This document shows positions 1-64,000 of a stretch of 64,000 bases of DNA, piece by piece. The stretch comes from Eledone cirrhosa (taxonomy: Eukaryota). The position numbers were made by a program, and so were the translations under genes. Under the pieces are notes generated by a model that worked only from the letters and a program-made list of their open reading frames with translations, did not search any database and was not told the DNA's origin. Numbering within the stretch: the first letter of the stretch is position 1; each line of letters starts with the position of its first letter. Location of the stretch: NCBI GenBank assembly GCA_964016885.1, contig OZ024740.1, positions 124,000,001-124,064,000 of the forward strand, in the 5' to 3' direction.

Positions 1-1494
1 TAATGTAAAGAGCCAGAAAAGATAATGAAAAGGCATTATGTCCAAAATAGCATAGCTTATAAGGGTCTGATACATTTGATTATTTGCTTCTGAGAAAAAA
101 AAATGCCAGTTAAAATTTATCCAGTGCAATTGAGAGTTAACCTTAAACTAGAATAACTAACAATCAGTCCATGATATTGGTGTCTTTAGCAAAATGCTGA
201 TGGTTGTTGGATAATTTAAACATCATTATATTCTTATAAGACAATAATGGTCTTCCATTGAAGATACGACACTTTACATGAAATGTTTTTCTTTGTTTTT
301 TTTTATGTATTGCTATACAATTATCAAACTTTGATAAGAATAAGACTAGCACTGTGAGAAAGCAATCATCCCTTAAACAGAGTGTACAACAATTAAACTG
401 TTGTCTGTATTTTATTTCAAATATAATGATGAAAAGATGTGAATGGATTTAAAACAGAGTCTTACTTAATTCATGAAGAACATTGTCCCATGAATGTCAA
501 ATTAATGAGTGTGATAAAGTTATATCATTTAAGAGTAATGAACATGATATAGCTATATCAGAAAAATGTAATGGGTATAATACAGCTAGATTCCAGATTT
601 AAGTCTAATAAAAAATTATATGGAGAATTATTTCAAAAGGATTATCTGCAAAACCTTTTCTAATGAAGATAAAATTTAGGAAGCATTTAAAAATGGTTGG
701 CAAAATATTTCACCTGAACAGTGCAGGAAGCTAATATATATCATGCCCAAAAGAATTACTTTATTGAAAAAAATCACTTGATGGAGCTTTCTCATATTGA
801 TAAAACTCTACAGATTCACGTTCATATAAAACACTTTGATGTTTCTATTTGTTTCTTTTGTTTAATTTTCTTCAATAAAACAATAAATATTGATCAGGTT
901 TATGTATTTTGTCTGGGAGTGTAGGCATCACATATCAATTAAACATAATGTGTATGATCAATGCAGATCAGTTTAAAATAATGGGTAATAACATTGGATA
1001 AGTTAAAAATAATGAGTGCATGAATACATACTAAATTATGCACTTAAAGAAAATCCCATGATGATTATAACCAATATAAAAATGAATAGCAGTATGCCTA
1101 ATAATGTGACAACATCATAAAAGCAAAATAACTGCTTACTGAAAATAAGAGAATGGATACAAGGATAAAACATTGATTATGATTTTATTAGCCAGTATTG
1201 TGTAAGAATTTGTCTATAACTGATTAAGTCAAACCTATTCATATAGCTTGTATTTATTTTTAAGACTGCAGAACAATGGAAGTTGGATTCACCTCTGGCA
1301 GGATTTCAGTTCTGAACATAGATGGAAGAGGAATAGTGCAATATATTTAGTTGTGGTACCTACTATTTCTTCCATCAGTAGAAACTATTAAAAACAAATT
1401 CATAGCGAATGAAAATATCTTACGTAATATATAAAAAAGATTTAAAAGTAAAATAAGCATGTACAAACGAAATTGTGAGGGGAGGGAAATATAT

Positions 1495-1534
<40 letters not shown>

Positions 1535-1580
1535 GTATATGTATGAATGTATATATATATGTATTATATATATATATATG

Positions 1581-1621
<41 letters not shown>

Positions 1622-2159
1622 TTGTTCAATTATGCCCAGAATTTGAGGATTTTATTTAAACCTTCTCGCTAACTACCTCATAGATTATTTTATAACCTTC
1701 TCGTTCGTTGTCTAAAATAACCTTCTCGTTTGTTTAATTATGGCCGAAATTCTAGGATTTTATAAAATATCCTCCTGCTCCCTCCTATTCTTTACCCCCC
1801 CCCCTATATATCGTATACGCGCCTGCTGGTTCTCTCTCTCAATCCCTTCCTTCTCTCTCCAAATATAAAATAAACCTGTTGCGAGGTACGAAACTCAGAA
1901 TTTGTCAATCCCTTCTTACTGGCTAGACTGCTCGCTCGCCCCTCTGTGAAATGTAATGTACAATGCCATTTTTTTCTCTTCTCTCCATCTTCCCCCGGTC
2001 CATTCATCTATCCATATCATCGTCCAGAATCCAATCTTTGCTTTTTTTCAATGCTATTCTATAATTCTGTCTGATTGTTCAAAATAATCTTGTATTTTAA
2101 AATCCCATAATTCTTCTCTTATTACTTTTATATGCTTGTTCAATTATGCCCAAAATTCG

Positions 2160-5100
2160 AGGATTTTATTTAAACCTTCTTGCTAACTACTCCATACCCA
2201 CTCCCACCATTATTACTTGGACCAATCATAAGTCAGTGGCCTATGCTATCACTTCTTATGTTTAGACCTGGTTGCCTTTCGATATGATGGATGGACTACG
2301 TAATTCTGGAGAGTCTGAAAATTCTGGATACTCAGTGACAATGCCAAAGATAAAGACAATTTCACCTCATGTTGCCAGACGAAAATGCAAGGACTCCTCC
2401 TCTTTATTTCGGCCGCGGATGGCCAACATAACCCCATCTCCCTCACCCCTCCCTGCGCCCCACCGTTCCCACCCACCAAACGCAATCCAAAATTCAGAGT
2501 TGGTACCATGAATGTAGGCACCTTAAAAGGTCGCTCTAATGAGGTTGTAGAAATGCTTGAACGTAAGGAGGTTGATGTTTGCTGTATCCAAGAGACCAGG
2601 TGGAGGGGTGGGTCTGCTAGATTCATTGTGGCTAAAAAATGGACAGATAAGATAATAGACGTAAATAGAGTGAACAACATCATAATTAAAATAAGACTTG
2701 TCCTAAATAGAGCTACTGTGACAATAATATCTGCGTATGCACCCCAATCCGGACTGCCTGGCATTATAAAAAACAGATTCTATGAGTCATTAATGTTCAC
2801 TACCTCCCAAATAACCGACAGTGACTACATAATTATTGCTGGCGATCTAAATGGTCACGTTGGACAACATTGTGATGGCTATGACGGAATCCATGGAGGC
2901 TATGGATTTGGTACTAGAAATGAGGAAGGCTCCAGAATCCTGGAATTCTGTGATGCACATAACCTAAATATCTGTAACACTAACTTCAAAAAACGGAACA
3001 ATCACTTAATCACCTATAGATCAGGGGAACACGCCAGTCAGATAGATTATATCCTTACCAGAAGACGTGATAGAGTGTCTGTTGTAAGCACTAAATCCCT
3101 CCTCCATGAAGAATGCACCTCCCAACATAGACTCATTGTTAGCGACCTCATAGTCAGGACAAGACGTACTCGACAACAGAGGAGGACTATCCCCAGGAGA
3201 AAAATATGGAAGCTAAAGGACTTCACAGCCATAAATAAATTTAAAAGCATATTACTTGATGCTTTTGACAGTAAAGAAGAGCAAATAGAGTCGTACAATA
3301 TAGAGGAACAGTGGGAATTCCTGAAAGCTAACCTGCTGAAGGTGACAGATGAAGTCTGTGGCTGGAGCAGACCTATAGGCAGGAGGAGAGTAACGTGGTG
3401 GTAGAACAGTAAGATGGAGGAGTCAATCAAGGCCAAAAAGCAGGCTTGGAAAGTATGCCGGGATGGGGGAAGTAGAGAAGACTATCAAGTGGCCAGTGGG
3501 GAAGCTAGGAGACAAGTGTACTTCGCAAGAAGTGAAGCATAGGAAAGAAAGTTCAAGCATGTTCTACAATGCGAGGACCAAAAACGTGAGGTGTCCAGGA
3601 TTGCTAGGCAATGTGTCAAGGAAAACTGTGATATTGTCGGGGAGCAGTGTGTCCTTAATGATGATGGTGTACTTGCCATGACTGACGCTGATAAGAAGGT
3701 AGCTTGGAAGTGTCACTACGAAAGGCTACTAAATGAGGAGAATAAATGGGAGAAAGACAGTCTCCCCCCCACATCGATCCAATAGAGGGAGCAGCAGTGC
3801 AAGTTGAAGGTAGTATAATAAGTAAGGCAATAAAGGATATGAAGACGGGCAAGGCGGCTGGGCCTTCGGAAATAGTTGCTGAAATGCTGAAAGCATCTGG
3901 AACGGTGGGACACACTATGGTCACCTGGATAATAAACCAAGTCATACAGAATGGGGATGAACCGAAGGACTGGCGTAGCAGTATCATCATTAACTGCTAC
4001 AGGGTAAAGGAGATGCCCTAGATAGGGGAAACTATAGAGGCATTAAATTAATTGACCAGGTCATGAAGGTTACAGGAAAAGTAATCAGAGAGCGAATTGA
4101 TCTGTATGAAATGGAGTTTGGGTTTGTGTCAGGTAAAAGTACCACAGATGCTCTTTTCATTGTACGACAACTACAGAAGTACCTAGCTAAAAGTAAACCC
4201 CTATACTTAGCTTTTGTTGACTTGGAGAAAGCCTTTGACAGAGACCCACGCCCCATTATCTGGTGGGCTCTCAGAAAACTAGGTGTTGATGAATGGCTTA
4301 TGAGAGCTATACAAGCCTTGTATAAAGAAACAGTCATCAAGGTTAGAATTAACAACGAATATAGTGAAGAGTTTAGCATAAAATTTGGTGTTCATCAGGG
4401 CTCCGTCCTAAGCCCCCTCCTATTTATTATTGCCCTTCAGGCTATAACAGAGGAGATCAAGACCGGCTGCCCATGGGAACTCTTATACGCTGATGATCTA
4501 ACGCTTATAGCTGAATCAATGGCTGAACTAGAGAAGAAATTCCAAACATGGAAGCATGGCCTAGAATGAAAAGGCCTTAAAATTAACCTGTCTAAGACTA
4601 AAGTTCTAGTATGTAGGAAGGAAAATAGGGCACTGGTCCCATCTGGGAAATGGCCATGCTCAGTGTGTAGGAAAGAAGTAGGCAGAAACTCCACTTTATG
4701 TCCCAAATGCAAAGTATGGGTGCATAAAAGATGTAGTGGGATCACAGGTAAGCTAACTAAGAATATAGATTTTATATGTGGCCAGTGCTCTGGTGCAATA
4801 AGTAGCAGCAAGTGCCCAGTGAATACTAGCCCATTTCATTGCACAGATGGTTCTATAGAAATAGTGAACACCTTCCGTTACCTGGGTGACAAAATCAGCA
4901 GTGGTGGAGGGTGCTCTGAAAGTACAGTAGCTAGAGTCAGAACGGGATGGAAAAAGTTCAGAGAGCTTATACCACTATTGGCCGCTAAAGGTTTCTCTCT
5001 AAAAATGAAGGCAGGCTGTATGATGCCTGCATACGAACAGCAATGTTACATGGCAGTGAGACCTGGGCATTGTGTGCAGAGGATATACGCAGACTGGAGA

Positions 5101-5833
5101 GGAATGTAGCTTGCATGCTCCGTTGGATGTGTAATAGTAATATATTCGAACGGCAAAGCATAAATGAACTAAGTGAGAAATTAGGAATAAGAGGGATCAG
5201 ATGCTGTTTACTCGAGAGAACACTACATTGGTACGGTCACGTGATGCGCATGAAAGTCAACAGCTGTATAAAAAAGTGCAGGGCGATCAAAATAGACGGT
5301 AGCCACGGAGTAGGCAGACCCAGAAAAACCTGGGACGACTTGATAAATTCCGACCTCACACACTTACACCTCTTCAAGACAATGTCACTGAACCGTGGCG
5401 CTACGCAGTAATACAGAAGACCCGCCTTGCCTAAGTGCAAAGCGAAACCTACAGTCAGTAGGGACCTCTTACCAAAATACATCCCCGTCCCACTACCCCC
5501 ACCCATCCACACCACTCCCTTTTGATGTAAAGTTATGTTGGTACCACAACTTCCAGTCCTAAATAAATGAGATCGTGTAGGTGTCACGACAAAATAAACA
5601 CACAGTCCACGCTGTAATGTGGCATTGTAAGTAACACAGTAAAAACCTCCTAGTCCACACTGTAAACGTGGTTGATGTTAGGAAGGGCATCCAGCCGTAG
5701 AAAACCTGCCAGACAGTCCTATACGAGCAAGACAACCGATCTTGCCTCAAGTAGGAAAATTCCCGTCCAAACCATGCTAGCGTGGTAGATGGACGTTAAA
5801 CGATGATGATGATGATGATGATGATGATGTTGA
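2160..5833 (+). mobile_element. RTE-clade non-LTR retrotransposon (subfamily A), near full length, decayed; APE endonuclease + RT + PHD-like finger
   Basis: ORF fragments show APE motifs (GTMNV, CIQETRW, SAYAPQ, GDLNGHVG, QIDYIL, SQHRLIV) and RT motifs (FVDLEKAFD, GVHQGSVLSP, LLYADD). Several stops and frameshifts; (GAT)n tail at ~5802-5833; collinear with the copy at 46948-50906. Confidence 0.95.
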
Positions 5834-5949
5834 TATATATATATATATAAATATATATATATTTCACTTCCTTATTTCATTTTTACATGCTTTTATTAAC
5901 TTTGAAATCTTTTTTATGTTAGATAATATATATTACATAATAATAAAAC

Positions 5950-6245
5950 AAATCACTTAGTAGATAGAGCACTGAGTTTGCAAGTATCAACGCGGGTGAT
6001 GTGTTGTGTCCTTGAGCAAGACACTTTATTTTCACATTGCTTCAGTATACTCAGCTGTAGAAATGAGTTGCAACATCACTGGTGCTAAGCTTTATTGGCC
6101 ATTGCCTTTCCCGTTGACAACATCGGTAGTGTGGTGAGGGGAAATCGGTATGCATGTGTGACTTCTGGTCTTCCACAAACAATCTCTCCTGGACTTGTGC
6201 CTCGGAGGGAAGTTTTCCAGGTGTAAGTCCCATGGTCATTCATGT
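5950..6245 (+). mobile_element. SINE with decayed tRNA-like head and CORE-like central domain
   Basis: CCTTGAGCAAGACACTT...CTCAGCTGTAGAAATGAG segment shared with the SINEs at 6710-7057 and 33413-33530; the body downstream differs. Confidence 0.6.
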
Positions 6246-6329
6246 TATTTTCCCTATATATATATATATCATCATCATCATCTTTTTAACATCTGCTTTC
6301 CCTGCTATCAAAGGTTGGATGTGTCTATA

Positions 6330-6668
6330 TAGACAAAGTCAGTTTTGAAATGTGGCAGGGATCTGCATCTTGTTTATGTATGGTCTCATGATCTATCAAC
6401 TGCACTGGGGAGATTGTCATGTCTTTGACTCAACCGAGGGTCCTCCCAACCCACTGTTGGTCGTGTAGGTGACACGAAAAAAAAGCATGCTGCACACACT
6501 GTAAATATGGTTGGCATTAGGAAAGGGACCCAGCTGTAGAAAACGAGCCAAAATCTGCCCAGGGTGAGCTAAACATGGTCCTCTGACCTGATTCCCTCCC
6601 TAAGGGTCAAACCATCCTACCCATATTAGTGTGGAAGATGGATGGTAAACGACAATGATGATGAAGGT
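6330..6668 (+). mobile_element. Decayed RTE-type 3' UTR/tail fragment
   Basis: CACACTGTAAA..GGTTGGCATTAGGAAAGGG..CAGCTGTAGAAA motif and GATGATG tail, as in the RTE 3' UTRs. Confidence 0.7.
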
Positions 6669-6709
6669 ATATATATGTGTATGTGTGTGATATATGTGTA
6701 TATATATAT

Positions 6710-7057
6710 GATCATCATCATCATCATCATTTCATTTTACGTCCGCTTTTCCCTGCTTGCAAGGGTGGGACGGGAACTGATTTTGGCTTGATTTCTACAG
6801 CTGGATGCCCTTCCTAACACCAACCTCATTTACAGTGAGTGCTGGGTGCTTTTTTGCCGTGGCACCTCCACGACCACTTTGCAGTGGAATGATAGGGACC
6901 CCAGTCCCTATCATCTCATTTCTACAGCTGAGTAAACTGGAGCAATGTGAAATAAAGTGTCTTGCTCAAGGAAACAACACATCACCCGGTCTGAGAATTG
7001 AACTCACAACCTTTCGATTGCAAGGCCAATGCTCTAACCACTAAGCCATGTGCCTCC
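6710..7057 (-). mobile_element. Composite tRNA-derived SINE (tRNA head + CORE-like domain + RTE-derived 3' part)
   Basis: Minus strand reads GGAGGCACATGGCTTAGTGGTTAGAGC (box A) ... GAGTTCAATTCTC (box B), then a CORE-like segment, an RTE 3' UTR and a (GAT)n tail. Near-identical copy at 21328-21668. Confidence 0.88.
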
Positions 7058-7119
7058 ATGATATATATATGTATATATATGATACATTTATATATATGGT
7101 ATATGTATATACACACACG

Positions 7120-9000
7120 TGCGGTGTTCCACATTGCAAGGCAGTGTGTCAATGCAAATCAGGATGTTGTTGGAGATAAGTGTGTCAGGGATGATGCCGG
7201 TGTACTTAGTGTCATGAATGATCAGAAAAAGGAGGCCTGGAAATGTCATTATGAGAGACTGATGAATGTGGAGAACAAATGGGAGAGAGAGAAATTACCC
7301 TTGGTAGATCCGACAAAGGGACCAGCTATTGAGATTGACGAATATAGGGCCGAAGAGGCGATTAGGGAAATGAAAAATGGTAAGGCTGCCGGACCATCGG
7401 AAATAGTTGCTGAGATGCTGAAGGCATCAGGGGACGTAGGCACTAAACTGGTTGCACGCATCATCAATCAGGCTATATATGGTGGTGTCATACCCAAAGA
7501 CTGGTGCAGCAGTATTCTCATAAATTGCTACAAAGGTAAAGGGAATGCTCTGGAGAGGAGGAATTATAGGGGTATAAAACTGATAGATCAGGTTATGAAA
7601 GTGGGAGAAAGGATTTTAGCGCAACTAATTAGAGAAAGGGTCAAACTAGATGAGATGCAGTTTGGTTTTGTGCCTGGGAAGAGTACAACAGATGCCCTCT
7701 TCTTGGTAAGACAATTGCAAGAGAGGTTCTTAGTGAAGAATAAGCCACTATACTTAGCCTTTGTTGACCTAGAGAAGGCCTTTGATAGGGTACCCCGATC
7801 TGTCATCTGGTGGTCCCTAAGGAAGCTAGGTGTTGAGGAATGGCTTGTGAGGACAGTGCAAACTTTGTACAGAGGTACTCTCAGTAAAGTCAGGGTAGGA
7901 ATGGAGTTTAGTGAGGAATTCCAGATACAAGTATGAGTACATCAGTGTTCGGTCCTCAGCCCGCTCTTGTTCATTATAGTCCTCCAAGCCATAACAGAGG
8001 AGTTTAAGACTGGCTGTCCATGGGAACTTCTCTATGCTGACGATCTGGTTCGTATAGCAGAATCAGTAGAGGAGCTGGAGAATAAATTCTGGCTATGGAA
8101 ATAGCAGTTGGAAGCAAGAAGACTGAGAGTGAATCTAGCTAAGACAAAAGTGTTGATGAGTAGAAAAGAGGAGAAAACCCTGATTCCGTCAGGGAAATGG
8201 CCATGTTTGATATGCAGAAAAGGAACTGGCATAAATTTTATAAAATGCACACAATGCCGATCCTGGGTACACAAGAGATGTAGCGGGATAGCAGGCAAAC
8301 TAACAGGTAGGGAGAAATATGTATGCAGTAGATGTGCAGGGAAATTAGACAGTAGAAGTCGCATTGATAGACACATTTTTCAAATGCAGGAGGGCGCTAT
8401 AGAAGTGGTGGATAGCTTCCGGTACCTGGGAGATCAGATTAGCATGGGAGGAGGGTGTTCCGAGGCCATAGTATCTAGAATAAGGATGGGTTGGAAGTAG
8501 TTTAGGGAGCTGCTTCCTCTGTTGACGAAGAAGGGCTTCTCCCTGCGTATGAAAGGCCGGTTGTATGATGCCTGTGTGAGGACAGCGATGCTACATGGTA
8601 GTGAGACATGGGCAGCAACTGCAGAGGATATGCGACGGCTGGAGAGAAATGAGGCAAGCATGCTCCGTTGGATGTGCAGTGTAAGTGTGCGTGAACGACC
8701 CAGCATAAATGTGTTGAGAGAGAAACTGTGTCTGAGAGGGATACAGTGTAGTGTATGGGAGAGGAGACTGAAGTGGTATGGACATGTGATGCGCATGGAG
8801 GATGACCGATGGGTGAAGAAGTGCCAGGAAATGCCAGTTGAAGGAAGACGTGGTAGAGGTAGACCACGAAAAACATGGGTGGAGGTGGTGAGAACAGACC
8901 TCAGATCATTGAAGCTCACGGTGGAGATGACGAAGGACCGTGACGAGTGGAGAGATGCTGTGCTGAATAAGACCCGCAAGCAGGGAAAAGCGGACGTAAA

Positions 9001-9037
<37 letters not shown>
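7120..9037 (+). mobile_element. RTE-clade LINE (subfamily B), 5'-truncated
   Basis: RT motifs (NYRGIKL, FVDLEKAFDRVPR, YADD), C4HC3 finger, C-terminal GRPRKTW, very short 3' end followed by (GAT)n. Confidence 0.95.
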
Positions 9038-9038
<1 letters not shown>

Positions 9039-9050
9039 ATATATATATAT

Positions 9051-9665
9051 ACCAAAGTTATATTAAGGATGTCATGTCTGAGAATATCAGAATCATGCGC
9101 CATACCACCTGTGGAATATACTCAAAGATTCACCATCAGTGAATCATAAATGTCAAATCTTGGATCATCGGCAAAGGAGAAGATTTAAACCATTTATGAT
9201 TACACATTCGAAGCAAATGATATAATTATTTCTACTTTAGGCACAAGGCCAGCAATTACCCAGTGCATTACTGGTACTTTATTTTATCGACCCCGTAAGG
9301 ATGAAAGGCAAAGTCAACCTCGGCGGGATTTGAACTCAGATCGTAAAGGGACGTAACTATGCTGGAAAGCACGGCGTCCGACCTTCAACCGATACTGCCA
9401 ATCCACCACCCTTACCAAATGATATAATGCTGTAAAATTATGTGTGGTTTAAAAAACACACATCGCTCCTCCGTCATGCCAGTAGTGTGAATAGGTTTAT
9501 CGACAGCTAGAAATAACAGCCGATTCATTTCAACAAATTAATAAGCTTTACTTATGAACCTAGGAGCCATAGTACCAAAGTTATATTATGGATGTCATGT
9601 CTGAGAATATCAGAATCATGCACCATACCACCTGTGGAATATGCTCAAATATTCCAAGCAGTAAA
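9051..9665. repeat. Terminally redundant ~321-bp unit (~90-bp direct repeat) interrupted by a SINE
   Basis: ACCAAAGTTATATTA...ATTCCA at 9051 and 9574. The 523-bp spacing minus the 202-bp SINE insertion gives 321. Confidence 0.75.
9222..9415 (-). mobile_element. tRNA-derived SINE with Nin/Deu-like domain, 13-bp TSD
   Basis: Box A TGGCAGTATCGG, box B GAGTTCAAATCCC, then TTGCCTTTCATCCTTACGGGGTCGATAAAATAAAGTACC. TSD CAAATGATATAAT at 9214-9226 and 9416-9428. Confidence 0.9.
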
Positions 9666-9719
9666 TCTGAGCATTTATATTAAATCAAAAATATATTTCT
9701 TCAACGATTTAATATATAT

Positions 9720-10240
9720 ATATATGTATGTAGATATAGTGTATTTTGCAATACAATGTATGTTTAATTAAAAGCATTTTGAAGACCTTACGCTACTGTT
9801 TTAGAGTAGTGACAGTCTCACTTACTTTAAATTTTCAGCAAACAGAGGGGGATAAAGCTGACAGAGCTCTGTTTCCTACTATTTGGTACTTATCAAAGCT
9901 AAGTACTCCATCTGTTTGCTGAAAATCATGAATATTTGATTCTTATAGAATTCTAGTAATAAATCAGGAACTGATTATACAGAGCGGTTGCCGGTCAAGC
10001 AGTAATTGAAAATTAGAATTGGTGCTCTGACAAAGCGATATATATATGAATGTATATATAGTGTATTTTGCAATACACTGTATGCTTAATTAAAAGCATT
10101 TAAAGTAAGTGAGACTGTCTCTACTCTAAAACAATAGTGTAAGGTCTTCAAAATTCTTTTAATTAAGCATACAGTGTATTGCAAAATACACTATATATAC
10201 ATTCAAATATATATCGCTATTTCAGAGCACCAATTCTAAT
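9720..10240. mobile_element. Non-autonomous HHR-bearing repeat: 322-nt terminally redundant arm plus inverted partial arm (retrozyme/PLE-like)
   Basis: GTGTATTTTGCAATAC at 9739 and 10061 (period 322). 10098-10240 is an inverted copy that runs across the unit junction. (TA)n on both flanks. Confidence 0.8.
9856..9900 (-). ncRNA. Degenerate type I hammerhead ribozyme
   Basis: Minus strand: AGCT-TTGATAA-GTAC caaata GTAG-GAAAC-AGAGCTCT-GTC-AGCT. Helix III is the palindrome ACAGAGCTCTGT. The core has two changes from CUGAUGA. Enclosed by a perfect 16-bp helix (9831-9846/9911-9926). Confidence 0.7.
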
Positions 10241-10264
10241 ATATATATATATATATATATTATG

Positions 10265-10565
10265 TTGGTACCCCAAAACATCCAGCCCACATTGTAAAGT
10301 GTCATGTAGGAGTCACGATAAAAAGCACCCAGCCCACACTTTAAAGAGGTTGTATAACAGACATGTCAAAAAGCACCCATCACACACTATAAATGTGCTT
10401 GGCATTAGGAAGAGCATCCAGCCATAGAAAACCAGCCAGAAACAGTCCTATATGAGCAAGATATGGTCACCCAACCCAACTTGCCTCTAAATGGGACAAA
10501 TCTTTCTAACCCATGCTAGCATGGAAGATAGACGTTTAACGATGATGATGATGAAGATGATGATA
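10265..10565 (+). mobile_element. RTE-type 3' UTR fragment (similar solo fragments at ~30730-30908, 34840-35040, 36745-36965 minus, 46200-46530)
   Basis: Repeated CCACA-NTGTAAA-GTG units, GGCATTAGGAAGAGCATCCAG motif, (GAT)n tail. Confidence 0.8.
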
Positions 10566-10905
10566 TATGTATATATATATATATCACATTCCTTGTTGTA
10601 TCTTGTTGGCTTGGCTACAGCCAGAGCTTCGATTTTACCAAACTTTCATTTATATATATATATAAAGTGAGAGAGAGAGAGAGATAGGGGGAGAGAAAGA
10701 GATAGATAGGGGAGAGAAAGAGATAGATAAATATATATATAGAGAGTAAGAGATTACTAGATAGATACAAAATTAAGATCAAGGGTATAACATTGATATA
10801 GAGAAGTTACAAAAAAAAATAACAGATTTTTCACTAGCAATGTGGGTATAGCTGAAGATATGTAATGAAAACATTGAGAATTTCACTGAGATTAAAAGAT
10901 GGTAA

Positions 10906-11775
10906 GGAGCTACCACTATTAGCCGCTAAAGGGTTCTCCCTAAAAATGAAAGGCAGGTTGTATGATGCCTGCATACGAACAGCAATGTTGCATGGCAGTG
11001 AGACCTGGGCATTGTGTGCAGAGGATATACGCAGACTAGAGAGAAACGAAGCTTGCATGCTCCGCTGGATGTGTAATAGTAATATACGTGAACGACAAAG
11101 CATAAACGAACTAAGGAAAAAATTAGAAATAAGAGGGATCAGATGTTGTTTACTAGAGAGAAGGCTATGTTGGTATGGTCACGTGATGCGCATGAAGGAC
11201 GATAGCTGTATAACAAAGTGCAGGGCAATAAAGATAGACGGTAGCCACGGAATAGGCAGACCCAGAAAAACCTGGGACGAGCTGATAAACTCTGACCTCA
11301 CACACTTACACCTCACCAAGACAATGTCACTGGACCGAGACCTTTGGCGGTACTCAGTAATAGAGAAGACCCGCCTTACCTAAATACAAAGTAAAACCTA
11401 CTACAGTCAGTAGGCATCTCTAACAAAATACACCCCCGTCCCACCACCCCCACCCCATCCACACCGCCCCCTTCTATGTAAAGTTATGTTGGTGCCACAC
11501 CATCCAGGCCGAAACAAATGAGATCGTGTAGGTGTCACGACAAAAAAACACACAGTCCACGCTGTAATGTGGCCGTGTAGGCAACACGGTAAAAACCTCC
11601 CAGACCCACACTGTAAATGTGGTTGGTGTTAGGAAGGGCATCCAACTGTAGAAAACCTGCCAGACAGTCCTATGCAAGCAAGACAATCACTCTTGCCTCA
11701 AGTGGGAAAACCCCCGTCCAAACCCATGCAAGCGTGGAACACAGACGTTAAACGTTGATGATGATGATGATGATG
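10906..11775 (+). mobile_element. RTE subfamily A, 3' fragment
   Basis: ORF 10865-11383 C-terminus is nearly identical to the 47347-47820 region; same 3' UTR and (GAT)n tail. Confidence 0.95.
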
Positions 11776-12554
11776 AAAGACAGAAAAAAAAGAGAATAAA
11801 GATGAGGTAACTCTACATCCATAGCTAGAAAGCATATCTCAACTCTGCCTCACAGACAAGATGGGGAAATTGATGCTATAGAAAACAAGCGGTGATATTT
11901 ACTACATCAGCTGTTCCACCTTATGGGGCTCCATTATCAGGCCTGGTTTGATCATTCCAAATATAGTTGAAAAAAACCCAGCAGTGCACGGATCAAGGGA
12001 GCTAGAAACTGGCAGAAAAGATTACAAGATTTCAAACCAACACAAAATGGTTTCATCTAGAGAATTGGGGGAGATTGTCTGGAGAAAAAACGATTTAAAT
12101 GGGAAAATAAAAAAGGCTATTTTGGAGTTCCATTTGAAACATTGTGATTTCACTTGCAAATAAAAAAAATCATTTCTAAAATTGGCCAGAATTTTCTACT
12201 ACAAGCAATGAAATATAAAAACAATAAAATCTCACTTAGTTTGTCCACAAATGAAGGCCACATAGGAGATAGGCAATATAGATTTGTCAGAATATTGCTA
12301 ATCCAACTAAAACATATTAAAAATATGACTCAGTGAAAATTATTAGTCCCTTTATGATCTGGTATCTGCCAATGGGTTAAGTCAACTTTACTAGGTTCAA
12401 AGAGATATGGGGAATGGGTTGATGATGATCATAGTCACTGGTAAGCTAGGTGCAATCATGAGAATTGGAAATTAATTAAAACTGGACTTCTGACACAGTT
12501 CTCTAGTATTTTCTTGCTTATGAGATTTTCTGAGCATGTAATACATATTGAGAG

Positions 12555-13520
12555 AACACAGTCATGACTGAATGGGTAAGAGGTTTGTTTCAAAATCATG
12601 ATGTTCTGGGTTTCATCTCACTGTCTGATATCTTTAGCAAGTCTCTATACAATAGTGTAAGTTGACCCAAGCTTGCAAATGAAATTGAATAGACAGAAAT
12701 TTTATGGAAGTCCATTAGATTGATGGCACCTGCAATTTAATAGTCTAGACTTGTCATTTATTGTGTCATGCTGATTAGGTTTGGGAATTACCCTAACTCT
12801 GTCTTGTTGTATTCTTGCTATCGCAGTGATAGCCCAAACATAATCTCTATTGAATTCCCATTAAAGTGGTAATGAACAACACACGTTGAAAAGGAAGATA
12901 AAATACTAAAAATAAACGACAGTTCACGTCACAGCTTTGTAGTTACATGTTTATGACTCATTGTTAATGGTGTCCTCAATAGCCTATAGCTGTTGTTTTC
13001 TTTTGTTATTAATCGAGGAAAAAAGCAACTTATTATTTTTGCAATGAAACAGCATTTCCTACAGTGAATGAGCAAGGTCTAGACTCCTTATAGTTGAGGA
13101 AAGTATTGATGATATTTATTCTATGGATGAGAGTGAGCAAGAATTGCAACAAGTTCACCCTAATGCAGAATGCAAGAGTGATTCTACAATGAAACTTATG
13201 AAAGTGGTGAACAATTTCTGTGTGGCCATCATTCAACTGATACTAATAAGGGTGGGGGAGATTATGTAAATGTAGATGAAGGGTGGGTAGACAGTGTGCC
13301 TTGCATTGATTGTGACCTTAGCTGTGTATGCAACTATTTATTGTTGGGGTCAGGAGCCCAGGTGAAGGCTAATGTTAGATACAGGGCCCAAGTCTGAGAA
13401 GGTTAAGGATACATATGTTTGTGGAATACTCAATCACTTACATGTTAATTTACAAGCTGCAAATGCAGTTGATCAAACAACTAAATGTTCATTATTGAAA
13501 CTGACAGAGAATCCATCATA
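12555..13520 (+). mobile_element. Old tRNA-head SINE split by a ~610-bp insertion (similar SINEs at ~22790-23090, 23340-23660, 33075-33380, 51300-51480 minus)
   Basis: 12555-12790 and 13405-13520 together align by eye with the uninterrupted copies (TTGTGTCATGCTGA...GAATACTCAGCCACTT). Confidence 0.55.
12791..13402. mobile_element. Possible TTAA-type (piggyBac-like) non-autonomous DNA transposon
   Basis: Right end CAAGTCTGAGAAGG followed by TTAA; degenerate matching left end CCCTAACTCTGTCTTG; internal acidic coding remnant (EESIDDIYSMDESEQE). Confidence 0.35.
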
Positions 13521-15317
13521 CATATAAAAGAAAATTCAACCAGGCTTTTGTAAAATGAATGAACAGAATATGTACTGAAGTAGAAATAATATTAAAACTT
13601 ACAGCTTAGTCTCAACTGTCTGTTACACTTGGTCCTTCTGTAAGTATAGTCAAGAGGAAGAAGTTCAATCGATAAAATTTGAATTTGTCGAGGCAATATA
13701 TATACTTGAAACACTAAGTTACATGCTCTAAACAGACTACAAATGCTTATAAAATACAAATATCTCTATTAAAAATATTCCTATTACAAATATTCCTATT
13801 AAAAAAAAACAGTTGAGGCAGACTTGACTGCTCTCTCTAACAGGTTGAGTGACCATGTACAAGCTTCCTTATTCGCTTGAGGTATGACATGTACTTTGTT
13901 AGGATGCACAGACTTTGAATCCTTCAACACAAATCTAGTATATAAGCCTCATAATTTCACACATTGTGTCTCAGTATAAAGTATCACTATAGTATGACAA
14001 ACTCCTTCAAAGGGACGAAAACATAAGCAAAATAATGCCATATTTGAAAGAGTACAACAAAGTCTTTTCAACAGATATATTTTTGATTCTATTTTCCTAG
14101 TCTTTGATAGTGAAACTGTTACTAGATGTTACTGTAGAAAAATACCTTTATGTACTTCAATATTTCTGATGAATTATACTGTTGATGAGTTTTAATTAAT
14201 TTTTTCAAATAATGAAGTATTTTGAAGTATTTATTTAATTACTACGTTTTCCATCAATAAACTGTTGTTGGGAATGCAACTTTAGATAAAATTAAGGACT
14301 CTATTATATCATAGAATGGGGGGTGATTTCAGGCAGGCTGGTATTAAAAGTCTAAGGAGAAAATGGCTTTTCAGGACAGAGAGAAAGATGCAAGAGAAAA
14401 ATCAAATGGTAATGGTAAAATGGTAAAACCACATAAAAAAAGGAGCATGACACATCTAACAAAATAGTGATGGCCTTATTCAAAAACTGTAACTTTACAT
14501 CTATTAAATATAGTTGATGATATAAAACTGCTTATCTGCAAAAAATTCCATCTTGCATATCAAGCCAATGATGGAACCTTTAGAAGATAACTTGACCTTT
14601 TAAAAGTAGTAGCCAAATCTCCCTCAAATACAGAATTATATGGAATGAGAACTAGAAAACAACGAATATGGCAAAAGCTAGGGGAAACAATTCCAGTCTA
14701 AATCTTTGATCTGACTTGAAAAGTGTGTTTGTTTCGAACAAATACATCAAGTTCTTTATACACAAGCAGCAAATTGGGAAAGTTGTCAGGGCATCAAATT
14801 AAATGCCTTTGTATTTGTTCTGACTTATTGCACTCTGAGTTCAAATTCCACCAATGTAATCTTTATCTTTCATTCTTTTGAGGTCGAAAATTAAAGTATG
14901 AATTCAGTGATGGTGACTTTGTGGAATTTGTTAACGAGTTAGATTGGATGATATGCTTTGATTTCAATTCCTAATCAAATTCTTTTTCCTACTGTCAGTA
15001 GTTGTGACAAGGGGATAGTATCAGTAATTGAAAGACCGATGGAAACATTGTTTCTTTGACCTTATCTGAGGATCAGCTTTTTTCTTTGTCTTCCATTTAC
15101 TTTTGCACAGACAAGACAAGCGATTGTTAACTGTGTGGATTACATAATGAAAAATGTCAGAATATTTTCCTACCTTATAACAAAGTCAAAAAGCAATATT
15201 GAAATGAATACTAACAGTACCTTGACACTGTAACTTGAATTGATTATGTGTGAAAGGAGTTGAAAACTCCTAAAGAGGGAAGAAAGTACTGTGAAATATG
15301 ACAAAGAAAAATAATAT

Positions 15318-16864
15318 TGCATTTGTCGATCTTGAGAAAGCCTTTGACAGAGTTCCACGTGCTGTAATCTGGTGGGCTCTTAGAAAACTAGGAGTAGATG
15401 AATGGCTTGTGAAAGCGATACAAGCCATGTATAGGGGAGCAGTCAGCAAAGTTAGGATTAGCAATGAGTATAGCGAGGAATTTAGCGTACAGGTTAGGGT
15501 CCACCAGGGCTCTGTTCTTAGCCCCCTCCTGTTCATCATAGTCCTGCAGGCAATAACGGAGGAGTTTAAGACCCGATGACCAAGGGAACTCCTGTATGCT
15601 GATGACCTCACACTTATAGCTGAATCTATGGTAGAACTAGAGAAGAAATTCCAAACTTGGAAGCAGGGACTAGAAAGAAAGGGTCACAAAGTCAACCTGA
15701 CAAAGACTAGGGTCCTTGTAAGTAAACTAGAAAACAGAACCCAGATCCCCTTAGAGAAATGGCCTTGCTCAGTATGTAGGAAAGGTGTAGGTAGGAACTC
15801 CATTCTCTCCCCCAAATGCAAAAATGGGTACACAAAAGATGTAGCGGGATCACAGGAAGCTTAATTAAGAATGTAGGCTTCATATGTAGCAGCTGTGCTG
15901 GGACAGCAAGCAGCAAACAGCCACAGGAAATACGCACAACCAATCTCTGTGAGGGCTCTGTAGAAACAGTAGACAGCTTCTGCTACCTAGGTGACTGAAT
16001 TAGCAGCAGAGGTGGGTGTTCAGAAAGTACAATAACTAGGGTAAAAACGGGATGGAAGAAGTTTGGGGAACTACTGCCACTGCTAGCTTCAAAAGGCTTT
16101 TCCCTCAAAATGAAAGGCAGACTGTATGATGCGTGTATCCGAACAGCGATGTTGCATGGTAGTGAGACCTGGGCGCTGAAGGTGGAAGACTTACGTAGAT
16201 TAGAGAGAAACGAAGCCTGCATGCTCCGATGGATGTGTAATAGTAATATACGCAAACGACAAAGCATAAATGAATTGAGAGAGAGACTGAGCATAAGAGG
16301 AATCAAATGCTGTGTGCAGGAGAGGCGGTTGTGTTGGTATGGACATGTGATGCGTATGAAGGATGACAGCTGCATAAAAAGGTGCAGAGCACTAGAAGTC
16401 GATGGAAACCGCAGAGTGGGGAGACCCAAGATGACCTGGGATGAGGTGATAAATGCCGACCTTACCCAATTACACCTCTCAAAGGCGATGACACACGACC
16501 GTGACCTCTGGTGTCACGCAGTAATACAGAGTACCCGACCTCCCATGGGTACAAGCTGAAGCATATAGACAATATACCCCCACACCCCCTTACTGCAAGG
16601 TGGTCGTAGAGGTGCCACGGCAAAAAAGCACCCAGCCCACACTCTAAAGTGGACGTGTACGCGCCACGAAAAAGCACCCAGCACTCACTGTAAATGAGGT
16701 CGGTGTTAGGAAGGGCATCCAGCTGTAGAAATCAAGCCAAATCAGTTCATGTATGAGCAAGGCATGGTCAGCCGACCAGACACTGCCCACAACAGGGCAA
16801 CCGTCTAACCCATGCTAGCGTGGAAGAACGGACGTAAAACGGTGATGTGATGATGATGATGATG
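15318..16864 (+). mobile_element. RTE-clade LINE (subfamily C), 5'-truncated
   Basis: AFVDLEKAFDRVPR, VHQGSVLSP, YADD, finger remnant, GRPKMTW; long 3' UTR and (GAT)n tail; matches 61716-63612. Confidence 0.95.
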
Positions 16865-17273
16865 TGAGAAATCAAGATTTTATAGAATTTTAACACTCAA
16901 TAGGGGTCATATTTGAAAAGCTATAAAGCAAAAAGAAAAATAAGCATATAAATATAGCCTTAACTAGAATGATAATAATGGTGGTGATGAAGATGAGGAC
17001 GATGATGTTGATGGCAGGGGAAATGATGGAGAGGATGATGATGATGTTTATGATCATGATCATAAAATTTAATGGCAAAGGGAGAGCAGGTGGATCCAGA
17101 TAAACTTAGTTTCATTGGTGAACAAGGGTGATGATGCTTATCATTTTTGATAATGATGCTGATTATATTATCATCATTGTCCTTCTCATCAGTATCATTA
17201 ACCTTTTTATTATGATAATGATAATGAATGATAAGGCTGCCTTGAGACAAACCTAAAATAACAGTGATAATGA

Positions 17274-17342
17274 CATATCTTTTCCTTTTTCCTGCTTCAG
17301 CCTTGTCATACAAGGCTGAAGCAGGAAAAAGGAAAAGATATG
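17274..17342. repeat. Perfect 33-bp inverted repeat with 3-nt loop
   Basis: CATATCTTTTCCTTTTTCCTGCTTCAGCCTTGT-cat-ACAAGGCTGAAGCAGGAAAAAGGAAAAGATATG. Confidence 0.95.
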
Positions 17343-20300
17343 CATGATTAAGGAGATGGCCATCTAAGAAACAAAAGACAGGCTTGTAAAATATAAGGCT
17401 GGTGAAACATGGAAAAGAGATACCAGCTGGTCTGAAAACACTGTACCCACAACAACTGACAATAAAAAAACTGAAAAAACTCTGGGAAACTAAATCAGAA
17501 CACCTGCCATCCCCTGCACATAATCATAGACTGGAATCAAGGTACAAATTGTTATCCTTGAATGCATGTAGTCTATGCTATAAGATTCATCTTTTTTACT
17601 CCTACATCAAAAGTATCAACCCTGACTTCATTACAGTCACAGAAACATGGGCACATTCCTTACTCTGTGATGGTGTTTTGAGCATAACTGGCTACGACTT
17701 GTTTTGTAAAGACCGCATTAATCGTCATGGTCGTGGTGTAATGGTCTACGTTCGGTCAATCGCAGCAGGATGTATTTTTCTGTGATTATACGTATGACCA
17801 CGTCAACACTGCTATTTGGCGTTGGTTACCGTCCCCCAAATTACCATCAGGACACTCAACTTTGTGATATCTTCAGAGTTGCTGCCAGGAAAACAGCCAC
17901 TTATGTTTTTATTGCAGGGGACTTCAATCACCCTGAGATTTACTGGAAAACCTTTCGTTGGCCACCAAGTGCAAATGACTTCCTTGAGCTAGTGCTGGAC
18001 TTGAACTGGTCCCAAGTAGTCACCTCCCCAACAAGAGGTAATAACACTTTGGACCTACTCTTGAAACGGTTATTAGTGTTACTGCTGAGGCACCTTTAAG
18101 TGACTCTGATCATGCTATGATCATTGCCAATCTATCCCTCATGGGCAGTAACAAAAACCACAACCATCTCCAAACTGCTCACTTTGACTGGAATAAAGCA
18201 GACTGGAACTGTTACTGCACCAAGTTGCAACGTCCAAACTAGCTTGAGTTCTACGACTCTGGAGATGTCAACACTGTACTCCAGAACATCCTGAGCTCAA
18301 TATGGACAGCATGTGCAGCATAAGCAGAAAAAACATCCCAAAAGTGCAATTTGGGAGACTGCAGCAGTCTGTCTTGCCAGAAAAGAACGCTGTAATGCTG
18401 AACGTGAGTACAAACTGCTTAAATCAGATATCAATACGAAGAAGCGAAATAAATCATCCAACCATCTCAAACAGGTGACAAAAAAGGCAGTGCTTCAATT
18501 TGAGCAGTGCATAGCAACCAGCCCTGACAGTAAGGTGTTCTGGAAGTATGTTCACTCAAAGCAGAAGCCTCACTCTCCAGTTGGTCCTCTTCTCAATCCC
18601 CATGCAAGCCAGGTTACTGACGACCCCATGGAATGTGCAGAGCTCATTGCTGAATGCTATGCAGGCATTTTCACTTTTGAAGCCCAGAGTGTACCATCTC
18701 CACCACCTCTGACATCGGATTCTATTACAACTACCGAATTTACACCGGCAATGCTGTGACGTCACCTTAAAAATAAAGGCAACCATGCCTATCCTGGTCT
18801 TGATGGTGTTACGTACCTGCTTCTCAAATGTGGTCGGTACTTCCTTCTGCACCAGCTATCATGCTTCTTCCAATTCTGTCTGAACAACGGTGCTACTCCA
18901 GAACAGTGGAAAACTGCCAGTGTCATTCCTCTGTTCAAAAAGGGCGACCTCACATCACCTGTGAACTATCGTCCAGTCAGTCTTACTAGCTGCATTGCCA
19001 AACTGATGGAATCCTGTGTCAGAGAAACGCTTTTGAACTTCTGGAACTCTCACAGTCTTATCCGGGCCTCGCAATTTGGATTTATCCCTAACTCCAGCTG
19101 CTGTTATCAACTTATCAAGTTTCTTGAAGACATCACCCGGATGACGGCGGCTTATGGGTGGATGTTGTTTACCTTGACTTTGCTAAAGCTTTCAATTATG
19201 TGCCAGACAAAAGACTTATGGCAAAACTCTCTGCAATGTGTGTGAAGGATGATCTTTTTAACTGGTTGAAGTCCTCCATTCTCAGTCAAAGAGAGGTAGT
19301 CACAGTTCTAGGACAGCATTCCTCACCATATGAGATGTCATCTGATGTACCACAGGGATCTGTTCTTGACCCCCTTTTGTTTGTGGCATATATTAATGAC
19401 ATAGATGCCAACTTAAAGAATGCCACAGTACTGAAATATGCAGATGACATCAAGCTGTACCTTGAGATAAAAAGGACAGATACTGAACACTATAGATCTT
19501 GCCTGCAATCTGACCTGGACACAATGCAACAATGGATCACAGACTGGCAACTCAAACTAGCTGTGGACAAGTGTACCACCATGCATTTTGGGAGTAAAAC
19601 CCAGCGTCCACATACTCCCTCCACAACACTAATATCAAGAAGTCTTCTTGTGAACGTGACCTGGGCATTACGGTCAGCAGCGATTTGCGTTGGACGAAGC
19701 ACATTTCTAAAATTCTCAAGAAGGCCAAGGGTGTCTTAGAATCACTCAGCAAGACCTTTTTCAGCTGCTCTCCAGCTATCTATTTAAAGCTGTATATAGC
19801 TATCGTGCGGCCACACTTAGAATTTGCATCACCAGTGTGGAACCCCTATCTTGCTCAGAACATTCACTGCCTGGAAACTGTTCAGAGACGTGCAACTAGG
19901 CGAATACCCTCCATCAGGCATCTACCATACTCTGAACGCCTTGCTTCCCTGGACATGGATACATTGAAGCTCCAATGTCTGACAACTGACTTGGTACACC
20001 CACAAAATTATTAACCCTCTTGCTAACAACAACCCTGAGTACCTTTTTGATTTCCATGTGTCTAACACGTGGGCATGTGCACAAAGTTAGAAAACAGCAC
20101 AGCTCCCATGACTTTCGGAAACACTTTTTCATGCTCAGAGTTTCTGATGCATGGAACTAACTACCTGCATCAGTTGTTTGCTGTCGAGATGCTGCATCCT
20201 TTAAAACCTCGATGCTTCCTGAGATTCACCAACACTACACCTAATATTCCCCCTCCATACACACACACACATGTATATCATGACTCATACACTATTCACT

Positions 20301-20400
20301 TCCCTGACATTTGTATATTATTCTATGTACTATACATGCACCTTTGATGAGTTGTAGTGCACCTGAGCACTGTACACAATAATTTCACTATTATTATTAT
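17310..20400 (+). mobile_element. CR1-group LINE, decayed (APE + RT)
   Basis: APE motifs (SLNACSL, ITVTETW, YRPPN, AGDFNHP, PTRGNNTLDL) and RT motifs (NYRPVSLTS, YLDFAKAF, VPQGSVL, KYADD); C-terminal RPHLEFASPVWNPY and LETVQRRATR; (ATT)n tail at ~20389-20400. Confidence 0.93.
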
Positions 20401-21298
20401 ATAAAGATGGAACAAATTGCAAAAATACAATAAATATAAAAGAAACTTGAACATATTCAGATATGTGAGGAACAGCAAAGAAAAAATAACAACAAAGCAT
20501 GTTTTAGTGGAAAAAGTATTATTTTTACAGCAGTAACCTAAGAGCTGTGGTTTCTTCCTAATTAATATCCACCCATCCTGGAGGTCCAATAAATATCATA
20601 GGTTCTACCTTGTCTCCATTTGTTACCAAACCACCTGAAACTCCCCATGATTCTATAATACAAACCTGTATATTTCAAAAGTTTTTAGATTTATCTAAAA
20701 ACCTATCATAATTTTGTGTAACAACTTTCATTAAGTTATGTCCGAAATACAAACTTAATAATTGAACAATTTGTTTTATTACTAAATGCATAACAGTTGT
20801 GAATATTTTCAAAATTATTAGAAGATCAGAGACACACCGAAGCGATGTCATAGAAAAAACTTGAGAACATAATGGATGCATTTAATCAATAGAGATGTTA
20901 CATTTACTTGCCATCCCTAACTCCCATTGGCGAGAAATCCTCTCCATCTTGAGTAGTTTCCAGTCTTTCAATGAAACAAGACCAAGAGTGAATAGATGAA
21001 GAGCGATGAAATCAGGAAGAGTACCCAGTCATAGAGAAACGGTCTTAAAATCCTATGCCACACAAGGAAGCATGAAAAGAGCAGAAAAAATGATGCTGCC
21101 GAAATGTCTGTGAGTATACACACACACACACATATACTCATACACATATCTGCAACATCATTTTCCTACTCTTGTCATGCTTCTTGTGTTGTATAGGACT
21201 TTTAAGACCATTTTTTCCATTATACACATATATGTACATTGTGTATATCTATGGTAGATATACACATATTATACACACATATACACATTACATGTGAG

Positions 21299-21327
<29 letters not shown>

Positions 21328-21330
<3 letters not shown>

Positions 21331-21668
21331 TTTCATTCATTTCATTTTACGTCCGCTTTTTCCCTGCTTGCAAGGGTGGGATGGGAACTGATTCTGGGTT
21401 GATTTCTACAGCTGGATGGCCTTCCTAACACCAACCTCATTTACAGTGAGTGCTGGGTGCTTTTTTGCCGTGGCACCTCCACGACCACTTTGCAGTGGAA
21501 TGTTAGGGACGCTAGTCCCTATCATCTCATTTCTACAGCTGAGTAAACTGGAACAATGTGAAATAAAGTGTCTTGCTCAAGGAAACAACACATCACCCGG
21601 TCTGAGAATTGAACTCACAACCTTTCGATTGCAAGCCCAATGATCTAACCACTAAGCCATGTGCCTCC
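21328..21668 (-). mobile_element. Composite tRNA/CORE-like/RTE-tail SINE, second copy
   Basis: Near-identical to 6710-7057. Confidence 0.88.
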
Positions 21669-21728
21669 ATATATATATATATCCACCCTTGCAAGCAGGG
21701 AAAAGCAGACGTAGAATGATAATGATGA

Positions 21729-21829
<101 letters not shown>

Positions 21830-23667
21830 ATTTATGGCTTTAGACTTGCCAATAAAATATTACAAAACGAAATCTAGTACAATACAGAAAAGAATAGAAA
21901 AACTTAAATCCACTGACACACACAATAAACAACAACAACAACAATAAATATAAAATATTCATCATTGTATATTGATGTTTAAATCTAAAACTAGATTGAG
22001 TGTGGATAAGAGATATAACATCACAATGTGAAATAGTTCAATTTCAACACAGTTTTTACTTGCAGCTATCAAATTAGTAATACTTTCATATTCCTAGAGG
22101 GATAATTTCCTAAAATTGACTTATCATTTAATCTTTTATACATTACATAAATATTCCATTCTATCAACCTTTATTCTTTATATTTTTTCCACTTAATTTT
22201 TCTGTTATCATCTTATTTTTTTATTACATTGAGATCACATAACATGAAATATTTACAAGCATTTGATGGCTTTTTTTTTTGTTAAATTAAATTATGTACT
22301 GAAAAGTGAAATTACTGGACTACAGACTACATGTTTGCAGGTTCAGAACTTTGCAACTGACTATGTTTATCATTCTACAGCAAAAACGCAAAAAAGCCTG
22401 GAAGAGGATAATTACTCAGGGATGTTTCTGTATGAAAAATTAATAGTTACGACGAGGATAACATAATGTTATTATCATATATAAATATATGTATATAGAG
22501 TTATATATATCATTCAACCCATTTGATACCAATTAAATCAGAATTGGCTCTCGTTGTGTGAAACAAATCCATCCTCTTCTAGTATTAAAATTAACAATTT
22601 TAGTAAATGACTCAAATTTCAACAATAATTAATTGAAATAGTGAGTATTCTATTAGAATTGAGGTCATGAAACTATTATGATTCCTAACTGGTGAGATTG
22701 AAATAGTTTATGTTAAAACTGAACATCTGCAAGGTATTAAATATGCTAGTCTTCTCTGTGAAAGTCATCTGCACTGCCTCTTTCTCCAGACCTAACAAGT
22801 AAAAAATACTAACAGTAAGAGTTTTCAGCTGAATATTGTAAGATCTTAGTTCAATTCCTTGTGACACACTGTGTGACCTTGACCAAATCACTTTATTTCC
22901 CACTGCTTCAGTCCATTCTTATTCAAAATTGAGCTGTATCTGTAAATTCAAAGGACCATCCTTGTCACACATTGTGTCATGCTCAATCTCCCAAAGAACT
23001 ATGTTATATGTGTACATATCTCTAGAATACTCAGCCACTTGAAGATTAATTGCATCAGCAGGCTGTTCCATTGTTCAATTGGTATCGCATCTTTACTGTA
23101 GAAGACAATGTCTCAGAATTAAATATATAATATCCTTAAATGTATTAAAGGGATCAATAAAATGTGTTTCGATATTGAGTAGTTTAAATGGCTATTATTT
23201 AAGTTGTTTTATTGCCATAAGTATTCAGTTTCAGTCAGTTAGAAAGCATGAGTGACTACAATGTTTCAGCTAGTGATTGCCCATAATAGTGAAAATAAAT
23301 TTAAACATTTACTTCACCAGCATTACTGATATTGGATGTAGAAATGGCCAAGGGGATAAGAAATTTGCTTCTAATCTTGAGGTCACGGATTTAATCTCAC
23401 TACTTGGCATTTGGAACAAGTAACTTAAATATAATTTGGGTCGACTCAAACTTTGTAAGTGAAATTGGATAGATGGAAACTGTGTAGAAATCCATCAGAG
23501 GAATTGTATTTCTAATTTAATTGTCCAGCCTGGTCACATATTGTGTCATACTGATTCTATCACACTGTGTCACACTGATTCTATGTTACAGCTATACATA
23601 CCTGTAGAATATTCTACTAGGTACATGTTATTTTATGATTGAATGCCCATCATCATCAGTATTGATA

Positions 23668-23855
23668 AATAATTGTTTCTACTTTTGGCACAAGATCAGC
23701 AATTACCCAGTGTATTACTGGTACTTTATTTTATCGACCCCGTAAGGATGGAAGGCAAAGTTAACCTCGGCGGGATTTGAACTCAGTCCGTAAAGGGACG
23801 TAACTGTGCTGCAAAGCATGGCGTCTGACACTCTACCAATACTGCCAATCCACCA
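23668..23855 (-). mobile_element. Nin/Deu-domain-like tRNA SINE
   Basis: Same family as 9222-9415. Confidence 0.88.
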
Positions 23856-24309
23856 ATGATATCTAATGCTAATATTAGGGTTGTTAGCCAATAGGATTAT
23901 AAAAAGTAACAAATATTTATGGATGGAGGGATTTAATACAAGTAACAGAATTAAATTTATTATATCTTGGATTAACTGGAACTGAGACTGGATGGAATGC
24001 TTTGAAGTACAAATTATGGCTGTCTGTGCTCTGAGTTCAAATCCCACTGAGGGCCACTTTGCCTTTCCTCATTTCGTGGTCACCAAAAATGTATCAATCT
24101 AGGCTGGAAGAAATTGGATGTTCCAGCCTAGAAAGTATTGATTCTGCCAGGTTTAATGTGCCCCCATGGCACCTCAAGAAGTTAAGAGCACATAACAAAA
24201 CATATTTTAATTCCCTGCTTGGCTGTTTATAATTGACAGTATTTATATACACATAATGTGTTCACTACTTCAAATGAAGTAGGAGGAAAATATCTGCCAT
24301 TATTTTCAT

Positions 24310-24418
24310 GCCCGCCGAGGTTGACTTTGCCTTTCATCCTTACGGGGTCGATAAAATAAAGTACCAGTAATGCACTGGGTAATTGCCGGCCTTGTGCCTA
24401 AAGTAGAAACAATTATTT
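24310..24418 (+). mobile_element. Nin/Deu-domain-like SINE, 5'-truncated
   Basis: CCCGCCGAGGTTGACTTTGCCTTTCATCCTTACGGGGTCGATAAA...GTAGAAACAATTATT. Confidence 0.85.
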
Positions 24419-24535
24419 TCATGCTTTTGTATAGGTTATAAAGAGGCTGATGTGAAGTCAAGTAGTGACAACAAGATATGTACATAGTATGTTTGTAGTA
24501 TACTTCTGAATATATAATTATATATATAGAGAGAG

Positions 24536-24588
<53 letters not shown>

Positions 24589-24612
24589 TATATATATATA
24601 TACACTCACACG

Positions 24613-24647
<35 letters not shown>

Positions 24648-25525
24648 ATGCATATATGTGTATGTGTGTGTATGTGTGTGTGTGTGTGCATGCATATATG
24701 TGTATGTGTATGTGTGTGTGTGTGTATGTACCATTATCATCATCATATATATATGACCTCACCTAGCCTGAATGTACACAATAACAACAACACCAAAAAT
24801 AATCGATAGACAAGTAAACTAATTTCACTATTCAAAAGTCTTTGGAACAGATTTCAAGAGAAAGAATATTTAAAGAATGAATAAATTAATAATGAATTAT
24901 ATTTCTTCATTTCTCTATTTAGTGTTTTAGATTTAAATTTAATTAATTCTAACCAATGCTAATTTATAATTATTTTCGATTCAGATGTTATTAGCATGAT
25001 AAAAAGAAAATGTTCATTATAATACCTTTTTTAAAATGCTTCTAAAAAGATTTCCCAAAATTTCATATAATTCCTAATAATTTCATTATTTCCTTTCAAA
25101 AGGTATTACCTGTCAATGAAATCATTTACGATTCAAGTTAGATTGTATGAAAGTTTTAATTCTATTTCTGAATAATGTTTTTTTTTAATCAATTTATTTA
25201 ATTATTTTTATTATTGTTTTCTCGTCCTCAATTTTCCGCTTCTTTGTTTACTGTTTCTCTTTATAATTTTACCTTTTACAGAAATACAAATGAACATTTT
25301 AAATGACGATATCAGCTTCAGAAGTTTTCTTCAGAATCAAAACTTTTAACACATGGTATGAGTCAAGTTTAATCCTTTTGATATGAACCCAAAAGAAACA
25401 GTACATGGTTCTGATGCAAAACTGCTATTTTTAAATAGGACATACTTATATTAATTTATTGAAACTTGATAATAGTGGGTAAATTCTGTCATAATGATTG
25501 TTAAACCTTTATTATTATATTTCTG

Positions 25526-25720
25526 AGGGCGGTGGATTGGCAGTATCGGTAGAGGGTCGGATGCCATGCTTTGGCGCATAGCGTTACGGCCCTTGCCATT
25601 CTGAGTTCAAATCCCGCCGAGGTTAACTTTGCCTTTCATCCTTACGGGGTCGATAAAATAAAGTACCAGTAATGCACTGGGTAATTGCTGGCCTTGTGCC
25701 TAACGTAGAAACAATTATTA
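25526..25720 (+). mobile_element. Nin/Deu-domain-like tRNA SINE, full length
   Basis: Box A, box B and the conserved domain as above. Confidence 0.9.
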
Positions 25721-25724
25721 TATT

Positions 25725-25952
25725 TCTCACGAAAGAATGGCTGGACAGATTTTATGGACAAAAACAAATGGCAAAAGACCAAGGGGTAGACCATGATCGT
25801 GATGGTTGGATAACATCCATGAGTTTAGCTGGTCTTGTTTGGGGACCCAGCCAGATCAATTGGGGATGGTTGCTTCTGTCAGTACCTGCTGGGAGGAATG
25901 TTCAAGGACTCTGCCCCAACAAGATTCTCAGGAAGAAGAAGAAGAACAACAA
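25725..25952 (+). mobile_element. 3' end of another RTE-type LINE
   Basis: Translates as ERMAGQILWTKTNGKRPRGRP*...WLDNI; (GAA)n tail. Confidence 0.6.
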
Positions 25953-26044
25953 CAAAACGAAAAAACAGCAACAAATGATACAATCTGTTTTTTGTTTATT
26001 TAATTTTGAAAATAATAACGAATTTGGGGGGATTTAGTTATATA

Positions 26045-26180
26045 CTGTATTTCCCGGCGTCAAAGACAACCAAACATTTGAATAAAAAAAAATAAACGAC
26101 CTTCGGCATGCAGGACGCATGGTAGATTTTTGAGATTTATTTTGGGGAAAAAGTAGAGTCTTCGACGCCGGAAAATGCGG
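26045..26180. mobile_element. Tc1/mariner (Tc2/pogo-like) MITE
   Basis: TIRs CTGTATTTCCCGGCGTCAAAGAC and GTCTTCGACGCCGGAAAATGCGG, flanked by TA on both sides. Confidence 0.8.
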
Positions 26181-26959
26181 TAACTAAAATTCTCCTAATT
26201 AAGCTGGTGTTAGGAATATAACTCCACAAATTTTCATTCATAATATTATAATGAAAGGTGTTTAGATAAATATAAACACTTTAAAAAAAACGGTTTTTCA
26301 TCATAGGACTAGGACGAGTTTAATGCAGGCAACAAGAGGGTTGAAAAACTGGGAAAGAAATAAACCCATTTCAACCCATGGTTGAAATTCCCCAAAAAAG
26401 GAATCAATCATGAAATGAATATATTTTCGAGACGATGCTTTACAGATGAAACCCCTGCGCGGTGCCAATCATTTTAGTCATGTATTATGGAATGTAGGTT
26501 TACTGTGAACTTATTCTAAAATGGATACACAGAAAAACAAGAGAAAATAGACTCTACATACACTGTAGAACATCATATTTCAGTTATGTTTGGGCCCCTA
26601 GTCTTTCAGATATTTCAAGCCCACTCTGCCACATACATAACATCCCTGCTTTAGCGTGATATATAATTATCTGTATGTATAGAGTACTGAGTTGAATGAT
26701 GAGCCTACAGATCATAACTATTATAGTAACACCTCATCTATATATTTATATAAAACTATATATATATATAGAGATGTTATATAGTAAGGTGTATTATTCG
26801 TTGTGTAAAACGGTCCAATAAATTTATGTTAGCAATAATAAGTTCTCCACGCTTTTGTATATCTCCAATTCCATTCAAGGGAACAGCTAGATGATGTAAA
26901 GCGGAGTATAAGTATCAAAATGAAAATCTGAAGGCAAGGTAAAATTACAATCATTTTAA

Positions 26960-27033
26960 TCACGACACATGTTTCAATAAGAGATAGATCGATCGTAAAT
27001 TCATGATCAATTATCACTGATCTCATCAGGTGA
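26960..27033 (-). ncRNA. Hammerhead-like motif (atypical stem II) in the left PLE arm
   Basis: TCAC-CTGATGA-[47 nt]-GAAAC-ATGT-GTC-GTGA on the minus strand. Confidence 0.6.
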
Positions 27034-27652
27034 AAATGAATTGTCTTCAAATTCTTGATATGAGGGAGAAAATGAGCAATGTTCACTCACAGAGTTTATT
27101 CCCTCATGTGAAGATCCAGTAGTCAGAAATACGGCGACTGCTATCAGCTTCAGTTAAGGTCATAAAACTGTCAAGTCTCCATAGCTGCAAAGGACGTAGA
27201 AAAACAGTCGGTCACAGTTAATGTGAGTGGGTACACACACACTCCTTACCCATACACACCGGCTCGAGGTCAAAGAAAAAAATATATATATACACATATC
27301 AACACAGCATCAAACCTGTAGAACTATAGAAGGTCACAATTAGTGTGAGTGGGTACACACATACTCACACACACACCGAAGCGATGTCATAGAAAAACAA
27401 CAAATATAAGAATAAGAATATATCAACACAGGATTCACCGAAAATTCGTTTACAAAACAACAAATGCTATATTGGTCAAATCTCAATTTGACGATGTAAA
27501 TTGGAAATATTGAGTTAACCACAGCCCCATACACACACACACACAAGCAAATAAGTTCAGTTCAGTATTCTGTTATACATGTATAGATTGAATTGTAACA
27601 TCCGTATCTTCAAGTGTATGTTATGGATTATCCACATCCGTATCGTCCAAAA

Positions 27653-27973
27653 AATGTTGGGGCAACTGCCACTGAATTTAAGGATAGATGGTATAATCAC
27701 CACCATACCTTTAATAGATTAGATTAAAAAAATAGCACGGCGCTTTCTGAATTAGTCTGGATGCTTAAACATCAGAATATAGAGCACTCCTTATCCTGGT
27801 CCATAATTTTCTCAGCCCAACCTTATAACTGCAGCACGGTTTGCAATTTATGTGTAGCTGAAACCTTTAATATTATTAGAGGCGGCCCCCTATTAATTAA
27901 TAGGAGAGCTGATTTTTGCAGCAATTGCCAACATAGAACCTCGAAAACCTTCTGCAGGATTTTTGGAAAGTAA
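27653..27973 (+). pseudogene. GIY-YIG endonuclease C-terminal remnant of a Penelope-like element
   Basis: In frame: NVGATATEFKDRWYNHHHTFNRLD*KNSTALSELVWMLK...SWSII...PY...CNLCVAE...LINRRADFCSNCQH. This matches the PLE endonuclease pattern YxG..F..R..NH...STxLS..IW.LK...CxLC..E...LN.R....CxH. One stop at 27725. Confidence 0.85.
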
Positions 27974-28576
27974 CTTCCTACTAACTCCTCCCTCTATACT
28001 TTAGCCATATAATTCTCTCAATAAACAGACAGTCATACACTCAGGTAGTTAGACGGTTAAGATTGTTTTCACACTTACAAACGGTACCAGACTTGTTTCC
28101 ACAGAGTTGTCACGGCTGAGATTTGACTGATGTAGCATTTGTTTGTTTTGTAAACGAACTTTCGGTGAATGCTGTGTTGGTATATTCTTATTCTTATATT
28201 TGTTTTTTCTATGCCATCGCTTCGGTGTGTGTGTACCCCCTCACACTAATTGTGACCTTCTATAGTTCTACAGGTTTGATGCTGTATTGATATGTGTATA
28301 TATTTATTTTTTTTCTTTGACCTCGAGCCGGTGTGTATGGGTGTTGAGTGTGTGTGTACCCACTCACATTAACTGTGACCGACTGTTTTTCTACAGATCT
28401 GATTAATGTCCAGCGTCCTTTGCAGTTATAGAGACTTGACAGTTTTATCACTTTAACTGAGGCTGATAGCAGTCGCCGTATTTCTGACTGCTGGATCTTC
28501 ATATGAGGGAATAAACTCTGTGAGTGAACATTGCTAATTTTCTCCCTCATATCAAGAATTTGAAGACAATTCATTT

Positions 28577-28650
28577 TCACCTGATGAGGTCAGTGATAAT
28601 TGATCATGGCTTTACAATCGATCTGTCTCTTATTGAAACATGTGTCGTGA
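28577..28650 (+). ncRNA. Hammerhead-like motif (atypical stem II) in the right PLE arm
   Basis: TCAC(28577)-CTGATGA(28581-87)-[47 nt]-GAAAC(28635-39)-ATGT-GTC(28644-46)-GTGA; helix I extends via TCATTTT/AAGATGA. Confidence 0.6.
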
Positions 28651-28688
28651 TTAAGATGATTGGAATTTTACCTTGCCTTCAGATTTTC

Positions 28689-28739
<51 letters not shown>

Positions 28740-28740
<1 letters not shown>

Positions 28741-29235
28741 TGGCTGCAAACTCTGTTAAGTATATTGCAATTGCTCGTCAGATTCAGATGTGTTACGCTT
28801 GGATATGGCTTTTGAAGCCTGCTAGGGACTTGCACTCCTTCACACATTGATGACATTTATGGATCCTCCCTGGGCTCAGGTCTTGCATCAGGTTGTCTGT
28901 GAACCTTCGCAATACCGTGGAGATCATAGTTCACTGGTTCTCTTTGAACATGGCTTTGACTGAGGTTCCTGAGACCAGATTTGCTCAAGTAAATCTTTCC
29001 ATACTCAGGGCACACCAATTCAATGGAGACACCGATCGATTCAAGGGATATGCCAGGGCATTGCTTACACACATCCCATATTATCTTCTCATGCTCTATG
29101 CATCTGTCCTCAAAATTATAGACCCCATCATTCACCATTCCATGCCAAGTTTCTCTTTCAAGAGCTTCCATCTCTCATTCAACCACCATCAATTCAGTTT
29201 TTTTCATTGAATCCTTTACACAATCTTTGAATTGG
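28740..29235 (-). mobile_element. 3' fragment of an RTE-1-type LINE with C-terminal zinc finger
   Basis: ERETWHGMVNDGVYNFEDR...LVCPEYGKIYLSKSGLRN resembles the RTE C-terminus. Confidence 0.6.
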
Positions 29236-30558
29236 AGCTTTGGATATACATATACATTTGTATGTATATGTGTGAATATACATGCACAAAGCTGCCTCAC
29301 CAATTACACTCCAATACCTATATACGCCAACACACAAAAATAGGGCCGATGATCATATATACGCACACCATCTCACAAAAAATAACAAAGTCTATATTTT
29401 TTTGTCACATCACCAGATCAATAATGGAGTTGAGTCAATAACTCCTATAGTTGAATTTGAGACAATCTTTTGCACAACCTGTGTAACATGTCAATACATA
29501 ATAATACATGGAAACAAAACTTCCTCATTTTTTCTAATATATATATATATTAGGATTAAACAAGTATTAAAATAATAAGAGCATTCATTATTCAACAGAG
29601 TACTTAATACTTAGAATTAGAGTGTGGCTATATTAGAAAGAGTCATGATGGCTGAGCTGGAATCGGCTGTTGAAACAGTAAGAGTTTAGATGTAGGGCTC
29701 CAACTCTTTATATATATATATATATATGCATGTGTATGCGATGTGTGTAAATATGTATATATGATTTATATATATATGAGCTATTATATATTTTTGATGT
29801 ATAAATTGTATGATGAACTCATTCGTAATATTTGTCAGGCATTTTTCTTGATTTAGTGTATATGTTAACATACCAATTACATTGCTAATAAATGTTTCCA
29901 CGAATAAAAAAAAAAAGAACAGAAAAAATATCGTTTCTCGCCTTTAATTTTTTTTCTTGTCTGTCATCAAATGACAGCACTATCAGGAGTGTAATTTTTT
30001 TTAACATAAGTTATGAGAAGATGACCATCCATGTAAATGTCTTTTTCTATCCTATAATTCAATATTTTAGTGTATGGTTCATCCTGTAATTACTCACTGT
30101 GCATTCATTAATCTTTCGTACTTTCATAATTGGAATTTATTATGAATTTCTATATAATATAAATTATCATCATCATCATTTACTATCTAGCAAGGCTTAG
30201 ATGGGTCATAATAAACCAAGTCAATACTTAATCAGAGCCAATTCTCTTGCACTCCCGTGTGCACTATGCATTTTATCATGGCACTAACACTAGGGAATTT
30301 GTTATCTCTTTGAGACAATTGATGAGACCTTTCTATGGTTTGTTGAGCAACTTTACTACAGCTGTATGACCTTTCTCTCTTCAGTCACTTTACAGAGTAT
30401 AATAGTTGTGTTTATCATGTATACCAACAACTCTAGAAACTATGTCAAATAGAGAATGTATGAGCATGATGCAGTTGCTATGACTCCTCTGGTTTGATAC
30501 AGTGACAACCTGTCCAACTAATTCTAGAATGGAAAGCAGATCCAAAATGATGATGATG

Positions 30559-30598
<40 letters not shown>

Positions 30599-33500
30599 AG
30601 ATTTATTTACAAATAAGGAATCAAAACATATCAAATACGTTTAGAATATTGTTTCTCAATAAGCAAGCTCAATAGACATTATCCAGAGCCATAATAACTA
30701 AATAAAGAGATATATGTATATATACATAGTCCACGCTGGAAATCTGGTTGGTATTAGGAAGGGGATCCAGCTGTAAAAACCTGCTAGAGACGCTTCCGTG
30801 CGAGCAAGGCATGGTCTCCTGACCATTCCTGCATCAAATGGAACAAAACCATCTAACCCATGCTAGCGTGGAAGATGGACGTTAAACAATGATGATGATG
30901 ATGATGATAGAGAGAAAGAGCCATATATCGCACAAGAAAAATGGTATATTGTATATATACCAAATACATATTTTGTAGACGAATACTTACGAAGGTGGAA
31001 TCTAACGAGCCTCCAGGCTCAAGACAGACTTTAGATTTGTGAAAGGTGACAAATTGTCTTAGTTGTTAGAATTGACTGTGGCCAGTTCAGTTTGCCAGGT
31101 CCATAGACACACAATTTTTTTTCTTTTTGTTTTTTCCATTTCTGATACTATTTCAAGAGGCACCATTACTGCTGCTTTCCCATCTTCAAATGTTAATATC
31201 ATTTTGGCCTGGCCAATTCAACCTGTTTGTTTTCCAGTTATTATACAAATTTTACTTTTTTATTTGCATTTCCAATGTCTGATAAAGTTTGTTTTGTTGT
31301 TGATTTAATTAATTTTTTCATCAGTTTTGTTGTTATTGTTCTTGTTATTTTCATCACTGCTGCCATTGTTGTTGATATTCATGTTGTCATTGATGTTGTT
31401 TAAGGTGTTGATATTATTTATACTAATGTTTTTTGTGGTTGTTGTGTTGGTGGAATTGTTAATAGTGTTGTTGTTGCTGCTGTTGTTATTGTTGACATCA
31501 CAGTTTCTCACCTCATCACCGTTAGTTTGTTGAGTGTTGGTGGCAAGAGTGTTTGTTTAAGGAAGGACAGAGTGAAAGAGAAGAAGATGATTTTGACACC
31601 AAGTCGTTTTTTTTTTTTTTTTTTGTATTTTAACTTTGTTAAAACAAAAGCTTTTGTATTTTCTGCCCTAAAAGACAGACATGAATAAGGTTAACTGGCT
31701 CCCTATATGGGGTTGGTGTCATAAGTCATAATAATTAAAACTGAATCTTTTTAGAACCCCTAAAATGTGTTTAAACCAGTAAATAGTGACCTACTTTAGG
31801 AGTGAAGAAGAAGAAGAAGAAGAAGAAGAAGAAGAAGAAGAAGAAGAAGGAGGAGGATGTGGAGGCGGAAGAGACACTGTGTTTTACTAAAACTTATCTC
31901 ATTTTAAAAGGGTATCTGTGACATAAAACATGTTATATCAAATTATGTTGGAAATATTTAATTTAATTGAGAACACTTTAAAATAGGTGATTTGGTTTTA
32001 CTGAATTAGAGACAGTTGTAGGTGGGTTGTATCAAAAGGTAAATTCACAAATTCAAATCTGAAATCTACAAGGGTAATAGATATCCGATAATTTTGCTAA
32101 CTTTTCTTTATTTTTATTGAAGGCATGTTTGATAAAGTTTGACGAATTTTAAAGTATTTAAATCCACTAATACAATATATATTCGACCATAACTGGTACT
32201 CATGGATTTTTCAAATTATTTAAACATACCACAAAACATATTTATTTATAATTATACATCCATCCACAAAATAAAAAATATGGTGAAATTGATAACGATC
32301 ATAGCAATGATTATAATAACAAAAATACAATCAACAACAGTAAAAGGAAGATTGTAAATATTTGTAATTCTTGTAAATATTTGTAAATAATTGTAAATAT
32401 TTGTAATTCATTTATTTCCATAGGGCGACTAATGTCATATTGTTTCTATCATAATTTTATTGTTTTATTTGATGAATGAAAATGTATCATTCAAGCAAAT
32501 AATTCCAACAAATATTTAATTCTGTTCTAAAACAACAATTGTTAATTAAAAAATATTATGAAGAAGCCTTCTATTGTCCCAAACATTAAAATGTAAGGAT
32601 TTCATTACCATTGTTTGTTGGGAGGGGGATAGGGGATATTTTCATCTTGGATTCTCAGCATATAGCATGAAATCACAAAAAAGAAAGAATATGCTCTTAA
32701 GAACCAAGGTTCACACCTCCACAACAACTTTCATCATTTTGGGAACAGATATCTGTCTTTAAATCAATTTTATTATATAAACCACAAACAGTTTGGGAAG
32801 TGACAAACATGACTGAACTTAGAAATAACTGCCTCAGAGTATTTTGGTATGCCATTCAACATTCTTAGTTTAGATCTGAGACATCTTTGCCTTTCACTTT
32901 TGTGGGGTTCATATAATATGCAGTGACAATATATGATAAAAAAAGAAAGAAAATACGAGAGGCAATAATCATTAAATAAAACGAAGAAAACTATGTTTCT
33001 ATTTGCCTTTGCATTGCTGACACTATCTGTGATCACAACTTTTGACGATATACTTGAGTTGATTTAATCAGTTGGTATGACCAGGTAGTTAAGCAGCTTA
33101 CTTCACAACCACAAAGTACCAGGTTTGATTTCACTGCATGGCATCTTGAGCAAGTGTCTTCTTCGATAGCCTCAACTTGACACAAACATTATAAGTGAAA
33201 TTGAGTAGACAGAAGCTGTGTGGAAGGCCACAAAATGGACAAGATATCATGTTGATTATTTCTGGGGATTATTTTAAGTGTTCAAGTATCTGTAGATTCT
33301 CAGCCACTTACACATTAATACAATGACTAAGCCATTTAGTTCATTAAACAATTAAGATACTCATCATCTGACCGAGCATCCAATTACATTTATTGTTTTG
33401 TAGAATTTTATAGGTGCTTGACTCAGTGGTTAGTGAATCGTATTTGCAATTGTAAGGTTGCGAGTTTGATTCCCAGAACGAGTGACGCGTTATATACTTG

Positions 33501-34151
33501 AACAAGACATATATTTCACATTGCTCTTTCTACCAGGAATTGTAACTGGTAGATAGTAAGAGATTTGGAAAGAAAACAATGGCAACATTGTTTCCCTGGT
33601 GTGATTTGACGAGTTGCACCCCACTTAATAATTGAATGATGTGTAAAATCTTGTCGAGTATTTCATTTTCACATAGCTTTCTTGAATTGTTTGATATCAT
33701 TATATATGTTTGTGGACAGTAGATTGGCAGAGTCAAAGTGTCAAACAAGTGCTTTGCAGTATTTCTGCTCTTTATGTTCTGAGCTCAGATCCCATTAAGG
33801 TCAGTTTTGCCTTTCATCATTTTGAGGTCAATAAACAAAGTACCCACCACTAAACTACTGAAGAAGAAGAAGAAGAAGAAGAAGAAGAAGAAGAAGAAGA
33901 AGAAGAAGAAGAAGAAGAAGAAGAAGAAGAAGAAGAAGAAAAAGAAATTAACCTATTAAGAGAGGCTGGGTGGCAGCAGTATGCATCTACTTAGTGCAGA
34001 AAAGTAGAATCTGTCATAGTAGCAGTAACATAAACGGAGTGAGAAGTATCTGGGATACATGTATATCTCAACTGATATAAAAAAAACAAAATAAAATATA
34101 TAAAGACATTTATGAATTAATTTATACAAATCAAGTAATGAAGGATTTATC

Positions 34152-34338
34152 GATTGGCAGTATCGGTAGGGGGTCAGACGCCATGCTTTGATACATAGAG
34201 TTACGGCCCTTGCCATTCTGAGTTCAAATCCCGCCGAGGTTAACTTTACCTTTCATCCTTACGGGGTCGATAAAATAAAGTACCAGTAATGTACTGGGTA
34301 ATTGCTGGCTTTGTGCCAAAAAGTAGAAACAATTATTT
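34152..34338 (+). mobile_element. Nin/Deu-domain-like tRNA SINE
   Basis: Same family as 25526-25720. Confidence 0.88.
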
Positions 34339-36065
34339 ATCATAATGAGAAGGTGACAAATGTACATATACAACATCATGCAACATTCTTGATTATTTTC
34401 AAATAGATAGTGATTTTCATTGAAAATAAGTTATTGCAAGAGTTAAAGATGCAAATACTAATTGTTTCATGGATATTGGATAACATCCTTCATATTCCAA
34501 ATGTATTCCTTTGAGATATACGTATAACAATTCCACTCTTTGAAGAAAATTTAATTATACAGGTTCCTAGGCCTCTGTCAATTCTGACAGTGAGCGTTCC
34601 AGTTTTGATCAACAGAACAGCCTGCCATAACATTAACAGTGCATACCATCTCTTCTAGTTATTTCATATTGTTCCTCTCTACCTCCTGCTTTTCAGACAT
34701 TCCAAGCCTTTATAAATACACTTACACCTGTATACACATATATATATATTCCAATCTCATTGATGGTCACATTTAACCACATGACCACAACTGATTATGA
34801 AAACTGCAAAGTGTGAAGAAGGATATATGTGACTATTTACCTTTGTAGGTAACATGGTAAAAACCTCCCAGCCCACACTGTAAACGTGGTTGGTGTTAGG
34901 AAGGGCATCCATAGATAGAGAACCTGCCAGACAGTCCCATACAAGCGATATTGCCTCAAGTAGGACAATTCCCGTCTAAACCCATGATAGCGTGGAAGAT
35001 AGACGTTAAACGATGATGATGATGATGAAGATGATGATGATATATATATATATATAAACATGTAATGGCATGGCATAATGTTTCGTTGCTTGATTTTCAG
35101 AGAGTACAAGTGTATAGGTCTGGATTGCAGCTTGTATTTGTATCAAACCAAGTTTGATACAAATACCTATCCTCCTATTCTTGAAGATAAACTTATAACA
35201 ATATTTTCATATGGTGTTCAGTGTAGAATTGGTGCACCATAACCTTGTGTGTGAAAAACAATTGGTGCCATGGTGAGTATGAAGCCTGCCTTGGAATCCC
35301 ATAGGGCTAACCCCTGCTTTAGCTGGGAAAATTGCCTGAAATCTTTTGATATTAAACCAGTTTAAACCACTCCTGGTCCTACTTTACGAAAGCACTTCTT
35401 TTAAAATGTATACATTCATTTGCAAACTATGCATCATAATAGTATATGTAAAAAAGCTTTAAGCTATGCTTCAAATGCTAATTTAATGATAAGAAAGTTG
35501 GTTATATTACTAATTCCAGATTCTTGAGTATTTTCCAAATTATTTTAAAGTGTCCTTTATTAGAAATATGGTAATGAGAGGATCAAAATGCTTGTTGTTA
35601 AGGTGTTGGTTAATTTAGAGAAGAAAAAAGAAAAAAAGAACAGAGTCTTATTCAGAAAATACAAAAGAAAGGGAGGCATATAATGGAATCAAATAATTTC
35701 TTTGGCTATGAAATCCTTGGAAGACATGGGACTAATAATGATAATAATTTACATAAAATATCCAAGCAGCATGTTCAAAATTGCTGAATAATTTACTCCA
35801 AACATGTCCAGAAATTTTTCAACCTAGAATTTTAGAGCATATTCAGTTCTATGCTGAGACAAGGCAACTAAAGAAATGTCAAGAAATTATTAAAAATTAA
35901 ACATTAATTATATGTTGTACAAAACTATATGTTGTATCAAAATGAATTTGATACAGCCAAATTTTGACATGTATATCTGCATTTGTTTGTGTGCGTGTAT
36001 ATATATATAAAATTTAAAGGGCATATACATATAAACTAGACAGAGTCATAGATATATATATATAT

Positions 36066-36661
36066 GTTTTTGGTAACCATTCATAGTGTGGCTCAATGAC
36101 GAATTAATGAAATAATTAATAATCACATTTTCAACTCGAGTTGAAAATCCGTTAGAGGAAATACGTGTCCTCAAAGAGGATTTGCTAATAACTTGTCCTA
36201 TGGACTGAAAAATCTACATAATACGGACATAACCTCCCAGTGTTCTACCACTGGACACCACCAGAGGGCTAACGTCCTCTGGTGGTTTTCAGCAGAAGCA
36301 AGGGGGACAACATCTATGCATTTCAGGCTTAGCTCCGGTATTATCCCCATTAGCCCCGGTGTTTGTATAGCTATTGCTTTCTAAAACCGTATTTCTTTAG
36401 AAATACGAAATTTCTATACATATTATATAAAGTTATGCTTGAAGCGAAACTTTATTTCTTTTCTATTATAAGTTGAGCCAACTTATGCAGCTTCATATGC
36501 AAATGAGTTTAATCACCTCATTTATACAGGCAAGAAAACTATATATTCTCGACTGTTTTCAAGTCCAGCTGTAGCAAGTGGTGGGAGGGACCATCCTGAT
36601 GAAGGCCAGTCAAGCCTGAAATGCATAGACGGTTGTCCACTTTCTTCTGCTGGACACCAAC
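36066..36661. mobile_element. Non-coding HHR-bearing element with divergent arms (PLE pLTR/retrozyme-like)
   Basis: 36290-36330 is an inverted, diverged copy of 36612-36652; many local hairpins; (TA)n on both flanks. Confidence 0.7.
36590..36633 (+). ncRNA. Minimal type I hammerhead ribozyme
   Basis: ACCATC-CTGATGA(36596-602)-AGGC cagtcaa GCCT-GAAA-TGCA-TA-GACGGT; palindromic TGCA loop; predicted cut after 36627. Confidence 0.85.
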
Positions 36662-37044
36662 ATATATATATATATATATCATCATCATCACCCCTTAATG
36701 TCCATTTGTCCATGCTAGCATGCGTTGGACGATATATATATATATCATCATCATCACTGTTTAACATGCACTTTTCCATGCTAGCATTGGCTAGACGAGG
36801 TGTCCTGTTGTGAGACAAGTCAGATCAGGTGATCATGTCTTGCTCTTATAGAAATGGTTCTGGAATTGTTTCTACAGCTGGATGACCTTCCTAATGCCAA
36901 CCACATTTACAGTGTGTACTGGGTGTTTTTTGTCACGACACATACACAACCATTTTGCAGTGTGGGACATATATAAACACATGCACAGTTGTTTTCAATC
37001 CACTAGATAAAGAATCAGAATTTATGTTGGTTTTAGGTCTCACT

Positions 37045-37465
37045 GATAATTTCTTTGATGCTTACATCCTACCAATTGTGTTTATATGGTCTTGACTGTA
37101 TTAATTGGACGACAAGGTCACTTCAGAAGCTCTCTACATTCCAGACCTACATCATGAGACTTATGACTGGCAAGCAGTTCAGTGACCGAATTACATCAAT
37201 TGTCAAGTCAAGAGTACTCAAATTATACGGCCATATAAAAAGATCAACTTGTGGTGTGAGTAGGTTATGCCTGGAAGGAAGGTTGGCTGGTAAGAAAAGC
37301 AGAGGCTGGCAGCCAAAACGATGGCTTGACAATGTCAACTTATGGACTGGACTTGCATTTGCTCTTTGAACTCTACTGCTGGAAGTTTGTGGAGAGAGAT
37401 ATCACATGTTAATGCGCAGTCTGCAACTGGCGGAGTTTAGCACCACAAGAAGAAAAAGAAGAACA
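37045..37465 (+). mobile_element. 3' fragment of an RTE-type LINE
   Basis: LYGLDC...LKLYGHIKR...LEGRLAGKKSRG.QPKRWLDNV; AAG-rich tail. Confidence 0.7.
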
Positions 37466-38324
37466 TATTTTCGTGTGGTGTCAAAACAGAAAATTCTTGT
37501 GACATCATAAGTGATGGTTCTCAACAGGTTTTTTAAATAGTATAAAAGTTATAGAATACATTTCTAACTTCCTTTAACTGTTTTGGAACAAGTCTCACCA
37601 AACCCAGCTCTGGTTCTATGAAATGAACAATCCATTGGATTGGGTTCTTATTTTAATTTAAAATTTCAGACATAATGTTATATAAGAACTAAATAATTAA
37701 TAAATTTAATAAATAATTCAAACTATTTCATGAATTAACTGAAGTAGAGTGTATTTAGTTAGAAATTTAGTTATTAGAGGGCTAAAACAAATAGGTATAA
37801 TAATAAACTTAGGCGAATTGTTTACCTGGAGTATAAAACTCACATGGATCCATTATATATTATCCTAGAAATAATAGGACAACAAGCATATATAGCAAAG
37901 AGGGAAATTGAAAGTTAAAAATTTACCAATGCTCTGCAATGGGAGAATCAGTGGCATGTTCTTGATTGCAAAGCAGTGTATCAGTAAAACTGTAGCTAAT
38001 GTCATAAATAAGTGTGTAAGGAATGATAACAGTGTTCTTGCATGTACTAACACCAAGAAAAGAGAGATATAGAAATGTTAACACAAAGTATTTTCAAATG
38101 TGGAGAATGCATGAGACAGAAAGCATGTCTATCTTACATCAGTGCAGGGGAATTACATATATATGCATACACACATACATATATACATGCATACATACAT
38201 GCACAAACACACACATTCATAAATGCATACACACATACATACATATATACATGCATACATACAAGCACAAACACACATTCATTAATACATACACATATAC
38301 ATACATACATGTATACATACGTAA

Positions 38325-38830
38325 GCCACATTGTTGCCAGCTGCGAAAGAATGTCATCTGGATACTACCTCCCCATGAGACACGATGGAATAGCTAGAAC
38401 CATATGGAATACAATTCGGAAAACAAAATTAACAACAAAGGAGGAAGAATATATTGAGACAGATGGCACTAAGGAATACTGGTGGAACCTGCAAATAAAA
38501 ACTGCCACCAAATTAAAGCACAACCGGCCTGATATTGTTGTTTGGGACCACACATTGAAAATGTGTTCAGCTGCCCACTTGTTGTAAACGTTGTCAGAAA
38601 AATACAGGAGAAGGAGGACATCTACGGACCATTGATGAGGAGTTTACAAACCCAGTATCCAAGATAAACCTTTAGCTTCATACCCATCATTATTGGAGCT
38701 ACGGGTTATATACTTGGATTTGCAGACAAATAGCACAGCTCCCTAATTCATAGTCTACAAATGGCTGCGATAGCTGGCACCTTCAAAATTTGCAAAACAT
38801 TCTTGCGATTCAAGGGATAACAATTTCTTT
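38325..38830 (+). mobile_element. R4/Dong-like non-LTR element, restriction-like endonuclease C-terminal fragment
   Basis: HIVASC...RHDGIA...WWN...KHNRPDIVVWD, then (frameshifted) KEDIYGPL...PIIIGATGYI; embedded in (CATA)n repeats. Confidence 0.8.
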
Positions 38831-39349
38831 TCTTTTACAACCTTGCCACCAGGAAGGTGGCCAGTCAAAAAATATACTAGAAATTAAGAGAAAGAGATAA
38901 CATATATGCATACATACATGCACTAGCACATACATTCATAAACACATACATATATACATACATGCATACATGCATACATGCATACATGCACACATGCATT
39001 CATACATGCATACTTACACACATACATACATGTACACATAATTACATACATGTATACATACATACACACAGTTACATATAAATATACATACATGCACACA
39101 CACATACATATGCACACATACACACACATAGACATACATACATACATAGTTACATACATATGGAAAAGAGATGATTATTGTCCTTAGCAATTACGGTTTG
39201 TGAATCAGACTGATTGCCTTAATCTGGAGAATATTAAGTCATTGGAGGAACATGATGAGTGTTATTAACAGAAGCAAGAATAAATGGAAATTTGATAGTG
39301 GACTGTGAAGTGATAGTTGTGTTGGTATTGGTGGTTGTATTACTGGAGG

Positions 39350-39790
39350 AGTGGGTGGTGGTAGTGGTGGTGGTGATAATACTGGAGCTGTGGATGGTGG
39401 TGGTGGTGATAATGCTGGAGCTGTGGATGGTGGTGGTGGTGATAATACTGGAGCTGTGGATGGTGGTGGTGGTGATAATACTGGAGCTGTGGATGGTGGT
39501 GGTGGTGATAATACTGGAGCTGTGGATGGTGGTGGTGGTGATAATACTGGAGCTGTGGATGGTGGTGGTGGTGATAATACTGGTGGAGTGGATGGTATGG
39601 TGGTGGTGGTGGTGATAATACTGGAGCTGTGGATGGTGGTGGTGGTGATAATACTGGTGGAGTGGATGGTATGGTGGTGGTGGTGGTGATAATACTGGAG
39701 CTGTGGATGGTGGTGGTGGTGATAATACTGGTGGAGTGGATGGTATGGTGGTGGTGGTGGTGATAATACTGGTGCTGTGGATGCTGGTGG
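39350..39790. repeat. 33-bp minisatellite with longer variant units
   Basis: Unit GATAATACTGGAGCTGTGGATGGTGGTGGTGGT in tandem, degrading into GGT-rich sequence to ~40100. Confidence 0.92.
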
Positions 39791-40178
39791 TGATAGAAAG
39801 TTTGGTTGTGGTAATAATGGTGCTAGGGATAGTTGTGGTGGTGATGGAGATTATGGTAGTGGTATTTTGGTAAAGGCAGTGGTAATAATGGTGCTGGTGA
39901 TGGTGGCAGAGTTGATAGAGTCTATGGTGGTGTTGGTCCTGTTAGCAGGAATGGTGTTGTAGATGATGGTGGTGGGAGTGGTGGTGCTGGTAATAATCAT
40001 ATGGAGATAGTGGAGAAGTGTGTAGTGATGCAAATAATGATGGTGGTGATGGTATTGGAGGTGGTAATAATAGTGCTTGTGGTGTTAGTGGTGGTAATGG
40101 ATAGTAATGTAGTTAAATAGTTAGATACCAACCCAGACTGAGGAAACTTACGTAAACCTGTGACTACATTGTCTAAAG

Positions 40179-40379
40179 TAGGCATGTCAAACTGAGGGTC
40201 CTCCGAAGCCCACATGAGTCACATATGTGTTGTCGAAGGGCCACACACGACAACTAATTGAGTACATTACAACTAATTTTATTTAATTTAAATTACGAAG
40301 ATAAAACATGCTTGCGCTGTAAATACCTTTGTGCAGGCTGCAGGTGTGCTTGTAAAGGGGCTCATGTTTGACATGCTGC
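40179..40379. mobile_element. hAT (Charlie-like) MITE
   Basis: TIRs TAGGCATGTCAAAC and GTTTGACATGCTGC; 8-bp TSD GTCTAAAG (40171-78) / GTCTAATG (40380-87). Confidence 0.8.
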
Positions 40380-40808
40380 GTCTAATGCATCCATGCCATT
40401 TTCAAGATAGTTGAATTTTGAAGGAGATTTGGCTGCTCTTCCTTGTATGCCAAGCAGCCACATAGAGGCTTCCACATTAGTTGTAGTAAGTAGTAGCCGC
40501 AGTATCTACTGTTGGCATTGACTGTGATGTGGGTGATAAGGAATATGATGACAATTATACTGAGGTAGGGATACAGCTAATACCGGTAAATAGCTTAAGT
40601 CTTAGCGGCAGTAATTATGTTGCTTTAGACAATGATGATGATTGTGGTGATGTTATTGTAATAATGCTGGCCACCACATCACTAAGGTTAATATGAATTG
40701 TAATGAATGAGAATCAAAATATGGAAGGCTTGATAATTAAATTATATTAATTACGTTATCTTCAGCCTCACTTCACTATCACCACCACTCCTGCAGCCAG
40801 TATCATCA

Positions 40809-41008
40809 NNNNNNNNNNNNNNNNNNNNNNNNNNNNNNNNNNNNNNNNNNNNNNNNNNNNNNNNNNNNNNNNNNNNNNNNNNNNNNNNNNNNNNNNNNNN
40901 NNNNNNNNNNNNNNNNNNNNNNNNNNNNNNNNNNNNNNNNNNNNNNNNNNNNNNNNNNNNNNNNNNNNNNNNNNNNNNNNNNNNNNNNNNNNNNNNNNNN
41001 NNNNNNNN
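40809..41008. other. Assembly gap (200 N)
   Basis: Run of N. Confidence 1.
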
Positions 41009-41237
41009 CTTTTCCCCTACCTCTGTTTTTCTGTCTCTCTCTGTAGATATATCTCTGTAGTTTTCCTAATCTTTCTCTAAATATCTCTCTCTCTCTCTCT
41101 CTCTCTCTATGTGTATATATTGAAGGGAGATACTGCAACTAAAACAGTGTTGTCATATAGAGAGTGAAGAGCGACACAGAGAGTAAAGCAGTTAAATTAT
41201 AGAGAGGGGGAATGATCTTACATACATACATATAAAG

Positions 41238-41280
<43 letters not shown>

Positions 41281-42393
41281 GTTTGTGTATGTGCGTATGT
41301 GCATGTGTGTATGTGCATGGGTGTGTCTGTATGTTTTGCTTTGATGTTATCCGGCAATTGGCGAAATCAGGTGTGAAAGTATGTGTATTTATGCGTGTGT
41401 GTTACTTATGCGAGTGACGACAGAAAAAGTGTGTGGGATACATACATTATTATATTTGTCTGTATTTTCTTTCTGCAACCATTATATTATGATATTTGTA
41501 TCCAAATGATTTTAGATGTATGTATTACCTTCTTGCCCGTCCCTCTGTTTATCTTTCCCTGTCTCTCTCCCTTTCCTCTCTCTCTCGCTCTTTAGATGTG
41601 TGTGTGTGTGTAGTTTTCCTAATCTGTCTGTTTCACTCTCTGCCTTTTGATATATGTATTACGTGTTTGTGTGTTGACCGAATTTGAAGGAGGTTATCCT
41701 TTTGAAATAAACATACATACGGCGCTCATCAATATTTTTATATATGATATAAATAATGGGATTGATGTGTTAATATCTGTATACAACAACTACAACAGTA
41801 TGTGATGGGGCCCACCCACAGCCTCAGCGGGCAGAATGGAGAAGACATTTCCACGGAGGATGGCAAGCGAGATGCACTAGAAAAGCCACTCCAACTCGCG
41901 GGGCTCAAACCTGCGGCTGGCCAGCTCAGCACCTATGGTGGTGAGTAAGAAGGTAGCCCTGGGGCCGAGGACACCAGAAGTCTCCACTGCCAGGGGTACG
42001 ACTGCAAACCTGTTGGAAAGCGACCGGTATTTGAGGAGTTTGGCCCCCTCATTCTGATGTGCAGCAGAACCTGGGTATATATTGATATATTGAAGGTAGA
42101 TACAGAAAATAAAAGAGTGTTGTCATATAGAGAGTGAAGAGAGACAGAGAGTAAAGCAGTTAAATTATAGAGAGGGTGAAAGAGGGAGAGAGAGAGAGAG
42201 GCGATGCAAAGCTTTATAATATTAGAGAGTGAAGAGCGACAGAGAGAGTAAAGCAGTTAAATTATAGAGCGGCGGAATGGTCTATTATAGAGAGAGAGAA
42301 GAGAGATGGAGAGAGTAAAGCTAAGAAACTATAGGGAGGTGTGTAGGATACATACATAATACACACGACACTCAGCTTTATAATATTATAGAT
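41009..42393 (-). mobile_element. Possible non-autonomous Helitron-like repeat with internal ~60-bp repeats
   Basis: Minus strand starts ATCTATAATATTATAAAGCTGAG, resembling invertebrate Helitron-N 5' ends. AGAGTGAAGAG.GACA.AGAG.GTAAAGCAGTTAAATTATAGAG recurs at ~41160, 42130 and 42225. No 3' CTAG end seen (gap). Confidence 0.35.
41735..42075 (-). mobile_element. CRE-clade non-LTR retrotransposon, 3' fragment (restriction-like endonuclease C-terminus)
   Basis: Manual translation: PGSAAHQNEGAKLLKYRSLSNRFAVVPLAVETSGVLGPRATFLLTTIGAELASRRFEPRELEWLF*CISLAILRGNVFSIL, the characteristic CRE C-terminus. Confidence 0.85.
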
Positions 42394-45084
42394 TTCTATG
42401 AGATCATAAAGCAAAAGTCAAATAAGATAATTTAGTTCTCCATGCATTTGCAAAAAAATGGAACATGAAATCATTCTGTCTATTCTAATTTCAAGTCATT
42501 GTGAGTGGAGTATCAATGAATAAATAAAGCAGAAATCTTTAAAAGCATGCACGTGAACAAGCACACACACACATGCACAAACACACACACAATTATATAT
42601 AATGCTGAATGTCAATATAGTGTTACATATTTTAGACCAAGAAGTGAATTCTTGAGAATGGGCCTCAATTTTCTATTGTAGCCATTTCTATTTATTTACA
42701 GTATTTTGTTCCTGGCACTCAGTGTTGTGTTCAAATCCCACCATGGTCAGCTTTGCCTTTTATCCTTTCAGGGCCAATGAATGTACAAAATAAATGGCAG
42801 AAGATTGGTTGGATTCTTAAAGAGTTGGATGGGATATTTTGTCATATCTCCTCACACATTCTGTCACCAAACCTATGATGACACTGTCCCTTCCTCAATA
42901 GGCTTGCCTCTTGTGGGAAGTAACTGGCCTAAACCAGCAATTATGACCATTCTGAAATACCAAATTAAATATGTTCATTATGCTTCATACTCTGCTGTAA
43001 GCAGAAATAGTTATAAAAAATAAAACATCAGAAGAGAAATGAAGGCACCAACATCTCATACCATTTTCTAAATACAGAGCTTTATTTCATCAGTGACACT
43101 CTCAAGCTACTGGCCAACAGATGTGTTGTCTCCTTTATCTGCTTCCTCTAGTCTTATTGAAATGGTCTCTGCTGCACAGCCAACTCACTTGTCTCTCTCC
43201 CTCACATCCCGCATAAATGAAACATAAATGTCATCAATCTCTCCCTCTCAGAGAGCTTGTAAAGGTCATGGGACTGCCCCTTCCACCACATTTATCAGAT
43301 AATATATATATATGTGTGTGTGTGTGTGTGTCTGTGTGTATACCAGTTTCCCATATGTTTTCATATCAACAATGCTTAAAGCAACATTGGTTTTGATCCC
43401 ATTTAAAGAATATGTCTCACAGCATAGTGTTTTAATGAAGATAAGTGGCATATACCATACTTATAAATAAAGCATGGGTTAGTGTCACGAAGGATTTATG
43501 GTCATAGAAAAGCTTGTTTTATCCAACTCATGCCAGCATGACAAAAATTAGCATAGTAACAATAATGATGATGATGGCGGTGGTGCTTGTGGTAATGATG
43601 ATGTTGATCTGGAGATGAATTTTAAACAGAAATTCTAACACAAATTTCTGTCCAAGAAAGAAGTAAAATATATAATCTTAAATAGATTAACAACAAGCCA
43701 TTAAGAAACAGCGTTATCGTAATGAAAAAAGGGAAATGGGACATAAATCACTGAGTGCCAGAGATTTTATAATGAATAAAAGAACCTTATATAACTGCAC
43801 AAATATATTTATGAAGCAGCAAGCGATGAATTACAGCAAGATTTAGCATTGATTTGTCATTTGTTATATTTACATTTCAATACTAATAACAATTTATATA
43901 TATATATATATATAATAGTGTGTTTGTGTGTATATGTATGTTGATATATGTAATGGTCTGTAGATGCTTGCATATTTTGTATGATTAACTGTGCAAATTT
44001 TTGCATATAAATATATATATTGGCTTGTTTGTGTTGTTACATAAATGGATATATATGTGTGGGTATGTATGTATGACTGGTGGTTTATCATTGTCAGTAT
44101 CTGTCTATATATAGTTATTACATATCTATTTATCTATCTATCTCTATATATGTGTGCGTGTGTGTGTGTAAGTATGCATATGTACATGGCTGTGTTTTAT
44201 TATAACTATAAGAGGTAACATTATATTAGATGCCCATTTCTCACAGTAAAATGGAAATGTTATGCCATAAATATTGTTATATCTACAGTGTTCTAAACAA
44301 TTGCTTATTCTATTATCAATATGTATGCATGCACTGTAATTGAGTGGTGTGAATAAAAAATGCTCATTTCTGTCTGAAATCAGTTATTTGGTGTGTAACT
44401 TGGATAAAATCCGGGAATCACAATACACAATAATAGCAAATACCAGAGAAATTGAACTTTCACAATTATTATTGTCATGCATTTATTTAATTATCCAAAA
44501 CTCTACAGCTAGGCAGCAAATTGGCAGAGTCATTCGAGCGTCATATAGAAGACTTTGCAGTCTTCATTTTAACTCTCTGCTCTCTCAATTAAAATCCTGC
44601 CGAGTTCAACTTTGCCTTTCATCCATTTGAGGTTGATAAAATGTACACGTCTAGTATTGGGCCAACTCTTTCTCTATATATCTTACTCACTTCCATTCTT
44701 TCTATATAATTCGCTGGAAGAAATTTGCTGTATTCAGACCTCGAGAGATGATGGGCTCCACCAGGTATTAAAATACCCTAGAAATGCTCTCCAGCAATGT
44801 CCTACAAATCTGATTCTACACTCTTTGATGATGTCTGATATGGAATGTAGGTTCCCATATGCTGCTCATTGGTCAGACAATCTCTCCAAGTTAAATTCAA
44901 TGCTAATCTTAGCATGTGAGAGAAGACTGCATCTAATCTCCATTCCAGTTTTGAGGTAATGGTCCATATGCTGAGCAGCCATATAATAGAACAGAGGCTA
45001 CAGTTGGTTGAAAGATACCTAAAAACACTCCTATAAAGAAAGGTTAAGTAGACAGCAAGTTACTGAGTGGGTGAGGTTAAACAT

Positions 45085-45560
45085 TGCAGCAAATGTGGAT
45101 CATTATATCTCTCTAGGTACTATATGGCATACAAGAAAAAAAACATCAATTGTGGTAAGGTCACTCATTTCAGCAAATGCTGCAACTTAAACCATTATAT
45201 TCTAATAATTCTGTTAATAACATTATTGTTAAGAGTATGAGTCCTAAACAGTCTGACAATGAGGAAGTAGTTTTGAATGTTAATCGTGCAGCAAATGATA
45301 ATTTATATTGGGGTAATTGTAAATTGAATGGACAGCTAGTTCAAATCCAATTGGATACTGATGCAGCATGCACCAACATTCTGGCTTTTCTGGTAACAAA
45401 TTTATCATTAATCATTAAATATAATAATAGAGAGTTAACTTCTTATGATATTCAAATTAGCAACAGCTTTCTGTGATTTTGGAGACAGAAAACAGCAATC
45501 CAGCCTTATTGTGGTTAATAGTCCTTATTACAGACATTCTGAATGGTATGTCATGTTACA
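45085..45560 (+). pseudogene. Decayed LTR-retrotransposon gag zinc knuckle/protease remnant
   Basis: NCGKVTHFSKCC knuckle-like stretch followed by LNGQLVQIQLDTDAACTNI (DTGA-like). Confidence 0.55.
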
Positions 45561-45806
45561 TTTCTGATAATTGTCTACTAATAAAATTTTAGTAATGAGT
45601 ACAGTTGTGTCAATTTCCCTAGTATAGAGGCCATGATTAAATTCATTCAATACAAACAGTAAAGTCATTTGAATTAGAGAAAGCATACAACTGCAGAGTC
45701 CATGCACAGTCTGCAATGTATGTAAATGTGACATCTTTCCTAATCTTTCTCAAGGACAACAGCACCAATTAATTACTGACTTGCATCAGAAGAGAGATGT
45801 TAAATG

Positions 45807-45842
<36 letters not shown>

Positions 45843-46762
45843 AAAAGTTGATTTGACTAACATGGGTTTCACTGCTAGGACTGGTTATATTTAATTGAAA
45901 ATACAGTCACCACAATACAAATAACTATAATAATTGAATAACCCTAGAGATGAAAAAGAGGGGACAGAGATGCTTGTGGGGATTCGATCCATACATCAGT
46001 CATATGCAGGGTGTCCAGCATACAATATATATTGTCTGATATCTTGCAGGCATCAAGTTCAATTTGGTCTATATCTAGAGTTGCCTTACCTGATTTATAG
46101 TTATCAAATGTTATAATAGTAGTGACATTGTAGTGACTATTTTTATATTTCAATAATGCCAAAGATTTGCAAGTGTGTATAATATATATATTATACAGAA
46201 GACCCTACTTCCCACATGTGCAGGCTGAAGCTGAAGCATATATACAGTATGCCCCCACCCCCTCCCAATAAAGTGCTCGTCTAGGTGTCACAACAAAAGC
46301 ACCCTGTTCACACTGTAAAGTGGTCATGCTGGTGACAAACAAAAAGGCACCCAGGACTCACTCTAAATTATGTTGGCATTAGGAAGGCCATCCAGCTGTA
46401 GAAATCAAACCAAAATTAGTTCTGTATGAGCAAGGCATGGTTACCTGACCTGGCATTGCCTACAACAGGACAACTCGTCTAACCCATGCTAGCGTGGAAA
46501 AATAGACATAAAACGTAGATGATTATCATGGTGATATATATCAACAAAATTCATGGATACACAGTTGATCCCTCAGACTTTTATAAAGCGGTGAGGGGAT
46601 AAAGTTAATATAAAGAATGGTGTGTTCATGTATGGTAATGCTATAAAATAGCTTATAAAATAGGGTGAATAACTTTAAAGATGGAAAAAGAAGTTTCCAT
46701 CTTTTTAGCCTCTCTGTACATGAATACACCATTCTTTATATTAAATCTCTCTCTCTCTCTCG

Positions 46763-46841
<79 letters not shown>

Positions 46842-46947
46842 TGTATATATATATATATATATTTATGGGGTAACAAGTTATCGTTATAGGAAATACTCTT
46901 CATTCTTTCACTATATATATATATATTCAATACTCTCTTATATATAT

Positions 46948-49900
46948 ATCATCATCATCATCATCATCAACGTTTAACGTCCGTGTTCCACGCTTGCATG
47001 GGTTTGGACGGGGGTAGTCCCACTTGAGGCAAGAGTGATTGTCTTGCTCGCATAGGACTGTCTGGCAGGTTTTCTACAGCTGGATGCCCTTCCTAACACC
47101 AACCACATTTACAGTGTGGGTCTGGGAGGTTTTTACCGTGTTGCCTACACGGCCACATTACAGCGTGGACTGTGTGTTTTTTTGTCGTGACACCTACACG
47201 ATCTCATTTGTTTCGGCCTGGATGGTGTGGCACCAACACAACTTTACATAGAACTGGGTGGCGTGGATGGGTTGGGGGTGGTGGGACGGGGGGGGGGGGT
47301 ATTTTGTTAGAGATGCCTACTGGCTGTAGTAGGTTTTACTATGTATTTAGGTAAGGCGGGTCTTCTCTGTTACTGAGTACCGCCAAAGGTCTGGGTCCAG
47401 TGACATTGTCTTGGAGAGGTGTAAGTGTGTGAGGTCGGAGTTTATCAGCTCGTCCCAGGTTTTTCTAGGTCTGCCTATTCCGTGGCTACCATCTATCTTT
47501 ATTGCCCTGCACTTTGTTATACAGCTATCGACTTTCATGCGCATCACGTGTCCATACCAACGTAGCCTTCTCTCGAGTAAACAACATCTGATCCCTCTTA
47601 TTTCTAATTTTTTCCTTAGTTCGTTTATGCTTTGCCGTTCACGTATATTACTGTTACACATTCAGCGGAGCATGCAAGCTTCGTTCCTCTCTAGTCTACG
47701 TATATCCTCTGCACACAATGCCCCGGTCTCACTGCCATGCAACATTGCTGTTCGTATGCAGGCATCGTACAACCTGCCTTTCATTTTTAGGGAGAACCCT
47801 TTAGCAGCTAATAGTGGTATAAGCTCTCTGAACTTTTTCCAACCAGTTCTGACTCTAGCTACTATACTTTCAGAGCACCCGCCCCCACTGCTGATTTTAT
47901 CACCCAGGTAACGGAAACTGTCCACTATTTCTATAGAACCCTCTGCGCAATTGAAAGAGCTAGTATTTTGTGGGCGCTTGCTGCTACTTATTGCACCAGA
48001 GCACCGGCCACATGTAAAATCTATGTTCTTAGTTAGCTTACCTGTGATCCCACTACATCTTTTATGCACCCATACTTTGCATTTAGGACATAAAATGGAG
48101 TTTCTACCTACGCCTTTCCTACACACCGAGCACGACCATTTCCCAGAAGGGACCGCCGCCTTATTTTTTTTCCTACAAACTAGAACTTTAGTCTTAGCCA
48201 GGTTAATTTTAAGGCCTTTTGATTCTAGGCCGTGCTTCCATGTTTGGAATTTCTTCTCTAGCTCGGCCATTGATTCCGCTATGAGTGTCAGGTCGTCTGC
48301 GTATAGGAGTTCCCATAGGCAGCCGGTCTTGAACTCCTCTGTTATAGCCTGAAGGGCAATAATAAATAGTAGGGGGCTGAGAACAGAGCCCTGATGGACG
48401 CCAACTTTTACGTTAAACTCTTCACTATTTTCGTTGTTAATTCTAACCTTGCTGACTGTTTCTTTATACATGGCTTGTATAGCTCTCACAAGCCATTCGT
48501 CAACGTCTAGTTTTCTAAGAGCCCACCAGATAATGGAGCGGGGGACTCTGTCGAAGGCTTTCTCTAAGTCGACAAAAGCTAAGTAGAGGGGTTTACCTTT
48601 AGCTAGGTACTTCTCCTGTAGTTGTCGTACAATGAAAAGAGCGTCTGTGGTACTTTTGCCTGACACAAACCCGAACTGCATTTCATCTAGGTCAATTCTC
48701 TCTCTGATTAGTTGTGCTATTACTTTTTCCGTGACCTTCATGACCTGGTCGATTAATTTAATGCCTCTAGAGTTACTCCTATCCAGGGCGTCTCCTATAC
48801 CCTTATAACAGTTAACGATGATGCTGCTATGCCAGTCCTTCGGAACAACCCCATTCTGTACGACTTGGTTAACTATGCGGGTGACCATGGTGTGTCCCAC
48901 CGTGCCAGATGCCTTCAGCATCTCAGCAACTATTTCCGAAGGCCCAGCCGCCTTACCCGTCTTCATATCCTTGATTGCCTTACTTATTATACTCCCCTCG
49001 ACTAACACTGCTGGTCCCTCTATTGGGTCGATAAGGGGGAGACTGTCTTTCTCCCATTTATTCTCTTCATTTAGTAGCCTTTCATAGTGACACTTCCAAG
49101 CTACCTTCTTATCAGCGTCGGTGATGGCAAGTTTGCCATCGTCGTTTAGTACACACTTCTCCCCGACAATATCACGGTTTTCCTTGACGCATTGCCTAGC
49201 AATCCTGAACACCTCACGTTTTTGGTCATCGCGTTGTAGAACATGCTCGAACTTTCTTTCCTCAGCTTCCCTTCTTGCTAAGTACACTTGTCTCCTAGCT
49301 TCCCTCCTGGCCACTTGATAGTATTCTCTACTTCCCCCATCCCGCCATACTTTCCAAGCCTGCTTTTTGGCCTTAATTGACCCCTCCACCTTACTGTTCC
49401 ACCACCATGTTACTCTCCTCCTGCCTACAGGCCTGCTCCAGCCACAGACTTCGTCTGTCGCCAACAGCAGGTTTGCTTTCAGAAATTCCCACTCTCCCTC
49501 TATATTGTCCGACTCTAAATGTTCTTCCTTACTGTCGAAAGCATCAAGTAATATGCTTTGAAATTTATTCCTGGCTGTGGGGTCCTTTAGCTTCCATATT
49601 TTTCTCCTGAGGATAGTCCTCTTCTGCTGTCGAGTACGTCTCGTCCTGACTATGAGGTCGCTAATTATCAGTCTATGTTGGGAGGTGCATTCTTCATGGG
49701 GGAGGGATTTAGTGTTTACAACAGACACTCTGTCACGTCTTCTGGTAAGGATATAATCTACCTGGCTTGTGTGTTCCCCGGATCTATAGGTGATCAGGTG
49801 ATTGTCACGTTTTTTGAAGTTAGTGTTACAGATAGTTAGGTTATTTGCATCACAGAATTCCAGGATTCTGGAGCCTTCCTCATTTCTAGTACCAAACCCA

Positions 49901-50906
49901 TAGCCTCCATGGATTTCGTCGTAGCCGTCACAATGTTGTCCAACGTGACCATTTAGGTCGCCTGCAATAATTATATAGTCACTGTCGGATATTTGGGAGG
50001 TAGTTAGCATCAGTGTCTCATAGAATCTGTCTTTTATAGTGCCGGGCAGTCCGGATTGGGGTGCGTACGCAGATATTACTGTCACCGTAGTTCTATTGAG
50101 GACAAGTCGTATTTTAATTATTCTGTCGTTCACTCTATTTACGTCTATTATCTTATCTGCCCACTTTTCTGCTACCATGATTCCTACTCCACCCAGCCCA
50201 TCGTCGTTTCCCACCCAGAAAAGCTTATAACATCGTTTTTTACCCTCAATGAATCTAGCAGACCCACCCCTCCACCTGGTCTCTTGAATACAACAAACAT
50301 CGACCTCCTTACGTTCAAGCATTTCTACAACCTCGTTAGCGCGACCCTTTAGGGTGCCTACATTTATGGTACCAACTCTGAAGTTTTGGATTGCGTTTGG
50401 GGATTGGGGGCGGTGGGGGGCGGGGGGCGATGGGGTTATGTTAGCCGTCCGCGGTCGAAACAATGAGGAGTGCTCGCATTCTCGTCCAAGAGGTGAATTT
50501 GTCTTTATCTTTGGCATTGTCGCTGAGCGTCCAGATTTTTCTCTCTCTCCTCCACTTTCCAGGATTCCGCAGTCCATCCATCCATCATATATCGAAAGGC
50601 AACCAGGCAAGCGATAGTATAGGCCTCTGGCTTCTGATTGGTCCGCGTAATAATAATACTGGTGATGCGTGGGTGCTCTGGCCTATGATTGGTCCACGTA
50701 ATAGCAATGGTGGTGCGTGGGGGCGGGAGTGAGGGGTGTTGGGTAGCTAGATAGAAGGTAATGATTGAATGGGGTCCTTGCGATTAACAAAAATACAAAA
50801 TTTTATTCTGTTCGATACGACAAAAACTTTCGTATCTCACAATTAATGAATACGAAAAATGTAGATTGTTTTAGCAATAGATTGGCTATTTGGACTTGAT
50901 ACGAAA
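46948..50906 (-). mobile_element. RTE subfamily A LINE, apparently full length and young
   Basis: 5' UTR, single long ORF, 3' UTR and (GAT)n tail; both ends lie in (TA)n. Confidence 0.97.
47347..50517 (-). CDS. RTE polyprotein (APE endonuclease, RT, PHD-like finger), ~1056 codons with one in-frame TGA
   Basis: ORFs 47662-50610 and 47347-47661 are in the same frame, separated by TGA at 47662-47664 where other copies have TGG (MLRW). Likely start is ATG 50517 (MPKIK), conserved at 2341 in copy 1. Confidence 0.93.
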
Positions 50907-51829
50907 TATATATATATATATAACAGTAAACTTCCCTAAAAACTTTATAGATGTTCATATCAATAGTTTAACTTAAGATTTGCCAGGAGCAGATCAGCCA
51001 CACATCGTTTCAATTTATTCTTGTCCTTCATCATCACACCTGTAAAGATCTAAAATCATTATATCTAAAATAATTTCATTTTCTTTAAATTTAGTTTCTT
51101 CAATGGATTCTATCAGCCTGATATACGTACTTTATTACTAATTCCTCATTCTTTTACTGGCTTCAGATATTAGGAAGTGGTCATGCTGGAGTACTACCTT
51201 AAAGATGACCATATCAAGCCCAGTACTCGTTTGTTCATGTCCGTTACATATCATATTGATCTATTTTGTTTAAATGCTAAGTTATTGATCACAAACAAAG
51301 ACACACAGACATATATGGAAGGCTTCTGCACTTTCCAGTAACCAAATTTCTGTTACAAGGCATTGGTCAAACCAAAGCCATAATAGAAAATACTTGAGAA
51401 AGGTACAAAATAGCAGTATTAAACCTGAAATCAAGTGCTTGTGAAGCAAACTCCTTAATAAAAAAGCTATGCTTGCATCTATTAGTTTCTTACTATTAAT
51501 CTGGCATTATTGTTAACTTATCTACCATTACAGCAACTGCCCTAGCTTTATGAAATCATTGAACACAAGTGTTCGATCAAAACTAAAATAAATGTCTGGG
51601 AAATGTTAGTAATTGGAAAATTCTTATGGAGAATTAATAAAGGTATATGATAACTGAGAAAGTGTTCAAGTAAGACACCAAACAATGAGGTTCAAGCATT
51701 AACGTATCTGAATTTTATTATTATTATCATTATTCTAAACTACAGGAAACACAAAGTAAATGTAAAATGATCAAGTGATAAACACACACACTCACACACA
51801 CATTATACTAGCATTGAAAAGCTGGTGTT

Positions 51830-52200
51830 AAATAATTGTTTCTACTTTAGGCACAAGGCCAGCAATCACTAAGTGTATTACTGGTACTTTATTTAAGGAT
51901 GAAGGGCAAAGTCAACCTCGGCGGGATTTGAACTCAGATCGTAAAGGGACGTAACTATGCTGGAAAGCATGGCGTCCAACCTGCTACTAATACTGCCAAT
52001 CTACTGCCCAATGTTAAATAATTGTTTCTACTTTAGGCACAAGGCCAGCAATAACCCAGTGCATTACTGGTACTTTATTTTATCGACCCCGTAACGATGA
52101 AAGGCAAAGTCAACCTCGGCGGGATTTGAACTCAGATCGTAAGGGACGTAACTATGCTGGAAAGAATGGCGTCCGACTCTCTACCGATACTGCCAATCCA
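51830..52200 (-). mobile_element. Two tandem Nin/Deu-domain-like SINE copies (51830-52009, 52016-52200)
   Basis: Both match 9222-9415; TGTTAAATA precedes each copy. Confidence 0.88.
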
Positions 52201-52202
52201 TG

Positions 52203-52233
<31 letters not shown>

Positions 52234-52313
52234 TGTGTGAGTGTGTATGTATATATGTATGTATATATACATACATACATATATATATACATGCATATAT
52301 ACATATATATACG

Positions 52314-52380
<67 letters not shown>

Positions 52381-52594
52381 GTTAAAGTGTACATCTACAT
52401 ATGTATACGGAAGTACTAGTATGCATATAAATACACACATGTATACATATGTACATGTACTGAGTTTTTCACTAGACACTTTGCGGTGAGTGTCCAGCTA
52501 GTCTGTATGTAACTAAACAGACAAACCGGGTTTTAAAGTCATACGAGTTTTCAAGGAAACACACTTCCTCCATTCTCCAGAGAGCCAGACAGGA

Positions 52595-52637
52595 ATATTG
52601 GACTAGTTTCGATGTTATTACATCTCATCAGCAATAT
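52595..52637 (-). ncRNA. Type I hammerhead ribozyme, intact core
   Basis: Exact reverse complement of 53242-53284. Confidence 0.92.
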
Positions 52638-53241
52638 ATACCCATCTTCCGGCTTCTCTAGAGAATTGTAAAAGCACATATCGTTATATGCTTTTTCTAT
52701 GAAAATTAGTAGTGGGCAGACTAATTTGCATAGAACGTGAGTCATTGTACGCACCGGTTCAGCGGAAACGATAAAAACAAATAACGAAACGAAATTAAAT
52801 TTCGTTTCGCTTCTAACTCACTTTTGTATGACTGACGCTTAAACAATTAAGTTAAAGTGTATATCTACATATGTATACGGAAGTACTAGTATGCCTATAA
52901 ATACACACTAGCTGGACACTCACCGTAAAGTGTCTAGTGAAAAACTCAGTACATGTACATATGTATACATGTGTGTATTTATATGCATACTAGTACTTCC
53001 GTATACATATGTAGATGTACACTTTAACTTAATTGTTTAAGCGTCAGTCATACAAAAGTGAGTTAGAAGCGAAACGAAATTTAATTTCGTTTCGTTATTT
53101 GTTTTTATCGTTTCCGCTGAACCGGTGCGTACAATGACTCACGTTCTATGCAAATTAGTCTGCCCACTACTAATTTTCATAGAAAAAGCATATAACGATA
53201 TGTGCTTTTACAATTCTCTAGAGAAGCCGGAAGATGGGTGT

Positions 53242-53284
53242 ATATTGCTGATGAGATGTAATAACATCGAAACTAGTCCAATAT
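53242..53284 (+). ncRNA. Type I hammerhead ribozyme, intact core
   Basis: ATATTG-CTGATGA(53248-54)-GATGT aata ACATC-GAAAC-TA-GTC-CAATAT; helices I and II perfect; helix III is the palindrome ACTAGT; predicted cut after C53278. Confidence 0.92.
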
Positions 53285-53571
53285 TTCTGTCTGGCTCTCT
53301 GGAGAATGGAGGAAGTGTGTTTCCTTGAAAACTCGTATGACTTTAAAACCCGGTTTGTCTGTTTGGTTACATACAGACTAGCTGGACACTCACCGCAAAG
53401 TGTCTAGTGAAAAACTCAGTACATGTACATATGTATACATGTGTGTATTTATATGCATACTAGTACTTCCGTATACATATGTAGATGTACACTTTAACTT
53501 AATTGTTTAAGCGTCAGTCATACAAAAGTGAGTTAGAAGCGAAACGAAATTTAATTTCGTTTCGTTATTTG

Positions 53572-53607
<36 letters not shown>

Positions 53608-53614
<7 letters not shown>

Positions 53615-53972
53615 AAAAAGAAATGAAATCGAAAATGCAACTGGAGTCTTATTTTTTTTTTTAAATATATATATTTATTTGGTTCCTTTACCGGTTCGCA
53701 GTTCTTCTGCTTTTCAAAAGGTGAGTTGAGATGGAGGGTCTGTGGTTTTTCTCACATCAGATGTGAGAAAACCCACAGACCCTCCATCTCAACTCACCTT
53801 TTGAAAAGCAGAAGAACTGCGAACCGGTAAAGGAACCAAATAAATATATATATTTTTTTTTAAAAATAAGACTCCAGTTGCATTTTCGATTTCATCTCTT
53901 TTTCTTTATACTTTCACTCATGTAGGACACCTCGGTTATTTTTCATTTTGTAAAAAAAACCTCACTTTCTAA
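53608..53972. mobile_element. ~300-bp near-perfect palindrome (centre 53759) with degenerate HHR-like motifs; PLE pLTR-like
   Basis: Arms 53608-53758 and 53760-53910; CCTT-TTGAAAA-GCAG aagaa CTGC-GAA-CCGG-TA-AAGG at 53797-53833 with its mirror at 53685-53721; (TA)n flanks. Confidence 0.7.
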
Positions 53973-53994
53973 TATATATATATATATATACATA

Positions 53995-54947
53995 TATAGA
54001 GGAGCTAGAGAATAAATTATGGCTATGGAAACAGTAGTTGGCAGCAAGAGGACTGAGAGTGAACCTAGCTAAGACAAAAGTGTGATGAGTAGAAAAGAGG
54101 ACAAAACTTAGATTCCGTCAGGGAATTGGCCATGTTTGATATGCAGAAAAGGAACTGGCATAAATTCTATAAAATGCACACAAGGCAACTCCTGGGTACA
54201 CAAGAGATGTAGTGGGATAGCAGGCAAACTAACAGGTAGGGAGAAATACGTATGCAGTAGATGTACAGGGAAATTAGACAGTAGAAGTCTTATTGATAGA
54301 CACATTTTTCAAATGCAAGCAGGTTCTATAGAAGTGGTGGATAGCTTCCAGTACCTAGGAGATCAGATTAGCATGGATCCGAGGCCATAGTATCTAGAAT
54401 AAGGATGGGTTGGAAGAAGTTTAGGGAGCTGCTTCCTCTGCTGATGAAGAAGGGTTTCTCCCTGTGTACAAAAGGCCGGTTATATGATGCCTATGTGAGG
54501 AGCGCGATGCTACATGGTAGTGAGACATGGGCAGCAGCTGCGGAGGATATGCTACAGCTGGAGAGAAATGAGGCAAGCATGCTCCGTTGGATGTGCAATG
54601 TCAATGTATGTGAACGACCCAGTAGGGATGAGTTGAGAGAGAAACTGTGTCTGAGAGTGATAGAATGTAGTGTGTGAGAGAGGAGACTGCGGTGGTATGG
54701 ACATGTGATGTGCATGGACGATGATTGATGGTTGAAGAAGTGCCAGGAAATGCCAGTTGAAGGAAGATGTGGTAGAGGTAGACCACGAAAAACATGGGCG
54801 GAGGTGGTGAGAACAGACCTCAGATCACTGAAGCTCACGGTGGAGATGACGATGGACTGTGACAAGTGGAGAGATGCTGTGCTGAATAAGAATCACCCAC
54901 CCTTGCAAGCAGGGAAAAGCGGACGTAAAATGATGATGATGATGATG
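53995..54947 (+). mobile_element. RTE subfamily B, 3' fragment
   Basis: Collinear with 8068-9037; (GAT)n tail. Confidence 0.95.
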
Positions 54948-56240
54948 ATATATATATATATAAAATCATAAATGAATGTTAAAAATGATTAGATATTTTA
55001 ATGATTTCTGTAACTGACCATGTTTCAATGCAAGATATAACAACAGTAACCTTTTGTCAGTGATTAGAAGAGAGGCTATTAATAAACGATATGATGATTG
55101 CAATATTAAAGTTATACAAACGTCTAATCTAATGAAATAAATACAGCAACAGAAGAAAAAAGAGTAATCACAGGCACAATCATATATACAAAGCAGTATC
55201 AGCAAGTTGGAAACTACAACAATACACTAAAGATGTAATTATACACAAAATCCCATAAAATTCTTGAGTGATTTCTTTGATATATGAAAAGCAAAGCCAT
55301 ATATTCTGACTTATAAATAACTAAGTTGTATATTGCATGCTCCAGAAATAGATGCTATTATATTATGTACACTCAGACTTTTTTTAATATATATGCATGC
55401 TTGCATATGTGCATATTAAACATTAATATGTCACTTAAGGATGTTTTTAAACACTTTAATCTGCTACACATCAGTAGACTTATGGAGACCCAGATCTTTC
55501 TATATGCAGATTTAGGTTATTTACTGACTTTGCTGAGGATTAAAGGTTATTTTCCAAGCAGAATTTTAGTGAAAGCTATGCTTACGACTAGCATGTGCGT
55601 ACCCTAGGATAGTTATACAATATGCTGCATCCTATTCTCACAAATAAAATAATTTTACCTGAGTTTGGCAAACTAAAACCTAAGTTTAGATTCTTCTGGC
55701 TCTGACCATAGTAAGAAAATTATTGAAGATGCATTTTTGATAACACAGTCCTCACTCACCCATGCTAAATCACATGACAGGTCATAACACTATATGAATC
55801 TCTCTTTTTTGCTTAGGATATCTACACAATGCTGCTATGCAGCAAAGCGACATATTTATTGATCACAGGAAATTATATATTTAAATTAATTATCCGTATT
55901 TTTATACGGCTATGATCTCTTAAGGTTTAGCAATGCATGTTTCCGAGGTTTACATGCTAGTAAGAAGCCTAGTTAGTATGTTACATTTAGCTCCAAGTCA
56001 ATTTAGTTAAGCCAAACTATGATCAAAGGCATTTCAGTTGTGCTTTTAGGAGTATGCAATATCATTTAACACTGTAGCATTTAAACTGGTCATATCCGGA
56101 CAGAATGCTCTCGCCTCTTTCTGTTCAAACCAACTGTAACTAGCCACTCATACTGATATTAAGGTTTTGTTCTCAACATAAATAATATCAAAATCTCATA
56201 GATTGGTATTACATAAGATAATTATGTGAGGTAAAGCCTT

Positions 56241-56975
56241 TATAAAGTCGGTGAAGATTCGAAACCGAATCTGAGCTTTCCCGCCTCTTGGACAAGCCGT
56301 GGTAACTTGTTTACGCTCAAGAGACTAACCCCTTGGGAGAGGCTAAACACAGGTCAGAGGTGTTCATGCCTGACAGAAAATAGGTCATCCATCTTTCTGA
56401 CTTGTTTACGCTTGGCAAACTAATCCCTTGGGAGACTAACCAAAGTTCAGAGGATACATCTATCCTTCTAACTTCAACTCTTATAAATACAGGGGTTGTT
56501 TACGCCTCGACAGAAAAGAAGTGATATACAGACAAGACAAGTCGCATTTACAAGCTCCCGTCACGAAAAACCAGTCTGCCACTTATTCTCACCTTCTTTG
56601 CTGATCGCTGACTCCTGCAATACAAATAAGTAAATATACTGATACGCACACACGCATTCATAGTGAGTTCAGTATTTTTACACGCACCATTCATTTCTGT
56701 TTACACATATTGTACCTGTCTGATACAGTACAAATTATATTATAATCGTATTCTGTGATACTAGAATTTACGTGGCTCGAAGAGCCACCAAATTATTGTA
56801 TGAATATTTTGTGTTATTGATTTTATCATTCAATATTCAAATTGAATATTATTATAATAAAATAAACTGGGTAACAACACAATCCTGGTATTTTTCTATA
56901 CATCGAAACCGCCATACCAACAGTTACATTCATCCATCCACATATCGTTACAACCACACATATTATTCCGTTACA
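56241..56975 (+). repeat. 5' LTR (~735 bp)
   Basis: Its start is repeated at ~59960-60056 and its end at ~60063-60167 and 60292-60350; ends CCGTTACA just before the PBS. Confidence 0.85.
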
Positions 56976-56977
56976 AC

Positions 56978-56988
56978 TGGTGACCCCG
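56978..56988 (+). promoter_or_regulatory. Primer binding site, tRNA-Trp-like
   Basis: TGGTGACCCCG two nt after the LTR; complementary to the 3' end of eukaryotic tRNA-Trp. Confidence 0.75.
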
Positions 56989-57028
56989 TAAAACAGACAC
57001 ACAACCTTCTGATCATCCACTACAAACG

Positions 57029-57910
57029 ATGTCTCTCGCACACGACGATTCATCTACGGCAGAAATAGCAGTCAGGGCGGCATTTACATTAAGGATTCCA
57101 CCATTCTGGGTGCACGATCCAACACTGTGGTTCGCGCACATCGAAGCGCAGTTCCCATCGAACCGGATTGTTAGCGAGGCATCCCGTCTCACACATGTCA
57201 CCGGTTCGATGTCTCCGGAGATTATGAATGAGGTTCGAGACCTCATTTTAGCACCACCCGGCTCTGTGTCATATGACACATTTAAAAGAACATTAGTTAA
57301 GCGGACGGCGGAGTCGCAGCAGAAGCGTTTGCACCAGCTCCTCACATCGGAGGAATTAGGAGATAAAAAGCCGACACAACTCCTACGGCGAATGAAGCAG
57401 CTCCTGGGTGAACATAAACTCCCGGATGAAATTTTCAAGCAACTCTTCCTCCAGCATTTGCCTTCTGCCACACAAGTTGTACTAGCATCCACCAGGGAGT
57501 CCACCACCATAGAAGAACTCGCCGAGCTGGCAGATAAGATCATGGAGGTACCACATCCGCACTCAACTTTAGCGAATGTGACGCCAGCCGTGCCTTCCAC
57601 CAATCCTTTCCTTCAGCCCTCCAGTGCCACAGAGATGTCCGATCTACACCAGTAACTGGCACAGCAAGCAACACAGATACAGGCTTTGACGCAACAAATT
57701 CAGACCTTGTCACTGGGCAACCCTGCCACGCGTCGGTCCAAAAGTCGAACTCGCCGATTTCGTGGTCGCTCAAGAAGTCCGGGCGCATCTCGGGATTCAC
57801 CAGAAATGTGTTGGTACCACCAACAATTCGGGAGACGAGCGCAAAAGTGCAGCCATCCCTGTTCATTTGTTTCGAAAACGAATCAGGGAAACGACACAGC
57901 CAGAAACTGA
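57029..57910 (+). pseudogene. Gypsy gag with one premature stop (57653-55)
   Basis: [51 protein letters not shown]. Confidence 0.88.
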
Positions 57911-57950
57911 AGGCGACGGACGTTTCTGGCCCTCATAACCAAAGTCGCCT
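57886..57950 (+). promoter_or_regulatory. -1 ribosomal frameshift signal: slippery G GGA AAC plus H-type pseudoknot
   Basis: Slip site 57886-92 in gag phase; stem 1 GCCAGAAAC (57899-907)/GTTTCTGGC (57922-30); stem 2 AGGCGAC (57911-17)/GTCGCCT (57944-50). Confidence 0.85.
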
Positions 57951-59955
57951 ATTTTTCATTCAGTATCGCGTCACAGGCACGCGTTTCCTGGTCGACACCA
58001 GTGCTGAAGTCAGCATCATCCCGGTTTCCTGCGATCCTGGAAAAAGGAGAGAGACACCAGCCTGGCTCCAGGCGGGGAATCACTCACATATTCGGACCTA
58101 CGGAGAACAGTCCCTGACACTAAATTTGGGACTACGCCGCACTTTCCAGTGGGTATTCGTTGTAGCTAAGCTGCCGACCCCTATTTTAGGAGCTGATCTT
58201 CTTCAGCACTTCTCGCTGCTAGTGGATCTGAAAAACCAACGACTCGTTGACAACTCCACTGGTTTCGCTGTGCGCGGCATAGCCGCTAGGACAGCCACAG
58301 TCAGTCCAGTTATTTCACGATCGACAACAACAACCCGGCACAACCACATCATCAACAAATACTCAGACGTAGCTCGACCACTATTCAACGCTTGCCCTGT
58401 AAAACATGACGTCACACACCACATAAAAACACACGGCCCACCTAGAAGGCTACCACAAGACCGGCTGAAGTCCGTCAAACAAGAATGTCAGCACATGCTG
58501 GATCTCGGCATCATACGTCCGTCCATCAGCAACTGGTCCTCACCCATACACTGTGTACCCAAGAGGTCGTCGAACGACTGGCGAATCTGTGGCGACTACC
58601 GTGCACTGAACAACTGCACCGTTCCTGATTCTTATCCAGTGCCTCATCTACAGCACTTCTCTAGCTCGCTGCACGGTGCTCGCATATTTTCGAAGATCGA
58701 TCTTGTGCGAGCTTACAATCAGATACCTGTTGAGCCCGCAGATATTCCAAAGACTGCAGTCACAACACCCTTTGGAATGTTCGAATTTCTGCGTATGCCT
58801 TTCGGTTTGCAAAATGCAGCGCAGACATTCCAGCGATTCATCGATAGTCACCAGAGGTCTACCTTTTGTATATTCATACATTGACGACTTACTGGTGGCC
58901 AGCAGCTCCGATGAAGTACATGAGAAACACCTGGATCTCCTATTCACACGTTTGCGTGAATACGGAATTGTTATCAACCCCAGCAAATGTGAGTTCGGAG
59001 TTGCGTCCCTTCATTTTCTGGGACACATCATTGACAAAGATGGTATTCAGCCACTTAAGGAGAAAGTCAAATCCATCATTGATTTTCCACAACCTACATC
59101 TCTCCGCAAACTGCGAGAATTTCTTGGCCTGGTAAACTTCTACAGAAGATTTATACCCCACTGTGCAGAGACAGCCCAACCATTCACAGATTTGCTGCGG
59201 CAGCGTACAACCAAAAACGCAAACATCAAGCTCAGCGAAAAAGAATGTACCGCTTTCGCTGAGTTGAAGAAAATGTTGTCCGAGGCTACAATGCTGAGTT
59301 ACCCCAAACCTGACGCCCCAATGTGTTTATTGACTGATGCATCCGATTTCGGAGTTGGAGGTGTGCTTCAACAACTCTCTGGCGATATTTGGCGACCTAT
59401 ATCTTTTTTCTAAGCGATTAAAACCCGCCGAAACTAAGTACAGCACATTCAGTCGTGAATTATTGGCAGCATACCTTGCTGTCAAGCATTTTCGACACAT
59501 GCTAGAAGGTCGTGTGTTCTCTATATACACCGACCACAAACCATTAGTGTACGCGTTCAACGCCAAGCCTGACCGATACTCACCCGGGGAGGTCCGACAT
59601 CTGGACTTCACTTCTCAGTACACTACTGATATTCGGTACATTAAGGGTGTCACCAACTCAGCGGCTGATGCGCTATCGCGCATGGAGCTTAACGCAATCC
59701 ACACCACTGCCACTATCGACCTCCAGAGGATTGCAGCGGATCAACAGAATGACGCGGAACTGCTGCAACTCCGGAAATCACCCTTGAAATTGAAGGAATG
59801 CCCGCTGCCCTCTTCTTCGGGTTTTATTTGGTGCGACATCTCCACAGGCCACGAACGCCCATACGTGCCCCGGAAACATCGACGCGACGTTTTCTCGGCA
59901 CTGCATTCTCTGGCACATCTTGGCGTCCGCGCCACGCAGAAACTGATGGTTGCCA
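57890..59955 (+). pseudogene. Gypsy pol (PR, RT, RNase H, start of integrase), frameshifted
   Basis: FLVDTSA, DYRALN, RMPFGL, YIDD, LTDASD, YTDHKPL, HSLAHLG; then truncated. Confidence 0.92.
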
Positions 59956-61715
59956 CGGCGGCGAAGATTCGAAACCTAATCTGAGCTTTCCCGCCTCTGG
60001 GACAAGCCGTGGTAACTTGTTTACGCTCAAGAGACTAACCCCTTGGGAGAGGCTAAAACTTTGTAACAACACACTCCTGGTATTTTTCTTTACATCGAAA
60101 CCACCATACCAACAGTTACATTCATCCATCCACATATCGTTACAACCACACATATTATTCCGTTACAACTGGTGACCACGTAAAACAGACACACAACCTT
60201 CTGATCATCCACTACAAACGATGTCTCTCGCACACGACGATTCATCTACGGCAGAAATAGCAGTCAGGGCGACAATTACATTAAGGATTCCACAACAGTT
60301 ACATTCATCCATCCACTTATCGTTACAACCACACATAATATTCCGTTACACCTTTACTGTGAAAATATAATAGTATATATAGAATAATGAAAAAGATAAA
60401 ACGAGGCCAAACCCATACTATAATTAATAAAATGCATGGATATTCAGTAATTATGCCCAAAGATAGTGAAAATTGTATCTGATATAAAAAAAACTTCCCT
60501 TGCTTAAGATGGAGCAATATGATTTGAGAGTAACTTCATACCTTCAAACATCATGGAATCCTTTTTACTTAAATGTGAAGGGAGATCTAATGATAAAAAG
60601 AATCAAGATAAATACTTACATTTCAAAAAGAAGTATGCCATTAGAACTCTTTTAATTTTTAGAAGATATAATAACTTTGATAACTTTGATAGGTTTCGGC
60701 CAGTATTGGCTCAGGCCATGTCTAGCTTAATAGCACCACCTGGCTACAACATAGAAATGACCAATGAGTAAATTATACGTTGAAATGGAAAAACAAATAA
60801 GTTACCTTAATTATAAATTCATATGTATGGGTTTTAATGACTTATTTCTGTTATATTCAATATGTTGGTCTATGTACAAAATATGGACACAGTAATTCAA
60901 TATGTCCTTTTGTTGTTGGTAGCATTCCAATCAGATAAAGATACGTTGATCTGTTTCAAAAGTTTTGCATATTCATTTTTCTCCCACTTTTTTTTTCTTA
61001 GTTTCTTCTTTAAAATATTCCCTAAGGAGCATACACTCTCTCCACACCTTTACATACATTCCTTTCTTACAGACTACTTTTGCATCATATGTCAGAACTC
61101 TGGAGAAAATCCAAATTTGGAGATGCATTTATGTTAAGTAGACTTCTACTTAGTTAACAATCATAAACAAAGAATCTGCAGTAAACATACTTCTTTATCA
61201 AGAACAATATTGCAATTCTGGCTCAGTTTTGGCTGAAATTTTGGTAGTGAATCTGTTATATAACTTTACATTTTGATGTCCTTACAATCTTTACTTTTAT
61301 AGCTTTGCATGTAAGCTCACTGAAATAGCAACAATATATAGCATCCACAAATACACGAGGAGACATAACTTCTGATGGGGGCCCAACTAGGTCCAAAAAT
61401 CAATTAAAGGTGTTTATCATTTTTTTTCAACTTACTGGGAAATTCGTATTTTCTGGCTTGTTTACAAACTAAAATTGTGTATATTTATATACACACTTGG
61501 GCAGTCTTACTTACCCACTCTGTACATATAGAGATATAACTTTATTGTACACTTACATATTTGAAGGCTTATCACATCCTTTTGTTCCACAAGTATTTTT
61601 ATTGTGATGCTTCTTCCACATTCTTGCTTGTATTGGAACACTGTGCTTAGTGGTGTTGTTTTCATTAGAATCGAGAACCAACATTGAACAATTGGAGTGA
61701 TCTAGATATTGGAAA

Positions 61716-63612
61716 CATCATCATCATCATCAACATCACCATTTTACGTCCGTTCTTCCACGCTAGCATGGGTTAGACGGGTTGTCCTGTTGTGGGCAGT
61801 GTCTGGTCGGCTGACCATGCCTTGCTCTTACATGAACTGATTTGGCTTGATTTCCACAGCTGGATGCCCTTGCTAACACCAACCTCATTTACAGTGAGTG
61901 CTGGGTGCTTTTTCGTGGCGCCTACATGTCCACTTTACAGTGTGGGCTGGGTGCTTTTTTGCCGTGGCACCTCCACGACCACCTTGCGGTGGGAGGGTGT
62001 GGGGGCATATTGTCTATATGCTTGTACCCATGGAAGGTCGGGTACTCTGTATTACTGCGTGATGCCAGAAGTCACGGTCGTGTGTCATTGCCTTCGAGAG
62101 GTGTAATTGGGTAAGGCTGGCTTTTATCACCTCATCCCAGGTCATCTTGGGTCTCCCCACTCCGCGGTTTCCATCAACTTCTAGTGCTCTGCACCTTTTT
62201 ATGCAGCTGTCATCCTTCATACGCATCACATGTCCATACCAGCGTAACCGCCTCTCCTGCACACAGCATTTGATTCCTCTTATGCTCAGTCCCTCTCTCA
62301 ATTCATTTATGCTTTGTCGTTCACGTATATTACTGTTACACATCCATCGGAGCTGCAGGCTTCGTTTCTCTCTAATCTACGTAAGTCTTCCACTTTCAGC
62401 GCCCAGGTCTCACTACCATGCAACAGTGCTGTTCGGATACACGCATAATACAGTCTGCCTTTCATTCTGAGGGAGAAGCCTTTTGCAGCTAGCAGTGGTA
62501 GTAGTTCACTAAACTTCTTCCATCCCGTTCTTACCCTAGTTATTGTACTTTCTGAACACCCACCTCCGCTGCTAATTCGGCCACCTAGGTAGCAGAAGCT
62601 GTCTACTGTTTCCACAGAGCCCTCCCAGAGATTGGTGGTACTTGTTTCCTGTGGCTGTTTGCTGCTTGCTGTCTCAGCACAGCTGCTGCATGTGAAGCCT
62701 ACATTCTTAATTAAGCTTCCAGAGATCCCGCTACATCTCTTGTGTACCCATTGTTTGCATTTGGGGCAGAGAATGGAGTTCCTACCTACACCTTTCCTAC
62801 ATACTGAGCAAGGCCATTTCCCTGAGGGGATCTGGGTTCTGTTTTCTCGTCTACATACAAGGACCTTAGTCTTTGTCATGTTGACTTTGAGACCCTTTCT
62901 TTCTAGTCCCTGCTTCCAAGTTTGGAATGTATTCTCTAGTTCTACCATAGATTCAGCTATGAGTGCCAGGTCATCAGCATACAGGAGTTCCCATGGGCAT
63001 CCGGTCTTAAACTCCTCCGTTATTGCCTGCAGGACTATGATGAACAGGAGGGGGCTAAGAACAGAGCCCTGGTGGACCCCAACCTGTACGCTAAATTCCT
63101 CGCTATACTCATTGCTAATCCTAACTTTGCTGACTGCTCCCCTATACATGGCTTGTACCGCTTTCACAAGCCATTCATCTACTCCTAGTTTTCTAAGAGC
63201 CCACCAGATTACAGCACGTGGAACTCTGTCAAAGGCTTTCTCAAGGTCGACAAATGCCAAGTAGAGTGGCTTACTTTTAGCTAGGTACTTTTCCTGTAAT
63301 TGCCTCACAAGGAAGAGGGCATCAGTGGTGCCTCTTCCTGGTACAAACCCAAATTGCATCTCGTCTATTTTCACCCGGTCCCTAATCAACTGTGCTATAA
63401 CTCTTTCTGTTACTTTCATGACCTGGTCCATCAACTTCATACCTCTATAGTTTCCTCTATCTAGTGCATCACCTTTACCTTTGTAGCAGTCGACTTTATA
63501 CCTCTATAGTTTCCTCTATCTAGTGCATCGCCTTTACCTTTGTAGCAGTTGACAATGATGCTACTGCACCAATCTTTTGGTATGGCACCTTCTAGTATTA
63601 CCTGGTTAACAA
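61716..63612 (-). mobile_element. RTE subfamily C, 5'-truncated, with a 59-bp tandem duplication near its 5' end
   Basis: ORF 62307-63440 has the RT and an intact C4HC3 finger; duplication at 63439/63498; (GAT)n tail at 61716-61737. Confidence 0.95.
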
Positions 63613-64000
63613 TACACCTGTACATATACTCAAACACTTGTACATATACTCAAACAGATAAAGGATTTGCTAAAATGAACAACAGAGTCAGGCAAAGGAA
63701 TTTAGATCCGAAAGTGCTAACTATTAACCATCAACTAATGTATACTAAAAAAGCAACAAGGCTCATAGAAAGTTGTCATATACCAGCTAATGGTAAATAT
63801 ACTAATTCTACATTGAACCCAACTATATCTCTTCTTTTCAGTTACTGCACATATTTTCGTAACATTTTATCTTAAGACTAATTGTCTTAATTTGTATCCA
63901 TTTGGTACTAATACGTTGGAGCCCTTTGTATCCATCGTAAAGGAACTAAACAACATATTTCCAGATATTGATCGATAAGATGGGACTGTCTGTGTTTTGT

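Follow-up and report, generated by a model that had tools for sequence, protein, structure and literature searches.

The insert at 52375-53578 of the window (the whole 64-kb stretch of DNA analysed here) consists of two arms of one 470-nt unit, placed head-to-head in a TA microsatellite, and the question it raises is which machinery put it there and from what kind of RNA template. In the preliminary description the locus was read as a young retrozyme-type unit, reverse-transcribed through an uncut hammerhead junction, and copied more than once around a 470-nt circle or, as a bracketed alternative, along a multimeric transcript. The first part of this reading is supported by the present analysis. 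As to the template, the layout does not require a circle and the multimeric transcript fits it equally well, and a likely mobiliser that the preliminary description did not name is a Penelope-like element (PLE). The insert is probably one young insertion of a non-autonomous hammerhead unit mobilised by the endonuclease/reverse transcriptase (RT) of a PLE. The leading candidate for its template, held with slightly less than even confidence, is an uncut linear RNA, 1.43 units or more in length, that was copied in trans. The features of the locus, and of the other inserts in the window, are given in Table 1.

Table 1. Positions of the features of the two-arm insert and of other fold-back inserts in the 64-kb window
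Feature	Position	Strand	Description
Left arm	52375..52908	-	534 nt, 1.14 units; phase 163 through 470 to 226; 3' end outward
Right arm	52907..53578	+	672 nt, 1.43 units; phase 99 through 470 to 300
Head-to-head junction	52898..52908	.	7/8 bases common to both arms at 52901-52908; last 2 exact
(TA)n run at left arm 3' end	52327..52374	.	likely target microsatellite
(TA)18 run at right arm 3' end	53576..53611	.	common to neighbouring fold-back insert
One-sided 3' extension, 74 nt	53505..53578	+	phases 227-300; right end only, absent from left
Type I hammerhead, right arm	53242..53284	+	core 53248-53278; predicted cut 53278^53279
Type I hammerhead, left arm	52595..52637	-	core 52631-52601; predicted cut 52601^52600
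Predicted long helix	53213..53307	+	53213-53238 pairs with 53286-53307; extends helix I across cut site
5'-truncated PLE fold-back	26771-28703		inverted terminal arms 89% alike, hammerhead in each
PLE endonuclease C-terminal coding remnant	27599-27973		between arms of 26771-28703; one stop
Hammerheads of 26771-28703 fold-back	27029(-), 28581(+)		long 47-nt helix II region
322-nt unit insert, older, hammerhead-like	9726-10240		1.2 copies on minus strand plus inverted 143-nt copy
Near-perfect palindrome	53608-53971		151-nt arms, 95%; 1-nt centre; 61-nt one-sided extension; adjoins the two-arm insert

Phases were numbered from the predicted hammerhead cut in the right arm, phase 1 starting at 53278^53279, over a unit of 470 nt. 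The period is borne out within the right arm, where 208 of 211 overlapping positions are identical, and no period from 460 to 480 besides 470 reached 50% matching. Both copies are longer than the unit, as had been described: the right arm, previously put at about 670 nt, was measured at 672 nt (681 nt when the imperfect junction overlap is counted from 52898), and the left arm is real and measures 534 nt rather than 532 nt. The arms had also been said to start and stop at different phases, none of them at the cleavage site, and this holds: the cut-site phase falls at none of the four arm ends, and both arms read across the predicted hammerhead cut. When the phases are unrolled, the left arm spans 163-696 and the right arm 99-770, so that the former is contained entirely in the latter. 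The 5' ends of the arms meet at the centre, where the microhomology noted earlier was found again (an equal or better match was given by 322 of 220,900 random phase pairs, 0.15%), and the 3' ends face outward into TA runs on both sides. The head-to-head orientation, the position of both 3' ends at (TA)n, the 74-nt stagger between the 3' ends and the minimal helix III of the hammerhead were added by the present analysis.

The left (TA)n run is part of a compound AT/CA tract starting at 52203, and as the flanks of the insert are (TA)n, a target-site duplication is unreadable. The copies differ by six substitutions in 1,206 nt (0.5%, 95% interval 0.18-1.1%), and because the arms are only 0.5% diverged the insert is considered young relative to the neighbouring inserts. 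It is a single locus, with no further copy of the 470-nt unit in the 64-kb window. Sequence words of the insert were present in 20 of 24 listed sequencing runs, at a share of at least 0.2 in six run rows from three studies (best 0.54, which may be the source sample), with no RNA run among those listed; these occurrences were not counted as support. Just left of the microsatellite tract, at 51826-52200, lie two adjoining copies of a dispersed SINE-like repeat of ~190 nt that is also present at 9222, 23663, 25533 and 34149 and in which ARAGORN predicted no tRNA.

The unit has 36.6% GC and carries no recognisable ORF, in agreement with the earlier statement that none was convincing; the longest stop-free frame of the circularised unit is 88 codons and gave no Pfam match. 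Comparison of 177 PLE-type proteins with the window by tblastn gave no match in the insert, all 178 matches falling at 27-28 kb, and no ORF with RT and GIY-YIG, as an autonomous PLE would carry, is present at the insert. A promoter or SINE origin of the unit was rejected, as no tRNA was found in it and no match to A-box, B-box, TATA or polyA consensus patterns. Rfam at the gathering threshold gave no match to the unit, and microRNA identities among 103 matches at the E-value threshold were rejected because they fall below the cut-off and follow hairpins.

All five hairpins named in the preliminary description are present in the predicted fold. Folding of the unit as a circle is predicted to be strong (-156 kcal/mol; z -9.7 relative to 60 shuffles; 69% paired), which counts in favour of a circular template, as does the predicted long helix across the cut site, which would keep the ends of a cut monomer together. 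Against this, the linear monomer is predicted to fold at least equally well (-162 kcal/mol), and linear folds over 47 rotations ranged from -153 to -164 kcal/mol with no phase standing out. Twelve random stretches were folded as controls, one of which was the element itself, and because one of the 11 others also reached z -8.2 the fold of the unit is unusual yet not unique. A 69-nt palindrome (96%) is present at 17274-17342, inside a 470-nt control stretch whose fold had z -8.2.

Each arm contains one intact hammerhead with a complete core, as reported earlier. In both arms helix I has 6 bp, helix II 5 bp and helix III 1-2 bp with a palindromic CUAG; the helix II loop of the right-arm hammerhead is 4 nt. 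At the Rfam E-value threshold the model Hammerhead_HH9 matched the two cores at 32.9 and 30.8 bits (cut-off 52) with E-values of 5.5e-6 and 2.6e-5, both matches lying below the gathering cut-off. A descriptor of the canonical core identified four cores in the 64-kb window, two in the insert and two at 27-28 kb, and gave one match in 20 shuffled windows. The active hammerhead fold is predicted to cost 8-9 kcal/mol over the minimum-energy fold, and the predicted probabilities in the circle ensemble are 0.13-0.19 for helix I, 0.8-0.9 for helix II and 0.0 for helix III. Cervera and de la Pena 2014 (PMC4209133) describe hammerheads with such a minimal helix III as canonical for Metazoa, cutting poorly in the monomer but actively in the dimer, and the axolotl hammerhead HHR_Amex1, with its weak helix III, is reported to behave likewise (PMC7229834). 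The weak helix III of the present unit is predicted to need a tandem partner for cutting. With one hammerhead on each strand, the locus can yield no transcript that carries two in the same sense, and for this reason it would itself release no 470-nt monomer or circle.

Searches of metagenome contigs and viral contigs with the hammerhead patterns gave no matches. A looser pattern gave two loci that have only the core in common with the unit (best E 0.011); these are unrelated hammerhead-like motifs with a minimal palindromic helix III in metagenome contigs (L001, 480-512, minus strand; L002, 292-328, plus strand), and contig L001 contains internal direct repeats of about 120-130 nt.

The layout of the insert was compared with what is described for PLEs. 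In the available text of Craig et al. [quoted passage not shown] PLE copies are usually head-to-head, with microhomology at the 5' junction (Arkhipova et al. 2013, PMC3846280). Purified PLE protein, as described by Frangieh et al. 2024 (PMC11167929), cuts and extends both strands at AT-rich DNA and starts RT at two internal sites, the spacing of which equals the tail; its main substrate in vitro is unprocessed RNA, and hammerhead cleavage is not needed. The insert shows a partial tandem in both arms, a head-to-head inverted 5'-truncated copy and (TA)n flanks. By analogy, the one-sided extension may be a PLE-type tail between two RT start sites; at 74 nt, in the single copy seen, it exceeds the 30-40 bp typical of PLE tails, and this counts against the explanation preferred here. 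PLE anatomy explains the end phases, so the layout alone is no proof of circular RNA. The differing phases, which had been taken as a pointer to a circle, are not diagnostic of one, since a one-sided extension and truncations joined by microhomology are standard for PLEs. In L1-type twin priming on one RNA the 3' end of the left arm is expected near the 5' end of the right arm; these ends lie at phases 226 and 99, and such an origin is disfavoured.

The window is AT-rich and microsatellite-dense eukaryotic DNA, similar in character to cephalopod genomes, with decayed RTE-type LINEs and one 200-N gap. An RTE-type LINE at 47662-50682 (minus strand) has copies at 2319-5400, 7000-9000, 15300-16560, 62300-63500 and 54000-54940; these copies include an endonuclease, an RT and a PHD-like insert, with one frame open for 1,006 codons and best relatives at about 55% identity. 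Frameshifted Ty3/Gypsy-like gag-pol remnants at 56984-59984 (plus strand) were recognised by eye in the translations. As controls for the two-arm insert, the four longest close fold-backs (the insert itself and three others) were taken from 19 that were listed. TA runs are present at both ends in all four, one-sided extensions included, and TA runs plus 5 nt make up 2.0% of the window; the one-sided extensions probably belong to the fold-back inserts. The three others resemble the two-arm insert in layout and are older, with about 5-12% divergence between their aligned arms.

The head-to-head layout is found also on a protein-coding PLE fragment, at 26771-28703, whose left arm extends for roughly another 136 nt before it meets a TA run. 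At an E-value of 0.001 or below, 1,416 relatives were found for the 81-aa piece of its PLE ORF, and the C-terminal end of the ORF is 35-45% identical to five aligned homologues, one with RT motifs upstream. Homologue P0166 contains DKT, FDIVSFYP, GSYDG, YRDD, a Cys-rich linker and a CCHH end, which we take to be the motifs of a Neptune-type RT and endonuclease. Pfam gave nothing above cut-off on the PLE fragment and 16 homologues, and as it is silent on the fragment the PLE label is drawn from the recognised motifs; a word-based search with the fragment gave no matches.

The insert with the 322-nt unit at 9726-10240 has TA runs at both ends with a stagger of about 25 nt, and its circle fold is predicted at z -6.8. 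It contains, at 9896 on the minus strand, a hammerhead-like motif of the U3-A8 variant that caps a long helix and has a single mismatch at the helix II base; motifs of this kind occurred four times in 20 shuffled windows, and a U3-A8 variant hammerhead core has already been published. In the palindrome at 53608-53971 no hammerhead was found; TA runs lie on either side of it, and it probably represents a different family of PLE-type insert, here of very small size. The 470-nt unit has no significant sequence similarity to the fold-backs at 26771-28703 and 53608-53971.

Under the preferred explanation, a tandem or partial-tandem donor elsewhere would be transcribed, and the hammerhead in the transcript would stay uncut, its helix III being too weak to act alone. 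A PLE protein, probably of Neptune type, would nick both strands of a (TA)n tract, and each 3'-OH would prime a cDNA that begins inside the template, at phase 226 in one case and phase 300 in the other. Both cDNAs would pass the unit boundary, halt early and become joined end to end, with two start sites and two truncations to account for the phase differences. Both arms cross the cut site, which calls for a template that was either re-ligated into a circle or left uncut as a transcript, and because the left arm is nested in the right arm, a single linear RNA of 1.43 units could have templated both. No donor locus or cognate PLE ORF for the 470-nt unit was seen in the 64-kb window, which counts against this explanation.

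PLE-driven insertion from a ligated 470-nt RNA circle, with RT proceeding slightly over one round per primer, is a tentative second reading; the circle would derive from a tandem donor cut by dimeric hammerhead cleavage. Besides the crossing of the cut site by both arms and the strong circular fold, it is favoured by the about equal closeness of all segments, with the six substitutions noted above. Circles have been shown for the retrozymes of three animals, those of coral, mussel and axolotl accumulating largely in this form (PMC7229834), and on this ground a circle would be the commoner template, which counts against linear RNA. Synthesis of more-than-unit cDNA from circles was proposed in 2014 for PLEs (PMC4209133) and in 2020 for retrozymes (PMC7229834; PMC7761336). 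A circle is not demanded by the layout, however, and the arms, at 1.14 and 1.43 units, stay under 1.5. PLE insertion in vitro proceeds without need for hammerhead cleavage (PMC11167929), and among Xenopus dimer elements cleavage in vitro is reported for one of nine (preprint 10.64898/2026.07.22.740005). The substitutions within the arms (2/64 against 1/202, Fisher p = 0.14) were uninformative as a test of circle against multimer.

A third reading, in which an autonomous PLE carries the 470-nt repeat as a tandem module of its non-coding end and the insert is a copy so heavily 5'-truncated that it falls short of the ORF, is unlikely. Hammerheads are known in PLE terminal repeats, published opposite-strand pairs 100-700 bp apart are probable truncated PLEs (the pair here is about 620 bp apart), and the fold-back at 26771-28703 is a comparable insert with an ORF remnant. 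The period of a normal partial tandem is nevertheless the whole element of about 3 kb and not 470 nt, none of the 177 PLE-type proteins matches the insert, and a 6-bp helix I with a short palindromic helix III is canonical for small tandem repeats (PMC4209133). Least probable of all is that the inverted duplication is an assembly artefact, or arose at the DNA level from a tandem copy by fold-back or template switch in break repair: the window is scaffolded and such structures are known to trouble assemblies (PMC8557442), but the arms are asymmetric, are set apart by private substitutions and meet their TA runs at different phases, and the three older fold-backs repeat the layout.

The link between retrozymes and PLEs has so far been drawn, in the retrozyme literature available, from shared hammerheads, co-occurrence and pLTR homology. 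The locus adds evidence of a different kind, a PLE integration footprint on a retrozyme-type unit, and the same 64 kb also contains a second retrozyme-like family and a coding PLE fragment. One may entertain, with more doubt than confidence, the thought that the insert is the direct fossil of an event in which a PLE protein dimer, priming on either strand at a single (TA)n cut, made more than one round on a 470-nt hammerhead circle. If this were true, the insert would, together with the 322-nt unit, indicate that retrozyme circles are actual substrates of PLE RT, which has so far only been hypothesised, and it would offer a small natural substrate for in vitro work. The locus reveals no new kind of element and alone does not show circles. 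The circle model has already been published (2014, 2020). The added value of the PLE footprint is modest: it usefully supports a hypothesis that had already been proposed, and the unit is a defined substrate for PLE RT on circles as against uncut linear RNA.

Among known systems, those Chlamys PLEs that are non-autonomous, for example MRC1 of Chlamydomonas, resemble the insert as non-coding parasites of PLEs; in the available text of PMC8557442 these green algal parasites form pLTRs and head-to-tail copies and have 3' sequence in common with an autonomous family. Unlike the insert, most Chlamys are without canonical hammerheads. Endonuclease-positive PLEs of the Neptune/Naiad type are alike in the partial tandem, the inverted truncated copy, the one-sided extension, the microhomology junction, the (TA)n target and a hammerhead near the 3' end; the insert differs from them in having neither RT nor GIY-YIG, in a unit of 470 nt as against about 3 kb, and in the length of its tail.

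With the metazoan non-LTR retrozymes the insert shares a short, low-GC, non-coding unit with one type I hammerhead, the RNA of which is predicted to be highly self-paired. The unit is just over the 150-450 bp range given by Cervera and de la Pena 2020 (PMC7229834) and inside the 51-972 bp of Li, Clavereau and Pollet (2026 preprint, 10.64898/2026.07.22.740005). By the test of the 2026 preprint, two or more units follow one another in an active retrozyme, and a complete hammerhead is present in every one of them; the insert differs in having one hammerhead per arm, on opposite strands and not in direct tandem, and for this reason it is filed as an offspring-type copy and not as an active retrozyme locus. 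In the literature searched, mostly open-access texts whose supplements may list cases, no cephalopod retrozyme is described, and no retrozyme is said to have inverted arms or tails or to target (TA)n. The weak palindromic helix III is matched by that of axolotl HHR_Amex1 (PMC7229834). Metazoan retrozymes co-occur with PLEs and have been proposed to be mobilised by them (PMC7229834; 10.64898/2026.07.22.740005), and the 2026 preprint argues that they are non-autonomous PLE derivatives. The insert is likely to be an offspring copy of a retrozyme-type unit, probably moved by a PLE.
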